Assembly: GCA_041665525.1 (NCBI GenBank)
Contig: JBAYIS010000001.1
Span: forward strand, 215,418-279,417
Length of the DNA stretch: 64,000 nucleotides
DNA from: Bacteroidota bacterium
Lineage (GTDB): Bacteria > Bacteroidota > Ignavibacteria > UBA10030 > UBA8401
Reading direction: 5' to 3'
Part shown: piece after piece, positions 1-64,000 of the stretch
How the letters are laid out: each line of letters begins with the position of its first letter
How positions within the stretch are numbered: the first letter of the stretch is position 1
Position numbers and translations under genes: made by a program
The notes under the pieces: generated by a model
Database searches by the model: none
Told to the model about the DNA's origin: nothing
Seen by the model: only the letters and a program-made list of their open reading frames with translations

Positions 1-189
1 GGAGGGGGGAAGATCTTCGAAATCCGAATGCCATTGAATCGCTTCAGTTTTTTGCAGCACTTCTGCCATTTTCGTTCGCCGCATCGCAACAATCACTGTG
101 GCAACAATCGTAACAAAAATGGAAAAAAAGATTAGAAGGAAAATAACATGGAACGGTGTCCAGTGAAATTCATAAACCCATGGTAGCAT
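1..189 (-). CDS. Small membrane protein, 5' part only (continues past the window start); first gene downstream of the NrfD-like subunit
   Basis: Absent from the ORF track because it runs off the window. The reverse strand reads ATG(189) MLPWVYEFHWTPFHVIFLLIFFSIFVTIVATVIVAMRRTKMAEVLQK... A GGAG lies 6 nt upstream and there is one clear hydrophobic helix. It starts 24 nt after the NrfD-like gene ends, on the same strand. Confidence 0.4.
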   Translation of the reverse strand, partial: MLPWVYEFHWTPFHVIFLLIFFSIFVTIVATVIVAMRRTKMAEVLQKTEAIQWHSDFEDLPPS

Positions 190-213
190 GATTGACTCCA
201 ATACAGTTAGTAA

Positions 214-1554
214 TTACAATTTTGAAGAGGCGAATTTGTTCCGTAACTGTGTGACAAATTTCGGCTGCCAGAATGATGTTGTCTTCCCGGTTCTTGCGAA
301 CTCCTGCATGGAAAGTTCACCGTTCAATTGATTGAGTTCTTTTTCCTGCGGGAACAGTGTTGCATACCGGAATGTGACAGAATACAGTATCATCCCATAG
401 GCGACAACAAAAAGGAACGTAGCAACTTCTTCCCAGCTCGGCGAATACGTCAGAAAATCGTCGAACGGAAGTGTCGGCAAAGCCAGCGTCTGGATCGTCA
501 TAACGAAGCGATTGAGCATGATTCCGCAGCAAACAAGGAAACCTGCGCCGAACAGGAACCTGCGCTGTTCGCGCAGCCTGCTGCTGAGGAGCACCAATGC
601 CGGCAATAATCCGAAAGTGACAATCTCAGTGAACAGTATCCACGAACCGAACGATTGTGTTGCATAGAATTCGAATGCCGGGAAACCGTTTCCGGGAGAC
701 GTACTGTTAATCCAGATGAGCGTATCGATAGATTTCAATAACACGTACGCTATCAGCATGATACCAGAAACTTTACCGAGGAATTTATAGACTTCCGGCT
801 TTACCAGATTTTTTCGTGTGATCTTTTCCACCAACCAGGTGGTCAACATAATAAAACTCGGGCCTGCCGCTGCCGCGGAAATAACAAACAGAAAGAATGT
901 GGACGGCCAGATCCCCAATTCTTCCCGAAACGCGAACGGCCGCCCCCGCAGCACACCGAACAATCCGCCAAGCGAACCCTGATGGAAGAATGAAAGGAAT
1001 GTTCCGATCCCTGCCAGAACCGGCATCAATTTGTGCAGTTCGAATTCGAAAACGAGAAACTTCGGAATCTGTCGCAGCTGACGGTTCTTCAACACGATCG
1101 GGATATATTCTATCAGCAGAACAATCAGATAACAGGTCAGGCAGAATGTCACTTCGGTCAGCATTGAATGGGTGTTCGGATGCCAGAAGGTAAACCATGC
1201 CCGCAGTGGCTGTCCAACATCCACCATCAATACAAGTACGGCACCGCTGTAGCAAATCAATCCAATCACTACGGCGCTGTTAATCACCGCTTTGAGTTCT
1301 TTTCTTCGGAGTATGTACAGAAGGAAACCGGTAAAAAATGCTCCGGCTCCAAGTGCGATCACCGTCAGGTCGAGGAAGATCCAGATACCGAATGCGAAAC
1401 GGTTGTCCATATTCGTGTGGAACAATCCTTCGGCAAGACAAAGATAAATAGCATAGAGACCGAGCGAAAGAAGTGCCGTCCAGGGGATGAGCCACAGGAG
1501 AAATGCGCCGAATGACGTTCGCTGCAATCCGCGGGGGATGAGAAACTTATCCAT
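214..1554 (-). CDS. NrfD/PsrC-superfamily integral membrane quinone-interacting subunit, long form (ActC/QrcD/DsrP-like)
   Basis: 446-aa polytopic hydrophobic protein with no cofactor motifs. It overlaps the upstream FeS-subunit gene by 8 nt. Size and the MopB-FeS-membrane context fit the long NrfD family forms. Confidence 0.8.
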   Translation of the reverse strand: MDKFLIPRGLQRTSFGAFLLWLIPWTALLSLGLYAIYLCLAEGLFHTNMDNRFAFGIWIFLDLTVIALGAGAFFTGFLLYILRRKELKAVINSAVVIGLICYSGAVLVLMVDVGQPLRAWFTFWHPNTHSMLTEVTFCLTCYLIVLLIEYIPIVLKNRQLRQIPKFLVFEFELHKLMPVLAGIGTFLSFFHQGSLGGLFGVLRGRPFAFREELGIWPSTFFLFVISAAAAGPSFIMLTTWLVEKITRKNLVKPEVYKFLGKVSGIMLIAYVLLKSIDTLIWINSTSPGNGFPAFEFYATQSFGSWILFTEIVTFGLLPALVLLSSRLREQRRFLFGAGFLVCCGIMLNRFVMTIQTLALPTLPFDDFLTYSPSWEEVATFLFVVAYGMILYSVTFRYATLFPQEKELNQLNGELSMQEFARTGKTTSFWQPKFVTQLRNKFASSKL

Positions 1555-2320
1555 GGAATTCCTCCTGGTGTGAACGAGTTAATGATTTTTCTGCCATTGC
1601 GCGGACCCATTTCTTTGCTGAATGATAATAGACTTTCGGTTCAGTCCCGAGGCGTGAGAGAAACCGGAATGAATTTTCGTCCCTCGCGGCCTGTGCAACC
1701 GGGCTCGTCGTGTCATTGAGATCGCCGAACGTTATTGCTTTGTTTGAGCAGGATTCAACGCATGCCGGTACGTAGTCAACAGGATCGATCTCGCGGCTTC
1801 CCTGTGACGCTGCTTTTTGTTTTGCTGCATGCAGCCGGCCGTGACAGAAATTACATTTTTCAACCACACCGCGCATTCTGGGAGCAACATCAGGATTCAG
1901 TTGCTGTTTCATCCCTTCTGTCCATTCAGGATCCCACCAATTGAAATATCGTGCATGATACGGACATGCCGTCATGCAATACCGGCAGCCAAGGCAGCGC
2001 TGTGGCACCTGACCGACGATCCCGGTCGATGGATCGATATCCACCGCGTTTTGAGGACACACGGTCATGCAGGGTGTTTCTTTTTCGCATTGCTGACAAA
2101 ACATTGGTACAAAAACCGATTCACTTTTTGGGAATTGCTCGCCGTTGGAAACAGTGGAAATATTCAACCAGGTAAGGCCGTTTCGTTTATTCATTTTTTC
2201 CAGTGCGGGAGGGATGTTATTTTCCACCGCGCAGGCAACGGTGCACGCTCCGCATCCGTTGCATTTATCGAGGTCGATGACCATCCCGAACTTATATACT
2301 TTTTCAATCGTCGTTTCCAT
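1547..2320 (-). CDS. 4Fe-4S ferredoxin-type iron-sulfur subunit (NrfC/PsrB/DmsB/ActB2/QrcC-like)
   Basis: Cys clusters CNGCGACTVAC, CQQCEKETPCMTVCP, CLGCRYCMTACP and CNFCHGR...CVESC give four FeS-cluster motifs. It has no signal peptide of its own and starts 4 nt after the MopB gene. Confidence 0.85.
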   Translation of the reverse strand: METTIEKVYKFGMVIDLDKCNGCGACTVACAVENNIPPALEKMNKRNGLTWLNISTVSNGEQFPKSESVFVPMFCQQCEKETPCMTVCPQNAVDIDPSTGIVGQVPQRCLGCRYCMTACPYHARYFNWWDPEWTEGMKQQLNPDVAPRMRGVVEKCNFCHGRLHAAKQKAASQGSREIDPVDYVPACVESCSNKAITFGDLNDTTSPVAQAARDENSFRFLSRLGTEPKVYYHSAKKWVRAMAEKSLTRSHQEEFHG

Positions 2321-2323
2321 CTG

Positions 2324-4438
2324 TTACACCTTCAGAAGTTTTGCGGTAGTGATTCTCCAGGTTCCGTCGTTGGTGACTTCACAGAGATTTAAAATATTAC
2401 TTCCAGCCGGATGGGCTGGTGTTTCGATCCCGTTCAAAAGCGGCGCGATAGATGCCTCGATCACACCGGGCCGGATCGTCGGATCAATTTTCACATGTAC
2501 TTTCATCGTGCCGTTGACAGTAGAAAGTTCAGCCTCGTCATCTTTCGAAAGTCCGTATTGTATCGCTGTTGTCGGATTTATCGACACTGTTCCGTTTATC
2601 GCACGCAGTTCTGTTTCTTGAAATACTTTGCTCAAGATTGGCGAAACCTGCGCCGAGGCAGTGGCGCCGCGCCAGCCGTAGGCAATCATTGGAAGTTCCA
2701 TCCCTTGTACAGGGACGTTCACTGCAGAGAGTCCGATGGTGTATGATCGTTGGGAGTGTTGCTGCGTTTTCTCATCGATCCATACTGCGCCTTCTGTCAG
2801 TTTAGTCCAAAAATCATCTGCCGTTGCAATCTCGCGGACTTGGAGTGTGCTATTGTCCGAAGCAATATGCAAAGTCCCGCGTTTGTGTGAATAGAGTGCG
2901 GCAGATTTTTGTTTGATCAGTTCTTCCATTGGAGGGATTTCCAATTGGACATTTAACGCTGTTGCCAGAAGACGAATGACATCCGCTGGTTCAGTTGTTT
3001 CCTCCTGTTTTTTTAGGAGAGGTGTTGAAATAGCGAATGTTCCGACAGGGTGTCCGGGCGGTGTAGGAATATCTTGCAAAGATTCGAAAAGTGCCGGCGC
3101 GGGAATGAGAAAATCAGAATGTGCGGAAATCTCATTTAGTATAGGGGAAAGGCTCAGGATACTTCCTCCATTTAGAAGCATCTTCTTTTGGATCAATGTC
3201 CAAGGGAGTGCATATCCGGAGTCAACACTGTCAACAATCAGCACTTCGATGGAATGATCGGGAATATTTGCCCAATGCAGTGGTTCAGAATTAATTTCAT
3301 AACCCGGAACATCTCTTCGAGAAATGATTCCGCCGGATTTCCCGACATTTCCGAGTAGGATGTTCAATGCAGTAATGGATTTATCGGTTTCACTATCGAA
3401 CGGACCGCCGCCGGGATCTGCGCCGCTCAGCACGATTGGATGGTGCGACGAAGCAAGCGCCCTTGCGGTCTTTATAATTCTGTCAGATTCGATGCCGGTT
3501 ATTTGAGATACTTTTTCTGGTGTAAATTCATTCGTTATCGCAACATATGCTTTATAATCAGACATAGAACGGATGACCTGTGCCGGAACCATTTTCTCTT
3601 GAATCATGATATTGGCGATTCCCAGTGCCAGGAATTTTTCCATTCCGGGAATAATCGGCAGCCACTCAGTGGATTGCATTGCTGTACGCGAGTACCGGCT
3701 GTCAACCTGGATCACTTTCGTTGTTCCTGCATTATGTAAAGCGGTTAACCTGCCCGGTGTCCCCCAATTGTCGAATATCGGAGCGCCAAAGGAAAGGATC
3801 AGATCGGCATTTTCAAGATCGAAACCATAGGAATATTTTTCTCCGCTCGTCATTGCTTTAAGAGTATTTACTGTTACTGCTTCTACCGACGGAGAATTGA
3901 GATAAATTCCATTCGGGATTGAGTTCAGGAATTCTCTATACACGTGAGAGATTGCACGGCCCGGTTGTTGATCCAGGATGACAACACTTCCGTGCGATGC
4001 TGCAATGTGTTCAGCTGTTGCACTCACAGCAGTCTGAAGAGAAACTGCAGACAGAGTAGCTTCGGATCCCTTCCCGGTGAATGTATGCGGATGGACGATC
4101 CGTAATGGATGGTGCGCCATGTGATGTGCTGCAAGTCCGCGCGTGCAGACGGTGCCTTGAGAAACCGGATGTCCCGATATTCCGGTGATAGCAAATGGGA
4201 ATCCTGATACACAGCGTGCGGTAATTCCGCAGCCGCCGGAACAGAGTGAACAATGGGAAAAGATGTTTGTGATTGGACCATGCGCCAGTTTCGGAGTAAG
4301 TCCCCAGTTTTGTGTCCAAATAGATGAATCATCAAGCAATTTCCAGGGGAGCGGGGAAAATAGTAAACCAAGAATGCCGCCGCCGGTAAATTTTAAGATA
4401 TCTCTTCGTGTAAGTGTCTTTGCCATAGTCGTTTTCAA
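2324..4438 (-). CDS. Molybdopterin-oxidoreductase-family (MopB) subunit with twin-arginine signal and N-terminal FS0-type Cys motif
   Basis: The N-terminus has TRRDILKF (Tat motif). It is followed by HCSLCSGGC-x27-C, i.e. C-x2-C-x3-C-x27-C. The protein is 704 aa, with only one further Cys near the C-terminus. Confidence 0.8.
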   Translation of the reverse strand: MKTTMAKTLTRRDILKFTGGGILGLLFSPLPWKLLDDSSIWTQNWGLTPKLAHGPITNIFSHCSLCSGGCGITARCVSGFPFAITGISGHPVSQGTVCTRGLAAHHMAHHPLRIVHPHTFTGKGSEATLSAVSLQTAVSATAEHIAASHGSVVILDQQPGRAISHVYREFLNSIPNGIYLNSPSVEAVTVNTLKAMTSGEKYSYGFDLENADLILSFGAPIFDNWGTPGRLTALHNAGTTKVIQVDSRYSRTAMQSTEWLPIIPGMEKFLALGIANIMIQEKMVPAQVIRSMSDYKAYVAITNEFTPEKVSQITGIESDRIIKTARALASSHHPIVLSGADPGGGPFDSETDKSITALNILLGNVGKSGGIISRRDVPGYEINSEPLHWANIPDHSIEVLIVDSVDSGYALPWTLIQKKMLLNGGSILSLSPILNEISAHSDFLIPAPALFESLQDIPTPPGHPVGTFAISTPLLKKQEETTEPADVIRLLATALNVQLEIPPMEELIKQKSAALYSHKRGTLHIASDNSTLQVREIATADDFWTKLTEGAVWIDEKTQQHSQRSYTIGLSAVNVPVQGMELPMIAYGWRGATASAQVSPILSKVFQETELRAINGTVSINPTTAIQYGLSKDDEAELSTVNGTMKVHVKIDPTIRPGVIEASIAPLLNGIETPAHPAGSNILNLCEVTNDGTWRITTAKLLKV

Positions 4439-4490
4439 AAGTTAGATTAACACTCTGGTAATTGAAGTGAATACATCGGCATCGGTGCGA

Positions 4491-5072
4491 TTATTTGTGG
4501 CAGGCAACGCAACCGTCACGCCTGCCGTTGTCGCCGTGACATCGTACGCATTTGTCCATCTTCATCCCTTCCCAGGTCGTAGAAGAAATACCCGAGATGC
4601 CTGCACCCCAGATATCTCTGCTGTATCCGGAGATGCGGTTCGTTTGATGCAGTCGCAGCACTTCGGTCGCCCCGTGGTCGCCATGACACTCTTCGCATTT
4701 CATCTCACCAAGTGTTACATGCGGTGCATGAGGGAAAAACGCATTGTCCGGTTGACGGGAATACACGAACCACGGTATCTCTTTATTGGGAGTGATATAA
4801 TCATCGACAAGCCGTTTTTCGTTCTCTGTTTCCCCCAGCGGGGAAGCATGGCACTCCGCACATTTTGCGACGACAGGAATACCTTGAAATCGTCCCAGTT
4901 CATTGGTCTGGTGACAATCTTCGCACGCCATTCCTCCTTGTTCTCCCGTGTGTACCAGATGGTTGAATTGTAACGGCTGTTCGTTGGAATAATATAATGC
5001 AAATGGAAAGGCATACCATCCGATGAACGATCCGAACAGTATGCCTGCAATAAAGATGATTTTCGATTTCAT
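4491..5072 (-). CDS. Membrane-anchored pentaheme c-type cytochrome (ActA/QrcA-like)
   Basis: Five CXXCH motifs (CEDCH, CAECH, CEECH, CVRCH, CVACH) in 193 aa. There is an N-terminal hydrophobic anchor. It overlaps the upstream gene by 4 nt. Confidence 0.85.
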   Translation of the reverse strand: MKSKIIFIAGILFGSFIGWYAFPFALYYSNEQPLQFNHLVHTGEQGGMACEDCHQTNELGRFQGIPVVAKCAECHASPLGETENEKRLVDDYITPNKEIPWFVYSRQPDNAFFPHAPHVTLGEMKCEECHGDHGATEVLRLHQTNRISGYSRDIWGAGISGISSTTWEGMKMDKCVRCHGDNGRRDGCVACHK

Positions 5073-6022
5073 TGTTGTTTAATCCAGTGGGTCAAAGGAG
5101 AAAAAAAATCATTATAGAGTTTCAACAACTCCTCCCGCGTAATACGGTGAGCAATATTTGATTGGAACATACCGCCGTCTGCCATCAGCACAGCACCACG
5201 CATATCCGGTTGTGCGGATATACGATGGGCAAGCGTAGTCATCCGATCCACTTCCTGTTTCATCCATGGATACACATCGGCTCCGGAAATCAATCCTTCG
5301 TATGCGTTTTCCTGGTCCTTTGTCCGCTCATTGGTTGCTTCGAACAACCAGCCCACTTTATATGGATCAGAAAAGATCTTTTCCGGATTCGTGCGCAGGT
5401 AAGTGTTTGCACGGGTAATGTTCATGGGGAGCGGAAAGACGAATTGCAGATCTGCGCCGCCGACGGAGAAAGAGACGGTCGGATGATGCGGTCCTTTCGT
5501 TGTGAGGAATGTGATCTGATCGATCGAACCAAGCACTTTCGTCAGAAATGCATCCACTCCAATGTGGCAAACACCGTCCGAACCGACCTCCATCCACATG
5601 TGGTTGGGTGAAAAATACAGATCCGACGGAATCTTTACATCGTCCACGGCAGAGTTGCTTCCGTTAACCGACTGTGCTGCATTACCTGCTATCACCGGTT
5701 CTTTCGGTTGTGAAAGGGTCAAGTACAGTTCACAATATTTGTGACTATCCGTGCCGCATTGCGATAAGACTGATTCTGTATACGGAATGTATTTCGTTAC
5801 AGCGGCTGCTGTGCAATACTGAACGAGTGATTCATGAAGGAATGGACAATGGTCGATGCTCGGACGGTCTTCCATATGCTGTTTCGCAGCCGGACAATGG
5901 ACATATTCGCTGGATGAGCATCGCTCATGTTCGGGTTGCTCTGCGAGCCGGACGATCATTTTTCTGTACGCAGATGCGCGGCAGAATTTGACCTGTGCTT
6001 CACGTAAAAATGGGCATCGCAT
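5069..6022 (-). CDS. Cytoplasmic Cys-rich protein: duplicated C-x10-C-x18/20-C-x7-C module fused to a glycine-cleavage-H-like fold lacking the lipoyl lysine
   Basis: The N-terminus carries two CPFL..E..V..C repeats, with Cys at 3, 14, 35, 43 and at 59, 70, 89, 97. Residues ~135-232 resemble GcvH (SPNHMWMEV...IGVDAFL...SDPYKVGWLFE). There is no signal peptide. Confidence 0.6.
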   Translation of the reverse strand: MRCPFLREAQVKFCRASAYRKMIVRLAEQPEHERCSSSEYVHCPAAKQHMEDRPSIDHCPFLHESLVQYCTAAAVTKYIPYTESVLSQCGTDSHKYCELYLTLSQPKEPVIAGNAAQSVNGSNSAVDDVKIPSDLYFSPNHMWMEVGSDGVCHIGVDAFLTKVLGSIDQITFLTTKGPHHPTVSFSVGGADLQFVFPLPMNITRANTYLRTNPEKIFSDPYKVGWLFEATNERTKDQENAYEGLISGADVYPWMKQEVDRMTTLAHRISAQPDMRGAVLMADGGMFQSNIAHRITREELLKLYNDFFSPLTHWIKQQ

Positions 6023-6050
6023 GATTCACCTCACTCCTCAAGTGTTTCGT

Positions 6051-6344
6051 TTAATTTTCAGAGCGCTGAATATTGCTTTCATCATTATCTTCAGCATTGA
6101 ATTGTGCCGCACGCTCTTTTTCATCGATCCTCTTGCCGCCGTCTGCCATCGTAATGCCGAGATCATCAAGCATGAAGGAGTGATCGTCCTGAAGATGCGG
6201 AATGCGCACTTTACTGCGTACATCGGCAAAAACTTCCTTTGCTATTACGACACCGACTGCAATGATGCATACCACTGTAACAAGGCCAAGACCCGCATTG
6301 GTAATTGTGAGCCATAAAGTTTCCGAATCTATAGTGTTGAACAT
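6051..6344 (-). CDS. Small single-pass membrane protein with acidic C-terminal tail (hypothetical)
   Basis: 97 aa with one hydrophobic helix (LWLTITNAGLGLVTVVCIIAVGVVIA). An AGGAG RBS lies upstream. It is the first gene of the minus-strand cluster. Confidence 0.45.
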   Translation of the reverse strand: MFNTIDSETLWLTITNAGLGLVTVVCIIAVGVVIAKEVFADVRSKVRIPHLQDDHSFMLDDLGITMADGGKRIDEKERAAQFNAEDNDESNIQRSEN

Positions 6345-6545
6345 GATAAGTCTCCTTTTTGTAGTTGTCGCTTTTTACGAAATGTGTGCTGAGGTATTTC
6401 ACAGAAAGATAAGTCAAATTGCATGCCTCAATTTACGCTGCAGCTATAACTTGTTGAGAACATTCGAGTAACGGTGAATTTCTCTCAACGATCAAATGCA
6501 TTTTTTGATTCTTGACTGTGGGAATTTCCTCCATGGTGCGTAGGG

Positions 6546-6661
6546 AAAATCAACACAATGGTCAATTCTGTTTAGTTCACCAGATCAATGTTTATCGGGT
6601 CAATTGTGCTAGAAGAAGAAAGGAAAATACCTGCAGATTGTAAGGTGAAAAAATCAACACA
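6546..6661 (+). repeat. Direct repeats AAAATCAACACA (6546-6557 and 6650-6661) plus GGTCAATT (6560-6567 and 6598-6605) in the divergent intergenic region
   Basis: The two exact 12-nt copies start 104 bp apart. They lie about 110 and 215 bp upstream of the sigma-54-like promoter and could be enhancer-binding sites. Confidence 0.35.
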
Positions 6662-6760
6662 CCGATAAGTATGATTTCCAAAATCAAACAATGCAGTTTG
6701 AGGAATACTACTGAATTGAAAGGAAAACGAGGATTGAGAATATGTTCATATGTGAAATCA

Positions 6761-6776
6761 TGGCATGAATGATGCA
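6761..6776 (+). promoter_or_regulatory. Sigma-54 (-24/-12) type promoter upstream of the sensor kinase operon
   Basis: TGGCATGAATGATGCA compares well with the consensus TGGCACG-N4-TTGCW. GG and GC have the canonical spacing. It sits 36 nt upstream of the ATG at 6812. Confidence 0.5.
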
Positions 6777-6811
6777 ATATTCAACGGAAGACAATGTAGG
6801 GATATACATCG

Positions 6812-8473
6812 ATGAACCTCAAACAAAAATTGCTGCGACTGCCGCCGAAGAAGATTTCCCAAAAACTGATACTTTCGTTTACCGTCATTATGACGATCGT
6901 CGGTATTATCTCCAGTTATATCCATGTGAAGACGCAGGAGGGGCAACTGTTGGAAGCCATGATGCTCGGCGCTGATCAGTTGTCGGGAAGTATTTCCAGT
7001 GCTACGTGGCATGCCATGCTGGCGGATCAGCGCGAAGCGGCGTATCAAACGATGGAGACGATCGCACAAAAACAGGGGATTACACGGATACGCATCTTCA
7101 ATAAGGAGGGGAGAATCATGTTCTCCACCACCAAAACAGATACCGGAGTTGTCGATAAGTATGCCGAAGCATGTTTCATGTGCCATTCGGCGGAACAACC
7201 TCTTGTGAAAGTGGATGTTCCGACACGAGCGCGCGTTTATACCACGCCGGATAAACACCGGACTCTTTCGATGATCACTCCTATCTATAATGAACCATCC
7301 TGCACTCAGGCAGATTGTCACGCACACCGGGTTTCTCAAAATGTTTTGGGCGTTCTCGATGTATCAATGACGCTGGATATGGTGGATGCGGAAATGGCGC
7401 AGCTGCAAATCCGGGTCATCATTATCTCCTTTACTATTGTGGTCGTGATGAGTCTCTTCATTATCTATTTTACAAAGCATGTTATTGATGCACCCATTCA
7501 ACATCTCATCGCCGGCACGCATGCCGTCAGCGAAATGATGCTGGACAAACCGATTGTGATCGAGTCCAGCGAGGAACTGGGTGAACTGGCCCGTTCATTC
7601 GACATCATGCGCATCCGGTTAAAATCGGCGTTGGAAGAGATTAATCAGTTTACGGAAGGACTGGAGATGAAAATCCGACAGCGTGCGGACCAGCTGAAGG
7701 TTGCTCATCAAAAATTGCTTCAAAGCGACAGGCTGGCGTCTCTCGGACAACTTTCTGCGAGCGTGGCACATGAGATTAACAACCCGGTCTCCGGCGTGTT
7801 GAATCTGGCGATGCTGATGCAAAGAATCATGAAAGAAGACGGCATTCCCAAAGAGCGTGTTGAAGAGTTCCGGAAATATCTTTCGCAGGTAGTCTCCGAA
7901 ACGGCGCGTGTCGGGCGGATAGTGCAGGATCTGCTTGCCTTTTCCCGCCGCTCGAAACCGTTTCGAGCAAAGATCGATTTCAATTCGATGATTAAGTCCA
8001 CTATCAATTTGCTGGATCACAAACTGAAATTATCCGGTGTAACCATCGAACTGGACTTGCAGCACGATCTTCCGACCGTTCATTGCGACGGTTCGCAAAT
8101 GCAGCAGGTGGTGGTCAACCTTATCATGAACGGTGCCGAAGCATCGCAGGGAAAACCGGGCGGAAAACTGATGGTGAAAACAGAAAAAAATTCTGCGGGC
8201 GACCAACTGCTCTTTAGCGTGACCGACAACGGCGATGGCATTCCCGAAGAACACCTTTCGAAGATCTTTAGTCCGTTTTTTACGACCAAGGGAGAAGGAA
8301 AAGGCGTAGGACTTGGACTGGCAGTCGTTTTCGGTATCATCGAAGCGCATAAGGGAGATATTGATGTTCACAGTGAAATGAACAAAGGAACCACATTTAC
8401 CGTAACGCTGCCGTTTGACGAAACCACCGTTGCGGTTACACGGGAACCGGAAATAACGGGGACAAAAGTGTGA
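6812..8473 (+). CDS. Sensor histidine kinase with periplasmic domain carrying c-type heme-binding motifs, HAMP, HisKA and HATPase domains
   Basis: Two TM helices flank a ~160-aa loop containing CFMCH and CTQADCH. The H-box is SASVAHEINNP. The N/G boxes are NLIMNGAEA, DNGDGI and GKGVGLGLAV. Confidence 0.85.
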   Translation: MNLKQKLLRLPPKKISQKLILSFTVIMTIVGIISSYIHVKTQEGQLLEAMMLGADQLSGSISSATWHAMLADQREAAYQTMETIAQKQGITRIRIFNKEGRIMFSTTKTDTGVVDKYAEACFMCHSAEQPLVKVDVPTRARVYTTPDKHRTLSMITPIYNEPSCTQADCHAHRVSQNVLGVLDVSMTLDMVDAEMAQLQIRVIIISFTIVVVMSLFIIYFTKHVIDAPIQHLIAGTHAVSEMMLDKPIVIESSEELGELARSFDIMRIRLKSALEEINQFTEGLEMKIRQRADQLKVAHQKLLQSDRLASLGQLSASVAHEINNPVSGVLNLAMLMQRIMKEDGIPKERVEEFRKYLSQVVSETARVGRIVQDLLAFSRRSKPFRAKIDFNSMIKSTINLLDHKLKLSGVTIELDLQHDLPTVHCDGSQMQQVVVNLIMNGAEASQGKPGGKLMVKTEKNSAGDQLLFSVTDNGDGIPEEHLSKIFSPFFTTKGEGKGVGLGLAVVFGIIEAHKGDIDVHSEMNKGTTFTVTLPFDETTVAVTREPEITGTKV

Positions 8474-9039
8474 ATGCGATCTACCTCGCTCCATTCGGGA
8501 TAATTGAGGAAGATGTTTTATCGACGCTGGAAATCTGCCTGTGGCAGGTTTACGGTTTTGATATTCGTAGAATACCGCCGTTGCCGGATCCTTCCGCGGC
8601 ACTGGATGTAAAAAACAATCAATATAATTCGTCACTCGTTTTAAAGGACCTATTAAAAAAAATACCAAAGGATGCGGAAAAGGTCCTGGGAATCACGAGC
8701 CGCGATTTGTTTATTCCGATGCTCAGTTTCGTTTTCGGTCATGCACAGTTGAACGGGCCGGCAGCGATCGTTTCACTCGCACGACTCCATCAGGATTTTT
8801 ATCACCTGCCGGAGAACAGGGAGTTATTCCTCCACCGGGTAATGAAGGAAGCAATCCATGAGATTGGACACACGTTCGGATTGATCCATTGCCCCGATTT
8901 GAACTGCGCAATGTCCTTGTCCAATGCGATTCAATTTGTCGATAAAAAAAACGGAGAGCTCTGCAATAATTGTACGATTCTCTTCGAAGAATCCACCAAA
9001 CATAGCCGCCGTGAGAACGGCATGGAGATGCAGCAATGA
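8470..9039 (+). CDS. Archaemetzincin-type zinc metalloprotease (AmzA-like)
   Basis: HEIGHTFGLIHCPDLNCAMS-x16-CNNC matches the archaemetzincin signature HEXXHXXGX3CX4CXM...CXXC. The GTG start overlaps the kinase stop (GTGA). Its stop overlaps the regulator start (ATGA). Confidence 0.8.
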   Translation: MNAIYLAPFGIIEEDVLSTLEICLWQVYGFDIRRIPPLPDPSAALDVKNNQYNSSLVLKDLLKKIPKDAEKVLGITSRDLFIPMLSFVFGHAQLNGPAAIVSLARLHQDFYHLPENRELFLHRVMKEAIHEIGHTFGLIHCPDLNCAMSLSNAIQFVDKKNGELCNNCTILFEESTKHSRRENGMEMQQ

Positions 9040-10397
9040 AAAAATTATGGAACATTATGGTAGTAGACGATGAAGAAGTAATGCGGGAATCACTTGCCGC
9101 TTGGCTTCGAGAAGATGGATATACCGTGGAGACAGCTGAATCGGGGAAAGAGGCGATCGATAAAACAAAATTGAAGGAATATGCCATATATTTTATCGAT
9201 CTGAAAATGCCGGGCGGGCACGACGGTATTGAAACCATGATGGAGATAAGAAAGATCCAGCCGGAAGCGTCGATTATTATTGTCACTGCTTATGCTACGG
9301 TCGATACTGCCATCACAGCGATGAAAGAAGGAGCACAGGAGTATATCGTTAAACCGTGCAATCCGGAAGAGATCTCATTGCTGGTCAGCCGCATCATTAA
9401 GATAAAAAATCTGCAGCGTGAGAATTCCATCCTGCGGAAGAAGTTGACGAAGCAGTACAGTTTCTGTGATATCATCAGCAAAAATCCGAAGATGTTGGAA
9501 ATTTTCAACCTGATAAAGGAGGTGGCGAGTCTTCGCAGCACTGTGATGATTCAAGGAGAAAGCGGTACGGGGAAGGAGTTGATTGCCCGCGCGATCCATT
9601 ACTCCGGAGATCGGGCAGGAAAACCTTTCGTGGGTGTTTCATGTGCTGCATTAACTGAATCCCTGCTTGAATCAGAATTATTCGGCCATGAAAAAGGTTC
9701 CTTTACCGGCGCTACGGGACAGAAAAAAGGAAAATTTGAAATGGCGGAAGGCGGAACGATCTTCCTGGATGAGATCGGAGACATTTCTCCCAAACTGCAG
9801 TTAAATCTTTTGCGAATCCTTCAGGAACGGAATTTCTATCGTGTTGGTGGGACGGAACAGATTGATGTGGATGTGAGAGTGATTGCGGCAACCAACAGAA
9901 ATCTGGAAGATGCGGTAAGAGAAGGAAGATTCCGCGATGATCTTTTTTACCGATTGAATGTTATTAACATACATCTGCCGTCACTTCGCGATCGGCGGGA
10001 AGACATTCCGTTACTCGTCCACAATTTTATCGAACACATTGGCCCGGAACTCGGCAGGGAAGTGAACGATATTTCAGAAGGGGCGCTCAAGATTTTGTTG
10101 AATCACAACTGGCCGGGCAATGTGCGTGAACTGGAAAATGCCGTTGAACGTGCGATCGTTACGTGCAAAACAAAAGTGTTGATGGAGGATGATTTTGCTT
10201 TTATTATCAGCCACTCGGTGGAAAAGAAACAATGGGACATCCCGTCCCAGCTGACGCTGGAAGAGATTGAAAATCAGGCTATTACTGCTACGCTGCACCG
10301 TACACATGGGAATATTAAGGAAGCCTCCTCAATATTGGGTGTCGACCGTTCTACACTCTACGACAGGATTAAGAAATACAATTTGCCGAGGAATTGA
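9036..10397 (+). CDS. Sigma-54-dependent response regulator (NtrC family: REC + AAA+ + Fis-type HTH)
   Basis: Receiver domain (VVDDEE...DLKMPG). Walker A is GESGTGKE. The sigma-54 contact loop is GSFTGA. The C-terminal HTH reads AITATLHRTHGNIKEASSILGVDRSTLYDRIKK. Confidence 0.9.
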   Translation: MKKLWNIMVVDDEEVMRESLAAWLREDGYTVETAESGKEAIDKTKLKEYAIYFIDLKMPGGHDGIETMMEIRKIQPEASIIIVTAYATVDTAITAMKEGAQEYIVKPCNPEEISLLVSRIIKIKNLQRENSILRKKLTKQYSFCDIISKNPKMLEIFNLIKEVASLRSTVMIQGESGTGKELIARAIHYSGDRAGKPFVGVSCAALTESLLESELFGHEKGSFTGATGQKKGKFEMAEGGTIFLDEIGDISPKLQLNLLRILQERNFYRVGGTEQIDVDVRVIAATNRNLEDAVREGRFRDDLFYRLNVINIHLPSLRDRREDIPLLVHNFIEHIGPELGREVNDISEGALKILLNHNWPGNVRELENAVERAIVTCKTKVLMEDDFAFIISHSVEKKQWDIPSQLTLEEIENQAITATLHRTHGNIKEASSILGVDRSTLYDRIKKYNLPRN

Positions 10398-10438
10398 ACG
10401 GTGCTGTTTTTCTCCGTACATTCGTTCTGACTGAATCG

Positions 10439-10470
10439 AATCCGTCGCTGCCGCGGCGGATTTTTTATTT
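10439..10470 (+). terminator. Rho-independent terminator after the two-component operon
   Basis: AATCCGTCGC-TGCC-GCGGCGGATT forms a 10-bp stem with one G-U pair. It is followed by TTTTATTT. It lies 42 nt after the regulator stop. Confidence 0.6.
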
Positions 10471-10486
10471 CACATACGGATCACCT

Positions 10487-11443
10487 ATGGAAGATGTTAT
10501 TATTATCGGCGCCGGCCCTTCCGGACTTGCGGTTGCTATTGAAGCAAAAAAGAACGGGTTGAAATATGTCGTCATTGAAAAAGGAGGCGTTGTAAATTCG
10601 CTGCAAAATTTTCCGGCGGAGATGACATTCTTTTCGACACCCGAATTGCTGGAGATCGGAAACATCCCGTTCACATCGGCGCAGATGCGTCCTACCCGTG
10701 CAGAAGGATTGGAATATTATACCCGCATTGTCGACCACTTCCATTTAAACTGTCGATTTTTTGAAGCTGTTACCGCAGTTATTCATTCCAGCAACTCATT
10801 TTCTGTAAAAACGTCAAAAGCGTCTTACGAAGGACGAAACGTTGTGCTGGCGACCGGTTATTATGACCATCCCAACATTCTTCACATTCCCGGCGAAACA
10901 CTTCCCAAGGTTTCTCACTATTATAATGAACCGTATAGGTATTTTCAACAGAGTGTATTGATCATCGGTGCAAAGAACTCCGCTGCGATCGCAGCACTCG
11001 AGTTGTACAGACACGGCGCTAATGTCACGCTCGTTCATCGCGGCGAAAGACTTTCCGATAAGATCAAATATTGGATTCTCCCCGATCTGGAAAACAGAAT
11101 CAAAGAAAAATCGATCGCTGCATTGTTCAATACACAGGTCACCTCCATTACGGAGAATAGTGTTTGGCTGAAAAATGCTGAAGGTGAATTTGAGATCGAA
11201 AACGATTTTGTTTTTGCCCTTACCGGGTATCATCCGGACTACGATTTTCTCAGAACCTGTGGCATTGAACTGAATGAAGAAGACAACTCGCCGAATCGAA
11301 ACTCCGAAACATTGGAGACCAATGTGAAAGGACTTTATGTCGCCGGATCGATCGTTGCAGGGAAGAACAACAATTCAATCTTTATTGAAAACGGTCGGTT
11401 ACACGGAAAAACAATCATTGATGCGATTGTTAAATGCTTGTAA
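10487..11443 (+). CDS. YpdA-family FAD-dependent pyridine nucleotide-disulfide oxidoreductase (putative bacillithiol-disulfide reductase type)
   Basis: IIIGAGPSGLAVAIEAKKNGLKYVVIEKGGVVNSLQNFPAEMTFFSTPELLEIGNIPF is typical of YpdA-like proteins. I trimmed the start to the ATG at 10487 because the ORF-track extension spans the terminator hairpin. Confidence 0.75.
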   Translation: MEDVIIIGAGPSGLAVAIEAKKNGLKYVVIEKGGVVNSLQNFPAEMTFFSTPELLEIGNIPFTSAQMRPTRAEGLEYYTRIVDHFHLNCRFFEAVTAVIHSSNSFSVKTSKASYEGRNVVLATGYYDHPNILHIPGETLPKVSHYYNEPYRYFQQSVLIIGAKNSAAIAALELYRHGANVTLVHRGERLSDKIKYWILPDLENRIKEKSIAALFNTQVTSITENSVWLKNAEGEFEIENDFVFALTGYHPDYDFLRTCGIELNEEDNSPNRNSETLETNVKGLYVAGSIVAGKNNNSIFIENGRLHGKTIIDAIVKCL

Positions 11444-11524
11444 CGCTGCATACAATCTCAACAATCGATACGGCATGAGTACAGCGCCCACTTTTCCTGA
11501 AGTTTTACATTGATTATCTTCTAA

Positions 11525-12997
<1,473 letters not shown>

Positions 12998-13003
12998 TTA
13001 CCT

Positions 13004-13411
13004 ATGGCAGACAAACATTTCTTATTGGATATCATCACACCGGCAAAGACAGTGTTCTCCGGCGACGTGCTGAGTTTCACAGCACCCGGAGTTATCGGAA
13101 ATTTTCAGGTGTTATTCAATCATGCTCCGCTTCTTTCGGCTATCGGTATCGGTGAGATTAAAATCGTCGGAACGGACGGTGCAAAAATCCGATTTGCTAC
13201 CAGCGGCGGATTTGTTGAAGTGAAATCGAACAAAGTGATTATTCTCGCAGAATCAGCGGAGAGCGAGGAAGAAATCAATATAGAGCGGGCGGAACGGTCC
13301 AAAAGCCGGGCACTTGACCGGCTTGCAAAAAAAGGTGATGCGGACGTTGAACGTGCACGCGTTGCATTGAATCGTTCGTTGAACCGTCTCAAGATCGCTT
13401 TAAAGAAATAA
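13004..13411 (+). CDS. atpC: F1 ATP synthase epsilon subunit
   Basis: 135 aa, immediately after atpD. It has the typical epsilon N-terminal beta domain and C-terminal helical hairpin sequence. Confidence 0.9.
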   Translation: MADKHFLLDIITPAKTVFSGDVLSFTAPGVIGNFQVLFNHAPLLSAIGIGEIKIVGTDGAKIRFATSGGFVEVKSNKVIILAESAESEEEINIERAERSKSRALDRLAKKGDADVERARVALNRSLNRLKIALKK

Positions 13412-13430
13412 CACAGGAGTTCACCTTCAC

Positions 13431-13464
13431 AGCCCACTGAAGTGCTCTTCTGTGGGCTTTTTTG
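13431..13464 (+). terminator. Rho-independent terminator after atpC
   Basis: AGCCCAC...GTGGGCT forms a 7-bp stem and is followed by TTTTTGTTT. Confidence 0.6.
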
Positions 13465-13471
13465 TTTGACT

Positions 13472-14599
13472 ATGGATCTCATGCGCCCTACGTTTGCTCA
13501 AATCGACCTGCACGCTGTCAATACAAACCTGAAGCAGATCCGGAAGATCGTCGGAAAGCAGCCATTGATTATGGCTATGGTGAAAGGGAATGCATACGGT
13601 CACGGGATGATACCGGTAGCCCAATCGATTTTCCGAAGCGGATCCGCTCAATATTTCGGTGTTGCAATCGTTGAAGAAGGGATTGAACTGCGAAAAGCGA
13701 AGATCAAACTCCCAATTCTCGTACTTACCTCCCCGCATAAAGAACAACTTGCATTGTTCGCCCGTTATAGTCTTGAAACAACTATCTGCGATCTGTCAAC
13801 TGCCTGTGCGCTGAATAATGCTGCCGGTAAACTTCGAAAAACTGTACCTGTTCATATAAAAATAGATACCGGCATGGGAAGGATCGGTGTGAGTTCAACC
13901 GAAGCCGTCCGGTTCGTCGAAAAAATCCTGACACTGCCGAATCTTATTGTCAAAGGAATTTGGACGCATTTTGCATCTTCCGATGAAAGGGATTTGCGAT
14001 TCGCACATGAACAACTGAAAAACTTTCGTTCCATTGTAACGACTCTGGAATTGAAGGGAATTCACATTCCGTTGGTGCATTGCGCGAACAGCGGGGCTAT
14101 TCTGCAAATGCCCGATTCCTATTTTGATATGGTTCGTCCCGGCATCATGATCTACGGTTATACTCCGGCGGCGGATATGAAGCTGAATTTCCGTCTGCTG
14201 CCGGCACTGGATTTCATCAGCAGGGTTGGATTTTTGAAATGTGTGGGAAAGGGGACAAGCATCAGTTATGGTAGGCGATATTATACCAGGATGCCTTCCA
14301 CGATTGCGAGCATCACTGTTGGATATGCTGACGGATATTTTCGTACATTGACCAACAAAGCATTTGTGCTCATCCGTGGGAAAAAATATCCGGTAGCGGG
14401 AACAGTCTGCATGGATCAGATCATGGCGGACACCGGATCAAATCCTGTTCGTGTTGGAGATGAAGTCGTGCTGATCGGAAAACGGGGGAAAGAAGTCATC
14501 ACAGCCTGGGACATAGCAAAAGCGGCAGGAACAATCCCGTATGAAGTGACGACTGCGATATCACAGCGAGTACCGAGAGTGTATATCTATGGAAAATAA
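13472..14599 (+). CDS. alr: Alanine racemase
   Basis: PLP-lysine region MAMVKGNAYGHG and the C-terminal PYEVTTAISQRVPRVY. I moved the start to the ATG at 13472, downstream of the atpC terminator. Confidence 0.9.
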   Translation: MDLMRPTFAQIDLHAVNTNLKQIRKIVGKQPLIMAMVKGNAYGHGMIPVAQSIFRSGSAQYFGVAIVEEGIELRKAKIKLPILVLTSPHKEQLALFARYSLETTICDLSTACALNNAAGKLRKTVPVHIKIDTGMGRIGVSSTEAVRFVEKILTLPNLIVKGIWTHFASSDERDLRFAHEQLKNFRSIVTTLELKGIHIPLVHCANSGAILQMPDSYFDMVRPGIMIYGYTPAADMKLNFRLLPALDFISRVGFLKCVGKGTSISYGRRYYTRMPSTIASITVGYADGYFRTLTNKAFVLIRGKKYPVAGTVCMDQIMADTGSNPVRVGDEVVLIGKRGKEVITAWDIAKAAGTIPYEVTTAISQRVPRVYIYGK

Positions 14600-15551
14600 C
14601 GAAGAATATTTATTGCGCGCCCTCCGCCGCACCAGCAGCGGATTGACGGACAGTCTTATCCCTGCGCATGGTGCAAAACTGACAAAACTGCTGCAAAAAA
14701 TCGAGACATCCGAATCGGTGTCGTGGGAAGTGCAATCGTTGTTAAATGTGCAGGGATTCGGCAAATGTGCTCTTGCAATGGAATGGCTTCTCGAACGGAC
14801 ACAACGGTCGAACGATTTTTTCTCGCCGGAACAATTTGAAAGCGATGTACTGCTGCTGAATGAGAAACTGTTTGAAGCATTTCTCAACCAGCCGTTCGAT
14901 ATGCCGGATTTTTCACGGACGTTCGAAGCGCCGGTCCGTCCTATCCAGCAGGACATCCAGGTCTCCGATGATGAATTTTTCGGATCAAGCCATCACGTTC
15001 AACAGGAAGACCTACAAGCCTCAGTTCAACCGCCGGAACCGGAAGGATCGACGCAAACTTTTGCGGAACCGTCATGGGATACTTCTCAAGCATCCATAGA
15101 TTCGTTCGAAGCGGCGCTTATTGCCGCGCCAACGGAACCGCAGCAAAGTTCATCGCAGCAAGATACTACTCCTGCACTTTCCGAAGCGATGACCCCGGAT
15201 CTCTTTGAATCGGCGGAACGTGTTGCGCAGACAGCGATTGAATTTTTTGATAAGACCCCGGGTGAACGTCCAGTTGCAATGGCGGTCTTTCGCGTAACGG
15301 CTCGTGCTGCAGGGGAATCGGCGAAATCTGCCGGAAATGTTATTGTGCAGGAATTTTTTGACAGCATTTTAAAACTGATCGCGTATGCGGATGAACAGGG
15401 GAAGATAAAAAGTGATCCGTTTGCCGATATCATCCGGGATATTGGCGACCGACTTTCCGGTGCACTGAAAGAACAGCAAGGCGGAATAACGCATCTGAAA
15501 AACCTGACGATGTATGTCAGCAATCCCAAAGAACTTTTTTCTAAGAGATAA
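14589..15551 (+). CDS. Hypothetical protein: two predicted folded ends joined by an acidic Q/S/P/E-rich linker
   Basis: 320-aa ORF that fills the gap between alr and the next gene. I recognise no motifs. The start is uncertain because it overlaps alr by 11 nt. Confidence 0.45.
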   Translation: MENNEEYLLRALRRTSSGLTDSLIPAHGAKLTKLLQKIETSESVSWEVQSLLNVQGFGKCALAMEWLLERTQRSNDFFSPEQFESDVLLLNEKLFEAFLNQPFDMPDFSRTFEAPVRPIQQDIQVSDDEFFGSSHHVQQEDLQASVQPPEPEGSTQTFAEPSWDTSQASIDSFEAALIAAPTEPQQSSSQQDTTPALSEAMTPDLFESAERVAQTAIEFFDKTPGERPVAMAVFRVTARAAGESAKSAGNVIVQEFFDSILKLIAYADEQGKIKSDPFADIIRDIGDRLSGALKEQQGGITHLKNLTMYVSNPKELFSKR

Positions 15552-15552
15552 T

Positions 15553-16647
15553 ATGGAACAACAGCCAATTTATGCGGTGATCATGGCGGGAGGTGTCGGT
15601 TCACGTTTCTGGCCCCGCAGCAGAGAAAAAAATCCGAAACAGTTGCTGGAGATCACCGGCGAAGGCACGATGATTCAAAATACCGTCAAGCGGATGAAAG
15701 GATTCGTAGAAGAGAAGAATGTCTTTGTCGTAACCAATAAGTTACAGAAGAATGCAATCATTAAGCAGCTGCCGAATGTTCCTGCAGAAAACATTATCGT
15801 CGAACCGGTAGGAAGGAATACTGCTCCCTGCATCGGACTGGCAGCGCTCTTCATAGACCGCCTCGATCCGAAAGGAATCATGATTGTGTTGCCGGCAGAT
15901 CATATCATCGGCAACGAACCGGAATTTATCCGGGTGCTGAAAACAGCAGCGCAGGTTGCGCATATTACCGCCGGATTGGTGACGATCGGCATCCATCCTA
16001 CGCACCCCGAAACAGGATACGGATATATCCAGGCGAAGGACGCAAGCGAGGAGACCCAACCGGTGAATATCGATGGTGTTTTTGAAGTGAAAACCTTTGC
16101 GGAAAAACCGAATTATGCGATGGCGATCAAATTTCTGGAGAGCGGCGATTTCTACTGGAACAGCGGAATGTTCATCTGGCGGGTGGATACGATTCTGAAT
16201 GAAATCCATCGCAGCCTTCCCGAATTGCATGGTCAGTTAATGAATCTCCAGCCGTCCATCGGGACTCCGTTATTTGAACAAAATCTTGAAACTGTCTACG
16301 GACTTATCCGCGGCATCTCTATCGACTACGGCGTGATGGAAAAAGCACAACGTGTATATGTCGTTAAAGGAGATTTCGGATGGAATGACCTTGGATCATG
16401 GGATGAAGTGAACAGGATTTCAAAAAAGGATGAACAGGGAAATTATCATCACGGCAAAGTGATTTCCGTTAACTCCAAAAACACTTATGTGCATACATCA
16501 GACAAATTGATTGCTGCGGTTGGGCTGGAAGATGTTATTATCATCAATACACCCGATGCAATTCTGGTGTGCAAAAAAGGAGCATCGCAGGATGTGAAGG
16601 AAATCGTCGATCACTTGAAACGAAAACAGATGAATGAATATCTCTAA
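15553..16647 (+). CDS. Mannose-1-phosphate guanylyltransferase (nucleotidyltransferase domain only)
   Basis: AVIMAGGVGSRFWPRSREKNPKQLL and downstream GMP-type motifs. The ATG at 15553 lies 2 nt after the preceding stop. Confidence 0.85.
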   Translation: MEQQPIYAVIMAGGVGSRFWPRSREKNPKQLLEITGEGTMIQNTVKRMKGFVEEKNVFVVTNKLQKNAIIKQLPNVPAENIIVEPVGRNTAPCIGLAALFIDRLDPKGIMIVLPADHIIGNEPEFIRVLKTAAQVAHITAGLVTIGIHPTHPETGYGYIQAKDASEETQPVNIDGVFEVKTFAEKPNYAMAIKFLESGDFYWNSGMFIWRVDTILNEIHRSLPELHGQLMNLQPSIGTPLFEQNLETVYGLIRGISIDYGVMEKAQRVYVVKGDFGWNDLGSWDEVNRISKKDEQGNYHHGKVISVNSKNTYVHTSDKLIAAVGLEDVIIINTPDAILVCKKGASQDVKEIVDHLKRKQMNEYL

Positions 16648-17140
16648 TTCTTCAGTCCGCATTGTCCGTGATTCCAGACTTCGCTTGGTTCAGCGGCAGG
16701 TCTGGAATTTCTTTTTGTCCGTATTTCTCGGTGTGATAATCACATCCTGTGCATCATCCCCGCGGTTTACCAAGGACCGGTTCTCCGAGCCGAGGGTCTC
16801 ATCAACAAAACCGGCAGCTTCTTCAACAAACGGCAAAGCGACCACGTACAAAGGGATAGCATCGTACTATGCGCATGATTTTCACGGTAAGAAAACTGCG
16901 AACGGAGAAATTTTTGATATGCATGGGCTTACAGCTGCTCACCGTTCATTTCCGTTCAATACAAAAGTGAAGGTGACGAACAATGATAACGGCAGGGCAT
17001 GTATCATACGCGTGAATGACCGAGGACCGTTCAAATTGGAAAGAATCATGGACCTGTCGCTCGGTGCAGCAGAAGCGTTGGATATGATGAAAACAGGGAC
17101 TGCCAATGTTACACTGGAAGTTCTTGAGTGGGGAGAATAG
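16634..17140 (+). CDS. rlpA: RlpA-family septal ring lytic transglycosylase (DPBB domain) lipoprotein
   Basis: GIASYYAHDFHGKKTANGEIFDMHGLTAAHRSFPFNTKVKVTN...IIRVNDRGPF, plus an N-terminal TM/lipobox-like region (ITSC). Confidence 0.8.
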   Translation: MNISNSSVRIVRDSRLRLVQRQVWNFFLSVFLGVIITSCASSPRFTKDRFSEPRVSSTKPAASSTNGKATTYKGIASYYAHDFHGKKTANGEIFDMHGLTAAHRSFPFNTKVKVTNNDNGRACIIRVNDRGPFKLERIMDLSLGAAEALDMMKTGTANVTLEVLEWGE

Positions 17141-17217
17141 AACAACAAAATAGAGACTTCTGAAAAGCTAACTGAGTTACTGGACGCGATGGTGTTTATC
17201 GGGACATCCATCCTCAT

Positions 17218-18105
17218 TTATTCAGTTTTTATCGCATCTTCATACGCTGTTTGATGCGCTTGATCCACCTGGATCAATAATTGGTAAACACTCTTGTCGC
17301 CGTACCCCTTGAACACTTCCGCTAATTCCCCATACTTCGTATCAAAAAAATTCTTAAAGAGTATTGCACGAGGATTCGAGCTTTGTTTTAATGTTACGAT
17401 GTTATTGATAAGGAAAAGCATATTTTCATACGCTTTTCCCGGCTTCGTTGCTTTCAGATCCAATCCTTTAAAGTGATAGGAATACCATCCCTCACGGAAC
17501 GGTTGGTTATTTGGATTCAGGATTTCTTCGAGAAGATTGTATTTGCTGTAATTCGATCCGGTTCCTCGATCCCATCCCGATGCATTGGAAGGTGCCTGGT
17601 TGCATAAGTTGAATGCTTTCCGGAAATATTCTGTACCGCTCAGTTTGTCATACGAATCATAATCAAATCCCAGAATAAGGTACACGTAGAAGTCCAAAAA
17701 ATCTGTCAGCGGATCATAGATTGCTTCATTCCTGAAAAGCGGTTGCCCATCCACGTAAACAAAATCCCATTTGTCATCAAAGATGCGAAGCATTGGAGTA
17801 TTCTTTGATGATCTATCCTTCCCGACGTAGATCGGACGGGAACTGCCGATAAAGGCCTGGGCCTTGTACGAATTGCCATCCGAGGCAGAAGTAAAAAAAA
17901 TATTGATCGTGCATTTTATTTTCTCTCCACCGAGATCATCTGTTGACCATTTCTGAGAATTAATGTAGTTTTCCACATCGCGTTCGAAATGAACCAGCTT
18001 TTCTTTCGCAGCAGAGACCTGATCGAAGTTTACCGAAACATCGCATTCTACTTGCGCATATCCTAAGAGCGGTACCGTAATAAAAATCATCAGCAGTCGT
18101 AGCAT
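17218..18105 (-). CDS. Secreted DUF4835-like protein
   Basis: It has a signal peptide, and its size (295 aa) and N-terminal pattern resemble DUF4835 proteins of the FCB group. Assigned from memory only. Confidence 0.5.
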   Translation of the reverse strand: MLRLLMIFITVPLLGYAQVECDVSVNFDQVSAAKEKLVHFERDVENYINSQKWSTDDLGGEKIKCTINIFFTSASDGNSYKAQAFIGSSRPIYVGKDRSSKNTPMLRIFDDKWDFVYVDGQPLFRNEAIYDPLTDFLDFYVYLILGFDYDSYDKLSGTEYFRKAFNLCNQAPSNASGWDRGTGSNYSKYNLLEEILNPNNQPFREGWYSYHFKGLDLKATKPGKAYENMLFLINNIVTLKQSSNPRAILFKNFFDTKYGELAEVFKGYGDKSVYQLLIQVDQAHQTAYEDAIKTE

Positions 18106-18128
18106 TTCACAACCTTTCAGGGAATGTT

Positions 18129-18944
18129 ATGCATCAATATAAAATTTTCACTCTCTTCTTTCAAGTTATTCTCACCGTAAACACACTCTACTGCGGATTT
18201 GAACGGACATCGCAGCCGACGCAGGTTTTTAGTAGAGGTATGTCAGGATCGGCCTTCTTTTCCGAACAGCAGGCATGGATAAACCCTGCATCTATTGCAC
18301 ATGTTCCGTCCTTTCGGACGAGTATGTTCTACTCACCGTCGCCGTTCCAGTTATCGCAGCTTTCGAATTATGGCGTGATAACATCAAGTCCGTTTTGGAT
18401 TGCATCGGCAGCAGTCGGCTTTTCTTCTTTTGGATTTTCGCTCTATCGGGAAAGTACCGGATCAATCGTTCTTGGTTCAGCGATCAATGAACATATCGCG
18501 GCGGGAGTTGGTATTCATTTGTGTCATCTTTCGATAGAAAAGTATGGATCATCAACCAAAGGTGTAATGGATATCGGTATGATCTATTCTCTCAATGAAC
18601 AGGTAAATATAGGACTGGTGTTGAATAACCTTTCCGGTGCATCGTTCGGCGGTGATGATGACATTCCCAGAGTGATTACTTCGGGCATTTCGTATTCATT
18701 TTCAGAACAAGCGGCGATCCATATGGATGTTGTTAAAGATGTACGGTTTGCCGCAGCGTATCGCGCTGGATTCGACATTCGCCTGCATGACTATATCGTC
18801 GTCAATGCCGGAACGCGTTCTGATGCATCACAACTGTGCGGAGGTATCGGGATTGTTATTCCCGATTGGCAGATCGACTACGGGATTACAACACATACCG
18901 AGCTTGGCCTGACGCATTCCATCGGCATTACATTTCATCCATAA
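18129..18944 (+). CDS. Hypothetical outer-membrane beta-barrel-like protein
   Basis: Signal-like N-terminus. Alternating hydrophobic/aromatic strands, Gly/Ser-rich, ending in ...GLTHSIGITFHP (aromatic near the terminus). Confidence 0.4.
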   Translation: MHQYKIFTLFFQVILTVNTLYCGFERTSQPTQVFSRGMSGSAFFSEQQAWINPASIAHVPSFRTSMFYSPSPFQLSQLSNYGVITSSPFWIASAAVGFSSFGFSLYRESTGSIVLGSAINEHIAAGVGIHLCHLSIEKYGSSTKGVMDIGMIYSLNEQVNIGLVLNNLSGASFGGDDDIPRVITSGISYSFSEQAAIHMDVVKDVRFAAAYRAGFDIRLHDYIVVNAGTRSDASQLCGGIGIVIPDWQIDYGITTHTELGLTHSIGITFHP

Positions 18945-18951
18945 AAAGAGA

Positions 18952-20892
18952 ATGAAAATGAAAATGTTCAAATATTATTTTCTCTTTTTCCCCCTCCTCA
19001 TACGCGCACAGAATACAGTCCATTCTCTGGACCAAGATTTGATGGAAGAGTTCATGAATTCTGATAGTGAAGAACAAGATGTGCAGGCAAAAGGAGAGGA
19101 ACTGGATTTCCTGCTTTCCCATCCCGTAAATATTTCCGAACCTCATTTTGATGAGTTGTTGAAGATACCGTTTGTCTCTCCGCTTCTTGCAGAATCGATT
19201 ATTCGATTTACCGATACCAACTCCGTTACGAAGATCAGTCAACTGGAGGATGTTTTTTTGATGACACCGGTTCTTTTAGCAAAGATCACTCCATTTATTA
19301 CCGTGGAGCAACGTGAAGCGAAAAAGAGTCTTTGGTCATCAATGCCGATTAAAGCGGTTTCACGTTCCAGGTTGGAACGACGATTTCAGGGAACGAAAGG
19401 ATTTGCTGAAGGGAAATACAGCGGGGATAGGAATGGAATATATCAGCGCATCCGTCTGGGGAATGCTGATTATGAACTGGCAGCTGTTTCGGAAAAGGAT
19501 GCAGGGGAGAATTATGCAAATGCATTCGTATCTGGTTACGTGAGCATACGGAAATTAGCAAATATAGAGGATCTTGTGATTGGGAATTTTATGATTGCTT
19601 CATCGCAAGGCATGGTTTTTTCCCGTTCGATGAAACCCGGCAAAGGGGCAAATGCTGCGGATCAGGCTATGCAAAAAGGAAAGAAAATTATCCCCGTCAC
19701 TTCGACGGATGAATTTCGTTTCTTCCAGGGTGCGGCAGCAAGGATACGGTACGATGGAATAAGCATGATCGGATTTTATTCGAAAAGAACTTTGCCTGCG
19801 TCCGTTGATCCGAATGGGTCGATAAAGAGTTTTTATACATCCGGATTGTACCGCACCTCCGATGAAAAAGAAAAAATAAATACTGTTGGTGAGGTTGTAA
19901 CGGGCGGTGTTCTGGAATACTCACCGGATGGAAAGTCAACAGTTGGTATGACAGCGCTGAATGTTCATTATTCAAAGTCACTTCCGCCAAATGTGCTTGA
20001 TCTTCACGGAAAGAGTTCACTTTCTGCGGGAAGTGTTTCCTGGCTTATTCCTCTTGCCGGATTCACTTCCTTTGGAGAAATTGCGTCGAACGATGGGAAA
20101 TCCTACAGCCGGTCCATTGGCGCCGCAATAAGTATTTCAAAATCAATTTCTGCAGGATATCATCATCGATCGTATTCCGGCAAATATCGTAATCCGTTTG
20201 CACATCCTTTCGGGGAGTTGAGCGATATCAGTGACGGAGAACAGGGGAACTATCTCGGTGTTGAATTCATGGTGGAAAAAGCTTCGATCAGTTTTTATGC
20301 GGATCATTTCACCCAGCCGGCGCGATCAGATGGTTTTCCGGCGTTTGGCAAGGAAACCTTTATCGCATGTTCTCTTCCTATCGGCCCTTCTTTGGAGTCG
20401 ATGATTCAATTACGTCGAAAGTCATTTTCCTCATCGGTAGAAAAAATTCAAACAAATTACCGGTTGACAAATAATATCAAAGTCTTCTCAGGATTAAGCA
20501 TTTCTCATAGGATAGAAGTCGTTACAGTAACTAGCGAGATTACTCAACCTCCTGAACATGGGACGTTGACATTTCTCGATGCATCATTTAATGATACACA
20601 GAATGGAATTCGGTTGAAATCCAGAATAGTATTTTTTGATACACACTCATACGATTCCCGTCTATATCAATATGAATCCGATGTTGCCGGGAATTATTCA
20701 AATCCGCCATTATATGGCAAAGGAATTCGTTGGTATCTGGTTGCAGGATACGAGATCATTGATAATTTCACACTGTCACTCAAATACTCTGAAACGAAAA
20801 AACTTCATGAAGTAGTACTGGGAAGCGGAGATGATGTAATCCGCGGAAACCTGGAGAGCCGTATCGCAATGCAATTAGATTTTCAGATGTAG
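18952..20892 (+). CDS. Large outer-membrane-type protein with N-terminal helix-hairpin-helix (ComEA-like) motif
   Basis: It has a signal peptide. NISEPHFDELLKIPFVSPLLAESIIRF resembles an HhH DNA-binding motif. The remaining ~500 aa is beta-strand-like and ends ...RIAMQLDFQM. Confidence 0.45.
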   Translation: MKMKMFKYYFLFFPLLIRAQNTVHSLDQDLMEEFMNSDSEEQDVQAKGEELDFLLSHPVNISEPHFDELLKIPFVSPLLAESIIRFTDTNSVTKISQLEDVFLMTPVLLAKITPFITVEQREAKKSLWSSMPIKAVSRSRLERRFQGTKGFAEGKYSGDRNGIYQRIRLGNADYELAAVSEKDAGENYANAFVSGYVSIRKLANIEDLVIGNFMIASSQGMVFSRSMKPGKGANAADQAMQKGKKIIPVTSTDEFRFFQGAAARIRYDGISMIGFYSKRTLPASVDPNGSIKSFYTSGLYRTSDEKEKINTVGEVVTGGVLEYSPDGKSTVGMTALNVHYSKSLPPNVLDLHGKSSLSAGSVSWLIPLAGFTSFGEIASNDGKSYSRSIGAAISISKSISAGYHHRSYSGKYRNPFAHPFGELSDISDGEQGNYLGVEFMVEKASISFYADHFTQPARSDGFPAFGKETFIACSLPIGPSLESMIQLRRKSFSSSVEKIQTNYRLTNNIKVFSGLSISHRIEVVTVTSEITQPPEHGTLTFLDASFNDTQNGIRLKSRIVFFDTHSYDSRLYQYESDVAGNYSNPPLYGKGIRWYLVAGYEIIDNFTLSLKYSETKKLHEVVLGSGDDVIRGNLESRIAMQLDFQM

Positions 20893-20915
20893 CGAATTTT
20901 CTGTAAATTAGGACA

Positions 20916-22043
20916 ATGAAATCTTCTGAAAAAAATAAGACAGTAATTCTTGGAATGTCCGGCGGCGTGGATTCGTCTGTCTGTGCTGCTCTTTTGGTAG
21001 AACAGGGATATTCCGTTATCGGTGTGACGATTAAAACGTTCAATTATGACGATGTTGGCGGAACGATAGAGGGAGATAAGAGCTGCTGTTCGCTGGACGG
21101 CATCAATGATGCCCGGTTGATTGCAGCCAAACTCGGCTTTCCACATTATGTAATGGACTTTTCTGAAGTCTTTGGCGCGCAAGTGATCGATAATTTTATC
21201 GACGAATATATGCACGGCAGAACCCCGAATCCCTGCGTTATCTGCAATCGGAAAATTAAATGGGAAGAATTGCTGCGGAAGGGGAAACAACTTGGCGCTG
21301 ATTACGTTGCGATGGGACATTATGCAAAACTGCGTGTTGATGAATCAACGAAAAGGTATGTTGTTTCTCGGGGGAAGGATGTGAAGAAGGACCAATCCTA
21401 TATGTTGTGGAATGTCACGCAAGAGTCGCTGGATCATACGCTCTTCCCTTTGGCGGATTATACGAAGGAGGAGGTCAGGGCGCTTGCCGTGAAATTTGGA
21501 TTGCGGACTGCAGCGAAAGGTGAAAGCTTTGAGATCTGTTTCATAACGGATAATAATTATGAACGGTTTTTAAAGCATAAACTGCCGGATCTGGAGAAGA
21601 AGGTTGCCGGCGGAAATATTGTAATGAACGGTGAAAAGGTTGGTGAACATACAGGATTTCCGTTCTATACCGTAGGACAAAGAAAAGGGTTGGGCATCGC
21701 CCATCCCGATCCGCTCTATGTAACATCTATTGACTATCAGAACAATAGTATCACTGTCGGTTATGAAGCTGAGCTGCTGCACCGTCAACTAACGGCGTCA
21801 AAATTGAATCTGATCAAGTACAGCAATCTTCATGAAGGGAAACGGCTGACAGTAAAGATACGCTATAAAGATACTGACGAGTCTGCCATTGTGACCCAGT
21901 TGGACGGCAGCGGTAACGGGGACGGACGTGTATCAATTGAATTTGAAAAACCGAAGCGTGCCATCACTCCGGGACAGTCTGTCGTGTTTTATGAGGGAGA
22001 AGATCTCGTCGGCGGGGCAATCATCGATCAGGCGCTTCGTTGA
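20916..22043 (+). CDS. mnmA: tRNA 2-thiouridine(34) synthase
   Basis: PP-loop ILGMSGGVDSSV, the NPCVICN motif and the typical length. Confidence 0.9.
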   Translation: MKSSEKNKTVILGMSGGVDSSVCAALLVEQGYSVIGVTIKTFNYDDVGGTIEGDKSCCSLDGINDARLIAAKLGFPHYVMDFSEVFGAQVIDNFIDEYMHGRTPNPCVICNRKIKWEELLRKGKQLGADYVAMGHYAKLRVDESTKRYVVSRGKDVKKDQSYMLWNVTQESLDHTLFPLADYTKEEVRALAVKFGLRTAAKGESFEICFITDNNYERFLKHKLPDLEKKVAGGNIVMNGEKVGEHTGFPFYTVGQRKGLGIAHPDPLYVTSIDYQNNSITVGYEAELLHRQLTASKLNLIKYSNLHEGKRLTVKIRYKDTDESAIVTQLDGSGNGDGRVSIEFEKPKRAITPGQSVVFYEGEDLVGGAIIDQALR

Positions 22044-22075
22044 ATTGTAGTCCGTATTGTCGAAGGATTTTCTAA

Positions 22076-23413
22076 ATGGCAACATCCACTTTCAAGATCC
22101 TCGTTTCAATCCTCCTTATTCTTTTGGTGACAACAGTTTCCTTTGTTCCCGCATTGTTCAATGGATGGACAACGTGGGACGATGATGTCTATGTCGTCGA
22201 CAATCCTTCCGTGCAGCAAATATCCGCAGAGAGCCTTGAGAGAGTTTTTACCACACCGGTTAATGGATCGTATCTTCCGTTATCGATGATCTCTTATATG
22301 ATCGATTATCAAATCGGTGGATTCGATCCGAAAGTCTTTCATGCTACGAACGTCCTGTTCCACATCCTAAATTCCTGTTTGATGTTTTTTCTTATGTATC
22401 AATTAACAGGCAGCGTTCTAGCTTCGCTTGTCGGGGGACTACTGTTTGGTATTCACCCGATGCGCGTGGAATCTGTTGCATGGATATCGGCCAGGAAAGA
22501 TGTTCTCTCCATGTTTTTCTTCCTGCTTTCATCAATCTCCTACCTTCGCTATATCAGAGTCAAAAAACAATCATGGCTGACGGCGGCATTTATTCTTTTT
22601 GTCTGTGCAATTTTGTCCAAGATTATCGTTCTGACATTTCCGCTGATCTTGCTGTTGTATGATTTTTTAAAGAAAAGAAAAGTCGATCCGGGAATTGTGA
22701 TGGAGAAAATCCCATTTGCACTTGTCGCAGCGGCTTTTTCAGTGATCGGATTAATCGGCCAACAAAGTGTCGATGCTGTGAAACGCTCGGCCAGCATTCT
22801 GGAAAACGGGATTGTATCGCTGCACGGGATTATTTTCTACATCGAAAAGTTCTTTTTGCCTATAAAACTTTCCCATCTGTATCCATACCCGTCAGATCTT
22901 CCGTTACAGTTCATCGTGTATGCATTCATTGCAATTGTTGCTTTGATCGCACTGTGGAAATACCGCCGGAATCAAATTCTACTCTTTGGAATTTTGTTTT
23001 TTATTGTCTCACTTCTGCCGGTGCTGCAATTTGTCCGTTTCAGTCAGATTTTCGCTGCGGACCGATTTACATATTTTGCTTACATCGGATTGTTTTATAT
23101 CGCTGGAATGTATTCTGCTAAAGCGTGGGATTCGGGAAAGCGGCGAATGGTCATTACATTTCTGATAATCATTACGGCAGCGTGTTCGTATCTCACGTGG
23201 GAAAGATGCGAAGTGTGGAAGGACAGCAACACCCTGTGGAAGGATATGTTATCCAAGTATCCCGAAGCGATAAGTGAAAACAGTGTGCGGAAAGGACAAT
23301 ACTTATTTCCGATCCAGCCAGTCCAGCAGACCTGTGATAAACGTGAGAGGATGCGGTGGACATCCGGGAATAAACAAATCGACCGGGTGATCAGTAATGA
23401 ACTGGCGGTTTAA
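22076..23413 (+). CDS. TMTC/PMT-like polytopic membrane glycosyltransferase-family protein, apparently lacking the usual C-terminal TPR region
   Basis: N-terminal FNGWTTWDDDVYVVDNP motif and many TM helices. The last ~37 codons read through the antisense of the convergent ferredoxin-NuoB gene. Confidence 0.5.
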   Translation: MATSTFKILVSILLILLVTTVSFVPALFNGWTTWDDDVYVVDNPSVQQISAESLERVFTTPVNGSYLPLSMISYMIDYQIGGFDPKVFHATNVLFHILNSCLMFFLMYQLTGSVLASLVGGLLFGIHPMRVESVAWISARKDVLSMFFFLLSSISYLRYIRVKKQSWLTAAFILFVCAILSKIIVLTFPLILLLYDFLKKRKVDPGIVMEKIPFALVAAAFSVIGLIGQQSVDAVKRSASILENGIVSLHGIIFYIEKFFLPIKLSHLYPYPSDLPLQFIVYAFIAIVALIALWKYRRNQILLFGILFFIVSLLPVLQFVRFSQIFAADRFTYFAYIGLFYIAGMYSAKAWDSGKRRMVITFLIIITAACSYLTWERCEVWKDSNTLWKDMLSKYPEAISENSVRKGQYLFPIQPVQQTCDKRERMRWTSGNKQIDRVISNELAV

Positions 23414-24052
23414 TTCCGGTGAATCTTTGAAGATTCCGCCGGAAATAGCACATGCGCCGAAAAGGATGTTGATCTTTGGCGACGGAACAGCGTCATAACA
23501 AAGGAATGTTGCTTCCGCCATCGCCTTTGGTAACGGACCGGTGAGAACGATACCGTCCGCATGACGCGGCGATGCGACAAATTCTATCCCAAACCTTCCC
23601 ATATCAAAATTCACATTGCTCAATGCATTCAGTTCCAATTCGCATCCATTGCATCCTCCCGCAGATATTTGACGGAGTTTCAGCGACTTGCCGAAGTATT
23701 TCCGGATTTTTTCCGACGCGATTTCAGGAGTAATCCGTTTTTGAGTCCCGGTAACCACCAATTGCTCACGAGTACTGCATGCGAGATGATATTCATTGGT
23801 AAAATGGATCGCTTTTTCCGGGCACTGCTGTTCGCAAAGGGGGCAAAAGACACAGAGACCAAGGTCGATGGATAATGGTTCAAGTGAAATTGCATTTGTT
23901 GGACAAACCGTCTGACATTCCTTGCATCCGTCCGGACATTTCTCCGGGTGGAGTTCTGGCATGCCACGGAAGAGCGGAGGCAGCGATGCATGGTGGACAT
24001 CGTGAACGATTGGGTCGCCCTGAAGGACTCGCAGTTGGATACTTTCAATCAT
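23303..24052 (-). CDS. Fusion of a 2x[4Fe-4S] ferredoxin (HycF/HyfH/NuoI-like) with a NuoB/HycG-type small subunit
   Basis: The N-terminal half has CPDGCKECQTVCP and CVFCPLCEQQCP. The C-terminal half has GGCNGCELE, GACAISGG and IPGCPPHP (NuoB/HycG cluster ligands). Confidence 0.85.
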   Translation of the reverse strand: MIESIQLRVLQGDPIVHDVHHASLPPLFRGMPELHPEKCPDGCKECQTVCPTNAISLEPLSIDLGLCVFCPLCEQQCPEKAIHFTNEYHLACSTREQLVVTGTQKRITPEIASEKIRKYFGKSLKLRQISAGGCNGCELELNALSNVNFDMGRFGIEFVASPRHADGIVLTGPLPKAMAEATFLCYDAVPSPKINILFGACAISGGIFKDSPELNRQFITDHPVDLFIPGCPPHPLTFITGLLDWLDRK

Positions 24053-24064
24053 AAGAATACCTTG

Positions 24065-25546
24065 TTATAGATCATGTCCGGAATATGAGAGATCAAAACT
24101 TTTGTTACACAGCGGGAAATCGGAAATAGCTTCGCTTCTGAGCGCCAGTCCCAGACCGTACCAATTATGGAATGATGGATCCTTAATTTTATACCGTTTC
24201 CAATCCCCGCGTTCGTCCGTGAATGCGCTATGGACAATCTCACCGCGCCAACCTTCAACGATTGAGATCACTCCGCTCTCTTTAGCCCGCGGCTGCAGTT
24301 CATTAAAAATCGGTCCCGACGGCAGATTTTCCAGTTGCTCAAATATGAAACGGATGGACTCGTCGATCTCCAACGATCGAATGCGCGCCCGCGCAAACAC
24401 ATCGCCGGTGGACAGCGTGATTAACGGTAGGGGTGAATACCGGTAAGCGCCGTATGGAAACTGGCTGCGAGTATCAAGTTCGATTCCGCTAGCGCGGGCA
24501 GCCGGACCAACCATGCCGATGGATTTTGCCCACTCGCCGCTGACCGTTCCCGTATGGTCTAACCTGGCCAGCACACTGGTTGCATCAAACATAACAGTAT
24601 TGATCGTTGAAACATCTTTTTGAACGAGTGAAAGGTTTTTTTTCAATTGTTCCAGAGCGGAATCGGAAAGATCAAACCGGACTCCTCCCGGGACGATAAA
24701 ACCGCGTCCGAATCGTGATCCGCACAAAAGTGCAGAACTGTTGATCACCATTGTCCGCAATCTTCCGTAGGAGGCGGAACCGATCGCATATCCAACATCA
24801 TTGGCGATTCCCCCCAATCCTGCAAGGTGCATGGCGATACGCTCCAATTCTTCCGCAATCGAACGAAGGGATTGTGTCCGCAAACTGATAGTTGCACGGG
24901 ACAATGATTCGACTGCCATTGCATAAGCAATGGAGTGGCCGATGGTTGTATCACCGGTAATGGATTCACACAAAATACTCTGTTGATTGGGGGATGCTGT
25001 CAACATCATTTTTTCGATGCCGCGATGCTGATATCCCAGATTGATCTCCAGATGATACACCAGTTCGCCGTGACATTGAAAACGGAAATGTCCCGGTTCA
25101 ATCACGCCGGCGTGAATCGGTCCAACGGCAACTTCATGAACTTCCTCACCCTCCATTCGATACATTGAATACGGTTGATCATCCAGTACCACAGTCTGTT
25201 TCCTGACAGGCCGCAGCCAAGGATGTCCTTCCGGAATGATATGGTGGTTCTCAGCCAGTTCACATTCAAAGTAGTGTGTTTGATGATGTACACCGGCAAG
25301 GCTGTTGAATTTTCTCTGTGCTGCGGAAAATTTCGTTCCAATCAGATGTAATGATGAGGTTGACGGATTACTGAGCAAGGCAATCACGGTAGTATCCGGC
25401 TGCGACGACTCAAGACCGAACAAACCGATCATTCGTGCATGCGTCAGCATTGCATCCCGCAGCGTTCCCTCAAATTCCTGAACGGAGACGATCGGAATAT
25501 CCTTGATACGAAAGGGTTGATGATTTTGTGCATTCAATGTCTTCAT
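24065..25546 (-). CDS. NuoC-NuoD / HycE-like large subunit lacking all NiFe-ligand cysteines (Ehr-type)
   Basis: VGPIHAGVIEPGHFRF and LGYQHRGIEK are typical of group-4 large subunits. The L1 position reads ESITGDTTIGHSIAY. The C-terminus reads FDLSYSGHDL where DPCxxC is expected. Confidence 0.85.
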   Translation of the reverse strand: MKTLNAQNHQPFRIKDIPIVSVQEFEGTLRDAMLTHARMIGLFGLESSQPDTTVIALLSNPSTSSLHLIGTKFSAAQRKFNSLAGVHHQTHYFECELAENHHIIPEGHPWLRPVRKQTVVLDDQPYSMYRMEGEEVHEVAVGPIHAGVIEPGHFRFQCHGELVYHLEINLGYQHRGIEKMMLTASPNQQSILCESITGDTTIGHSIAYAMAVESLSRATISLRTQSLRSIAEELERIAMHLAGLGGIANDVGYAIGSASYGRLRTMVINSSALLCGSRFGRGFIVPGGVRFDLSDSALEQLKKNLSLVQKDVSTINTVMFDATSVLARLDHTGTVSGEWAKSIGMVGPAARASGIELDTRSQFPYGAYRYSPLPLITLSTGDVFARARIRSLEIDESIRFIFEQLENLPSGPIFNELQPRAKESGVISIVEGWRGEIVHSAFTDERGDWKRYKIKDPSFHNWYGLGLALRSEAISDFPLCNKSFDLSYSGHDL

Positions 25547-26991
25547 AATGTGATTCCAAAATCCTTTGAGATTTGTATGACGGTGTCGTACAGTTGTGCC
25601 GGCATGAACAATCCCAGCACAATCAACAGAAGAAGCAATGTGAATGATGCAGCATGGACAATATCGAATTTTTCCACTGCAAGCGGTTTATGGTTCTTCG
25701 GAGGTGCAGTATAGAGCATCTGAAAAACTGTTTTGCTCATCCCAACGAAGATGAAAAAGAGGAAAAACAGTACTGCAGCCAGCAGTAACGGTTTTGTCAT
25801 CAATCCCTGAAAGATCAACAGTTCGCTGAAGAAAATGCCAAACGGCGGCATCGCAATAATGGCGAAGAAACCGAAAAGGAAAAGCCAACCGGTCCACGGC
25901 ATGGTATTAAGCACATCCCAAACGGAGGTAACATCGCGTGACCGGTAGGTACGATGAATATTGCCGGCATTCAGGAAAAGAACGACTTTGGTCAATGAAT
26001 TATAAACCACATGTAGCATTGCTCCAACAAACGCAATACCCCCGGTACCGATGCCAAGCGTGATGAGACCGAGGTGTTCCACACTGGAATAGGCGAGCAT
26101 ACGCTTGTAATTGACCACTTTGAACATGAAGACAAAAGCGACAAAGAGAGAGAACATGCCGCCAATGATCATGATCGTGCGGGCAAAATCCGCAGTAGCA
26201 GTGGGTATCATAATTTGATACACTCGCAGCAAACCAAGCAATGCCGTTCCCCGCAAAGAACCGGACATTAAAGCTGCCGCCGGACTTGGCGCGTTGCTCG
26301 TTGCATCGATATCGCCGGGATGCATCGGCGCTATGCCGATCTTAGTGCTGAGTCCGACAAAGACGAAAATGAAACTTGCTTTTAGCCAGATCGGATTCAG
26401 GTGTGTGGCATAATGAGAGTAGGAAGAGATCAACAGTTGATGCCCCGAGAGAACGGTGCCGCTTGCAGAGAGAGAAAGAAAGAGGAATCCGATGAATGCA
26501 AATGCGATACCGACCGAGACCAGGAAGAGATATTTCCACATCGCTTCCAGAGATTCCTCGTCCCGGTAATAATAGACCAGCGGTGCAACGCTGAGTGTTG
26601 TTGCTTCCGATGCAACCCAGAACAAACCGAGGTGGTTGCTGATCAGTGCCAGCGTATTGGCGAAGAGATACAAATTCAGCATCATAAAATAGAGCAGCTT
26701 GCTCTTTTCTTCGTTCACCAGAGCCGGGCGGTTGAGATAGGAATACGAAACGAGCACTACCCAGAAATACACGTGGGAGAGAACAAGCAGGAATAATCTG
26801 CTCAATGCATCATAACGGATGAATTCATTTTCTTCAGGCCGAACCATCCCGGTGAAAATTGCATACGATACTGCCAGATGCAGAATTGCGATGACAAGAG
26901 AAACGGAAAACTGCACCAGTCTGTTCTTCACGAGATAGTTAATTGCAACACCTGCCAGTGGAAGTCCGGCGATAAAAAATAGTTCAGTCAT
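25543..26991 (-). CDS. NuoN/NuoM/HyfF-type antiporter-like membrane subunit
   Basis: 482-aa polytopic protein with proton-conducting-membrane-transporter family features (LAYSSVEHLG). It overlaps the downstream gene by 4 nt. Confidence 0.8.
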   Translation of the reverse strand: MTELFFIAGLPLAGVAINYLVKNRLVQFSVSLVIAILHLAVSYAIFTGMVRPEENEFIRYDALSRLFLLVLSHVYFWVVLVSYSYLNRPALVNEEKSKLLYFMMLNLYLFANTLALISNHLGLFWVASEATTLSVAPLVYYYRDEESLEAMWKYLFLVSVGIAFAFIGFLFLSLSASGTVLSGHQLLISSYSHYATHLNPIWLKASFIFVFVGLSTKIGIAPMHPGDIDATSNAPSPAAALMSGSLRGTALLGLLRVYQIMIPTATADFARTIMIIGGMFSLFVAFVFMFKVVNYKRMLAYSSVEHLGLITLGIGTGGIAFVGAMLHVVYNSLTKVVLFLNAGNIHRTYRSRDVTSVWDVLNTMPWTGWLFLFGFFAIIAMPPFGIFFSELLIFQGLMTKPLLLAAVLFFLFFIFVGMSKTVFQMLYTAPPKNHKPLAVEKFDIVHAASFTLLLLLIVLGLFMPAQLYDTVIQISKDFGITL

Positions 26992-27623
26992 TAATCTTTT
27001 AACCTCCCAAGGACGGACACGTCTTGTTTTGCGAAAGTAGAACTGATCTTGTTAATCGCGATCCCCATCAGGAAAACCACCACAAAGACATCCAACATTG
27101 CGCCGAGTTCCACCAGCGTCGGCATTTCTGCCGCCACGGATGTTCCGAACAGGAAAATACCGTTCTCCAGGATGAGGAAGCCGACAACGTGTACAATCAG
27201 TTTCTTTCTGAAAATGATTAAGTAAATACCGGTAATCATCGCCGAAAAAGCCGACGCAAACGGTATCGGTTCAATCGGTGTGAAACCGGAAAGAACGTGC
27301 GATGCAACGAAGATCGCCGAAAGCGATGCGACCGTCAACAATAAGAAATTGAACGGCTGTATGCTCGGCTCCACGATCCGTTTCACATCCAGCTCGATCA
27401 CAATCTTGTCGATAAAGCGGGGTATGACGATTGTCTTAATGATGAATGACATCACCGGAATGATAAGGATATGTACTGACAGATGATCGATGAATGGGAA
27501 TATCATAATCACCGAGAGCAAGACTCCCTGCATGCGAAGGATCGAAACATACGTCTTGATCCGTGATGTCACGACAAGATACAGGAGTGTGAGACAAAAA
27601 AGAATGCTAAGGACATTTTCCAT
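26991..27623 (-). CDS. HyfE-like small membrane subunit (NuoK-related)
   Basis: 210-aa hydrophobic protein located between the HycD-like and HyfF-like genes, as in the hyf operon. Confidence 0.6.
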   Translation of the reverse strand: MENVLSILFCLTLLYLVVTSRIKTYVSILRMQGVLLSVIMIFPFIDHLSVHILIIPVMSFIIKTIVIPRFIDKIVIELDVKRIVEPSIQPFNFLLLTVASLSAIFVASHVLSGFTPIEPIPFASAFSAMITGIYLIIFRKKLIVHVVGFLILENGIFLFGTSVAAEMPTLVELGAMLDVFVVVFLMGIAINKISSTFAKQDVSVLGRLKD

Positions 27624-27635
27624 ATGAATCTCTTG

Positions 27636-28565
27636 TTAGTGACGAACGAATGTGTAGATAAGTAAGTTCAATATGCCAATGGCGGTGGCAAATAACAGGT
27701 ACTGCGGAATAACTTTCATTTTAAACCGTGCGATCATTGTTTCAACCCATGCCACCACGGAAGAAAGCAGCACCAGGACGATCAGGAAAACCGAAAATCC
27801 AATCCAGTGATTCTGCATGCTAAACGGATTGAAGAAGGATGCTTCATAGACCGCATACACCATCAGTTTGATATAACTGGAATATTGATACAGAAACAAA
27901 TCGATGCCGGAATTATCGAGGATCATCACCTCGTGGATCATGGTCAGTTCCAGGTGCGTCGTCGGATCGTCCACCGGCATTCGGGAACATTCCGTGACCA
28001 TCAAAAAGAATGCGGAAATAGAACTGACGATGATAAACACAATCGATGTCGGATTATCAAGATGGATGGAATGATAGATGTCGTAGATCGACGTGTATCC
28101 GGTGATGAATGCCAGACTTCCGAGCGTAAAAAAGTAAATCGGTTCCGCAAACACTGCGAAGGTTGCTTCCCGGGCGGCACCCATTCCTTCAAATGAACTG
28201 CCGATATCCATCGCACCAAGGATTTGGAAGAATCTTGCCAAACCAAGCAGATATGCGAAGACAATGATGTCTCCGTTGAAACTCAGCAGCGGACGAACGT
28301 ATCCGATCGGCAGCATCAAACTGGAAATGAGGATAGCAGAAAACGACACGACCGGTGCCAGTCTGCTGACAAACGATGCAGTGGTGGCATAGATCGTTTC
28401 TTTCCGGCTTAACCGAAGTAGTTCGTAATATGGTTGCCAGACCGGTGCACCGATCCTGCCGGTTAATAAGGCTTTTTGTTTGTTGATCAGCCCGACCAGC
28501 AGCGGAGATACGCCGATGATGAAGAAAAAGGGAAGAAGTCCCTGAAAACTTAGAAGTATGTCCAT
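27636..28565 (-). CDS. NuoH/HycD/HyfC-type membrane subunit
   Basis: 309 aa. N-terminal LINKQKALLTGRIGAPVWQPYYELLRLSRK matches the HycD/NuoH signature (R.GP...QPY.D..K). Confidence 0.8.
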   Translation of the reverse strand: MDILLSFQGLLPFFFIIGVSPLLVGLINKQKALLTGRIGAPVWQPYYELLRLSRKETIYATTASFVSRLAPVVSFSAILISSLMLPIGYVRPLLSFNGDIIVFAYLLGLARFFQILGAMDIGSSFEGMGAAREATFAVFAEPIYFFTLGSLAFITGYTSIYDIYHSIHLDNPTSIVFIIVSSISAFFLMVTECSRMPVDDPTTHLELTMIHEVMILDNSGIDLFLYQYSSYIKLMVYAVYEASFFNPFSMQNHWIGFSVFLIVLVLLSSVVAWVETMIARFKMKVIPQYLLFATAIGILNLLIYTFVRH

Positions 28566-30601
28566 ACGATTGCAATCCCGCCGTACAGTAGTACGACAAT
28601 TAACATATATAAGATATAGTACCGGATATCGGTCCGGCTTAAAAATTCTACTGTATTAATTTTTGAAAGAATGTAAGAGTATAACGGCGCAACGAACTTT
28701 ACGTCAGAAAAATCCTGTGCATGTGAACTAAAGTGCGACCGGACAGGGAAAATCGATCTTGGCGGTACAACATGCTTTTCCCGATGCAGCATTGCAGAAG
28801 CGATATTGTTGATCTCATCAGCGTAAGACGAAGCGGTGTACTGCATCCGGGCAGTCTGCAGCGGATATCCGCATCCCCAGGCGGGAGCGACGCGCTGCCA
28901 GGCGTTCACTTTTTTCCAGACGATGATGGAACCGATGGTAACCAAAACGCTGGCAAACACCAGAGTGATTACGTCCCATTGAGCGAACATGGAGAACGGT
29001 TGGACAATTATCCCCCAGCGATTATAGGTAATGACGGTAGAAATCACTCCAAGAACCGATTGTGGATACACTCCGAACAGGATGCACAGTATTGCGAGCA
29101 TACCCAGGGAGAGATAGTCTGTAACTGAAACGTTGAACTGATGATTTCCTTTCCGTGCCGTACCAAGGAACATCACACTATTGATCTTTGTGAAACACGC
29201 CAACGCTAATCCTCCGACGAATGCCAAACCAACAGACATCAACAACATAAAAAGAGGAAAATATTCACCGAGGAGCGACGCTGTTTCAAAAAATCCTTTG
29301 TAGATCAAAAATTCGGACATGAAACCATTCAACGGAGGAATACCGCTGATAGCGATGGACCCCGTCAGAAAAAGGGCAACGAAGAACGGTGCGCGATGGA
29401 CAATGCCGCCCATTAATTCAATATCTCGCGTATGATAATTTTGATAAATAGTCCCGGTGCCGAGGAAAAGTAAACTTTTAAAGATTGCATGGTTAAACGT
29501 ATGGAAAAGTGCACCTCCGAATCCGAGCCAAATCAACGATTGCGCAGAATAGGATATGCCGATAACACCCAAACCGATGCCGATACCGATGATTCCGATA
29601 TTCTCGATGGAATGATAAGCGAGTAGTTTTTTGATATCGTGTTGCGCCAGCGCGTACCATACTCCGAAGATAGCACTGAAGAGGCTCGCTGCAAGAATCA
29701 TCAGACCCATCCACGCAGGAAGAGGGGAACAAAATTCTATCAGTCGAAATATCCCATAGATCCCTGTCTTGATCACAATACCGGAGAGGAAAGCGCTCAG
29801 TACTGTCGGTGCGATGGGATGAGCCCACGGCAGCCAGAAATGGAACGGCATAAATCCCGCTTTAATCCCGAAGGCTGTAAACCCGAACAGGCATGCAATA
29901 TAGAACATCCAACCATTGTCTGTAGTAAAGTGAAAATCGGTAAAATACCAACTCCCCGAATGCCGTTGGAGGATGAAAAAAAATATGTACAACACGAATG
30001 TGGCGGCGTGGGTCGTACAGAAATATATGAAACTCCCTTTTTGGACTTCCGGTTTTTCCTTCTCCAACAGCATTCCAAGATAGGCCATCAACGTCATCAA
30101 TTCCCAGAAGATGAGAAAGGCAATTGCATGATTTGCGAGAACCAGCAATTGCGTCGACAGCAGCAGCATCGAAAAGATTGCAAGGTAAGCACGGACCGGC
30201 ATACCCCGTTGCAAATAACGCTGAATGTACGTTCGGGTGGAGAGAACGATCGGAATTGAGACTGTTGCGATAACAAGCAAGAAATACAGCCCGAGTCCGT
30301 CAGCACGGAAAAACTTCTCCCATTGTGGTATATCAGAAATAACCGAAAGTATTTTCGGAAGTATAAGAATGCGATTGACGGCAAAAATGAGCATTAAGGA
30401 CAATCCCACAATGAGAACAGCAGTGTATATTGATAATGCCCGCAGTATCGGTCGTACGGTTACTGCGATTATCGAACCGGCAAAAAAGAGAACGCATCCT
30501 ATGATGAAGAAATAGTCCACGATTATTGGAGTAAATGACTCATGAAATTCTTTTCCATTAAATAAATATCGAAAGTAGTAAATAGAACAACAGCACTGCA
30601 A
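28550..30601 (-). CDS. HyfB/HycC/NuoL-type antiporter-like subunit, copy 3 (start uncertain)
   Basis: LAYHSIENIG, FHTFNHAIFKSLLFLG and the C-terminal WGCGY...MQYTASSYADE extension. The N-terminal ORF extension overlaps the upstream paralogue by 44 nt. Confidence 0.8.
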   Translation of the reverse strand: MQCCCSIYYFRYLFNGKEFHESFTPIIVDYFFIIGCVLFFAGSIIAVTVRPILRALSIYTAVLIVGLSLMLIFAVNRILILPKILSVISDIPQWEKFFRADGLGLYFLLVIATVSIPIVLSTRTYIQRYLQRGMPVRAYLAIFSMLLLSTQLLVLANHAIAFLIFWELMTLMAYLGMLLEKEKPEVQKGSFIYFCTTHAATFVLYIFFFILQRHSGSWYFTDFHFTTDNGWMFYIACLFGFTAFGIKAGFMPFHFWLPWAHPIAPTVLSAFLSGIVIKTGIYGIFRLIEFCSPLPAWMGLMILAASLFSAIFGVWYALAQHDIKKLLAYHSIENIGIIGIGIGLGVIGISYSAQSLIWLGFGGALFHTFNHAIFKSLLFLGTGTIYQNYHTRDIELMGGIVHRAPFFVALFLTGSIAISGIPPLNGFMSEFLIYKGFFETASLLGEYFPLFMLLMSVGLAFVGGLALACFTKINSVMFLGTARKGNHQFNVSVTDYLSLGMLAILCILFGVYPQSVLGVISTVITYNRWGIIVQPFSMFAQWDVITLVFASVLVTIGSIIVWKKVNAWQRVAPAWGCGYPLQTARMQYTASSYADEINNIASAMLHREKHVVPPRSIFPVRSHFSSHAQDFSDVKFVAPLYSYILSKINTVEFLSRTDIRYYILYMLIVVLLYGGIAIVWTYF

Positions 30602-32672
30602 TCGAAAAACTGATATAGACCTGAATCTTTCCGGCTTGCAGCCATGTGAATCTGCCGGTCGTCCAATGAAATGCAGTCATCAAAGGGGAAATAATTTTGT
30701 ACAGAACAAAATCCCGGGTAGTGGTTCGAAATGTTGACGGCTGCGGGAACGAATATATGGGAAGTGTGATCTCTTTTTCAACATTCAGCGCTGTGCTGGC
30801 GATTGTCACCATCTCATCTGAAAATGAAGTGCCGGAATATTGCATTCGGGAAGTTGGGAATTCATAACCGCAACCCCATGCCCGGGCGATTCGCTGCTGC
30901 ATGCTCAATTTCTTCCATCCGATTAAAATCACAACGGTGACCAGCACACTCAGAAAGACCAGTGACATCACATCCCATTGCGCAAACATAGCGTACGGTT
31001 GAATGCGGATTCCCCAATGATTAAATGCGATCACCGAAGAGATAGTGTTCAGCAACGATTGTGGGAAAACACCGAATAGAATGCAGAAAAACGCCAGGAT
31101 ACCCAATGCAATGTATTCGGTTGCTGAAACAGTAAAGGTAACGCGGTCAGTCCGCGCCGAACCCAGGAACATCACCCCGTTGACTTTCGTGAATGCTGCC
31201 AGTGCTAATCCGCCGACAAAGGCTAATCCTACCGACATTAACAACATGAAGAGCGGAAAATATTTGCCGAGGACTGAAGCGGATTCCAGAAATCCTTTAT
31301 AGATCAAAAATTCGGACATGAAACCGTTGAGCGGGGGAATGCCGCAGATAGCGATGGATCCGATAAGGAATAAGCCGGTGAACCAAGGCGCCCGGTGGAC
31401 GATTCCTCCCATCAGATCGATACGCCGCGTATGATAATTCCTGTAGATAACACCGGATCCGAGGAAAAGTAAACTCTTAAAGATGGCATGATTGAATGTG
31501 TGAAAAAGTGCACCGCCAAATCCAAGCCAGACAAGTGATTGAACGGAATACGCGACGCCGATTACGCCGAGGCCAATCCCGATTCCGATAATGCCGACAT
31601 TTTCGATGGAGGAATAAGCGAGCATCCGTTTGATATCCGTTTGAGCAAGTGCATTCCAAATACCGAAGATGCCGGTGAATATTCCGATCCCGATCATGCC
31701 CAGTCCGATCCATGCTGAAAGCGGTGAACAGAATTCAACGATTCGGAAAATTCCGTATATACCGGTTTTCAGAATTACCCCGGAAAGAAAAGCACTCAGA
31801 ATTGTTGGCGCTATGGGATGAGCCATCGGCAGCCAGAAATGGAACGGCATAAAGCCTGCTTTAATGCCGAATCCCATCAAACCGAATAGACAGACGATAT
31901 AGAAGACCGCGCCGCTCTCCGGTGTGATATGAAAACTGCTGAACATCCAGCTGCCGGAATGCTCATGCAGAAGAAAGAAAAAGATGTAGAGAAAAAATGT
32001 TGCAACATGTGTTGTTACAAAATAAATGAGGCTTCCATGCTGCACTTCTTCTTTCTCTTTGTCCAGAAGCATTCCCAGATACGCTGTGAGTGTCATCATT
32101 TCCCACAGGACGAGGAATGCAATTGCGTGTGTTGACAGAACCAATAATTGTGTTGCGAGAAACATCACCGCGAATGCGGCGCAAAAAGCACGGACAGCTG
32201 ACTCTTTATGAAGATACGACAGAAGATATGAATATGACGCTAACACCGTCGGTATGGCTGATACAGTAATAACCAGCAGAAAAAAAAGGGCCAGTCCGTC
32301 TGCTTGAAAGAAAATAGAGATTGAAGGGAACAGCGAAAACACCGGTGTGATAGTCGGGAGCGACAGGATTTGAATTAACGCGAAAGAGAAGTTTAGCGAC
32401 AGTCCTGCAATAAGGATCACCACATAAATCGTCAGCGCCCGTTTAAGAGGACGGATGAACAATGCACCCACTGCACCGATCAGAAGGAGACTACATCCTA
32501 TTGTAAATAAAACATCCACAAAACGTCCTATAGTATGAGGAAGAACGGCTTTCGTAAAAGAAAAGCGCGTGCCGATGCAAACTGTTATAAATAAAATGCC
32601 AAATATAAATAGAATATTAGAACAACAATGGAAAACGTGACATAAATCTGTATTTGACTTGACTGGAGCCAT
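30558..32672 (-). CDS. HyfB/HycC/NuoL-type antiporter-like subunit, copy 2 (start uncertain)
   Basis: Collinear with copy 3 over nearly its full length (for example MGGIVHRAP and GIPPLNGFMSEFLIYKGF are identical). The ORF start overlaps copy 1 by 88 nt, so the real start is probably internal or non-ATG. Confidence 0.8.
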   Translation of the reverse strand: MAPVKSNTDLCHVFHCCSNILFIFGILFITVCIGTRFSFTKAVLPHTIGRFVDVLFTIGCSLLLIGAVGALFIRPLKRALTIYVVILIAGLSLNFSFALIQILSLPTITPVFSLFPSISIFFQADGLALFFLLVITVSAIPTVLASYSYLLSYLHKESAVRAFCAAFAVMFLATQLLVLSTHAIAFLVLWEMMTLTAYLGMLLDKEKEEVQHGSLIYFVTTHVATFFLYIFFFLLHEHSGSWMFSSFHITPESGAVFYIVCLFGLMGFGIKAGFMPFHFWLPMAHPIAPTILSAFLSGVILKTGIYGIFRIVEFCSPLSAWIGLGMIGIGIFTGIFGIWNALAQTDIKRMLAYSSIENVGIIGIGIGLGVIGVAYSVQSLVWLGFGGALFHTFNHAIFKSLLFLGSGVIYRNYHTRRIDLMGGIVHRAPWFTGLFLIGSIAICGIPPLNGFMSEFLIYKGFLESASVLGKYFPLFMLLMSVGLAFVGGLALAAFTKVNGVMFLGSARTDRVTFTVSATEYIALGILAFFCILFGVFPQSLLNTISSVIAFNHWGIRIQPYAMFAQWDVMSLVFLSVLVTVVILIGWKKLSMQQRIARAWGCGYEFPTSRMQYSGTSFSDEMVTIASTALNVEKEITLPIYSFPQPSTFRTTTRDFVLYKIISPLMTAFHWTTGRFTWLQAGKIQVYISFSIAVLLFYLLLSIFI

Positions 32673-34561
32673 TTAAAACGATCCGTAAACCAGGCCAGAC
32701 CCGTCATGCACGGCTTCACGATCTTAAAAAGGATGAAATCCTGCACATTGGTTCTGAATCTGCTGGGCAATGGGAATATGACATGCGAAATGCTGACCTC
32801 ATTCTCTGCGGTCAATGCCTTACCGGCAATGTTGACTATCGTATCGGAAAAGGAGGTTCCTGTATATTGCATTCTCACGGACTGTCCGGGATAACCGCAT
32901 CCCCATGGCAAACTGGTGCGCGATGAATTACGGACGATTATTTTGTTCTTCCAGACCATCAACAAAGAGATGATTAACAGAACACCGAAGGCAGTCAGTC
33001 CGACGGTGTGCACTGTTTCCACAGATGTACTCATAGTTTGAATATGACTTGTTGGAAAGAGTCCGGAAAATATTGTGACACTCATTCCGACGATCCATTC
33101 GGGAAAGATTCCCAAGAGAACAACGATAGCGGTCAACGAAAGAAGAGAGATCAATTCTGCTGAATTCATGCGCAGCGGTTGTAGTGGCATGGATTTTTCT
33201 CTGCCAAGAAAGATCATAGAGAATGTTTTAGAAAATGCGACGACTGCCAATCCACCGACGAATGCAAGAATGACAGCGGCAATAAGCATGAAGAATGGGA
33301 AGTATCCATGTAAAACATTGGACGCTTCAAAAAAACTGCTGAAGATTAAGAATTCGGAAGCAAATCCATTGAGCGGAGGAAGTCCGGAGATTGCGAGCGA
33401 TCCTGTCAAAACTATTCCGCCGAAAAGTGGTGCTGATTTCATTAGTCCGCCCATCTTTTCCATGTTGCGGTGATGAAAATATCGTTGGATCGTTCCTGCA
33501 CTCATAAATAATAGTGATTTGAAAACGAAATGATTGAGTGTTTGGAACAATGCTCCGGATAATCCGAGAAATGTAACGAACGGTTGTTGATATGCTATGC
33601 CGAACATTGAAACGGAAAGAGATAGTCCAATGATCCCTATGTTTTCCACAGAGGAATAGGCGAGCATCCGCTTCAGGTCCTTTTGCGTTAACGCATTCCA
33701 AATTCCCATTACTGCTGTTCCACCTGATACGGCGAGCAGTGCTGAGGCATAAAAATGATCTGTTGGCTGAATCCAAGTGATCAATCGGATCAGTCCGTAG
33801 ATCCCTGTCTTTGGCATAATAGCGGATAATGCTGCCGAAATATGTGTTGGAGCAACAGGATATGCTTCTGGTTTCCAAAAATGGAACGGCATGAATCCGG
33901 CTTTCATTCCAAAGCCGATGAATCCTGTCCAAAATACCGTTGAAATCACGGCGGGGAGAGCGGCGGGTATGGAGAAATGTGCAAATTCCCAGCTTCCTGT
34001 CTGCCAATGTAGAAGAATGAACATTATATAGAGGAAAAGAGTCCCGATATGTGTTGCCACAAAGAAGATCAGGCTTCCTCTTTGCACTTCATTCTTTTCC
34101 CGTTCAAGAAGGATTGAAAGATACCCGGAAAGCGCCATAATCTCCCACGCGGTCAGGAAGAGAAACGCATGTCCGGCAACAACAACCAACTGCATGGAAA
34201 AGAACAGCAGTACCGTTGCGACAATTGTCGGTTTCAATGATCGGTGGTACGCATGCGGTGTCAATTCACCGATGCCATTAATAGAAACGATGATACCGCC
34301 GATTTGGATGATACCGAGAAAAAAGAGGGAGAGAGGATCGAAATGCAATGCGATTGTCCCGAATCCCGGGTGGATAAACAATGGGACATCGAATGGAACC
34401 GTTTGGACAAATGCCAGGATGGTAAATACAAGACCGAACGACATCGCAGTTATGATCGACCCATGCACTACGCGGTTCAGCAACAGTTGATTGTGAGTCA
34501 CCGCTGCAGCAACAAGGGAAAGGACCAAGATGAAACCGTCAATAAAAAAAAACTCGATCAT
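32585..34561 (-). CDS. HyfB/HycC/NuoL-type antiporter-like subunit, copy 1
   Basis: LAYSSVENIG, FQTLNHFVFKSLLFMSAG and WGCGYPGQSVRMQYTGTSFSD. The start overlaps the EIIA-like gene stop by 4 nt. Confidence 0.8.
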   Translation of the reverse strand: MIEFFFIDGFILVLSLVAAAVTHNQLLLNRVVHGSIITAMSFGLVFTILAFVQTVPFDVPLFIHPGFGTIALHFDPLSLFFLGIIQIGGIIVSINGIGELTPHAYHRSLKPTIVATVLLFFSMQLVVVAGHAFLFLTAWEIMALSGYLSILLEREKNEVQRGSLIFFVATHIGTLFLYIMFILLHWQTGSWEFAHFSIPAALPAVISTVFWTGFIGFGMKAGFMPFHFWKPEAYPVAPTHISAALSAIMPKTGIYGLIRLITWIQPTDHFYASALLAVSGGTAVMGIWNALTQKDLKRMLAYSSVENIGIIGLSLSVSMFGIAYQQPFVTFLGLSGALFQTLNHFVFKSLLFMSAGTIQRYFHHRNMEKMGGLMKSAPLFGGIVLTGSLAISGLPPLNGFASEFLIFSSFFEASNVLHGYFPFFMLIAAVILAFVGGLAVVAFSKTFSMIFLGREKSMPLQPLRMNSAELISLLSLTAIVVLLGIFPEWIVGMSVTIFSGLFPTSHIQTMSTSVETVHTVGLTAFGVLLIISLLMVWKNKIIVRNSSRTSLPWGCGYPGQSVRMQYTGTSFSDTIVNIAGKALTAENEVSISHVIFPLPSRFRTNVQDFILFKIVKPCMTGLAWFTDRFKWLQSSQIQIYVTFSIVVLIFYLYLAFYL

Positions 34562-35226
34562 CGTTTATGCTGTTCCTCAAACGTAGCGATGATGGAAATT
34601 AGATCCTGATACGCGGCGCGCTGTTCCAGTGCCTGGCATATCTCTTTTTTTATGAGAAGATAACTGACGTGCGCAAGAAGGCTTAAATGTTGTTTGATCG
34701 TCTGCGAAATTATCAGTATCAGCGTATGCACCGGTTTCCCATCAAGAGAGTTCAGTGATAGAGCTTTTTTCGGGAAGAAGAAATGCACCAGCGGTTTGTC
34801 TCGTCCGATCACCAGCGGGATTCTCGGATGAGGAAGGCTGATACCGTTACCGATAGCAGTGGACATCAGTTGTTCCCGGCTCTTCAGTAGTTGGACAACA
34901 ACATCCTTATCCACCGAAGCATCGAACAATGCAAGATTCGTCATTTGCTCGATGTAGTGTGATTCCGTGAAATCGCAATTGTAGAAAATGGATTGTACAT
35001 CCAGTAACGGCAGCAAACTTTTAATCTGGTATTCCACAAAATGGCGGCTGCCGGAAATATTGAGCGGCATGTTTCTTCCCAATGCCCATTCAATCACTTT
35101 ATCTTTGTTGAACACGACTCTGTCCTGAATCACCTGATGAGGGATCTCCTTTGATTTCACCAGATTCACGATCTCTTTTTCGGACAGGACTAAGAATTCC
35201 GCGACATCCTTAATTTTTAGGTCCAC
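34558..35226 (-). CDS. HTH (excisionase/MerR-like HTH_17) + PTS EIIA-Ntr (PtsN-like) domain regulator
   Basis: The N-terminus IKDVAEFLVLSEKEIVNLVKSKEIPHQVIQDRVVFNKDKVIEWAL is HTH_17-like. The C-terminal part has the EIIA type-2 signature GNGISLPHPR with the phosphorylatable His. Confidence 0.7.
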   Translation of the reverse strand: MDLKIKDVAEFLVLSEKEIVNLVKSKEIPHQVIQDRVVFNKDKVIEWALGRNMPLNISGSRHFVEYQIKSLLPLLDVQSIFYNCDFTESHYIEQMTNLALFDASVDKDVVVQLLKSREQLMSTAIGNGISLPHPRIPLVIGRDKPLVHFFFPKKALSLNSLDGKPVHTLILIISQTIKQHLSLLAHVSYLLIKKEICQALEQRAAYQDLISIIATFEEQHKR

Positions 35227-35623
35227 CGTTTTTTTGCCCTTTCACTCCTAATTGGGATAATCTTTGTTGTGTTAATTGTATCTGTTCCTTCAATTCCAGT
35301 TTTGCTTTTTGCAGCATCGATATTTTACTGTTAATCTCGTTCAAATGACTGTCCAAATATACCAGCGTCTTTTCTTTTGCTTCTAATGGTTTTTTGAGTG
35401 TAAAGTATAATCCAATCACGTCTTTAATCTCTTCAAGCGTAAGGCCGACGTGTTTCAGATTTCTGATGCGGGTAAGAATGGCAAGCGTATCATCATCGTA
35501 GTAGCGATATCCGGCGGTACTGACTTGGGAAGGTGTAATCAGCCCGCGTTGTTCATAGTACCGCAACGTTCGAGGAGTGACCCCTGCTTGTTTCGCAATT
35601 TCACCGATTTTATACACTGTCAA
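35210..35623 (-). CDS. MerR-family transcriptional regulator
   Basis: YKIGEIAKQAGVTPRTLRYYEQRGLITPS plus a C-terminal coiled coil. The ORF-track start is a TTG at 35623. The GTG at 35617, preceded by AAAGG, is a more plausible start. Confidence 0.85.
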   Translation of the reverse strand: MTVYKIGEIAKQAGVTPRTLRYYEQRGLITPSQVSTAGYRYYDDDTLAILTRIRNLKHVGLTLEEIKDVIGLYFTLKKPLEAKEKTLVYLDSHLNEINSKISMLQKAKLELKEQIQLTQQRLSQLGVKGQKNGGPKN

Positions 35624-35645
35624 CCTTTACGTTAACGACAAGGTT
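35622..35645. promoter_or_regulatory. 24-bp near-perfect palindrome at the 5' end of the MerR gene (candidate operator)
   Basis: AACCTTTACGTTAACGACAAGGTT has outer arms AACCTT/AAGGTT and inner palindrome CGTTAACG. It lies directly upstream of the likely GTG start. Confidence 0.4.
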
Positions 35646-35887
35646 AAAGTAAAAAAAAATGAAGTGAAATTCAATGATCATTGGCACTGGGGAGAGTCTC
35701 ATTTTCTTTCGGAGTCATGGTGAGCCAGCCCCGAAGGGACGAGTCGAACCTTTAATCCATCTGACGATCCGAAGGATCACATTGTGAAGGCATCGAGTCT
35801 GTGTCAATAACTACTGTTTGCGAAGATGTTTGTGGATTATCAGTGCAATTCAACTTTTTTCCTTCTACATTAACCCACTGAAAAATT

Positions 35888-36781
35888 ATGACGACTGAAC
35901 TGCGATATTGCAAGAATTGCGGCATCGAATTGCATGGGGAGTATTGTTCCGCATGTGGACAGAGGGACAAAGACCTTTACATTCCGGTGAAAGAGCTCGC
36001 AGGTGAGTTTATTGAAGTCATTCCGTCCTTCGATCAACGGATGTTTCGCACGTTCAGGTCTTTATTGTTGGAACCCGGCCGTTTGACGGCTGAATATCTT
36101 TCGGGAAAACGGAAGAAGTATCTTTCCCCCTTTAAATTCTATCTCTTCATTAGTTTTCTATTTTTCTTCGTTGATTCCCTGTCACTTTCCGAATCAAAAA
36201 AAGAACTTCGGAGTGAATTTGCAAATATGGATTCGTCGATTACCGTGATCAACGGCGATTCATCGGCAGTATCGCTTCGGAGCAGGAGATCAAACGTTGT
36301 TTTTACAATTGCTGATACAGCGAAAGTGGAGAAACTTTTCGGGAGACGATTCCTTGAAGGATTCCGATCAACCAGAAATGATCCGGAAGAATTTTTTAAT
36401 AAGGTTAAAGAGCATTTACCAAAGATTGTTTTCCTGTTACTGCCTGTCTTCGCGTTGCTGCTGAAACTGGTGTATATTCGGTTGAAAATTCTTTACATAC
36501 GCCATTTGGTATTCTCGTTCTATTTCCATTCATTTATTTTCTTTATTCTGTTGATTGATACTCTCTTCGAAATGGTCATGCCAAAGGGGACGCATCTATA
36601 TGGGAATATCATAATGCTTTCAATTCCCGTGTATCTCTATGCAGGACTGAAAAATGCATATCATCAATCCGCCTGGAAAACTGGTATAAAATTCTTATTA
36701 TTATCACTAAGCCATGCAATTATTTTTTTCCTGTCGCTCACCCTATTTGTGGTAGTAACAGTCCTTCTTTTCTTTTCCTGA
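35888..36781 (+). CDS. DUF3667-like membrane protein with N-terminal zinc ribbon
   Basis: [19 protein letters not shown] at the N-terminus and several C-terminal TM helices. Confidence 0.55.
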
Positions 36782-36786
36782 ATAGT

Positions 36787-38331
36787 ATGAAAAATAAGAT
36801 TGAACAATTAAAACAAAAAAAAGAGGAAGCGCTCCTCGGCGGTGGAGAAGCACGTATTGCTGATCAGCATAAAAAAGGGAAACTGACCGCTCGAGAGCGA
36901 ATCGGATTACTGATTGATGATGGTTCCTTCGAAGAGATCGGTATGCTGGTAACTCACCGTTCGTCAGCATTCGGACTGGAAAAACAGAAATACCTTGGGG
37001 ACGGTGTGGTCACCGGGCATGGGAAAATCAATGGCCGCGAAGTGTTCGTCTACAGTCAGGATTTCACGGTCTTCGGCGGTTCGCTTTCGGAAGCACACGC
37101 GGAGAAAATTTGCAAGATCATGGACATGGCGATGAAAGTCGGAATTCCGGTGATTGGGTTGAACGATTCGGGCGGAGCCAGAATTCAGGAGGGGGTCGTT
37201 TCTCTTGGAGGATATGCGGACATATTTCTTCGCAACACTCTCGCTTCAGGAGTAATTCCACAGATCTCAGCGATCATGGGACCGTGTGCCGGCGGCGCAG
37301 TCTATTCGCCCGCGATCACTGATTTCGTGCTGATGGTGAAGAATACCAGTTATATGTTCGTTACCGGTCCGAACGTGGTAAAGACGGTGACTCACGAAGA
37401 GGTTACAAGCGAAGATCTCGGCGGCGCTATGACACATGCGTCGAAAAGCGGAGTAGCTCATTTTGCATGCGAAAGCGAGATTGAATGCATCGATCATATC
37501 AAAAAACTGCTTTCATTCCTGCCGCAGAACAATGTCGATGATCCGCCGCAGTCGGTTTGCTCCGATCCTATCGACAGGAAAGATGCCGCGCTCAATTCGA
37601 TCATTCCCGACACTTCTACAAAACCATATGACATGAAGGATGTGATTCACTCCGTCATAGATGATAGAGATTTCCTGGAAGTGCATCAGGAATATGCACA
37701 AAATATTATCGTCGGATTTGCACGGATGAATGGGATGTCCGTTGGCATTGTCGCAAATCAGCCTGCAGTACTTGCCGGCGTGCTGGACATAGAAGCATCC
37801 ATCAAGGCGGCACGCTTCATCCGCTTCTGCGACGCATTCAACATTCCGCTCATTACGTTCGAGGATGTACCGGGATTTTTGCCGGGAACAGACCAGGAAT
37901 GGCACGGCATCATAAAACACGGGGCGAAATTGTTGTATGCGTATTGTGAAGCGACTGTTCCAAAGATTACCGTCATTACTCGAAAAGCGTACGGCGGCGC
38001 TTATGATGTGATGAACTCAAAGCACATCCGCGGTGACATCAACTTTGCATGGCCTTCCGCCGAGATTGCAGTGATGGGGCCGAAAGGCGCAGTAGAGATT
38101 ATCTTTAAAAAGGATATTGATAAAGCGAAGGATAGAGAGTCAGCGCTGGCACAGAAGGTTCAGGAATACACCGACATGTTTGCAAATCCTTATAATGCTG
38201 CGGAAAGAGGATACATTGACGATGTCATTCTACCGGACGAAACGCGTCCCCGAATCATTCGCGCATTGGAAATGCTCGAAACGAAAGTGGATAAAAATCC
38301 AAAAAAGAAGCACGGCAATATTCCGCTATAA
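36787..38331 (+). CDS. Acyl-CoA carboxylase carboxyltransferase subunit (methylmalonyl-CoA carboxyltransferase / propionyl-CoA carboxylase beta type)
   Basis: 514 aa with the typical carboxyl_trans domain sequences ([21 protein letters not shown]). Confidence 0.9.
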
Positions 38332-38335
38332 AATA

Positions 38336-38384
38336 CCTTGTCAAGGCATTGAAAAAACTCTTACCAAACCTTGACAAGGTTTTC
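38336..38384. terminator. Hairpin terminator between convergent genes
   Basis: CCTTGTCAAGG (38336-38346) pairs with CCTTGACAAGG (38369-38379), an 11-bp stem, followed by TTTT. Confidence 0.5.
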
Positions 38385-38392
38385 GAGGCATT

Positions 38393-38806
38393 TCACGCCG
38401 CCGGCGCTGCCTCTTTTTTCCCGAATACCAGTGCAAGAATAATTCCGCCGATGAGATATTCCAAAACGCCATAAAGGAACCATTGTATAGCCATCGAATA
38501 GGGGATGGCAATCATTCCGTACGTTCCGTACGCCATACCGAGGCTCATCCAAATTCCAATGTATAATCCGTATCGGGCTCCTTCCGCCACGCCGTTTCCT
38601 TCATATCCCTTTGAAAAGATGAATGAAAAGAAAAAAGACCCGATCAGCGAAATCACGGTGAAAATCCACATGAGAGACTCCATATCAGGACGCCACAGGT
38701 TTTTTGTCTCTTCGTAGGCAGCAGCAAGCAGGACTCCATGAATCAAATAATCCATGATACTCATCGCAACAAACACTGCGGCGGAACCGAATAGTACTTT
38801 TTTCAT
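38393..38806 (-). CDS. Small four-helix membrane protein (hypothetical)
   Basis: 137-aa hydrophobic ORF with a good RBS context (GGAGG upstream on the reverse strand). Confidence 0.5.
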   Translation of the reverse strand: MKKVLFGSAAVFVAMSIMDYLIHGVLLAAAYEETKNLWRPDMESLMWIFTVISLIGSFFFSFIFSKGYEGNGVAEGARYGLYIGIWMSLGMAYGTYGMIAIPYSMAIQWFLYGVLEYLIGGIILALVFGKKEAAPAA

Positions 38807-39073
38807 ATGTACCTCCCTGGAAATGGATGAAGATATCGGCGTTTTATCTGCCGTTGGAATACCGCCGCAAAATATCGTTCTTCACAGTGAAGTGCAAGTG
38901 TGCAGTCAAATAATGATTTGTGATTGGTTTTCGCATCGACATTTTTTAGTTGGACAAAGAAGGAGTAAAAATTCGCAGAGAAATTAAATTTACAATTATC
39001 ACTTGAAAACAGACTATCATTTCCCTAAATACAATTGTCTAAGCACCGCCATTACCACAACGGAAGGAATTCA

Positions 39074-40759
39074 ATGAAAAAAGTCGCTTTCTTCATCTGT
39101 TACATCTTCAGCACTCTTTTTGCCCAACTTCCGTCCAAATACCACAGTAACGACGAAGTCACTTCAGCCCTGAAACAATTCGCCAAACAGTATTCTTCAT
39201 TAATCTCTATAGAGTCAATTTCCAGAACCGTAAAGGGGAATGATCTATGGGTCGTAACGATTGGGAAGAAGGAACCTCAAAACCACAAAGCAATTCTCGT
39301 CGTGGGTGGAATTGAAGCAGCATCATTGGCAGGGACGGAACATGCTTTACGCTATATTCAACATCTTGCTTCCAGTTACGGCAAGGTGGATAGTATAACC
39401 AGGTTACTGGATAATACGACGGTCTATGTTGTGCCGAGGGCTAATCCTGATGCCAGCGAATCCTATTTTACTGTTCCATTGACGGAGCGCGAATCGGATT
39501 ATTCTCCAATGGACGATGACCGCGATGCGCTGGTGGATGAGGATGATGTCGATGATGTCAATAAAGATGGAATTATTTCGTGGATGCGGATCGAAGATCC
39601 GAGAGGAGAATGGGTCATCAATCCCGATGATGCACGACTGATGAAGAAAGCGGATCCGGGAAAAGGCGAAAAGGGAAAATACCGATTGCTCAGTGAAGGT
39701 TTCGACAACGATAAGGATGAAGAGTGGAATGAAGATCCTGCCGGTGGAACGGACTTCAACCGAAACTTCACTTATAACTATCAATTTTTCGGTAAGAACA
39801 GCGGTGTACACCAAATTTCGGAAGATGCGACAAGAGCGCTGGCGAATTTTGTATTCGATCGTCCAAACATTGCAATGCTCTTTACATTTTCCTCCAACGA
39901 CAATCTTACCACGGCATGGAAGAACGAACCTCCTAAAGGCGAATCATCGGTAATTTCTTCTGTCTTGAAAGACGATGAGGATTATTACTCCTTCATCAGC
40001 AAAAAATTCGGAGAGATCACCAAACTGAAAGATGCACCAAAGCCGGTGAAAGGCGAAGGCGCATTCAGTGAATGGGGATATTATCATTCGGGCCGATGGT
40101 CGTTTGCAGTCCGTCCCTGGTGGCCGGGTGAAATCCCAAAAGTGAAAGACACTGCAGCAATAAAAGATACAACGATAAAAACGGGTGAAGGAAAGAAGGA
40201 AGAGAAGGACAAGACTGAAGATCCACAGATGAAGACGTTGAAATGGTATGATGCGATCGGTGCAAGCGATGTTGCTGTCTCGTGGAAAGTGTTTTCTCAT
40301 CCCGATTTTCCCGGACAAACGGTTGAGATTGGCGGAATCAAACCGTTTCGGTTAACTAATCCTCCGGCAGAAAGTTTGAATGCTGTTGCAGTTCCTTATG
40401 TGAATTTTCTCACAGTTCTTCCGTCATTGCTTCCGTCTCTTTCCGTCGAAAACCACAAGGTGGAAAAAATCGGGGAGAATGTCTTTCGTGTTTCCGTGGA
40501 TGTTGTAAATAATGGATACCTGCCGACGAACAGCGGAATAGCGCAAAAAACACGATGGATACGGAATGTTCGTGTAACGCTGAATGCGGGCAATAAGAAC
40601 GTGGTCACGAGCGGTAAAGCGAAACAAGTGCTGAATCCAATAAAAGGCAGCGGCGGATTCAAAACAGTTTCGTGGATTATCGTCGGCCATGGTTCTGTTA
40701 CCGTATCTGCCGACAGTCCTATCGCCGGAATGTCGGAATTAAAAATTGACTTACAATGA
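39074..40759 (+). CDS. Secreted M14 carboxypeptidase-like protein lacking the HxxE zinc ligands (probable pseudopeptidase)
   Basis: Collinear with the downstream M14 paralogue, but it reads GGIEAASLAGTE where the paralogue has DGNIHSNEIQGAE. Signal peptide MKKVAFFICYIFSTLFAQ. I trimmed the start to the ATG at 39074, which follows GGAAGGA. Confidence 0.7.
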   Translation: MKKVAFFICYIFSTLFAQLPSKYHSNDEVTSALKQFAKQYSSLISIESISRTVKGNDLWVVTIGKKEPQNHKAILVVGGIEAASLAGTEHALRYIQHLASSYGKVDSITRLLDNTTVYVVPRANPDASESYFTVPLTERESDYSPMDDDRDALVDEDDVDDVNKDGIISWMRIEDPRGEWVINPDDARLMKKADPGKGEKGKYRLLSEGFDNDKDEEWNEDPAGGTDFNRNFTYNYQFFGKNSGVHQISEDATRALANFVFDRPNIAMLFTFSSNDNLTTAWKNEPPKGESSVISSVLKDDEDYYSFISKKFGEITKLKDAPKPVKGEGAFSEWGYYHSGRWSFAVRPWWPGEIPKVKDTAAIKDTTIKTGEGKKEEKDKTEDPQMKTLKWYDAIGASDVAVSWKVFSHPDFPGQTVEIGGIKPFRLTNPPAESLNAVAVPYVNFLTVLPSLLPSLSVENHKVEKIGENVFRVSVDVVNNGYLPTNSGIAQKTRWIRNVRVTLNAGNKNVVTSGKAKQVLNPIKGSGGFKTVSWIIVGHGSVTVSADSPIAGMSELKIDLQ

Positions 40760-40773
40760 TCAGGGAGTTTTTG

Positions 40774-42513
40774 ATGAAAAAGTTTTTATTGTCATTGATG
40801 TTCTCATCGATCCTTTTTGCACAGCAGTCGAAAGAGTTTACCCCCAGTGCATTGAAAGCTATGGGGGCACCGAACAATCCCAAAGTCGAAGTAGCCTGGA
40901 ACCGATATTACGATACAAAACAGTTGTATGAAATCATGAAACGGATTGAAAAAGCTTATCCGCAATTAGTGAAAGTAAAAAGCATAGGAAAATCGGTGGA
41001 AGGAAAAGAGATGTGGCAGATGACCATCTCGAATTTTAAAAACGGCGATCCGAACAAAAAGCCTGCTATGTATATTGACGGGAATATTCACTCCAACGAA
41101 ATTCAGGGAGCCGAAGTTGTTCTGTATACTGCCTGGTACGTGACGGAATTGTACGATGAAGTTGAGTGGATCAAAAACTTACTGGACGAAAAAACACTCT
41201 ATGTCGTCCCTACGATAAATCCCGATGCTCGCGATTACTTCATCTATAAGGCGAATAATCCGCATTCCCCACGAAGCGGCATGGCACAACGGGACGACGA
41301 TGGTGACGGCGAGTTTGATGAGGATGGATACGATGATCTAGACGGCGACGGTAATGTTGTCTTCATGCGAATCAAGGACCCGAATGGTCGCTGGAACGTG
41401 GATCCCAGCGATTCCCGCCTGATGGTGCAGACGAACAGCGGCGAAAAAGGAAATTATACACTTCTCGGCTGGGAAGGGATCGATAATGATGGAGACGGTT
41501 CTGTCAATGAAGATAATCCGGGATTCTACGATCCGAATCGGGATTGGGCGTGGAATTGGGCGCCGCGCTATATTCAAAGTGGATCCGATCGGTTTCCGTT
41601 TACATTTCCTGAGAACCGGTCTATTCGCAACTTTTTCTTGCAGCATACGAACATTGCCGCGGCACAGTCATTCCATAACAACGGCGGAATGATTCTCAGG
41701 GGTCCCGGATCGAAAACGGATGAAGGATCGTACAGCCGGCAGGATGTTCAAACCTATAATTTTCTTGGAGAGCTGGGTGAACAACAGCTTCCCGGATACA
41801 AATACATGATTATTTGGAAAGACCTCTATACTGTCTATGGAGGTGAAGTGGAATGGTTCTACGGCGGACGCGGAATTCTGTCGTTCACGAATGAACTGTG
41901 GAGTGAATTCGATTATTTCCGCAGACCGATGGACTCGACACGCGATGTTTCCAGTCAGGACCTGTACCGATTCGACCGGCTGCTGCTTTTCCGGGAAGGA
42001 ATCGTTCCGTGGAAAAAGTATCAGCATCCTCAGTATGGCGAAATAGAAATCGGCGGTATCAAAAAACAGTGGACAAGAACCGCACCGTCGTTTATGATCG
42101 AAGATATGTGTCACCGCAATATGGCGTTTACGCTTTTTCATCTTTTCCATACACCGAAGGTTGCCGTTGATTCCATTATCGTCAAAAACTTGCCGGGCGG
42201 ATTAAAGGAAGTTACCGCGATCATTTCTAATGAGCGGGTAATACCGACACATACATTCCAGGATGTGAAGCATCAGATCACCCGTCCGGATTGGGTATCG
42301 CTGTCAGGCGGGAAGGTGATTGCCGGGGGTATTCTGGAAAATCGTTTTCTCGGGAATATGAAAGAACAGAAAGTCACACCCGGCCGTCTGAATGTTGAGA
42401 ATATACCTGGTTTGGGAACCGTTGCCGTTCGGTGGATCGTTGAAGGGGGAAGTTCATACACGGTAAAAATAGATTCAGAAAAAGGGGGAACAGCGGAACG
42501 AAAGTCTAAGTGA
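40774..42513 (+). CDS. Secreted M14-family zinc carboxypeptidase
   Basis: HSNE (HxxE) zinc motif, SFHNNGG and FTNELW. Signal peptide MKKFLLSLMFSSILFAQQ. The alternative ATG at 40756 overlaps the upstream stop. Confidence 0.8.
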   Translation: MKKFLLSLMFSSILFAQQSKEFTPSALKAMGAPNNPKVEVAWNRYYDTKQLYEIMKRIEKAYPQLVKVKSIGKSVEGKEMWQMTISNFKNGDPNKKPAMYIDGNIHSNEIQGAEVVLYTAWYVTELYDEVEWIKNLLDEKTLYVVPTINPDARDYFIYKANNPHSPRSGMAQRDDDGDGEFDEDGYDDLDGDGNVVFMRIKDPNGRWNVDPSDSRLMVQTNSGEKGNYTLLGWEGIDNDGDGSVNEDNPGFYDPNRDWAWNWAPRYIQSGSDRFPFTFPENRSIRNFFLQHTNIAAAQSFHNNGGMILRGPGSKTDEGSYSRQDVQTYNFLGELGEQQLPGYKYMIIWKDLYTVYGGEVEWFYGGRGILSFTNELWSEFDYFRRPMDSTRDVSSQDLYRFDRLLLFREGIVPWKKYQHPQYGEIEIGGIKKQWTRTAPSFMIEDMCHRNMAFTLFHLFHTPKVAVDSIIVKNLPGGLKEVTAIISNERVIPTHTFQDVKHQITRPDWVSLSGGKVIAGGILENRFLGNMKEQKVTPGRLNVENIPGLGTVAVRWIVEGGSSYTVKIDSEKGGTAERKSK

Positions 42514-42578
42514 TAAAGAATTCATCAACACCATCAATTAACACCAATCAATAACCAAACTTCACGAATGAGGTTTCA

Positions 42579-45500
42579 ATGAAAAAAATAGTTTTTTGTA
42601 TCGGTATCATCAGCGGGCTGCTCTTTTCGCAAGAATCGAGACTGCTGCGTTTCCCGGCAGTCCATGGAGAAAAACTCGTCTTCACCTATGCTGGAGATCT
42701 GTATACTGTTTCATCACAGGGAGGCGTTGCCCGGAAGATTACGAGCGATGTCGGAATGGAAATGTTTGCGCGATTTTCTCCGGACGGGAAAAATATCGCA
42801 TTCACTGGTCAATATGACGGTAACACGGAAGTATTTGTAATACCCGCAGAGGGAGGCAGTCCACGACGTTTGACCTATACGGCAACATTGGACCGGGATG
42901 ATGTGTCGGACAGAATGGGTCCGAACAATATTGTTATGTCATGGAAAGATAATTCGACTGTCATTTATCGTTCCCGCAGAATCGAATTCAATGATTGGAA
43001 GGGACAACTCTATTATGCTTCTATTGATGGCGGTATCCCAAACCAACTGCCGCTGCCGCGCGGCGGCTGGAATTCATTTTCGCCCGACGGGAAAAAATTA
43101 GCATACAACCGCATCTTCCGTGAATTCCGCACCTGGAAACGGTATCGCGGAGGCCAGGCTGATGATATATGGATTTATGATTTTGCAACACGGAAAACTG
43201 AAAATATCACCAACAATTCCGCGCAGGATATTTTCCCAATGTGGGCAGGGAATAAAATCTATTTCATTTCAGATCGCGAAAGCAACGGTGTGAAACGATT
43301 GAACCTCTATTCGTATAACCTTGTTTCGAAAGAAACGAAACAACAAACAACGTTCTCGGATTTTGATGTTAAATTTCCGTCACTCGGAAATGATGCAATC
43401 GTTTTTGAAAATGGCGGTTTTATTTATCGATTCGATCTTGCCACAGGACAATCTGCCAAAGTGGAAATCCGTATCAATGATGATTTGGACGGCGGCAGGG
43501 GTGGTATCATAGATGTTAGTAAGAACGTATCTAATTTCGAGATCTCGCCGGACGGCAATCGGGCGTTGTTCGGTGCCCGAGGCGAGCTTTTCACGGTTCC
43601 AGCGAAATATGGGAATACGCGCAATCTGACCAATACTTCCGGAGTGCATGAGCGCAATTCTAAATGGTCCCCGGATGGAAAGTGGATATCATATGTCTCC
43701 GACGTGACCGGTGAAGACGAGATCTGGCTCCGTCCGCAGGATGGCTTGGGTGAACCGGTACAGGTCACAAAAAATTCCAGCAATTATAAATATCAACCTA
43801 TCTGGTCGCCGGACAGTAAGAAACTGCTCTGGTCAGACCGAGCGCAGCGTCTGCAGTACGTTGATGTGGAATCAAAATCGGTGACGCTGGTGGCAGAATC
43901 GAAGGTGTGGGAATATACTGACTATTCTTGGTCACCTGATTCGAAATGGATTACCTATTCGAATCCGGAAGAAGATGTGATGACAAAAATCAAACTCTAT
44001 TCTATCGACAGGAAAGAATCAGTGGATGTAACGGACGGATGGTTCGAGTCTGGTTCACCGGTCTTCAGTTCGGACGGAAAATTTCTCTTCTTCATTTCCG
44101 ATCGTTCGTTCAGCCCCATTTACAGTCAAACGGAATGGAATCATGCGTATCTGGATATGTCCAAAATCTATTTCATCACGCTGGCAAAAGAGACAAAATC
44201 TCCGTTCGAACCGAAAAGCGACGAAGTGAAGATCAAGGAAGACGAGAAAAAATCCGACAACAAGGGAAAATCCGACGATAAGAAGAAGGATGAAGCAAAG
44301 ACTGTTGTTGTGAAAGTAGATGTGGATGGGTTGGTGCAGCGCATCGCGTCGCTGCCGGTCTCAGCAGCGAATTATCGGAATCTGAACGTTATCGGGGACA
44401 AGGTGTATTATCAGCGTCAGGGAAGCAAAGACGGAAAAGCAAAACTGTTTTTGTATGAACTTGATAAGCAGAAGGAAACCGAATTGGGCGACGTGAATGG
44501 GTATGAGATTTCTACCGATATGAAGAAAATGCTCGTCGGGATGGACGGTTCCTATTCCATTATCGATCTGCCGTCTGGAAAGATCGATCCGAAGGAAAAA
44601 CTGAATCTTTCCGATATGAAAATGAATCTGAACAGGCGCGAAGAATGGACGCAAATCTTCAATGAATCGTGGAGACAAATGCGGGACTTTTTCTGGACAC
44701 CAACAATGCACGGTGTGGATTGGAAAAAGATGAAAGAGAATTATTCCCAATTATTGCCGTACGTGAACCATCGCGTGGACCTTTCGTATGTGATCGGCGA
44801 AATGATCTCAGAACTCAATATCGGCCACGCCTATGTGGGCGGAGGTGATTATCCGAAAGCAGAACGGATCAAACTCGGTCTTCTTGGAGCGAAAGTAGAG
44901 CGCGATCCTTCGTCGAAATATTACCGCATCACGAAGATCTTGAAAGGTCAAAATTGGGATCCCGCACTTCGGTCGCCATTAACGGAGATCGGCGTTGATG
45001 TTAAAGAAAATGATTACATCATAGCAGTAAACGGCAAACCGACGGATACAATGAACGATCTTTTTGAAGCGTTTGTCGGAACGGTCGGGAAACAGGTTAA
45101 ATTGAAAGTGAATTCATCAGCGAAGGAATCCGGAAGCCGTGAAACGGTTATCATCCCGATCGGTAATGAGGCACCGTTGTATTACTATAACTGGGTGCAA
45201 AAGAATATCGAAACAGTTTCGAAAGCGACTGGCGACAAGGTTGGCTACATTCACATTCCGGACATGGGTGTGAACGGTTTGAACGAGTTTGTGAAACACT
45301 TCTATCCGCAACTTCGCAAGGAAGCACTCATTATTGATGACCGCGGCAACGGCGGCGGTAACGTTTCGCCGATGATTACGGAACGTCTCAGCCGTGAACT
45401 CTCGATGATCGGGTATCAGCGGAATGGTGTGCCTTCCACCAATCCCGGAGGAATGCATCTCGGTCCGAAAGTGTTGTTGTTGGATGAATTCTCTGCATCG

Positions 45501-45842
45501 GACGGAGATATCTTCCCATACCGGTTCCGGAAATATAATCTCGGCAAACTGATCGGCAAACGGTCGTGGGGCGGTGTTGTTGGTATCCGCGGCAGTCTTC
45601 CTATCGTCGACGGCGGTTTCATGAACCGACCGGAATTCTCGCGGTACGACAATGACGGCAAGGAATGGATCATGGAAGGGTACGGCGTTGATCCGGACAT
45701 CGTGGTCGACAACGATCCAGCAAAAGAGTTTGACGGTATCGATGAACAACTGCAAAAGGCGATTGAAGTGATCAAAGAAGAAATGAAGAACTTCAAGTAT
45801 CGTATCCCAAATCCCCCGCCGTTCCCGGATAAGAGCAGGTAA
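42579..45842 (+). CDS. Tricorn protease homologue (beta-propellers + PDZ + S41 peptidase domain)
   Basis: 1087 aa. The N-terminus LLRFPAVHGEKLVFTYAGDLYTVSSQGGVARKITS...FSPDGKNIAFTGQYDGNTEVF is typical of bacterial tricorn homologues. The C-terminal LIIDDRGNGGGNVS and SASDGDIF are S41-like. Confidence 0.85.
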   Translation: MKKIVFCIGIISGLLFSQESRLLRFPAVHGEKLVFTYAGDLYTVSSQGGVARKITSDVGMEMFARFSPDGKNIAFTGQYDGNTEVFVIPAEGGSPRRLTYTATLDRDDVSDRMGPNNIVMSWKDNSTVIYRSRRIEFNDWKGQLYYASIDGGIPNQLPLPRGGWNSFSPDGKKLAYNRIFREFRTWKRYRGGQADDIWIYDFATRKTENITNNSAQDIFPMWAGNKIYFISDRESNGVKRLNLYSYNLVSKETKQQTTFSDFDVKFPSLGNDAIVFENGGFIYRFDLATGQSAKVEIRINDDLDGGRGGIIDVSKNVSNFEISPDGNRALFGARGELFTVPAKYGNTRNLTNTSGVHERNSKWSPDGKWISYVSDVTGEDEIWLRPQDGLGEPVQVTKNSSNYKYQPIWSPDSKKLLWSDRAQRLQYVDVESKSVTLVAESKVWEYTDYSWSPDSKWITYSNPEEDVMTKIKLYSIDRKESVDVTDGWFESGSPVFSSDGKFLFFISDRSFSPIYSQTEWNHAYLDMSKIYFITLAKETKSPFEPKSDEVKIKEDEKKSDNKGKSDDKKKDEAKTVVVKVDVDGLVQRIASLPVSAANYRNLNVIGDKVYYQRQGSKDGKAKLFLYELDKQKETELGDVNGYEISTDMKKMLVGMDGSYSIIDLPSGKIDPKEKLNLSDMKMNLNRREEWTQIFNESWRQMRDFFWTPTMHGVDWKKMKENYSQLLPYVNHRVDLSYVIGEMISELNIGHAYVGGGDYPKAERIKLGLLGAKVERDPSSKYYRITKILKGQNWDPALRSPLTEIGVDVKENDYIIAVNGKPTDTMNDLFEAFVGTVGKQVKLKVNSSAKESGSRETVIIPIGNEAPLYYYNWVQKNIETVSKATGDKVGYIHIPDMGVNGLNEFVKHFYPQLRKEALIIDDRGNGGGNVSPMITERLSRELSMIGYQRNGVPSTNPGGMHLGPKVLLLDEFSASDGDIFPYRFRKYNLGKLIGKRSWGGVVGIRGSLPIVDGGFMNRPEFSRYDNDGKEWIMEGYGVDPDIVVDNDPAKEFDGIDEQLQKAIEVIKEEMKNFKYRIPNPPPFPDKSR

Positions 45843-45864
45843 ACTATAAAATACATTGCAAACG

Positions 45865-45900
45865 ATCCCCGAAGAGTTTCCGGCTTTGGGGATTTTTCTT
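45865..45900 (+). terminator. Rho-independent terminator after the tricorn gene
   Basis: ATCCCCGAAG...CTTTGGGGAT forms a 10-bp stem with one G-U pair and is followed by TTTTTCTTTT. Confidence 0.6.
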
Positions 45901-45922
45901 TTCTTCTGCAGTAAGCAATTTT

Positions 45923-46591
45923 TTGCTATATTTGACGGCAATGCAAAGCAAACTCTCCATAGTAGATATTCGGACGGAATATAAAAAAGGGACATTGGAC
46001 GAACACGATGTCGATCCGAATCCATTTGAACAATTCGATAAATGGTTCAAAGAAGCTGTCCGGTCAGAGATCGCCGAAGTAAACGCGATGACAATCGCAA
46101 CGGCAAATACAGCCGGCCGCCCCTCCGCACGAATGGTATTGTTAAAACAGTTCGATGAAAAAGGTTTTGTTTTTTTTACAAACTACGAAAGCTCAAAAGG
46201 AAAAGACCTGAAAGAGAATCCTCAAGCGGCATTATTATTCTTTTGGGAACCGTTGGAACGACAGGTCCGGATCACCGGGAAGGTGGAAAAGATCTCTGCT
46301 GCCGAATCTTTTGAATATTTCCGAACGCGGCCGATCGATTCACAATTAGGCGCCTGGGCATCACAACAGAGCAGCACTATCTCGGCACGTGCCCTGCTGG
46401 AAAAAGCGTTTGGAGAAATGTTGGAAAAGTTTAAAAACGGTCAGATACCGTTGCCACCGCAATGGGGCGGTTACAGAGTCAAGCCGGATGAATTTGAATT
46501 CTGGCAGGGCCGCGCAAGCAGATTGCACGACAGGATCGCATATAAAAAACAGAACGATGCGGTCTGGTCAATTGCCCGGCTGTCACCATAG
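45923..46591 (+). CDS. pdxH: Pyridoxamine 5'-phosphate oxidase
   Basis: RPSARMVLLKQFDEKGFVFFTNYESSKG and the C-terminal EFWQGRASRLHDRI. The start may be the ATG at 45941. Confidence 0.85.
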   Translation: MLYLTAMQSKLSIVDIRTEYKKGTLDEHDVDPNPFEQFDKWFKEAVRSEIAEVNAMTIATANTAGRPSARMVLLKQFDEKGFVFFTNYESSKGKDLKENPQAALLFFWEPLERQVRITGKVEKISAAESFEYFRTRPIDSQLGAWASQQSSTISARALLEKAFGEMLEKFKNGQIPLPPQWGGYRVKPDEFEFWQGRASRLHDRIAYKKQNDAVWSIARLSP

Positions 46592-46607
46592 ACCACGCGA
46601 GGAACGT

Positions 46608-46979
46608 ATGGCATTACAACAAAAGAAAAGAGTTTTTAAAAAAGATGAGATTATCAGTAAAGAAGGTGATCTTTCCTTTGATTGGTATGTACTGGTAAAA
46701 GGCCGGGTGGGAGTGTTTAAGGGGGAGATGAAAATGAGCGAGTTCGCAGAACGCGGTGTGATCTTCGGCGAATTAAGCGGACTTCTCGCGCGGCCGCGCA
46801 CAGCTACCATGCGGGCACTGGAAGATTCGGAAGTGATGGTGGTGGAAAGCAGTATCGACGAAGTGATCCGCAATCATCCCGATATTGCAAACAAAATACT
46901 CATCAGTCTCGCAGAACGGCTCGCAAAAACCACTGACGAAATGTGGGCGATCATCGAAAACAAAGAACAGAAGAAATAA
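46608..46979 (+). CDS. Stand-alone cyclic-nucleotide-binding domain protein
   Basis: FGELSGLLARPRTATMRA is the cNMP-binding FGE...R.A motif. I trimmed the ORF-track extension that overlaps pdxH to the ATG at 46608. Confidence 0.7.
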   Translation: MALQQKKRVFKKDEIISKEGDLSFDWYVLVKGRVGVFKGEMKMSEFAERGVIFGELSGLLARPRTATMRALEDSEVMVVESSIDEVIRNHPDIANKILISLAERLAKTTDEMWAIIENKEQKK

Positions 46980-47021
46980 CGTTCATTGAAATAGCATCAA
47001 TATTTTCGTACCTTCTCCACA

Positions 47022-48143
47022 GTGAAGTTTACCCTCGTCCATACAGATGCATCTGCGCGCGCAGGTGTTTTGGAAACAGATCACGGCGTCATCGAGACGC
47101 CGATTTTTATGCCTGTGGGGACGCAAGGGACGGTGAAGGCCGTCGAACAGCGTGAATTGGTCGAACTCGGAGCACAGATCATTCTGGGTAACACGTATCA
47201 CCTGTATCTTCGACCCGGTATAGAAGTGATGAAAGCAATGGGCGGGCTCCATTCGTTCATGAACTGGAAACGGCCAATTTTGACGGACAGTGGTGGGTAT
47301 CAAGTTTTTTCATTAACGGAACTTCGTAAGATCACAAAGGACGGTGTTACATTCAAATCCCATTTGGACGGATCGTTACATTTCTTCACTCCGCAAAAAG
47401 TGGTAGAAATCCAGCGGGCGATCGGTTCTGATATTATGATGGTTCTCGATGAATGTCCACCTTATCCATGTGATGAGGAATATGCACGCGAATCGAACAA
47501 GTTGACGGTAAAATGGGCAGCACTCTGTCAACAGGAGTTGAACAATACTCAGCCGTATTACGGCCACCAACAGTCGCTGTTTGCTATCGTGCAGGGAAGT
47601 GTCTTCAAAAATATCCGCAGCGACAGCGCGAAAGCGCTGACAGATTTGAATTTCGAGGGTTACGCCATCGGCGGATTGGCGGTGGGAGAACCCGCTGAAA
47701 CGATGTATGAAATGACCGAGTTTACCACGCAATTCCTCCCGAAAGAGAAACCGCGATATTTGATGGGAGTCGGAACACCGGAAAATTTGTTGGAAAGTAT
47801 CGAGCGCGGAGTGGACATGTTCGATTGTGTGATGCCCACGCGGAACGGACGGAACGGAATGGTCTTTACTCGGTACGGTAGGCTGAACATGCGGAATGCA
47901 AAGTGGAAGATGGATGATGCACCGCTGGACGGTAATTTTGAAAGTTATACAAATAAGAATTTTTCGCGGGGATATCTGCGTCATCTTTTTCAGGTGGACG
48001 AAATTCTCGCACTGCAGCTTGCTTCAATCCACAATCTGGCATTTTACCTATGGCTGATGCGTGAAGCACGAAAGAATATCCTTGGCGGAACGTTTTTTGT
48101 CTGGAAGAAAGAAATGCTGGAAATGATGGCATCACAAATGTAA
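47022..48143 (+). CDS. tgt: tRNA-guanine transglycosylase (queuine tRNA-ribosyltransferase)
   Basis: TPIFMPVGTQGTVK, LTDSGGYQVFSL and GLAVGE motifs. Confidence 0.9.
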   Translation: MKFTLVHTDASARAGVLETDHGVIETPIFMPVGTQGTVKAVEQRELVELGAQIILGNTYHLYLRPGIEVMKAMGGLHSFMNWKRPILTDSGGYQVFSLTELRKITKDGVTFKSHLDGSLHFFTPQKVVEIQRAIGSDIMMVLDECPPYPCDEEYARESNKLTVKWAALCQQELNNTQPYYGHQQSLFAIVQGSVFKNIRSDSAKALTDLNFEGYAIGGLAVGEPAETMYEMTEFTTQFLPKEKPRYLMGVGTPENLLESIERGVDMFDCVMPTRNGRNGMVFTRYGRLNMRNAKWKMDDAPLDGNFESYTNKNFSRGYLRHLFQVDEILALQLASIHNLAFYLWLMREARKNILGGTFFVWKKEMLEMMASQM

Positions 48144-48184
48144 TTTCATAAGACAACAACTATCACACAGAAGAAGGAATAGAC

Positions 48185-48520
48185 ATGCTTAGTTTAATTT
48201 TTGCAATGGCACCAGCACAGCAAGGGCAGGGCGGCGGTGAAATCTACAGTACGCTCATTATGTTTGCACTGATCATCGGTATTTTTTATTTCATGATTAT
48301 CCGTCCGCAACAAAAACGGCAGAAAGAACGCGAAGCGCTGCTGGGCCAGATTAAAAAAGGGGATAAGATCATAACCGCAGGCGGCATTCACGGAGAGGTT
48401 ATCGGTGTGGATGAAAAGACACTGTTGATTGAAATAGCGGACAAAGTAAAAGTGAAAATTGAACGGAATTCCATTTCCGTGGTGAACAAACAGGGTGAAG
48501 TAGAAAGCATGACAAAGTAA
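48185..48520 (+). CDS. yajC: Preprotein translocase subunit YajC
   Basis: 111 aa. One TM helix followed by [11 protein letters not shown]...[14 protein letters not shown]. Confidence 0.85.
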
Positions 48521-49734
48521 TGCGCTCAAGCCTGAACACAATTGATGAAGCAATCGCCGATCTTCGCGCCGGGAAGACCATTATCGTGGTGGATAATGAG
48601 GACCGGGAAAATGAGGGAGATTTCATAGCGGCTGCCGAATCGATCACTCCGGAAACGGTGAATTTCTTCGTAAAGCATGGACGCGGAATTCTTTGCGCAT
48701 CCATCTCTGCAAAGCGGGCGGCCGAACTCCATCTTGAACCGATGGTGGAGAATAACACCTCGCTTCACGAAACTCCCTTTACCGTCCCGATCGATTATCT
48801 GCACGGAACATCGACCGGTGTTTCTGCCTCCGATCGCGCAAAAACGATTAAAGCATTGACCGATCCACAGACGAAGGGTAATGACTTCGGTAGGCCAGGT
48901 CATATCTTCCCGCTTCGCGCTGTAGATGGGGGCGTTCTTCGTCGTGCAGGACATACGGAAGCAGTCGTCGATCTTTGTACATTAGCGGGATTATATCCCG
49001 CCGGCGCATTGGTGGAGATTATGAATGACGATGGAACGATGGCACGGCTTCCTGAATTAACGAAGATCGCAAAGCAGTTTAATCTGAAAATTGTATCAAT
49101 CGAAGACCTTGTGGAGTATCGCCGTCATCGCGAAAAACTGGTGGAGAAGGTAGTTTCGACATTCCTACCGACAATGAATGGCAAGTTCGATGTCCATTTG
49201 TATCAATCATCAATCGATTCAAAGGAACACATCGCGCTCGTAAAAGGGAAGATTGACACATCGCAGGCCGTACTTGTCCGTGTCCATTCCGAGTGTCTTA
49301 CCGGCGATGTCTTTGGTTCTCAGCGATGCGATTGCAACGAACAACTGCATACCTCCATGGCAGTCATTGAAAAAGAAGGGAATGGTATAATCCTCTACAT
49401 GAGGCAGGAGGGACGAGGAATCGGATTGTTGAACAAACTGAAGGCATACAAGTTACAGGATGAAGGGAAAGATACGGTCGAAGCGAATGAGGCGCTTGGT
49501 TTTCACGCAGATGTTCGTGACTACAGTCTTGCGGCACAGATACTACTCGACCTCGGCGTGAAGAAAGTTCGTTTACTCACGAACAATCCGAAAAAAATCG
49601 TTGGACTGAAGGGGTACGGTATTGAAGTGGTTGAACGGATATCGATTGAAGTAAAGGCAACAAGTTCGAATGAGCGCTACCTAAAAACAAAACGGGATAA
49701 GCTCGGTCATCTGATTATGGCGGATAGCAAGTAA
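48520..49734 (+). CDS. ribBA: Bifunctional 3,4-dihydroxy-2-butanone-4-phosphate synthase / GTP cyclohydrolase II
   Basis: DRENEGDFI (RibB) and [17 protein letters not shown] (RibA zinc site). The start overlaps the yajC stop. Confidence 0.9.
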
Positions 49735-49785
49735 AAATTTCTTGCATCTGCTGGGATTTTCTTCTACATTGATAATAATAAAATC

Positions 49786-49821
49786 AGCCATTGTCCATTA
49801 CGGACGATGGCTTTTGTTTTT
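49786..49821 (+). terminator. Rho-independent terminator after ribBA
   Basis: AGCCATTG...CGATGGCT forms an 8-bp stem with one G-U pair and is followed by TTTGTTTTT. Confidence 0.55.
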
Positions 49822-49851
49822 CATATCCATAAACAAAGTTGTCGGATTTTT

Positions 49852-50325
49852 ATGAGTGATGTTGTTTATTTGACCAAAGAAAAATTTATCGCGCTGGAAG
49901 CAGACTTGCGCGACATGAAGATTAACGGCCGCAAAACAGTGGCTGCCAAGATCGCTGAAGCGCGCGGTCACGGTGACCTAAGCGAAAATGCTGAATACGA
50001 TGCGGCACGGGAAGAACAGCGCCATCTGGAATATCGTATCGCAAAACTGGAAGAAACCCTTTCGAAATCGCGAGTGATTGACAGCAAAGATTTGCCGAAT
50101 GATAAAGTGTATATTCTCTCCAAAGTAACGGTAAAAGAACAAAAGACTTCCAAAAAGATTGAATACTTGCTTGTTTCTCCGGAAGAAGCGGATTTTGAGA
50201 AGAATAAAATCTCCACAACATCACCCATCGGAAAAGGATTGATGGGAAAAAAAGTTGGGGAGATAGCAGAAATTAAAGTCCCCGCAGGGATATTGAAGTA
50301 CGAGATTGTCGAAATTTCTCGGTAA
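49852..50325 (+). CDS. greA: Transcription elongation factor GreA
   Basis: LTKEKFIALEADLRDMK...GDLSENAEYDAAREEQ. I trimmed the start to the ATG at 49852, downstream of the terminator. Confidence 0.9.
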   Translation: MSDVVYLTKEKFIALEADLRDMKINGRKTVAAKIAEARGHGDLSENAEYDAAREEQRHLEYRIAKLEETLSKSRVIDSKDLPNDKVYILSKVTVKEQKTSKKIEYLLVSPEEADFEKNKISTTSPIGKGLMGKKVGEIAEIKVPAGILKYEIVEISR

Positions 50326-50362
50326 CAGTATTGTTAACCTTGACTTATGGGGAACAGTTCAG

Positions 50363-50370
50363 TATATTTG
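50363..50370 (+). promoter_or_regulatory. TATATTTG, matching the Bacteroidetes-type -7 promoter motif TAnnTTTG, upstream of the tRNA cluster
   Basis: Exact match to TAnnTTTG, 62 nt upstream of tRNA-Gly. The identical octamer precedes tRNA-Ser at 58042. Confidence 0.3.
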
Positions 50371-50432
50371 TATCAGTTTTAGAGATAAGAACTCGGTAAT
50401 ACAGTCGTTCAAAGGATCAAAAAAGAGATAAT

Positions 50433-50505
<73 letters not shown>

Positions 50506-50518
50506 CGAAACACAAGAG

Positions 50519-50550
50519 CCCGTCCCAGTTTTCGGACGGGATTTTCGTTT
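50519..50550 (+). terminator. Terminator-like hairpin between tRNA-Gly and tRNA-Cys
   Basis: CCCGTCC-CAGTTTTC-GGACGGG is followed by ATTTTCGTTT. Confidence 0.4.
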
Positions 50551-50622
50551 GGCGCCGTACCCAAGTGGTAAGGGAGAGGTCTGCAAAACCTTTATGCATC
50601 AGTTCGAATCTGATCGGCGCCT
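50551..50622 (+). tRNA. tRNA-Cys (GCA)
   Basis: Acceptor GGCGCCG/CGGCGCC, anticodon loop CTGCAAA, T-loop TTCGAAT. Confidence 0.9.
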
Positions 50623-50712
50623 CAGAAAATTGTTAAATTGAGAAACTAGGTAATTTGAATATTGTATATCGTCAATTTATCAGTTTTTAAATTTACCAAT
50701 TTCTAAATTCCC

Positions 50713-50802
50713 TGCCGGAGTGGCGGAATTGGTAGACGCACAGGACTTAAAATCCTGAGGGGCGCAAGCTCCGTGCCGGTTCGAGTCCGGCCTTCGGTAC
50801 CA
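50713..50802 (+). tRNA. tRNA-Leu (TAA), class II with long variable arm, CCA encoded
   Basis: Acceptor GCCGGAG/CTTCGGT, anticodon loop CTTAAAA, T-loop TTCGAGT, followed by ACCA. Confidence 0.9.
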
Positions 50803-50840
50803 AAAATAGTATTTGCTTTCATTCATGAATTTGCTACATT

Positions 50841-50923
50841 GCGGAAGTGGTGGAATTGGCAGACACACCATCTTGAGGGGGTGGCGCCCAAAAGGCGTGC
50901 GGGTTCAAGTCCCGCCTTCCGCA
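50841..50923 (+). tRNA. tRNA-Leu (GAG), class II
   Basis: Acceptor GCGGAAG/CTTCCGC, anticodon loop TTGAGGG, T-loop TTCAAGT. Confidence 0.85.
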
Positions 50924-50946
50924 CAAATTACCAAACCAGAGTGATC

Positions 50947-51342
50947 ATGAGATTGTTGATTACATTGCTTATTGCTTCAATAACGATTTCTTTCGCCGAT
51001 GTTTTCCGCGAAGGCTCGTTACAGGGACGCAGTGACGGTAACAATGTCATCGTTCAATGGGGTTCCAAGGATGAGTCCCTGGTAAAAGAATACAAGATTG
51101 AACGACGCAGCGGAACAACAGGGGAATTCATCACAATCGGTATCGTCCGGAAGAAAGGCTCGAACTCCTACTACGAGTACATCGATCGAACAGCATTCAA
51201 ATCGACGGGTAGTATCTATCAATATAGGATTCACTGTGTTTCCTTCTCCGGCGGAGCGGAAATATCGAGCATCATCACCATTTCCCATAATGTCTCCAGT
51301 GTAAAACGGACCTGGGGAAGTCTGAAGGCGATGTTCCGGTAA
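50947..51342 (+). CDS. Small secreted protein with Ig/FN3-like sequence character and basic-aromatic C-terminal tail (hypothetical)
   Basis: Signal peptide MRLLITLLIASITISFA. I trimmed the ORF-track extension that overlaps tRNA-Leu. The protein ends ...VKRTWGSLKAMFR. Confidence 0.5.
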   Translation: MRLLITLLIASITISFADVFREGSLQGRSDGNNVIVQWGSKDESLVKEYKIERRSGTTGEFITIGIVRKKGSNSYYEYIDRTAFKSTGSIYQYRIHCVSFSGGAEISSIITISHNVSSVKRTWGSLKAMFR

Positions 51343-51364
51343 TCGGAACGAACATCAGTGTAAG

Positions 51365-51391
51365 GCGATTCTCATGAATCGCTTTTTTTTT
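51365..51391 (+). terminator. Rho-independent terminator
   Basis: GCGATTC-TCAT-GAATCGC is followed by nine T. Confidence 0.65.
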
Positions 51392-51402
51392 GTACGATTT
51401 TA

Positions 51403-52011
51403 ATGATCAAAACCACAGTTCCAATCATTCTTGCTTCACAATCTCCTCGGAGGGCCCATCTGTTAAGCCAGATTGGTCTAACGTTCTCCATTCAACCAAG
51501 TAATGTTCACGAAGAAATCGATCCAGCTGCGACTTCGGAAGAGAATGTGAAACGGCTTTCGCTGCATAAAGCACAGCAGGTCGCGGAAACTGTGCATGAA
51601 GGAATCGTGATCGGTTCCGATACGATCGTTGTCATCGAAGATATGGTGCTGGGAAAGCCGGAGTCCGGAGAGAATGCGAAGGAAATGCTCCGGAGCCTCA
51701 GCGGACGAACACACACAGTGTTTACAGGATTCGCTTTGGTTGATGCACATTCGAAAAAATCCTATATTGACGTCGAAAAAACGAATGTCACATTCCGGGA
51801 ATTGAGCGAAATTGAGATCGCGGAGTATGTCGCATCAGGATCGCCAATGGATAAAGCGGGAGCCTACGGAATTCAAGATGATTTCGGAGCCGTCTTCGTG
51901 GAACGCATCGCAGGGGATTATAATACGGTTGTTGGATTTCCGCTGGCGAAGTTCTATCTTGCGTTAATATCATTTGCCCGGAAACTCGGATATTTGAAAG
52001 GATCTGTATGA
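51403..52011 (+). CDS. maf: Maf-like nucleoside triphosphate pyrophosphatase
   Basis: [14 protein letters not shown]...GAYGIQD. Confidence 0.85.
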
Positions 52012-52409
52012 CTCAAAAACTTCGCGTATTGATCGCAAAAGCCGGATTGGACGGCCATGACCGCGGCGCAAAAGTGATCGCAGCTGCATTGCGTGATGCC
52101 GGCATGGAAGTAATTTACACCGGACTCCGAAAGACCCCGGAAGCAATCGTCGAAGCAGCACTGCAAGAGGATGTTCATGCCGTCGGTATCAGTTCTCTCA
52201 GCGGCGCTCACATGACAATCTTTCCCAAGGTGAAAAATCTGATGAAAGAGAAAGGGATGGATGACGTGTTGTTGTTCGGAGGAGGGATTGTGCCGCAGGA
52301 GGATATTTTGAAACTGAAGGAGATGGGGATCGGCGAGATTTTTACTCCCGGTGCATCAACATTCGCAATAGTCGATTATATTAAGAACACATTCAAGATT
52401 CCAGCTTAA
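52008..52409 (+). CDS. Cobalamin-binding domain protein (methylmalonyl-CoA mutase C-terminal domain type)
   Basis: [34 protein letters not shown] contains the DxHxxG B12-binding motif. It overlaps maf by 4 nt. Confidence 0.8.
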
Positions 52410-54763
52410 CTTTCGGTATCATCGAATTCAATGGAATAATTCTCATCTTTTGATTCTTCTGGTTCGGTACTCTTTTCCTGACGATTGACGATGACAATTG
52501 CTGTCGGATCGAACCCGAAGAGATCTTCCGTGGAAAATATCGCCGAGTAACCACGTTCATCGAAGAACAATTCAAATTTTTTCGAAAACTCTTCCAATCG
52601 TCGTAAATAAAACTCCGTATTCTCGTCTGGGAAATTAGCATCCCACTCATGCGCTTCCTTTGCATTCTCGAATCCCTTTACATTCGATTCGGAGCCGGTG
52701 ATGTAATAACTGATCCTGCTGCCGAGTTTGTATTTCCGGGAAGATCGAAGTGCCAATTCATAGGATGCTGCACGGTTGCGTCGGTCCGCTGCAATGTCTT
52801 CCGTATACTGCTCCAGCGAGTCCTTCAGGACTTCCGTTTTTGCAAAATCGGCAATGTCCAATCCGTGTTCTCGGATAGTTTTTTCCAGTTCCATATACAG
52901 ATTGTGCAGATCCTGAATCCGGTCATTCAATAAATGATCGATGCATTGATGCAGATAACTTCGTCCGAAGCGTTCAATTGAACGCGAAATCAGGGAGGAT
53001 CCTTTGATCACAATGCGGTTATCAAAATGCAAAAGAGCATAATTTTTCTTTTTGTAGCTCATAATCTTCCGGAAGCGGCCGTTGAATCCCAGATTGATCC
53101 CTTCCGGCAGTGTTTCGGAGAGATGTTCCACAAATTTTCTTTCGGCTTCTTCGCCGATAACATTGTCCGGTGGAATGAAGAATATCCCATCGGTGTCCAC
53201 TTCGATAACGGTGCCGTTATGGACTTCGATCTCTCGGATTAATTTACGCAGCAATTCCTGTCCGGTTTTGGTGATAAAATCCGCCTGCAGATAATCATTG
53301 AACAATCCCTTTCCGTACCCGAGATAACCGTAAAAGGAATTGATCAGGATTTTAAAGGAGGATTGCATCGCATCAAGTGTGGAACGAGTTTGTTCATTCT
53401 CTGCAGATACCATCGCTCGTTTTGTTTCCAGGCGCAGTGTTGTTAGAAAACGGAGCGCAGATTGGAAAACACCCAGTTCGTCCGTGATCGGTTTTACATT
53501 GCGTGAGATCATGATAGAAGGATACAACGATTCAACGTCTGCATGGACGATGGGACTAAAGATACCGGTATAAAAAATATCTGTATAGCCGCCGGTGGTT
53601 TGAAATCCCTTTTGCGGTTTTGGGATAGAATGCCGTTGTTTGATATATTCGCGAAGAAAGATCGATTCAATTTTTGCTGCTGATCCAAGTTTGGCGACAG
53701 TACCGTAATTGAATGGGAGCATCTGCGTTAGATAAAACGTGCTACCGGAAAGTTTTTCGCTGAGTCCTCTTGTCTCAACAACATCATCAAGTGCATACCG
53801 TTTTAAAGTTTCTACATCATTATCCCAGTACCAGGAAATCTTGTCGCCGGGAATGTATGTGCGTTCCGATGAGGCAAGGCCAAAGTATTTTGCGGCATAC
53901 TTCAAACCGTGACTTTCCATATTTCGTTTCGTCATATCATAGGATTGTACGAGCAGCCAAGTATCAACGATATGCCTTCCGGCTACTTCGTAACTGGTGT
54001 ATTCCACGGCATTCTCCGCGAAAGAGGTGCGAGAACGGAATCCGGCAGGGACAGAACCGTCGCGGCCGATGGTGAATTCAATCCCGTTCAATTCGCATCT
54101 GCGAAGAATATACGGCAGATCGAAATTAAAGATGTTGTGTCCTTCAATGAAGTCCGGATTTTTTTCCTTGATCAGTTTGATGCATTGCTGAAGCAGTTTC
54201 TTCTCGGGGACGCTCTTCCCGCCGAGTACCGTTTCAAATCCGCGGTTATCGGAAAGGGAGATCAGAATGATTCGATCATCTTTTTTTTCCGCTCGGCTGA
54301 ACCGGTAGTCTTTGGAGTACGTTTCGATATCGATCTGCAATCGATGAAGGTCTTTAAATGCCATTCCTTTAAACAGTGTCTTGCCGCTTTGCAGCAAATA
54401 TTGCGTGTTCATATCCGGCCGGAGAAAAATATGTTCCGTGTCCAGATACGAATTGTAATTAGTCTTAAATTCTTTTGTAATTTGCCGGAGGACATAATTC
54501 ACTGCATCCCATAACAGAGGGACGGAAGGAAAAACGCACAGATACTGGTAGAAGCTTGTCCCATCCAGTTTCTTCAGCCAGAATTTTTCCGGGAAATGTT
54601 CAATAAATCGTTTGTCGGAAAGATGAAAGAAGGGATAGAATTCTTCGTCACGGAAGTGAATCAATCCGTCGGATCGTTTGTAGATCCGCACGGAGGAGTC
54701 GGTGTGTGCATGGACTGCAACAATATCCGTCTCGTTATCATGACCGGAAAGGATGGGATTCAT
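52406..54763 (-). CDS. polB: Family-B DNA polymerase (Pol II type)
   Basis: Exonuclease motifs [14 protein letters not shown] and YALDDV. Polymerase motifs [20 protein letters not shown] and VDTDG. 785 aa. Confidence 0.85.
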
Positions 54764-54791
54764 AGTGCCGGAATATAATAATCTTCTTCAT

Positions 54792-54823
54792 AAAAAAAGG
54801 ATTGTGGTTGCACACAATCCTTT
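54792..54823 (-). terminator. Rho-independent terminator after the DUF4249-like gene
   Basis: The reverse strand reads AAAGGATTGTG-TGCAAC-CACAATCCTTT followed by a T run. Confidence 0.6.
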
Positions 54824-54846
54824 CATACAACGCTGCAGGGCAAATG

Positions 54847-55683
54847 TTATGGCGTAATATAGACGGTAATACTCCCTTTTGCCTTAGTTCTGGCTCCAAA
54901 AACGCCCAAGCCTCCCCGAATACTGTATCGGATTTCGCGTAATTCGCCACCTTGCGCAGCGGCAAACTGGTTCAGAAATTGTGTGTAATTCTCATCAACG
55001 GCATAGATATCGAATCTCGTTGTTCCAAAGTAACCGAGAAAGATCCAGGGTAATTCGGTATACGTTTGTTCTTTCGGAAGCCCGATGCGGTATCCGATTT
55101 TGTCGGGAGGTGGGAATCCTGTGGTATCCCGGATAAATGATTTCGGTATTCTCGCAGCAGCGGAATCAACGCTTGTGACTGTCGGAAGATATGTACCATG
55201 CAATCTGCTAGGTGTCCATGCAAAGAAATTTACTGGATTTTCGGTATTATACCGAATGACACTGTTGTTAATGACTGTTGCAAAGATCATGCTAAATGTA
55301 TCCGGCACGGTGGCAATTGCCGTGACCGATTTACCGTCTGCCGTTTTGATATCTAAGCTGTACGTTTTGGTCGCCTGAATCACTTTCGTCGTATCCTTTG
55401 AATAGTAACGGCCGGGATTTATTGGATCGTGAACAAGCGTGTCGATGAATGCAACATCGGTGCCGATAATCCGAACAACGGCGTTCGTAATTGCATAGGA
55501 TGAGGGATTGTACACTTTGTCCACTTCGCCGGTGTAGACCAGTTTGACGGTGTCGACCGAACGGCCCGCTTCAATCAAACCGGTAACGACGATTTGTTTG
55601 TCGTATGCAAAGGGTGATGCGGACTCATCACAGCCGATCACAGAGATTGAGATAATAATAATCGAGTACAGTAAGTTTTTCAT
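54847..55683 (-). CDS. DUF4249-like lipoprotein (partner of the TonB-dependent receptor)
   Basis: Lipobox ISVIGC, ~280 aa, 5 nt downstream of the receptor gene. Family assigned from memory of the typical receptor/DUF4249 pairing. Confidence 0.5.
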   Translation of the reverse strand: MKNLLYSIIIISISVIGCDESASPFAYDKQIVVTGLIEAGRSVDTVKLVYTGEVDKVYNPSSYAITNAVVRIIGTDVAFIDTLVHDPINPGRYYSKDTTKVIQATKTYSLDIKTADGKSVTAIATVPDTFSMIFATVINNSVIRYNTENPVNFFAWTPSRLHGTYLPTVTSVDSAAARIPKSFIRDTTGFPPPDKIGYRIGLPKEQTYTELPWIFLGYFGTTRFDIYAVDENYTQFLNQFAAAQGGELREIRYSIRGGLGVFGARTKAKGSITVYITP

Positions 55684-55687
55684 ACGA

Positions 55688-57913
55688 TCAGAATTTAAAT
55701 TCGATGCCGAGCGAAGGAATGATCGGCAATAATTTCACATTAGTGACTTCTACAGGATTTTTTGAGTAATCAAAGTTCTTAAACCAGATATTCCGATAAT
55801 TATAGACATTGAATATCTGGAAATACCAGCTTCCATCGAGATCGAACATGGTGATCTTTTTGTGGATACTCAGATCCCAGCGGTGATAGGGAAGCAGACG
55901 TTTGCTGTACAATGCGCCGGGCACGATGACTGTTTGCGTATTTCCGGTTGAGACATCTTGAAATATTCCAGAAGCCGGCGTATATGCTTGACCCGTCGCA
56001 AATGTAAAAACGCTGCTGATCTTCCATAATTCATTAAATTGATAATTTGCAGCAATTGTCAGGTCATTTCGTCGGTCAAATTTCGGCATGAATTCTTTCC
56101 CTTCATTCAATGCATCGAATGTCCGGTAGGTCCATGCCAAAGTGTAACCGATCATCCCCGTAAACTTGCCCGCTTGTTTCTGTGCAAAGAATTCGAATCC
56201 AAACGATCTGCCGTTCCCAACATGGAAAAGCTCTTCAACGTCGAGTGTCTGCGTGATCTCTCGTTTGAATAAGAGAACCTCTTTGTAGAGTTTATAATAT
56301 GTCTCGAATGAAAGTTTGTATTCCTCGAAATACTTTGTGTCAATGCCAAGAACGAAATCGATAGAGCGGCTGGGATTCATCTTCTCGTTGATCGGCACCC
56401 AGATATCGAAGGGAGAGAAGCCATTATCGCTTCCGGCAGGCACTGCATTAAGGAATTGGTAATACATTCCCGAGGCAAATTTCAAAGTGGAATATTCATC
56501 CACATTGTAACGAAGATTAAATCGCGGTCCGAGTGTAATATGCTTCGTCAGGTCCTGATACTCTGCCCGGTACCCGAATTGCGTTTTCCAACGTTCGTTG
56601 ATTGTCCATTCATCCTGTCCGTAAAAAGAGATCTGCGCAGGCCGCTCGTGAAACAGATATGGATCACCGTCGAAGCTTTCCCGGTATTGAATTTCATACT
56701 GCGACCACCATACTCCGAGTTTAATTAGATGATCGTTCGATGCAAAAAAATCGACATCGGCACGGAGGGAATAATCCTGAACGCTGTTCGTGTTGGAGAA
56801 TCCGGAACCTCCGAAATCCCCGCCGATAGTGGCTTTGTACGTGCTATAGGATGCGGTAAAATTCGAAAAAACTGTTTGACTGAACACATGCGTCCATTTG
56901 ACTGCACCGGTTCTGTTACCCCAGAGCATGTTCAGTTCCAACTCGTTGTTTCCAAGTGAATAGGTGAGGTCATCGTCGCCGAAATAGCCGACAAAGGAGA
57001 GTTTGTCATCTTCGCCGATATCCTGATTCAGCTTTGCGTTAGCATCGTAAAAAAAATAGAGAGGAATCGCATCTTTTCCAGTATCCAGTCCTGCAAATTT
57101 TACCAATTGATCGAAATATGTCCTTCGTCCGGAAAGAAACCAGGATCCATTACCAATCGGTCCCTCGCCGGTCACCCGCGTACTCAACAGACTAATGGAG
57201 GCTTTCCCATGTGTCGTGACTCTGTCTCCGTCAATATTCGTCACATTCAAAACGGAAGAAAGCCTGCCTCCATATTCGGCCGGAAAACCACCTTTCATAA
57301 GATCGATATCTTTGATCGCGTCATTGTTGAATGTGGAAAAGAATCCGAACAAATGGGAAGGATTATACACGACTGTTCCGTCCAGCAGAATCAGATTTTG
57401 GTCGGTGCTTCCTCCGCGGATATTCAATCCGCTGGAGATTTCAGACGTTGCTTTCACACCCGGCATCATCTGTAATGCGCGAAAAACATCTGCTTCGCCG
57501 ATGGTGGGAAGCTGTGCAATATCCCTTGCTTGCATCACAATCCTTCCGGTTTGTGTCGACCGTTTTTCTTCATCCTTTTCCGCTTCGATAAGTACTTCCG
57601 AAACCTGCAAAGCCTCATCAGAGAGTAAAATATCTTGAATAAGTCGTTTGTCCTCCCGGGTATTGATAGTAAACACCTTGGTTTGATATCCCAGAAGTGT
57701 CACCGTCACTTCGTATTCACCATCGGGAATATTTGGGATGGCGTAATATCCTTCAATATTCGTTGCTGTTCCTATTTTCAATTCCTTGATTGCGACAGTA
57801 GCGTAGGGGAGAGACTCTTTATTTGATTTGTCCCGGATAAAACCACTGAGGATTGCCTTTTGCTGGGGAAACAATGTTGCGGTAATAAAAAGGAACGATA
57901 GTATAATTTTCAT
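55688..57913 (-). CDS. TonB-dependent receptor with N-terminal carboxypeptidase-regulatory-like domain
   Basis: ILSGFIRDKSNKESLPYATVAIKEL...GYYAIPNIPDGEYEVTVTLLGYQ (CarboxypepD_reg), then plug and barrel. The C-terminus is ...PSLGIEFKF. Confidence 0.85.
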   Translation of the reverse strand: MKIILSFLFITATLFPQQKAILSGFIRDKSNKESLPYATVAIKELKIGTATNIEGYYAIPNIPDGEYEVTVTLLGYQTKVFTINTREDKRLIQDILLSDEALQVSEVLIEAEKDEEKRSTQTGRIVMQARDIAQLPTIGEADVFRALQMMPGVKATSEISSGLNIRGGSTDQNLILLDGTVVYNPSHLFGFFSTFNNDAIKDIDLMKGGFPAEYGGRLSSVLNVTNIDGDRVTTHGKASISLLSTRVTGEGPIGNGSWFLSGRRTYFDQLVKFAGLDTGKDAIPLYFFYDANAKLNQDIGEDDKLSFVGYFGDDDLTYSLGNNELELNMLWGNRTGAVKWTHVFSQTVFSNFTASYSTYKATIGGDFGGSGFSNTNSVQDYSLRADVDFFASNDHLIKLGVWWSQYEIQYRESFDGDPYLFHERPAQISFYGQDEWTINERWKTQFGYRAEYQDLTKHITLGPRFNLRYNVDEYSTLKFASGMYYQFLNAVPAGSDNGFSPFDIWVPINEKMNPSRSIDFVLGIDTKYFEEYKLSFETYYKLYKEVLLFKREITQTLDVEELFHVGNGRSFGFEFFAQKQAGKFTGMIGYTLAWTYRTFDALNEGKEFMPKFDRRNDLTIAANYQFNELWKISSVFTFATGQAYTPASGIFQDVSTGNTQTVIVPGALYSKRLLPYHRWDLSIHKKITMFDLDGSWYFQIFNVYNYRNIWFKNFDYSKNPVEVTNVKLLPIIPSLGIEFKF

Positions 57914-58041
57914 AGAAGTATCAACAATGTAATAAAAATAAAGAACTGTTTACGGCATTCACGATATTCTGTTTCAATTGTTGGCGGATTAATCAGAAAA
58001 AGTTTTTTAAAAAGTGCAATTGGAATTTCCTCTTTTTTTTG

Positions 58042-58049
58042 TATATTTG
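58042..58049 (+). promoter_or_regulatory. TATATTTG (TAnnTTTG-type -7 motif) upstream of tRNA-Ser
   Basis: The motif ends 16 nt before the mature tRNA 5' end. Confidence 0.35.
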
Positions 58050-58065
58050 CACTGCAATTACGTCT

Positions 58066-58153
<88 letters not shown>

Positions 58154-58218
58154 AGTCCGACAAAAGTTTGCACACTCCGGGATCAGCATCCGATCCCGGC
58201 ATCTGAGTTTCAACAGCA

Positions 58219-58305
58219 GGAGAGGTGTCTGAGTGGTTGAAAGAGCCAGTCTCGAAAACTGGAATAGTCGCAAGGCTATCGAGGGTTCGAATCCCTCCCT
58301 CTCCG
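58219..58305 (+). tRNA. tRNA-Ser (CGA), class II
   Basis: Acceptor GGAGAGG/CCTCTCC, anticodon loop CTCGAAA, T-loop TTCGAAT. Confidence 0.9.
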
Positions 58306-58448
58306 CATAATTACAAGGTTACTTCTTCATTCGATTGACACTCCGGAATCATTTCTTTACTTTTCTTTCGTTCGCTTCAATTCTGGGAACAGAAATCCAA
58401 ACTTCTTCGTTATCAAGTATCATTCAATCAAAATCAGGAGAGAACGAC

Positions 58449-58913
58449 ATGGCATTAACAGTCGGTCAAAAGGCTTTTAACTTCACTTTGGCAGATGCAT
58501 ACAGGAAACCAGTATCGCTGTCGGATTATGCAGGGAAAAAAGTGGTCATCTTTTTTTATCCCGGAGCATTCACCGCGGTATGTGAAAAAGAGATGTGTAC
58601 AATTCGAGATGCGATGGCGGATTTCGATGCAGGAGGGGCACAGATTCTCGGCATTAGTGTTGACGCTCCGGCAGCAAATAAAGCATTTGCAGATAAGAAC
58701 GGGTTGAAATTTCCTCTACTCAGCGATTACACGCGGTACGTTGCATCGAATTATTGCGGATTGATCAATAATTTTGCAGGCCTTATCGGACTGACGGCTT
58801 CCAACAGAGCAGCATTTGTTGTGGACGGCACCGGAATGATAACCTATGCGTGGATTTCCGAAAATCCCGGTATGGAACCGCCATACGACGAAGTGAAGAA
58901 AGCGCTGGCATAA
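58449..58913 (+). CDS. Peroxiredoxin, BCP/PrxQ-like (C-x4-C)
   Basis: FFYPGAFTAVCEKEMC. I trimmed the start to the ATG at 58449, which follows AGGAGAG. Confidence 0.8.
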   Translation: MALTVGQKAFNFTLADAYRKPVSLSDYAGKKVVIFFYPGAFTAVCEKEMCTIRDAMADFDAGGAQILGISVDAPAANKAFADKNGLKFPLLSDYTRYVASNYCGLINNFAGLIGLTASNRAAFVVDGTGMITYAWISENPGMEPPYDEVKKALA

Positions 58914-58918
58914 TATTC

Positions 58919-59383
58919 ATGGCTGAAATAACAGTTGGAAAAAAAGCACCGTCGTTCACCCTGACGGCGGGAGATGGAAAAAAATATTCCTTAAAGGATT
59001 TCCTGGGGAAGAAGATCGTTCTGTATTTTTATCCAAAGGATGATACTTCTGGTTGCACGAAAGAGGCTTGTTCTTTCCGCGATAATCTCTCCACTATTAA
59101 GAAAAAGGGAGCCGTTGTTATAGGAGTCAGTCCCGATGCAGTTAAATCACACGTGAAGTTTTCATCAAAATATGATCTGAATTTCCCGCTGCTTTCGGAT
59201 GAAAGCAAAGAAATGCTGACCGCTTACGGCGTATGGCAGGAAAAGAGCATGTATGGCAGGAAATATATGGGAGTGGTTCGAACGACGTTTGTTATCGACG
59301 AACAAGGAAAGATCTCCCATATTTTCCCTAAGGTCAAAGTGGATGGACATGCAGTAGAAGTATTAAAAGCGCTCTCAGAATGA
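58919..59383 (+). CDS. bcp: Thioredoxin-dependent thiol peroxidase (BCP)
   Basis: LYFYPKDDTSGCTKEACSF. I trimmed the start to the ATG at 58919. Confidence 0.85.
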   Translation: MAEITVGKKAPSFTLTAGDGKKYSLKDFLGKKIVLYFYPKDDTSGCTKEACSFRDNLSTIKKKGAVVIGVSPDAVKSHVKFSSKYDLNFPLLSDESKEMLTAYGVWQEKSMYGRKYMGVVRTTFVIDEQGKISHIFPKVKVDGHAVEVLKALSE

Positions 59384-59796
59384 CCGGTACGACTTATATA
59401 TTTCGGCGAGCGCATTTCAGCGCATCACACCGTTTATTTGACGCACAGTTGTCGGACGAGCAAAACTTTGAAATTTTCGGTGGCTGTTCCAATCCTAACG
59501 GGCACGGCCATAACTATTATATAGAAGTCTGCATTGCAGGTATTCCTCATCCAAAGACCGGTTTCGTAATTGATCTGAAACGCGTAAAACGGATACTGCA
59601 TGACCGTTTTTTGGACAAAGTTGATCATAAGAACCTCAATGTCGATGTCGATTTTTTGCGCGGTATCAATCCCACTACGGAGAATATTGCAATAGCTGCC
59701 TGGCATCAAATCGCTCCGCATATCTCGGACGGAAAGCTTTATTCTGTGAGAATCTACGAGACAGAAAATAACTTTGTAGAATACAAAGGAGAATAG
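59380..59796 (+). CDS. 6-pyruvoyl-tetrahydropterin synthase, animal-type motif set (QueD/PTPS superfamily)
   Basis: [36 protein letters not shown] and the C-terminal [12 protein letters not shown] closely track my recollection of mammalian PTPS, rather than the C-x3-HGH motif of QueD. Confidence 0.75.
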
Positions 59797-59798
59797 CA

Positions 59799-60389
59799 TT
59801 GAGTAAAAAAGTAATATCCGCCAAAACGACTGAGGCATTGGAAAAACTGGTTTCTCACCAATTGCAGCTGATTGGTGAAGATCCGCAACGCGAAGGATTG
59901 TTAAAAACACCCCACCGCGTTGCGAAATCTATTCAGTTCCTGACAAAAGGATATTCGGAAGATATCAAGACCATCTTGAACGGTGCTATTTTCAAAGAAG
60001 ATTATAACGAAATGGTCATTGTTAAGGACATTGATTATTTTTCAATGTGTGAGCATCATATGCTGCCGTTTTACGGGAAGATCCATATTGCGTATATTCC
60101 CAACGGAAAAATAGTTGGATTGAGCAAGATTCCGCGGTTGGTGGATATGTTTGCGCGACGGCTGCAAGTGCAGGAACGCATGACCCGGCAAATTGCAAAT
60201 ACGTTATTCGAGGTGCTGAATCCAGAGGGAGTCGCTGTCGTCTGCGAAGGAAAACATATGTGTATGATGATGCGCGGCGTGGAAAAACAACATTCACTTG
60301 CCACCACCAGTGCAATGATCGGAGTCTTCGAGACCAATATCAAAACAAGAACTGAATTTTTGACACTGATAACAAATAAACTTTCATAA
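59799..60389 (+). CDS. folE: GTP cyclohydrolase I
   Basis: [28 protein letters not shown] and [10 protein letters not shown]. Confidence 0.9.
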
Positions 60390-60391
60390 TC

Positions 60392-61120
60392 GTGATTGAG
60401 TTAGAAAAAAATTATGTGCCCGTTGTTTGGGTAACCGGAGCCACCAAAGGAATCGGATTGGCGATCGCCAATGCGTTTGCGATTATCGGCTGCAAATTGA
60501 TTCTTAGCGGCCGGAATCGATCACAACTAGAAATTAATGCCGGTAAGATCATCGACCAGGGCGGTTATGCACTTCCGCTGGTTTGCGATGTGACTTCAGA
60601 AACCAGTGTGCGCGCAGTAACGGCGACGATTACCAAGAAAGTCGGCGGTGTTGATGTGCTGGTGAATAATGCCGGCGTAACCATCTTTGAGTCATTCGAT
60701 AAAACGACTGTAAAAGAATTCGACCAAATTGTCGATACGAATCTGCGCGGATATTTTCTGACTACGAAAGCAGTTCTCGGTTCCATGCTGAAACAAAAGA
60801 AGGGACATATCTTCAACATACATTCCGTTTCAGCGATAACGACATTTAACAATTCCTCGGTGTATGCTGCTTCAAAAGCAGGTGCATTGGCACTTTCCAA
60901 ATGTCTCCGCCTGGAAGTACGAAAAAAAGGAATTCGTGTAATCGATGTTCTTCCGGGTGCGGTAGAAACAGAGATGTGGGATAAATCTGTCAGGAAAAAA
61001 TATCACAGCAAGATGCTTCAGCCGGAAGATGTTGCCGATGCCGTCGTTTCCCTGTACTGTCAGCCGCAACGCATGACAACGGATGAGATCGTCCTGCGTC
61101 CGGTGGAGGGAGACCTGTGA
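60392..61120 (+). CDS. Short-chain dehydrogenase/reductase (candidate sepiapterin/pteridine reductase)
   Basis: TGATKGIG, NNAG and the Y-x3-K motif (YAASKAG). GTG start. It overlaps the next SDR gene by 4 nt. Confidence 0.75.
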   Translation: MIELEKNYVPVVWVTGATKGIGLAIANAFAIIGCKLILSGRNRSQLEINAGKIIDQGGYALPLVCDVTSETSVRAVTATITKKVGGVDVLVNNAGVTIFESFDKTTVKEFDQIVDTNLRGYFLTTKAVLGSMLKQKKGHIFNIHSVSAITTFNNSSVYAASKAGALALSKCLRLEVRKKGIRVIDVLPGAVETEMWDKSVRKKYHSKMLQPEDVADAVVSLYCQPQRMTTDEIVLRPVEGDL

Positions 61121-61827
61121 TGGATCTGAACGGTTCTGTGGCGGTCATAACCGGCGCAAGTAAAGGGATCGGCCGTGCTATTGCGTTGACGCTGGCGAAA
61201 CATGGAGTGACTGTCGTGCTTGCTGCACGAAGTACGGAATTGCTTTCCATGGTGCATAAAGAAATCGCTGAAACGGGAGGGAAATCCGTTTCGATTCCGA
61301 CCGATGTGACGTCCGAAAATTCAGTTCGGAATCTTGCGATCGAGACTCTGAAATTATTTGGAAGAATCGATATCCTGATAAACAATGCCGGTGTCGGAAT
61401 CTTTTCCAATATTGTCGATATGAAGACGGAAGACTACGAAGCGATGATGAACGTGAATCTAAAGGGAGTATTTCTCAGCAGCCGAGCATTCATTCCGACA
61501 ATGATTAAACAACGGCGCGGTGAGATCATCAATATCGCTTCGCTGGCGGGGAAGAATTCATTTGCGGGCGGTTCGGTCTATTCTGCTACAAAGTGGGGAT
61601 TGATTGGATTTGCACGTTCCTTGATGTTGGAAGTGCGGGACCATAACATCCGTGTCGTAACAATTTCGCCCGGATCGGTGAACACACATTTTTCCGATAA
61701 AGAATTATCTGAATCGCAGATCATTCAGCCGGAAGATGTTGCTGAGACTGTGCTGTTTGCATTGACAATGCCGAACCGAGTGAACGTCAGTGAGATCGAT
61801 ATCCGACCCACAATCAAGCCGAGATAA
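61117..61827 (+). CDS. Short-chain dehydrogenase/reductase, second copy
   Basis: TGASKGIG, NNAG and YSATKWG. Confidence 0.75.
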   Translation: MMDLNGSVAVITGASKGIGRAIALTLAKHGVTVVLAARSTELLSMVHKEIAETGGKSVSIPTDVTSENSVRNLAIETLKLFGRIDILINNAGVGIFSNIVDMKTEDYEAMMNVNLKGVFLSSRAFIPTMIKQRRGEIINIASLAGKNSFAGGSVYSATKWGLIGFARSLMLEVRDHNIRVVTISPGSVNTHFSDKELSESQIIQPEDVAETVLFALTMPNRVNVSEIDIRPTIKPR

Positions 61828-61858
61828 CATACACCTCTTGATACTGCTTTAAAATACG

Positions 61859-61892
61859 AACGCCAAACATCCATCAATGAATGTTCGGCGTT
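61859..61892. terminator. Hairpin between convergent genes (weak bidirectional terminator candidate)
   Basis: AACGCCAAACAT...ATGTTCGGCGTT forms a 12-bp stem with one mismatch. The flanking A/T runs are short. Confidence 0.35.
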
Positions 61893-61907
61893 AATAACTG
61901 TCCGGCG

Positions 61908-62402
61908 TTATTCCGTAATGATCTTTTTTTCGATGCGTCGTTCCATCCGGGGCGACATGTCGTCATCCATACGGCCATGACGCATCATTGCTCCTTGTTT
62001 GCGTCCCTGCATCATTTTACGGGGCTGGTGTTCCAGCATGCCTTTCCAGATCTTTTGTTGATCGGCATTGAGCAGTTTGTTCTTTTCAGACCAGGCATTG
62101 ATATGATTCATGCGCAGTGCGACCCGCTGTTGGGCAACTTCGGTCATCTTCTTTTCAATCGCGGATTTATCGATACTTTCTGCGGTGAACAGGCGGCGAA
62201 GTTCAAGAGATACTGTCTCCAGTTTGGCGCGTAATTCGATTTGTTTTTTCTGCATATCAAAAGAGATTTTTTCAAACTGTTGTTGTTGTGCATCGGTAAG
62301 ATTCAGTTCCTTGGGCATTGGACAGTCGCATTGATGTTGCGCTGCGGCAACGGAAATGAACACGAGCAGAAGAATCGGGAAGAACCTGAACATTTGTTTC
62401 AT
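61908..62402 (-). CDS. Periplasmic Spy/CpxP-family (LTxxQ-type) protein
   Basis: Signal peptide MKQMFRFFPILLLVFISVAAA and the LTDAQQQQFEKI (LTxxQ) motif. I trimmed the start to the ATG at 62402. Confidence 0.7.
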   Translation of the reverse strand: MKQMFRFFPILLLVFISVAAAQHQCDCPMPKELNLTDAQQQQFEKISFDMQKKQIELRAKLETVSLELRRLFTAESIDKSAIEKKMTEVAQQRVALRMNHINAWSEKNKLLNADQQKIWKGMLEHQPRKMMQGRKQGAMMRHGRMDDDMSPRMERRIEKKIITE

Positions 62403-62527
62403 ATCGACCTCTGTAATTGAGTGAATGATGTTGGGGTCTTGTGTGATGTCGGCTTTTTGACACGATCGCATCGGCGAAAGTTTAACATTGAATTGCATTC
62501 AACCTTTAATTATTTTGTGAAAGAAAC

Positions 62528-64000
62528 GTGAATATCAAAAAACTCCACATATATGCCGCAATTGGTTTTGCGGTCGTGCACTCCGGTTGCGCAGTGTATG
62601 ATCCCGTAGCAGATTTTACCAAACAACGGTATACCAACGCCGTTTCCTATTTCAATACGTACTACAATGCCCAACGGTTGTACAACGATGCTGAAACCGA
62701 AGTACTGCGGGCACACCGGGAGTATCTGGAACGGGGAGCCACCGCCAAAGCTTTTACCATTCCTTCCTCAGCCCGGCAGAAATTTCAGGCCTCCATCGAA
62801 AAGAATTCCAAAGTATTGTCCTTTTATCCCGAATCGAAATTTGTTGATGACGCATTATTGATGATCGGGAAAGCATATTTTTACATGGAGGATGATGTCC
62901 GGGCGGAACGGAAGTTTCTTGAATTGGCGGTGCAGTTTCCTAACAGCGACCTTATTCCTGAATCACAATTGTGGCTTGGGAAGAGTTATCTCCGGCAAAA
63001 AAAGACAGACGAAGGGATCAAACAGCTCGAAGATGTTTATACAAATACGGCCGATGGCAGCGATGAACTGGCGGGACAGGCTGCGTATGAAACTGGACAA
63101 CATTATTTTTCTCTGCAGGAATATTCTCAAGCCGAAAAGCATTATACGCTTGCTGCTGAAAAAGTGAATGACGACGAGTTGAAAACTCAAATTTATTTTC
63201 AGATTGGAAAATGCAATTCAGCATTATTGCAATTTGAAAAAGCTGAACAAGCGTTTGCTCAAGCGGTAAAAGTGTCACCAGTCTATACACTGTTGTTCCA
63301 GTCGCAATTACAAAAAGTCAAATCTATAGCATATCAAAAGAGATATGACGAAGCACTTCAGGCTTTGCACGATATGCTGGACGATAGTAAAAACAAAGAA
63401 TTCTACGGTATTATTCACTTCGAATTTGCGAACATCTTGAACCTTCAGGGGAAGACAGAAGCTGCCGTTGAGAAATTCAGATATATCGATACAGCATTTG
63501 CTCGAACTGATGAGGCGGCGCGATCGTATTTTCTTTTGGGAGAATACTATGAGAAGTCCGAGCGGAATTTTGATTCCGCGAGGGTGATGTATACCAAAGC
63601 AAGATCGGAATTTGCCGGGTCAGAAATCACTGCTTCCGCTGTCATTAAAGCAGATATGTTTATTAAGTATGCGGCGCTGAAAAAAGACCTGTTCCGGTTT
63701 GATTCTCTCTATATTTTTGAAGCATTTAGGACGGAACAGACGGATTCAATTGCCGCAGCGGCAAAAGACACTCTAAGGAAAAAAGATACCCTTATTGTTC
63801 GTGAAGAACAGAAATTGAAAAAGAGTGTGAAAACTGCCTCCGTAAAAACGGAAAAAGATAGTATTGCCGTGCTTGATTCCCTTAGGGCTAAAGAGCGAAT
63901 GAATCGAGAACAACAGCGGAAGATAATGCTTGACTCGCTTCAACGGTCGATCATCCGGACAAAATTCGAACTCGGCGGATTGTTCTATTTGGAGTTGCAG
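62528..64000 (+). CDS. TPR-repeat lipoprotein, 3' end beyond the window
   Basis: Not in the ORF track because it is open-ended. A GTG at 62528 gives VNIKKLHIYAAIGFAVVHSGC (lipobox), then repeated TPR-like helices (DALLMIGKAYFYMEDDVRAERKF, GQAAYETGQHYFSLQEYSQAEKHY). The frame stays open to 64000. Confidence 0.65.
   Translation, partial: MNIKKLHIYAAIGFAVVHSGCAVYDPVADFTKQRYTNAVSYFNTYYNAQRLYNDAETEVLRAHREYLERGATAKAFTIPSSARQKFQASIEKNSKVLSFYPESKFVDDALLMIGKAYFYMEDDVRAERKFLELAVQFPNSDLIPESQLWLGKSYLRQKKTDEGIKQLEDVYTNTADGSDELAGQAAYETGQHYFSLQEYSQAEKHYTLAAEKVNDDELKTQIYFQIGKCNSALLQFEKAEQAFAQAVKVSPVYTLLFQSQLQKVKSIAYQKRYDEALQALHDMLDDSKNKEFYGIIHFEFANILNLQGKTEAAVEKFRYIDTAFARTDEAARSYFLLGEYYEKSERNFDSARVMYTKARSEFAGSEITASAVIKADMFIKYAALKKDLFRFDSLYIFEAFRTEQTDSIAAAAKDTLRKKDTLIVREEQKLKKSVKTASVKTEKDSIAVLDSLRAKERMNREQQRKIMLDSLQRSIIRTKFELGGLFYLELQ

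Follow-up and report, generated by a model that had tools for sequence, protein, structure and literature searches.

A ten-gene operon with three HyfB-like genes for a nickel-free Ehr/Hyq-type membrane complex in a Bacteroidota bacterium

The stretch of 64,000 nucleotides analyzed here (the window) contains a real ten-gene unit for an Ehr/Hyq-type membrane complex. The main peculiarity of this copy is a tandem of three HyfB-like pump subunits. Judged from sequence, the complex may be a nickel-free descendant of the group-4 membrane-bound hydrogenases, an oxidoreductase that oxidises ferredoxin, pumps ions and uses a non-H2 acceptor, a reading to which we give about an even chance. The Ehr/Hyq family, related to H2-evolving hydrogenases and to respiratory complex I but without the nickel-iron site, is widespread and has already been named and published, while its biochemistry was never worked out. 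The first-pass annotation had spoken of a candidate for a functionally undescribed system; uncharacterised is the more appropriate word. The family has many members and is frequent in metagenomes.

All ten co-directional open reading frames listed by that annotation are found on the minus strand at positions 23303-35623 with intact frames, and Pfam and NCBIfam profile searches of all ten proteins recovered every domain identity it had assigned. The gene order resembles E. coli hyfB-I as described (B-C-E-F-G-(H+I) is preserved), and published Ehr descriptions fit this six-gene core and both of its gene fusions. The boundaries, described as overlapping or nearly abutting, need correction for the second and third HyfB-like genes, whose overlaps of 88 nt and 44 nt are artefacts of the longest reading frames (extending to 32672 and 30601). 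GTG codons at 32519 and 30520 are the likely starts and leave gaps of 65 nt and 37 nt, in agreement with the gene calls of a relative with 86% identity. The operon is flanked by housekeeping genes only. Formate dehydrogenase, CO dehydrogenase, NuoEFG, hyp and hycI were not found anywhere in the 64 kb, as the annotation had reported for these partners. The only molybdopterin-family protein of the window (2324-4438) is not a formate dehydrogenase; it represents the QrcB subunit of a menaquinone reductase (QrcABCD), which is encoded in the window and indicates that the organism probably contains menaquinone.

The large subunit (24065-25546, minus strand, 493 aa; Pfam Complex1_49kDa) is a fusion of a NuoC-like and a NuoD/HycE-like part. 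The NuoC-like N-terminal domain is weakly recognized (PF00329, E = 0.0018) and scores above threshold in a 74% identical relative (P0027). A residue-by-residue comparison with E. coli HycE (PDB-entry 7Z0S) pairs RVCGIC with SITGDT and DPCYSC with DLSYSG; all four NiFe cysteines, whose absence had been noted before, are substituted (Thr, Thr, Ser and Gly). The L1 position (RxCGxC) thus reads SITGDT, or ESITGDT with the preceding residue, and the L2 position (DPCxxC) reads DLSYSG. DPCxxCxxR and the tail are replaced by the C-terminus FPLCNKSFDLSYSGHDL-stop. No cleavable C-terminal tail is present, the sequence ending with ...GHDL. Besides these two replacements, VGPIHAGVIEPGHFRF is a further signature motif of the large subunit. 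In the alignments, a conserved, predicted pocket without cysteines sits at the former NiFe site. The hydrogenase-type EPGHFRF loop is kept, and the quinone ligands of complex I (equivalents of Nqo4 His38 and Tyr87) are absent. HycE is also the best match among solved structures (7z0s_E, E = 7e-46), and Foldseek places it first (TM 0.65), ahead of fused NuoCD. At the pocket loops (112-172 and 458-493) the AlphaFold model has pLDDT < 50 and is not reliable.

At overall identities of 31-86%, proteins from Bacteroidota/Ignavibacteria-type MAGs, Omnitrophota, Planctomycetota and Desulfobulbales preserve the replacement motifs. The motifs are likewise conserved in Lentisphaerota, Methanomassiliicoccales and Proteobacteria, including the rhizobial Hyq "endo-hydrogenase", and in 112 of the best 150 cluster representatives. 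Large-subunit identity drops to ~31% in BLAST comparisons (33-36% over the NuoD-like part). Conservation across phyla points to purifying selection on the new pocket and, together with Hyq, to a selected nickel-free family (Ehr/Hyq) instead of a decayed hydrogenase. With none of the four catalytic cysteines left and no maturation genes nearby, the operon might be taken for the decaying, non-functional remnant of a Hyf-type hydrogenase operon. However, ten reading frames are intact, the Fe-S ligands and pump residues are retained, and Geobacter homologues have been detected as proteins. This explanation is hardly credible and effectively refuted by the conservation pattern.

In a neighbor-joining tree the window protein lies not in a bona fide NiFe clade but deep within a clade of 120 cysteine-less and 10 unclassified sequences, which contains no NiFe-bearing member. 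NiFe-bearing sequences are located just outside, consistent with the reported position of Ehr near group 4f. For all subunits, Hyf and Hyq are closest, followed by Hyc and finally Nuo. We use the name Ehr for the Geobacter sulfurreducens EhrA-S proteins (GSU0739-0745; Coppi 2005) and the Ehr class of Marreiros et al. 2013, following PMC6349859, PMC10284858 and PMC7894505. The earlier Ehr-type assignment agrees with the published definition, i.e. group-4 subunits without metal ligands together with NuoH-like and Mrp/antiporter-like membrane subunits. Shared by published description are the large and small subunits lacking NiFe ligands and the NuoH-like, HyfE-like and NuoL/HyfB/HyfF-like membrane subunits. 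Ehr of Margulisbacteria comprises a NuoC-NuoD fusion, a NuoI-NuoB fusion, HyfB, HyfF, a NuoH-like subunit and HyfE (PMC6349859, Supplementary Note 4); the core composition in the window is identical, including both fusions. In contrast to Ehr, the window operon contains three HyfB paralogues, giving four antiporter-like genes in total, as well as MerR and HTH-EIIA genes. A formate dehydrogenase/NuoEF partner locus as proposed for Margulisbacteria is missing from the window.

Hyq (hyqRBCEFGI) is found in Azorhizobium caulinodans and other diazotrophic Alphaproteobacteria. It shares with the window the gene order (regulator, B, C, E, F, G, I), the clade and the three large-subunit signature motifs including the ...SYSGHDL C-terminus, at 31-36% identity for the large subunit and 47% for the NuoB part. 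It differs in having a single HyqB, NifA/sigma-54 control, aerobic hosts, and a 98-aa XRE-type HTH protein (HyqR) in place of HTH-EIIA; moreover, genetic data support a part in H2 recycling for Hyq but not for the window system. The first-pass statement that substrate, redox partners and ion coupling of such complexes are not established experimentally passes over Hyq, whose link to H2 recycling and evolution is supported by genetic and physiological rather than biochemical evidence (PMC2650096, PMC3357923, PMC2930871). Like the endo-hydrogenase proposed for Azorhizobium (Hyq), the window complex might truly metabolise H2, evolving or oxidising it at a non-canonical active site that needs neither the four cysteines nor maturation by Hyp/HycI. 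All three motifs are present in HyqG of Rhizobium johnstonii pRL11, which belongs to the same clade as the window protein. Deletion of hyq led to about tenfold more H2 loss under diazotrophic conditions and to less microaerobic H2 evolution (PMC3357923), the NifA regulon includes hyq (PMC2650096), and H2 recycling is attributed to R. centenum although it carries hyq without hup/hyp (PMC2930871). The retained EPGHFRF loop and the abundance of Geobacter Ehr subunits, which peaks on formate (PMC7894505), are in line with this. On the other hand, the NiFe ligands are missing, and H2 activation by Asp, Ser, Thr and Lys side chains corresponds to no known chemistry. The support from Hyq consists of whole-cell H2 balances; its authors state that a cell-free assay is absent and rate a NiFe site "uncertain, if not unlikely" (PMC3357923). 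The phenotypes are possibly indirect, e.g. through a changed electron supply to nitrogenase, and hyp and hycI are not found in the window. We regard an H2 enzyme as improbable.

The small subunit (23303-24052, minus strand, 249 aa; two Fer4 domains and Oxidored_q6) fuses a HycF/NuoI-like with a NuoB/HycG-like domain, corresponding to HyfH and HyfI of E. coli in a single protein. Compared with HyfH+I, HycF+G, NuoB and HyqI, the four N2-type cluster cysteines of the NuoB/HycG-like domain are invariant family-wide. The HycF/NuoI-like domain contains eight cysteines, i.e. two [4Fe-4S] clusters, as in relatives of the window. The predicted ligands of the proximal N2-type [4Fe-4S] cluster and of two further [4Fe-4S] sites are retained. 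Cysteine counts across the family revealed, as a new observation, that the cluster ligands of the ferredoxin domain were lost in the homologues from Omnitrophota and Planctomycetota; HyqI lacks this domain. Ferredoxin input through distal clusters would hence not be family-wide.

The three HyfB-like antiporter-type subunits are encoded on the minus strand at 32585-34561 (copy 1, 658 aa), 30558-32519 (copy 2, ~653 aa) and 28550-30520 (copy 3, ~656 aa). All belong to Proton_antipo_M, with NCBIfam hydrogenase-4 subunit B as top match (462-467 bits; 464 bits for copy 1). Copy 1 is a divergent paralogue (38-41% identity to the others). Copy 2 shows 61% identity with copy 3 and 62% with HyfB of locus L061, which has a single copy. 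Copy 3 shares 68% with L061 HyfB and 77% with copy 3 of L064 and is, by position and sequence, the closest orthologue of the single HyfB of the relatives. The triple arrangement, also a new observation, is confined to the window and to relatives with 83-86% identity; among single-copy relatives, the nearest carry one HyfB plus HyfF. The other membrane subunits, also on the minus strand, are a HycD/HyfC/NuoH-like protein (27636-28565, 309 aa; Pfam NADHdh, E = 6e-29; BLAST identities of 37% to HyqC, 30% to HyfC, 27% to HycD and 21% to NuoH), a HyfE-like protein (26991-27623, 210 aa; NF008556, E = 1e-16) with a weakly NuoK-like C-terminal half (Oxidored_q2, E = 5e-4), and a HyfF-like antiporter-type protein (25543-26991, 482 aa; hydrogenase-4 subunit F, E = 2e-78). 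The Glu of TM5, the Lys of TM7 and TM8 and the Glu of TM12 are kept in all HyfB copies. HyfF retains them except for the TM8 Lys, which is also missing in E. coli HyfF. The charged residues predicted to be needed for ion translocation are kept in all four antiporter-like subunits.

Two regulators head the operon. The MerR-family protein (35210-35617, minus strand, ~135 aa; PF13411, E = 8e-24) most likely starts at GTG 35617 according to an alignment with its 76% relative in L061; the longest frame begins at TTG 35623. In L061, L064 and L076, too, a MerR gene stands first in the operon. The protein contains no cysteine, which excludes metal sensing through thiolates in the manner of CueR/ZntR. 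Directly upstream of its start, the dyad AACCTT-N12-AAGGTT (35622-35645, minus strand) is a candidate MerR operator; it is near-identical in L061, although the rest of the upstream region cannot be aligned. The second protein (34558-35226, minus strand, 222 aa) combines HTH_17 with an EIIA(Ntr)-like domain (PTS_EIIA_2, E = 4e-18). In an alignment with E. coli PtsN its H133 is equivalent to the phosphorylatable His73, and the surrounding GNGI[AS][IL]PH is invariant. Its gene lies immediately upstream of HyfB in 11 loci from three phyla and in one Deltaproteobacteria-labelled MAG and is co-inherited with the large subunit. A new observation is that HTH-EIIA accompanies the six core genes as a conserved seventh one in three phyla. 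Both proteins would act as dedicated transcriptional controllers of the operon, HTH-EIIA probably being switched by phosphorylation of H133 through a relay of the nitrogen-PTS type.

The conserved linkage of the HTH-EIIA gene could also indicate a machine that serves mainly ion homeostasis, Mrp-like and under EIIA(Ntr)-type control, in which the remaining Fe-S cluster gates or senses instead of driving turnover and which works with co-located transporters. In E. coli, PtsN regulates K+ transport (TrkA, KdpD). A SulP/STAS transporter often adjoins the HTH-EIIA gene in relatives; SulP+STAS is found immediately upstream in six loci, STAS-only genes downstream in three, and TrkA and TrkH immediately downstream in Desulfopila. 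The missing distal clusters outlined above, the enlarged antiporter module of the window and a second, headless set of membrane-arm genes in the Omnitrophota locus L008 would fit as well. However, if no redox chemistry took place, the family-wide invariance of the N2-type cysteines and pocket motifs would be difficult to account for. The window protein retains all eight ferredoxin-domain cysteines, and transporter neighbors occur in a minority of loci and not in the window. We consider this role unlikely.

Among the E. coli references, each membrane subunit is nearest to its namesake in hydrogenase-4 (HyfA-J). Compared with Hyf and with hydrogenase-3/FHL (HycB-G), the window system lacks the L1/L2 cysteines, the HycI-cleavable tail, HyfA/HycB, HyfD, HyfJ, FdhF, FhlA/HyfR and hyp genes. 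With complex I, including its 11-subunit or NDH-1/Fpo-type ferredoxin-dependent forms, it shares homologues of NuoB, C, D, H, I and L/M/N, the N2-type ligands and the conserved Glu/Lys pump residues. In contrast, genes for NuoA, J, K, E, F and G are absent, and identity is much lower (21-25%, 38% for the NuoB part). Ferredoxin-dependent, Mrp-linked relatives are MBH (6CFW) and MBS (6U8Y) of Pyrococcus furiosus. Their membrane arms are composed differently, with Mrp-type subunits, and MbhL retains the cysteines. The window complex might resemble MBS in reducing sulfane sulfur (polysulfide) at the proximal cluster region: this solved nickel-free relative matches the large subunit (E = 1.6e-23) and its fold, some relatives have SulP-family neighbors, and the Desulfobulbales carriers are sulfur-cycling bacteria. 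The MbsL match, however, is far weaker than that of HycE and lacks the Ehr motifs, the operon has no neighboring genes for sulfur metabolism in the window, and many carriers (rhizobia, Variovorax, Cupriavidus) are aerobic and not known for sulfur respiration. We judge such an activity very unlikely.

For the ferredoxin-oxidising complex favored here we propose the following mechanism, which would follow the principle of complex I (Fe-S chain, interface pocket, antiporter-like pumps). A low-potential soluble donor, ferredoxin or flavodoxin, would feed electrons into the two distal clusters, from where they would move to the proximal cluster and reduce an acceptor bound where the large, small and HycD-like subunits meet. 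This acceptor is other than H+ at a NiFe centre. Because the organism encodes QrcABCD, menaquinone is our best guess, although a tentative one with a less than even chance. The lack of the complex I quinone ligands, with EPGHFRF instead, counts against a quinone. Ehr is present in Margulisbacteria, lineages reported without quinone biosynthesis (PMC6349859), and in Methanomassiliicoccales, which excludes a quinone as the universal acceptor of the family. The released energy would drive export of H+ or Na+ through HycD, HyfE, HyfF and HyfB, and the three HyfB paralogues may form a longer pump chain or, equally likely, alternative distal modules. As MBS demonstrates, a nickel-free member can be an active respiratory enzyme.

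The cluster at 23303–35623 on the minus strand comprises ten intact reading frames. Pfam and NCBIfam searches reproduced every domain assignment made for these genes in the first-pass annotation. A gene for a MerR-type regulator with a corrected, likely start at GTG 35617 is followed by a protein built from HTH_17 and PTS_EIIA_2 domains and by three Proton_antipo_M proteins of ~650 residues each (HyfB1, HyfB2 and HyfB3), for which hydrogenase-4 subunit B is the best model. The remaining genes encode NuoH/HycD-like, HyfE-like and HyfF-like proteins, a large subunit of 493 residues (Complex1_49kDa) and a small subunit of 249 residues, in which two Fer4 motifs precede an Oxidored_q6 (NuoB) domain.

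The gene boundaries had been described as overlapping or nearly abutting. This holds for most junctions, where neighboring genes overlap by 1–17 nt or lie 12 nt apart, and these tight junctions make a single operon of ten genes plausible. The long overlaps before HyfB2 and HyfB3, however, vanish with corrected starts (probably GTG 32519 and GTG 30520, respectively) and leave gaps of 65 and 37 nt. The same gaps are found in the gene calls of the 86% relative, L064. Internal promoters may be located ahead of HyfB2 and HyfB3. A sigma-70 promoter search with a tool that lacks Bacteroidota-type promoters gave 19 matches compared to 21.1 in shuffled sequences, and most terminator-like matches fall within genes. 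The operon is flanked by housekeeping genes and the GC content is uniform along the window. Recent horizontal acquisition was considered and rejected, since the GC content of the cluster (0.44–0.48) equals that of its flanks.

The best PDB match of the large subunit is HycE from the formate hydrogenlyase of E. coli (PDB-entry 7Z0S, E = 7e-46), and its fold, as predicted, agrees with that of two-domain HycE and of fused NuoCD. The first 130 residues match NuoC weakly (E = 0.0018); in P0027, a 74% relative, this match is above threshold. The AlphaFold2 model of the monomer has a pLDDT of 66, with values <50 at the β1-β2 loop and the C-terminus. The cysteine ligands of the [NiFe] site are absent. 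In place of the N-terminal L1 motif (RxCGxCxxxH), the sequence ESITGDTTIGH is aligned with RVCGICGFAH of HycE, placing threonine in both cysteine columns. In place of the C-terminal L2 motif (DPCxxCxx[HR]), DLSYSGHDL is aligned with DPCYSCTDR, with serine and glycine at the cysteine positions. The chain stops at ...GHDL, while HycE and HyfG run on for 32 residues, the part which is cut off by the maturation protease. Neither hycI nor hyp maturation genes were detected in the 64-kb window. The quinone ligands of complex I are missing as well: there is no equivalent of His38 and the column of Tyr87 is occupied by glycine (T. thermophilus Nqo4 numbering). The β1-β2 loop, HAGVIEPGHFRF, is of the hydrogenase type.

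Related loci were drawn from a genome collection, metagenome contigs, plasmids and chromids, and 1.84 billion cluster representatives that were scanned in full with HMMER. A single-sequence pattern scan of the genome collection yielded ~35 loci of the Ehr type (energy-converting/Ech-hydrogenase-related complexes) and 25 ordinary complex I loci from Bacteroidales/Prevotella as an outgroup; Geobacter loci were not among the matches listed. Three motifs are common to all Cys-less homologues found: VGPxHAGxIEPGHFRF, [ER]xx[AST]G[DE][STA] replacing L1, and, replacing L2, the C-terminal FP[LIV][CIV]NKS[FY]x[LC]SY[SAC]G[HFNY]DL-stop. Where the NiFe site was, IEPGHFRF, Gly-Asp-Ser/Thr and Asn-Lys-Ser/Ser-Tyr form an invariant constellation. 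This comparison shows the predicted Ni-free pocket to be under selection. The strict C-terminal signature is present in 112 of the 150 best HMMER representatives (clusters at 50% identity), RxCGxC together with ...CYSCxDR in only ~8. Carriers of the Cys-less protein are found in Bacteroidota, Ignavibacteria-type MAGs, Omnitrophota, Planctomycetota, Desulfobulbales, Desulfovibrionaceae, Lentisphaerota, Methanomassiliicoccales, Bacillota, Variovorax, Cupriavidus, Allomeiothermus and Rhizobium. Cultured examples are Desulfopila aestuarii, Desulforhopalus singaporensis, Cupriavidus metallidurans CH34, Variovorax sp. PBL-E5, Allomeiothermus silvanus and Rhizobium johnstonii 3841.

In a neighbor-joining tree calculated without the Geobacter EhrL, 120 signature-bearing sequences are united with 10 fragments or variants in one clade that contains no NiFe sequence, with a weak bootstrap value for strict monophyly (11/40). 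NiFe-bearing representatives are nearest to this clade, followed by HycE/HyfG, MbhL and NuoD. The large subunit from the window groups first with sequences from Bacteroidota and of the Ignavibacteria type and then with Variovorax. Because it nests in a clade free of NiFe sequences, the tree speaks against a place inside a NiFe-bearing group-4 clade, the outcome that had been named as refuting the original assignment. We regard the protein as a member of a conserved Ni-free family, for which the alignments exclude pseudogenisation or decay. The system is not categorically new, because public data hold thousands of close homologues and the Ehr family was named in 2005–2013.

The small subunit contains the four cysteines of the proximal (N2-type) [4Fe-4S] cluster (GGCNGCE ... 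GACAISGG ... PGCPP, aligned with HycG, HyfI, NuoB and HyqI), which are invariant across the whole family. Eight further cysteines account for two [4Fe-4S] clusters in the fused HycF/NuoI-like domain, and the alignment shows a predicted three-cluster wire to be intact in the window version. In all loci from Omnitrophota, Planctomycetota and CG11 the ferredoxin-like domain is kept and its cluster cysteines are lost; ferredoxin input via this domain is therefore not a family-wide feature. The small subunits of loci L005–L015 and L024 (Omnitrophota, Planctomycetota and CG11 'Deltaproteobacteria') have a HycF-like N-terminal domain with 1–4 cysteines; they have apparently lost both distal [4Fe-4S] sites and kept the N2-type site.

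All three HyfB proteins retain the glutamate of TM5, the lysines of TM7 and TM8 and the glutamate of TM12 (E/K/K/E), and HyfF has E/K/-/E, the pattern of E. coli HyfF. The putative pump residues are shown by these alignments to be intact. A lengthened C-terminal extension is absent from all three HyfB copies. For every subunit of the operon the Hyf or Hyq namesake is closest, Hyc comes next and Nuo is much further away. Beyond the NiFe site, the rest of the complex looks functional.

Three HyfB copies are also present in the 86% relative and at least two in the 83% relative, compared to one in each of the 76%, 61% and 60% relatives. The triple HyfB is a recent and local feature. Copy 3 is the positional orthologue and shares 68% identity with the single-copy gene. 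Copy 2, a duplicate, is 61% identical to copy 3, and copy 1 is strongly diverged (38–41%). A comparison of the window with the 86% relative gives 70–77% identity for the HyfB copies and 97% for HycD and HyfE; the HyfB copies evolve faster. Complex I variants with an additional NuoM subunit ('2M') were reportedly described by Chadwick et al. in 2018. The three tandem HyfB proteins parallel this '2M' complex I and could report on the tuning of pump number.

The EIIA part of the second regulator has the PTS_EIIA_2 fold (PF00359, E = 4e-18). Its His133 is invariant, is aligned with the histidine of the GIAIPH motif of PtsN (PtsN His73) and is predicted to be phosphorylatable. In contrast to EIIA(Ntr)/PtsN, a stand-alone protein of ~160 residues in an rpoN-ptsN-npr context, the protein from the window carries an additional N-terminal HTH_17 domain of ~70 residues and heads an ehr operon. 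A homologue is located directly upstream of HyfB in the window and its 59–91% relatives as well as in Omnitrophota, Planctomycetota and one 'Deltaproteobacteria' MAG, and its divergence is in step with that of the large subunit. It can effectively be counted as a seventh conserved gene of the operon.

The MerR gene, in contrast, was found only in the Bacteroidota/Ignavibacteria-type branch. Its product (137 residues) has no cysteine and thus lacks the C-terminal metal-binding cysteines of CueR, ZntR and MerR, and all NCBIfam equivalog scores are under their cut-offs. A conserved dyad, AACCTT-N12-AAGGTT, precedes the gene. The intergenic region at 35690–35800 contains, in minus-strand reading, two short hairpins with UUCG-type caps, GATCCTTCGGATC and GTCCCTTCGGGGC, adjoining a GGTTCGACTC stretch. 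The hairpins in this region (35.7–35.8 kb) had no match in Rfam or in the tRNA/tmRNA search with ARAGORN, and L061, the 76% relative, shows no conservation of the region. Both searches detected only six tRNAs. They are located at 50433–50924 (Gly-GCC, Cys-GCA, Leu-TAA and Leu-GAG) and at 58066–58306 (Ser-GGA and Ser-CGA), the latter followed by two tandem AhpC/TSA peroxiredoxin ORFs (58335–59383).

In six related loci (L004, L005, L009, L012, L023 and L063) a SulP transporter with a STAS domain is encoded directly upstream of HTH-EIIA, and in three (L005, L012 and L024) the small subunit is directly followed by stand-alone STAS genes. This association is recurrent, not universal, and the window does not have it. 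In Desulfopila aestuarii DSM 18488 (L026, 12460–15320) TrkA and TrkH for potassium uptake directly follow the Ehr small subunit. As an alternative to the mechanism proposed below, the complex may have a role in ion homeostasis, gated by its cluster and the EIIA signal.

Further arrangements were observed in these loci. In Desulfobulbales a histidine kinase and a sigma-54 response regulator are located upstream in 4/4 loci. The Omnitrophota MAG contig JAGWKL010000001.1 (L008) contains a 'head-less' HyfB-HycD-HyfE-HyfF set without large and small subunits (12137–17110), which directly follows a complete EIIA-HyfB-HycD-HyfE-HyfF-Large-Small operon; Ppx/GppA-like and other genes come next. Plasmid 3 of Variovorax sp. 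PBL-E5 (L067) has two hyf-like clusters with 3.4 kb between them. The first (3920–11204) is of the Ehr type with a ferredoxin-NuoB fusion, and its large subunit is 43% identical to that of the window (tblastn; 49% over the NuoD-like part). It is headed by a CopG/RHH regulator, as in Cupriavidus CH34. The second (14616–19443) is annotated as hyfB/hyfF and extends past the fetched stretch.

A menaquinone reductase, QrcABCD, is encoded at 214–5072 of the window, ~18 kb from the operon. All four genes are on the minus strand: the multihaem cytochrome c QrcA (4491–5072), the molybdopterin-like QrcB (2324–4438), the Fe-S protein QrcC (1547–2320) and the NrfD-type QrcD (214–1554). QrcA and QrcD score over their NCBIfam cut-offs. 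The molybdopterin protein at 2324–4438 was considered as a hidden formate dehydrogenase; this was ruled out by its identity as QrcB. The cluster is preceded by a 317-residue protein with a GcvH-like domain (5069–6022, minus strand). Sulfate reducers are the best-known carriers of Qrc, and its occurrence in a Bacteroidota/Ignavibacteria-type genome is noteworthy. The presence of QrcABCD argues for a menaquinone pool in this organism.

Other genes in the window are mentioned for completeness. An unusual co-directional trio at 6812–10397 (sensor histidine kinase, M54 archaemetzincin-type peptidase, sigma-54-dependent response regulator) is followed by a Pyr_redox_3 flavoprotein (10394–11443). A gene of the ATP synthase alpha/beta family (11588–12997, F1-beta-like by its domains) has no other detected ATP-synthase gene alongside. 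A family-B DNA polymerase of 785 residues (52406–54763, minus strand) lies in a bacterial chromosomal context beside DUF4249 and a TonB-dependent receptor. Three ORFs of 271, 646 and 445 residues (18129–20892 and 22076–23413) are without a Pfam match and conserved in position in L064; the gene of the 445-residue membrane protein runs towards the small-subunit gene, and the ends of both overlap by 111 nt.

The first-pass annotation had assigned the cluster to the Ehr type, and this was correct. Its large and small subunits are homologous to those of group-4 hydrogenases and to NuoD-NuoB and lack the NiFe ligands, and NuoH-like and Mrp/NuoL-type antiporter-like membrane subunits are found in the same cluster. 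The composition matches published Ehr complexes (NuoC-NuoD and NuoI-NuoB fusions, HyfB, HyfF, NuoH and HyfE; PMC6349859, Supplementary Note 4), and both fusions were confirmed. The Geobacter Ehr (GSU0739-45) includes a NuoL-like EhrA-1, a HyfE-like EhrC, EhrL and EhrS, and was detected as protein with the highest abundance on formate (PMC7894505). In 2023, Ehr was still listed as a family of unknown function that is close to group 4f (PMC10284858). A literature search covering Ignavibacteria with group-4/hyf and newer functional work on Ehr retrieved only genome surveys and Geobacter proteomics.

The rhizobial 'endo-hydrogenase' Hyq, which was absent from the first-pass annotation, is a second relative. 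The order hyqRBCEFGI is conserved in the window. HyqG of R. johnstonii (pRL11) contains all three family motifs and belongs to the same clade as the window protein; both share FPLCNKS, whose cysteine is Cys-491 in the numbering of PMC3357923. In Azorhizobium, Hyq deletion affects H2 recycling and evolution, and expression is NifA-dependent (PMC2650096, PMC3357923, PMC2930871). A reaction related to H2, which has been claimed for Hyq, may be a further alternative here; the same studies report no cell-free assay, and their authors point out the missing CxxC pairs. There are differences between both systems. The small subunit of Hyq consists of NuoB only, whereas that of the window adds a 2x[4Fe-4S] domain. 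The Hyq operon belongs to the NifA regulon, whereas the window has no nif context. HyqR is an XRE-type HTH protein of 98 residues, which rules it out as an EIIA homologue, in contrast to MerR and HTH-EIIA in the window. Taken as a whole, the cluster is a variant of the known, biochemically uncharacterised Ehr kind with an extra HyfB pair and with MerR and HTH-EIIA in the operon.

Based on these comparisons we propose the following mechanism. A low-potential donor (ferredoxin) would feed the distal clusters, an acceptor would be reduced in the pocket beside the proximal cluster, and ions would be pumped by the membrane arm. Menaquinone is our candidate for the acceptor in this organism. Our confidence in it is only modest, because the large subunit lacks the canonical quinone ligands and quinones are missing from some lineages bearing Ehr (PMC6349859). 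Alternatively, the complex may act as a sulfur reductase similar to MBS. A bolder version of the proposed ion pump, which we consider rather improbable, combines several features. The Glu, His and Arg of IEPGHFRF, together with Gly-Asp-Ser/Thr and Asn-Lys-Ser/Ser-Tyr, would make up a site of a new kind, either catalytic or for proton loading, with one proximal [4Fe-4S] cluster to serve it. Ehr/Hyq complexes would be distinct redox-driven or redox-gated ion pumps wired to nitrogen-PTS (EIIA) signalling and to SulP/STAS and Trk transporters, and in the window lineage an expansion to four pump modules would raise the ion/electron ratio or switch the ion specificity from one paralogue to another.

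Among the relatives of complex I without an assigned reaction, Ehr/Hyq complexes belong to the most widespread. In evolution they stand where hydrogenases and complex I meet. Our analysis narrows the functional question and does not solve it. By a sequence signature, the Ni-free family can now be told apart from true group-4 hydrogenases, metagenomic 'Ehr' is tied to the genetically studied rhizobial Hyq, and the electron-input clusters turn out to be dispensable in some phyla. The conserved EIIA(Ntr)-type gene and the recurrent anion and K+ transporter neighbors provide new functional leads. The lineage of the window is uncultured; the cultured carriers named above make the functional question directly accessible.

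Follow-up and report, generated by a model that had tools for sequence, protein, structure and literature searches.

The 64-kb stretch of DNA analysed here (the window) carries on its reverse strand an operon of nine genes, 23303-35226, which overlap or abut throughout (Table 1). For convenience, the names EhrL and EhrS are used from here on for the large and small subunits that it encodes.

Table 1. Genes of the operon and motifs of the large subunit, with coordinates in the window.
Feature	Position	Strand	Basis or remark
HTH_17 + PTS EIIA-2 (PtsN-like) protein, first gene of the operon	34558..35226	-	Pfam, NCBIfam
HyfB/HycC-like antiporter-type subunit, copy 1	32585..34561	-	39-43% identical to copies 2 and 3
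HyfB/HycC-like antiporter-type subunit, copy 2	30558..32672	-	60% identical to copy 3
HyfB/HycC-like antiporter-type subunit, copy 3	28550..30601	-	NCBIfam hydrogenase 4 subunit B, 4e-138 (below curated cutoff)
HycD/HyfC/MbhM-like membrane anchor (NuoH superfamily)	27636..28565	-	Pfam NADHdh, 6e-29
HyfE-like membrane subunit	26991..27623	-	NCBIfam hydrogenase 4 membrane subunit, 1e-16 (below curated cutoff)
HyfF-like antiporter-type membrane subunit	25543..26991	-	NCBIfam hydrogenase 4 subunit F, 2e-78 (below curated cutoff)
EhrL, large subunit, 493 aa	24065..25546	-	Fusion of NuoC-like (~1-110) and HycE/NuoD-like (~135-493) parts, without NiFe ligands
Hydrogenase-type β1-β2 loop of EhrL, H145-A-G-V-I-E150-P-G-H153-F-R-F	25079..25114	-	
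Former N-terminal NiFe motif of EhrL, T197-G198-D199-T200 (for C-G-x-C)	24947..24958	-	Alignment to HycE
Former C-terminal NiFe motif of EhrL, S487-Y-S-G490-H-D-L493	24068..24088	-	Stop codon 24065-24067
EhrS, fused HycF+HycG small subunit	23303..24052	-	Pfam Oxidored_q6 + Fer4

Four of the membrane subunits, three of them HyfB-like and one HyfF-like, resemble antiporters, and their charged residues are intact. Copy 3 of the HyfB-like subunit matches HycC at 5e-60 and retains the Glu of TM5, the Lys of TM7 and TM8, the Glu of TM12 and an ND3-like WGCGY loop; the key Glu and Lys are found in all three copies. The HyfF-like gene is syntenic in related loci, and the HyfE-like subunit gives a weak match to Pfam Oxidored_q2. 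Among solved structures, the only matches of the membrane anchor are HycD (8.5e-23), MbhM (6e-20) and MbsM (9e-7).

The gene order is conserved across loci: HTH-EIIA protein, HyfB-like, HycD-like, HyfE-like and HyfF-like subunits, large subunit, and fused HycF+HycG. A same-strand homologue of the HTH-EIIA gene lies upstream in 38 of the 54 loci with enough upstream DNA, in several phyla, and the protein is presumed to be the regulator of the operon. Because this regulator is PtsN-like, a sigma-54 promoter was sought upstream of the operon; the matches were no commoner than chance, and none in 35227-35900 was convincing. In the flanks of 80 related loci, no electron-input gene of the FdhA or NuoEF type recurs beside the operon, and the only recurrent flanking gene encodes a SulP-like permease (7/80). 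No hyp or other maturation gene is present in the operon or among those window ORFs, as far as position 54763, that are 150 aa or longer. A NrfD/4Fe-4S/molybdopterin/cytochrome c cluster is encoded in the same window.

The translation of 24065-25546 contains the segments VGPIHAGVIEPGHFRF (141-156), LGYQHRGIEK (170-179) and LCESITGDTTIGHSIAY (192-208), and ends with ...SFDLSYSGHDL-stop. In Pfam, only Complex1_49kDa (PF00346, 5e-38) was reported for this protein, the NiFe-hydrogenase profile PF00374 giving no match at E <= 1e-3. Its best relative of solved structure is E. coli HycE (7z0s_E), with which the HMMER alignment (E = 7e-46) runs end to end and crosses both motifs without gaps, pairing HycE 'drvCgiCgfahstay' with EhrL 'esiTgdTtighsiay' and 'sldpCysC' with 'sfdlSysG'. 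HycE C241, C244, C531 and C534 (numbering of PMC9474812) are thereby replaced by T197, T200, S487 and G490, the last two motif positions bounding nt 24077-24088. The original prediction, that all four NiFe-ligand cysteines are substituted in a HycE-like subunit, is borne out by this alignment, and the nucleotide ranges that it gave for the two motifs were correct to within one codon. The NiFe site is gone from EhrL, and its stop codon is real: the protein ends at the position of the last residue of mature HycE, without a C-terminal extension for cleavage, and the next gene begins 12 nt downstream of the stop. An AlphaFold model built from a 59-sequence alignment supports the fold: HycE is the first Foldseek match (TM 0.77), and the fused NuoCD proteins of E. 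coli and Aquifex come next. The model is unreliable at 125-173 and 459-493 (pLDDT below 50), where the β1-β2 loop and the motif at the C-terminus lie.

The replacements are shared by a large family. Among 130 scorable representatives (50% clustering), 123 lack the Cys set and have a common replacement pattern, E-x-x-[A/S/T/C]-G-D-[S/T] and S-Y-x-G-x-D-L-stop. In one scan, at least 598 species-level genome loci carried this pattern, in many bacterial phyla and including Geobacterales; the best 80 of these at least 598 loci belong to Bacteroidota/Ignavibacteria, Spirochaetota, Verrucomicrobiota, Planctomycetota, Gemmatimonadota, Myxococcota and Geobacterales. Of the 123 representatives without the Cys set, 115 retain G198 and 116 retain D199; 99 have S or T at position 200, and residue 197 varies among A, S, C and T (Cys in 11). 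At the C-terminal motif, S487 is kept in 117, G490 in 116, D492 in 119 and L493 in 105 of the same representatives; elsewhere, E150 is kept in 107 and D250 in 110. D250 and D456 are regarded as Ehr-specific residues of the pocket. Conservation is tighter still among 117 close relatives, in all of which the stop position and the C-terminal end are identical. Here S487 and G490 are invariant, as are H145, E150, G152, H153, F154, R155 and F156; G147 and P151 come close to this, and I and V alternate at residues 144 and 148. In the close family, 149 of the 493 positions are at least 98% conserved. An approximate tree (neighbour-joining, midpoint-rooted) places the Cys-bearing hydrogenases in one clade and the window protein deep among the Cys-less sequences. 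The NiFe site was lost anciently, and a conserved polar pocket, made of G198-D199-T200, S487, G490 and the fixed C-terminus, is in its place.

Around this pocket, E150, H240, R351, E393 and R434 correspond one-to-one to HycE E193, H284, R395, E437 and R478, and H145 corresponds to HycE H188; in HycE, E193 is the proton donor (PMC9474812). The proton relay of the hydrogenases (E150, H240, R351, E393, R434) is conserved in the family. E. coli FHL/hydrogenase-4 (7z0s) is the best solved match for the Ehr L, H and B subunits, and its HycG is the second-best solved match for EhrS, after MbhJ. The two complexes share the NuoC-NuoD fusion, a proton-donor Glu in the common β1-β2 loop, the canopy Arg, the proton path, the CxxC proximal motif and the ND3-like loop on HyfB/HycC. 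Unlike HycE, however, EhrL has all four NiFe Cys replaced, has no cleavable C-terminal extension and carries Met239 in place of the canopy Ser283. The Ehr locus, unlike that of FHL, is without a HycB or FdhF partner, and in the window operon HycF and HycG are fused.

The N-terminal part of this fusion, EhrS, is HycF/NuoI-like, with C39/43/46/50 and C67/70/73/77 for two [4Fe-4S] clusters, and the C-terminal part is HycG/MbhJ/NuoB-like, with C134/137/201/231, aligned with MbhJ and HycG, for the proximal [4Fe-4S] cluster. The protein matches MbhJ at 1.5e-31, HycG at 2.4e-27 and HycF at 5.9e-12, and its proximal-cluster motif, GGCNGCE, is of the CxxC type. The partner small subunit had been said to keep its four cluster cysteines; it does (C134, C137, C201, C231), with eight more for the two ferredoxin-type clusters. 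In an alignment of 78 sequences, the window protein and 77 relatives, the 12 ligand cysteines are kept across phyla, in 66-72 members, whereas Cys92 and Cys185, which are not ligands, lack such conservation. This contrast agrees with the earlier proposal that electron transfer to the pocket was retained while the metal site was lost, and it shows the FeS wire to be under selection. The wire of three [4Fe-4S] clusters is conserved in the fused HycF+HycG subunit.

The closest known system is Ehr (energy-converting/Ech-hydrogenase-related), which occurs in Geobacter, Sulfobacillus, comammox Nitrospira, Margulisbacteria and ammonia-oxidising archaea. The name was reportedly given by 2004-2005 by Coppi and colleagues, and Coppi in 2005 and Marreiros et al. 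in 2013 (BBA 1827:198) are said to have treated GSU0739-45 of Geobacter sulfurreducens as Ehr. In the literature, Ehr denotes group-4-like complexes without CxxC motifs and of unknown function (PMC4378227, PMC10284858, PMC6349859, PMC10432482), and HydDB leaves them out of the hydrogenases (PMC5037454). The Geobacter cluster GSU0739-45 includes a NuoL-like EhrA, a HyfE-like EhrC, EhrL and EhrS, and Geobacter Ehr subunits have been detected as proteins whose levels change with the electron donor (PMC7894505). Ehr has also been described in Riflemargulisbacteria, a lineage reported to be without quinone biosynthesis (PMC6349859). A further member of the family is found in a Gastranaerophilales MAG (L045).

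With Ehr, the window operon shares a group-4-like large subunit without both CxxC motifs, an FeS-cluster NuoB-like small subunit, a NuoH-like anchor and NuoL/HyfB-, HyfE- and HyfF-like subunits in one cluster, and the absence of NuoEFG. Its Geobacterales relatives (Geomonas limicola L034, Geobacter sp. L048 and Pelobacter L016) are ~45% identical and syntenic, and the seven structural genes in L016 and L034 match those of the published cluster GSU0739-45; G. sulfurreducens EhrL itself is not among the matches listed. When the Geomonas homologue was used as the query, no protein named EhrL was among the matches listed, the relatives having generic names such as "hydrogenase" and "NADH-quinone oxidoreductase subunit C". 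It should be mentioned that the window has HyfB-like genes in a tandem of three, against one in its nearest relatives, and that we found no mention of the HycF+HycG fusion or of the leading HTH-EIIA gene in the accessible Ehr literature. The product of 24065-25546 is therefore probably EhrL, and the operon probably encodes a whole Ehr complex with its regulator, a ferredoxin-linked mechanism being part of this reading. The cysteine loss had at first been viewed as a remarkable individual case; it is instead a defining trait of a large, described family (PMC4378227, PMC10284858, PMC6349859, PMC5037454). The window brings no new principle, the Cys-less trait being already known as Ehr.

The arrangement had also been likened to the transition from a hydrogenase to the quinone site of NuoD. 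This analogy holds for the broad evolutionary theme that leads from hydrogenases to complex I, and it does not extend to the residues of the quinone site. As in complex I, none of the four NiFe Cys remains, the pocket is the end point of the FeS wire, and canopy and proton-path residues are retained, together with an equivalent of Nqo4 D139; this residue, D250 of EhrL, is the sole complex-I-like pocket residue found, and MbhL has it too. In the HMMER alignment, however, Tyr87 of Thermus Nqo4 falls on G198 and His38 on I149/E150, the hydrogenase-type β1-β2 loop being two residues longer, so that EhrL lacks equivalents of both quinone ligands. Cluster N2 of complex I is held by a tandem CC (GLACCAVE in NDUFS7), whereas EhrS has the CxxC that is the proximal motif of MBH and FHL (PMC7684303, PMC8165549). 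The redox-Bohr His169 of complex I is Gly280 in EhrL, the anchor resembles HycD, MbhM and MbsM in sequence and not ND1/Nqo8, and the NADH module (NuoEFG) is absent from the operon.

It is nevertheless conceivable, although we consider it doubtful, that the complex is a ferredoxin:menaquinone oxidoreductase in which the former NiFe pocket serves as a NuoD-like quinone site built from other residues, the NuoD analogy being then taken in its literal form. The retention of D250 in most representatives points in this direction, as do R434, H240, E393 and R351, which are shared with complex I (PMC9474812), and the space freed in the pocket by G198 and G490; the organism, moreover, probably has a quinone pool, because of the NrfD/4Fe-4S/molybdopterin/cytochrome c cluster in the window. 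Three features, namely the ligands (Gly at the Tyr87 position and no His38 equivalent), the CxxC in place of CC at the proximal cluster (PMC8165549) and the anchor, speak against a site in the style of complex I, and Ehr occurs in lineages reported to be without quinone synthesis (PMC6349859).

A second comparison is with MBS. Like Ehr, it descends from group 4 and has no NiFe centre, its pocket beside the proximal cluster having been put to a new use, and it provides a precedent for a proximal cluster that reduces its substrate directly in such a pocket (PMC7684303). Two of the four Cys remain in MbsL, which has no β1-β2 Glu, whereas EhrL has E150 and none of the Cys; three Cys and a free Fe characterise the proximal cluster of MBS, whereas that of EhrS has four Cys with the MBH spacing. 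EhrL matches MbsL at E = 1.6e-23, against 7e-46 for HycE. Measured against the features described for MBS (PMC7684303), these differences led us to reject an MBS-type sulfane reductase.

An unlikely alternative casts the FeS module as no more than a structural or redox-sensing lid, and the complex as a Mrp-like cation/proton antiporter that is regulated and has no terminal electron acceptor. This would suit the four antiporter-like subunits with their intact charged residues and the finding that no partner oxidoreductase gene recurs nearby, and the PtsN-like EIIA protein encoded in the operon is suggestive, since enterobacterial PtsN homologues control K+ transport. However, across phyla the 12 FeS ligands, the Glu that donates protons and the canopy Arg are all conserved, as is a new, invariant pocket Asp; at the former active site this goes beyond the needs of a passive lid, and true Mrp antiporters function without such a module (PMC7684303).

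It is very improbable that the complex has remained a hydrogenase whose metal site is made from non-cysteine or relocated ligands. EhrL has five Cys (95, 158, 193, 275 and 480), and C158, C275 and C480 are conserved within the close clade; position 489 is Cys in 52 of the 123 representatives, and Cys also occurs at position 197, as mentioned above. However, the window protein has Ser at 489, C95 is Arg in most members, C193 is Cys in 41 of the 117 close relatives, and C158, C275 and C480 are kept in 69, 61 and 80 of the 123 representatives, respectively. No EhrL cysteine is invariant family-wide, and no set of four is conserved across the 123 representatives; the earlier worry that other conserved cysteines might act as the four ligands is thereby removed, and a metal site rebuilt from relocated Cys was rejected. 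We know of no assembly of NiFe(CN)2CO on O-ligands, and none of the ORFs scanned in the window encodes a maturation protein. Ehr is also not counted as a hydrogenase by HydDB and others (PMC5037454). Finally, a decaying pseudogene, or the C-terminal sequencing or frameshift artefact about which there had been some concern, is refuted by the intact frame, the abutting and overlapping genes, the C-terminus common to all 117 close relatives, and pocket residues that are among the most conserved of the protein.

Under the preferred reading, that of an Ehr complex with a ferredoxin-linked mechanism, reduced ferredoxin or another soluble low-potential donor would pass electrons to the HycF-like domain and from there to the proximal cluster; a soluble donor fits the 80 loci because no electron-input gene recurs by their operons. 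The proximal cluster, together with protons from the retained relay, would then serve an acceptor other than H+, bound at the former NiFe position, and the HycD-like and antiporter-like subunits would use this turnover to move H+ or Na+ across the membrane, in the manner of MBH, FHL, MBS and complex I. Such a complex would neither make nor use H2. As to the acceptor, membrane menaquinone or another hydrophobic molecule is our tentative suggestion; direct reduction of a soluble or sulfur-type acceptor by the proximal cluster is a possibility that we hold with some doubt, and a redox-gated antiporter with no catalytic acceptor at all seems improbable. I would add, as a speculation, that the pocket (G198-D199-[S/T]200, S487, G490, D492-L493, D250 and D456) might represent an active site of a kind new to the complex I superfamily, supplied by the intact wire of three clusters and the intact hydrogenase proton relay, switched on by the conserved PTS-Ntr-type EIIA regulator and performing a proton-coupled reduction, the acceptor of which would be neither H+, nor a quinone bound as in complex I, nor polysulfide as in MBS.

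We found no experimental assignment of a substrate for Ehr in the accessible literature. The sequence collections searched label the family "hydrogenase large subunit" or "Ni,Fe-hydrogenase III large subunit", and metagenomic surveys of hydrogen metabolism can therefore miscount its members. The Ehr pocket is strongly selected, has kept the proton relay of the hydrogenases and has gained an invariant Asp, and it is without the hallmarks of either the complex I solution or the MBS solution. The comparison across the family gives residues for mutation, namely D199, T200, S487 and E150, and culturable hosts of Ehr exist in Geobacter, Geomonas and Citrifermentans.

On translation, the large-subunit gene yields a 493-aa protein that contains every segment quoted in the original prediction. 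Its sole Pfam family is PF00346, the complex I 49-kDa/NuoD family (5e-38), with no Pfam match reported to the nickel-hydrogenase profile, and its NuoD and FpoD matches in NCBIfam all lie far under the respective cutoffs. Among solved structures, the top HMMER match is E. coli HycE (7z0s_E, E = 7e-46), followed by P. furiosus MbhL and Thermus Nqo4 (both 1e-33), and then by Aquifex NuoCD and MbsL. The HycE alignment pairs both motifs without gaps: 'drvCgiCgfahstay' with 'esiTgdTtighsiay' at the N-terminal site, and 'sldpCysC' with 'sfdlSysG' at the C-terminal site. With an offset of 12 between the HycE chain index and the published residue numbering (PMC9474812), the NiFe ligands C241, C244, C531, and C534 correspond to T197, T200, S487, and G490. 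The substitution of all four cysteines by T, T, S, and G, read earlier from the DNA, is thus borne out, and the motifs had been placed correctly to within one codon. The three residues beyond G490, H-D-L before the stop, end at the position that corresponds to the last residue of mature HycE; the protein therefore lacks any extension that an endopeptidase would cleave. The downstream gene starts 12 nt past the large-subunit gene.

The loss of the NiFe ligands is the defining feature of an already described family, Ehr (energy-converting or Ech-hydrogenase-related). These group-4-like clusters, whose function is unknown, have large subunits without RxCGxCxxxH and DPCxxCxxH/R (PMC4378227, PMC10284858, PMC6349859, PMC10432482; the works cited there for Ehr are Coppi 2005 and Marreiros et al. 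2013), and the HydDB classifier was explicitly trained to keep Ehr out of the hydrogenases (PMC5037454). In Geobacter sulfurreducens, GSU0739-45 includes the NuoL-like EhrA, the HyfE-like EhrC, EhrL, and EhrS; proteomics detected every subunit of the cluster, at higher abundance with formate (PMC7894505). Two Geobacterales loci (L016 and L034) carry seven structural genes in the GSU0739-45 order, and their large subunits are ~45% identical to the window protein, which would by inference link it to the G. sulfurreducens protein itself. In public annotations, the relatives lacking the four cysteines (P0002-P0120 and P0270-P0389) are named 'hydrogenase', 'hydrogenase large subunit', 'Ni,Fe-hydrogenase III large subunit', or 'NADH-quinone oxidoreductase subunit C'. 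No annotation source among them uses the name Ehr, and automated surveys of hydrogen metabolism can therefore miscount them.

Judged from the alignments, the ligand loss is a family trait and not a private event of the window protein. Among 117 full-length close relatives (58-100% identity, mostly Ignavibacteria/Bacteroidota MAGs), conservation reaches at least 98% at 149 of the 493 positions; E194, S195, G198, D199, H204, S487, G490, and D492-L493 show no variation, with A or T found at position 197 and T or S at position 200. In a library clustered at 50%, an exhaustive HMMER search gave 6113 relatives, and the NiFe positions were scored in the best 150, of which 130 span all four. The cysteine set is missing from 123 of these, with patterns such as ATSG, SSSG, ASSG, and STSG; the remaining seven, all low-ranking, are CCCC, and their 'ERxCGxC' and 'LCYSCxDR' motifs are canonical. 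An approximate neighbour-joining tree groups the Cys-bearing sequences in a single clade and places the window protein deep within a Cys-less one. The 123 Cys-less representatives share residues of their own, given here with those of the nearest true hydrogenases: D199 (116; V or A), S/T200 (99; Cys), S487 (117; Cys), G490 (116; Cys), D250 (110; mostly Gly), D456 (107; Ser), and the C-terminal L493 (105; Arg). Non-ligand cysteines occur in 42-65% of them at each of positions 158 (69), 275 (61), 480 (80), and 489 (52), where the nearest true hydrogenases largely lack Cys (one of seven has it at 275); the window protein has Cys at the first three and Ser at 489.

With each GTDB species represented by one genome, a scan confirmed at least 598 loci, the best 80 of which come from Bacteroidota/Ignavibacteria, Spirochaetota, Verrucomicrobiota, Planctomycetota, Omnitrophota, Gemmatimonadota, Myxococcota, Melainabacteria, and Geobacterales. 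A Geobacteraceae MAG (L024) and a Verrucomicrobia MAG (L069) carry two adjacent Ehr-type operons; the large subunit from the second is just 33-34% identical to the window protein and therefore probably belongs to the other Cys-less clade ('ER.SGD').

Location of the features discussed (window positions unless a related locus is named)
Feature	Position	Strand	Remark
NrfD-like membrane protein, 4Fe-4S dicluster protein, molybdopterin oxidoreductase, multihaem c3/c7-type cytochrome, GCV_H-domain protein	214-6022	-	
Histidine kinase, sigma-54 response regulator	6812-10397		follows the preceding cluster
ATP synthase alpha/beta family gene	11588-12997	+	469 aa
Fused small subunit	23303-24052	-	
Large subunit	24065-25546	-	
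HyfF-like subunit	25543-26991	-	
HyfE-like subunit	26991-27623	-	
HycD/HyfC-like anchor	27636-28565	-	solved-structure matches only HycD, MbhM, MbsM
HyfB/HycC-like antiporter-type subunit, copy 3	28550-30601	-	
HyfB/HycC-like antiporter-type subunit, copy 2	30558-32672	-	
HyfB/HycC-like antiporter-type subunit, copy 1	32585-34561	-	
HTH_17 + PTS-EIIA-2 protein	34558-35226	-	
MerR-family regulator	35210-35617	-	135 aa
Family-B DNA polymerase	52406-54763	-	785 aa; DNA_pol_B and exonuclease domain
Paired Ehr-type operons, L024	13332-20563		
Paired Ehr-type operons, L069	209-9917		
SulP-like permease, L001	2550-4262		
SulP-like permease, L002	2579-4291		

The operon genes all lie on the minus strand, each overlapping or abutting the next. 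In the best 80 of the at least 598 loci, the order regulator, HyfB (one to three copies), H, E, F, L, S is conserved across phyla. The solved-structure search gave no match of the anchor to ND1 or Nqo8. HyfB copies 2 and 3 are 60% identical, and copy 1 is 39-43% identical to each; all three have the Glu of TM5 and of TM12, the Lys of TM7 and of TM8, and a C-terminal ND3-like 'WGCGY' loop, which in FHL contacts the β1-β2 loop of HycE (PMC9474812) and docks at the large-subunit/anchor interface. The nearest relatives (L001-L003) have one HyfB gene and other phyla one or two; triplication is a local specific of the window operon, and the copies may all share one complex or be alternatives. In 38 of the 54 loci with enough upstream DNA, from several phyla, the operon begins with the HTH_17 and PTS EIIA-2 (PtsN-like) gene, which lies upstream of the HyfB genes in the same orientation. 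This suggests that a PTS-Ntr-type phosphorylation signal controls the operon; we found no mention of the gene in the part of the Ehr literature covered. The fused HycF+HycG small subunit and this putative regulator, conserved across phyla, are family-wide features. The MerR-family gene, which shares 17 nt with the start of the HTH-EIIA gene, is a local specific of the window: it is missing from the equivalent position in the 80 related loci, its sole match being weak and elsewhere in L045.

The genes flanking the operon are housekeeping genes, and the DNA polymerase gene also lies amid such genes. No hyp, fdh, or nuoEF gene is present among the window ORFs of 150 aa or more that lie up to position 54763, and no recurrent dedicated electron-input gene was found beside the operon in the 80 related loci. 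A multi-pass permease of ~570-640 aa, assigned by eye as a SulP-like anion transporter, directly adjoins the operon in seven of the 80 loci (among them L036, L039, L041, and L055 besides those tabulated) and is not present in the window. Elsewhere, the lone ATP synthase alpha/beta family gene has no neighbouring ATPase subunits and could encode a FliI/T3SS-type or V-type-related ATPase, and the NrfD-containing cluster resembles a quinone-linked respiratory module of the Psr/Qrc/ACIII-like kind.

The small subunit fuses a HycF/NuoI-like part (residues ~20-100), with two ferredoxin motifs (C39-x3-C43-x2-C46-x3-C50-P and C67-x2-C70-x2-C73-x3-C77-P), to a C-terminal part (~104-244) resembling MbhJ (1.5e-31), HycG (2.4e-27), and NuoB. 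The four cluster cysteines said to be retained there are C134, C137, C201, and C231. The first two have the CxxC spacing of MBH and FHL (GGCNGCE), unlike the tandem CC of complex I; in MBS the arrangement is shortened to three Cys (PMC7684303, PMC8165549). Across 78 aligned sequences (the window protein and 77 relatives), the 12 FeS-ligand cysteines are retained in 66-72, whereas the non-ligand Cys92 and Cys185 are not.

An AlphaFold2 model of the large subunit (59-sequence alignment, mean pLDDT 74, pTM 0.78) is confident for the NuoC-like N-terminal domain (~1-110) and the helical core, and falls below pLDDT 50 at residues 112-120, 125-173, and 459-493, regions usually packed against the small and membrane subunits. 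Foldseek confirmed the overall fold, matching HycE (TM 0.77/0.72) and then fused NuoCD proteins. The functional residues of HycE (PMC9474812) were mapped through the HMMER alignment: H188, which contacts the ND3-like loop, is H145 here; the β1-β2 proton donor E193 is E150; the proton path H284/R395/E437 is H240/R351/E393; and the canopy residues R478, D529, and S283 are R434, D485, and M239. Except for M239 and D485 (an Asn in most family members), they are strongly conserved in the Cys-less family, which therefore looks like a group-4 hydrogenase with only the metal ligands exchanged and an invariant Asp inserted between the two former N-terminal cysteines.

The original prediction had likened this arrangement to the hydrogenase-to-quinone-site transition of NuoD and had proposed a check for the quinone-site residues; the loss of the metal site and the retention of the wire stand, but the analogy fails at residue level, where that check is negative. 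The quinone-site Tyr87 of Thermus Nqo4 aligns with G198, His38 with I149/E150, where the loop is two residues longer, and the redox-Bohr His169 with G280; Nqo4 D139 is D250 here, and MbhL likewise has Asp. A quinone acceptor is plausible in the source organism because of the NrfD-type quinone-linked cluster in the window, but these comparisons disfavour it, as does the occurrence of Ehr in lineages reported to be without quinones (PMC6349859). An FeS module with a purely regulatory or structural role is possible, but is a poor match for the strong selection acting on the pocket.

A complete three-cluster wire ends at a pocket with no NiFe ligands, and the proton relay and the antiporter-type subunits are intact. 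In MBS, direct substrate reduction by the proximal cluster is possible without NiFe (PMC7684303). We infer that the HycF-like domain would be reduced by a low-potential soluble donor, in the simplest case ferredoxin, as with Ech and MBH, that the proximal cluster, with protons from E150, would reduce an acceptor in the former NiFe pocket, and that this reduction would drive ion translocation.
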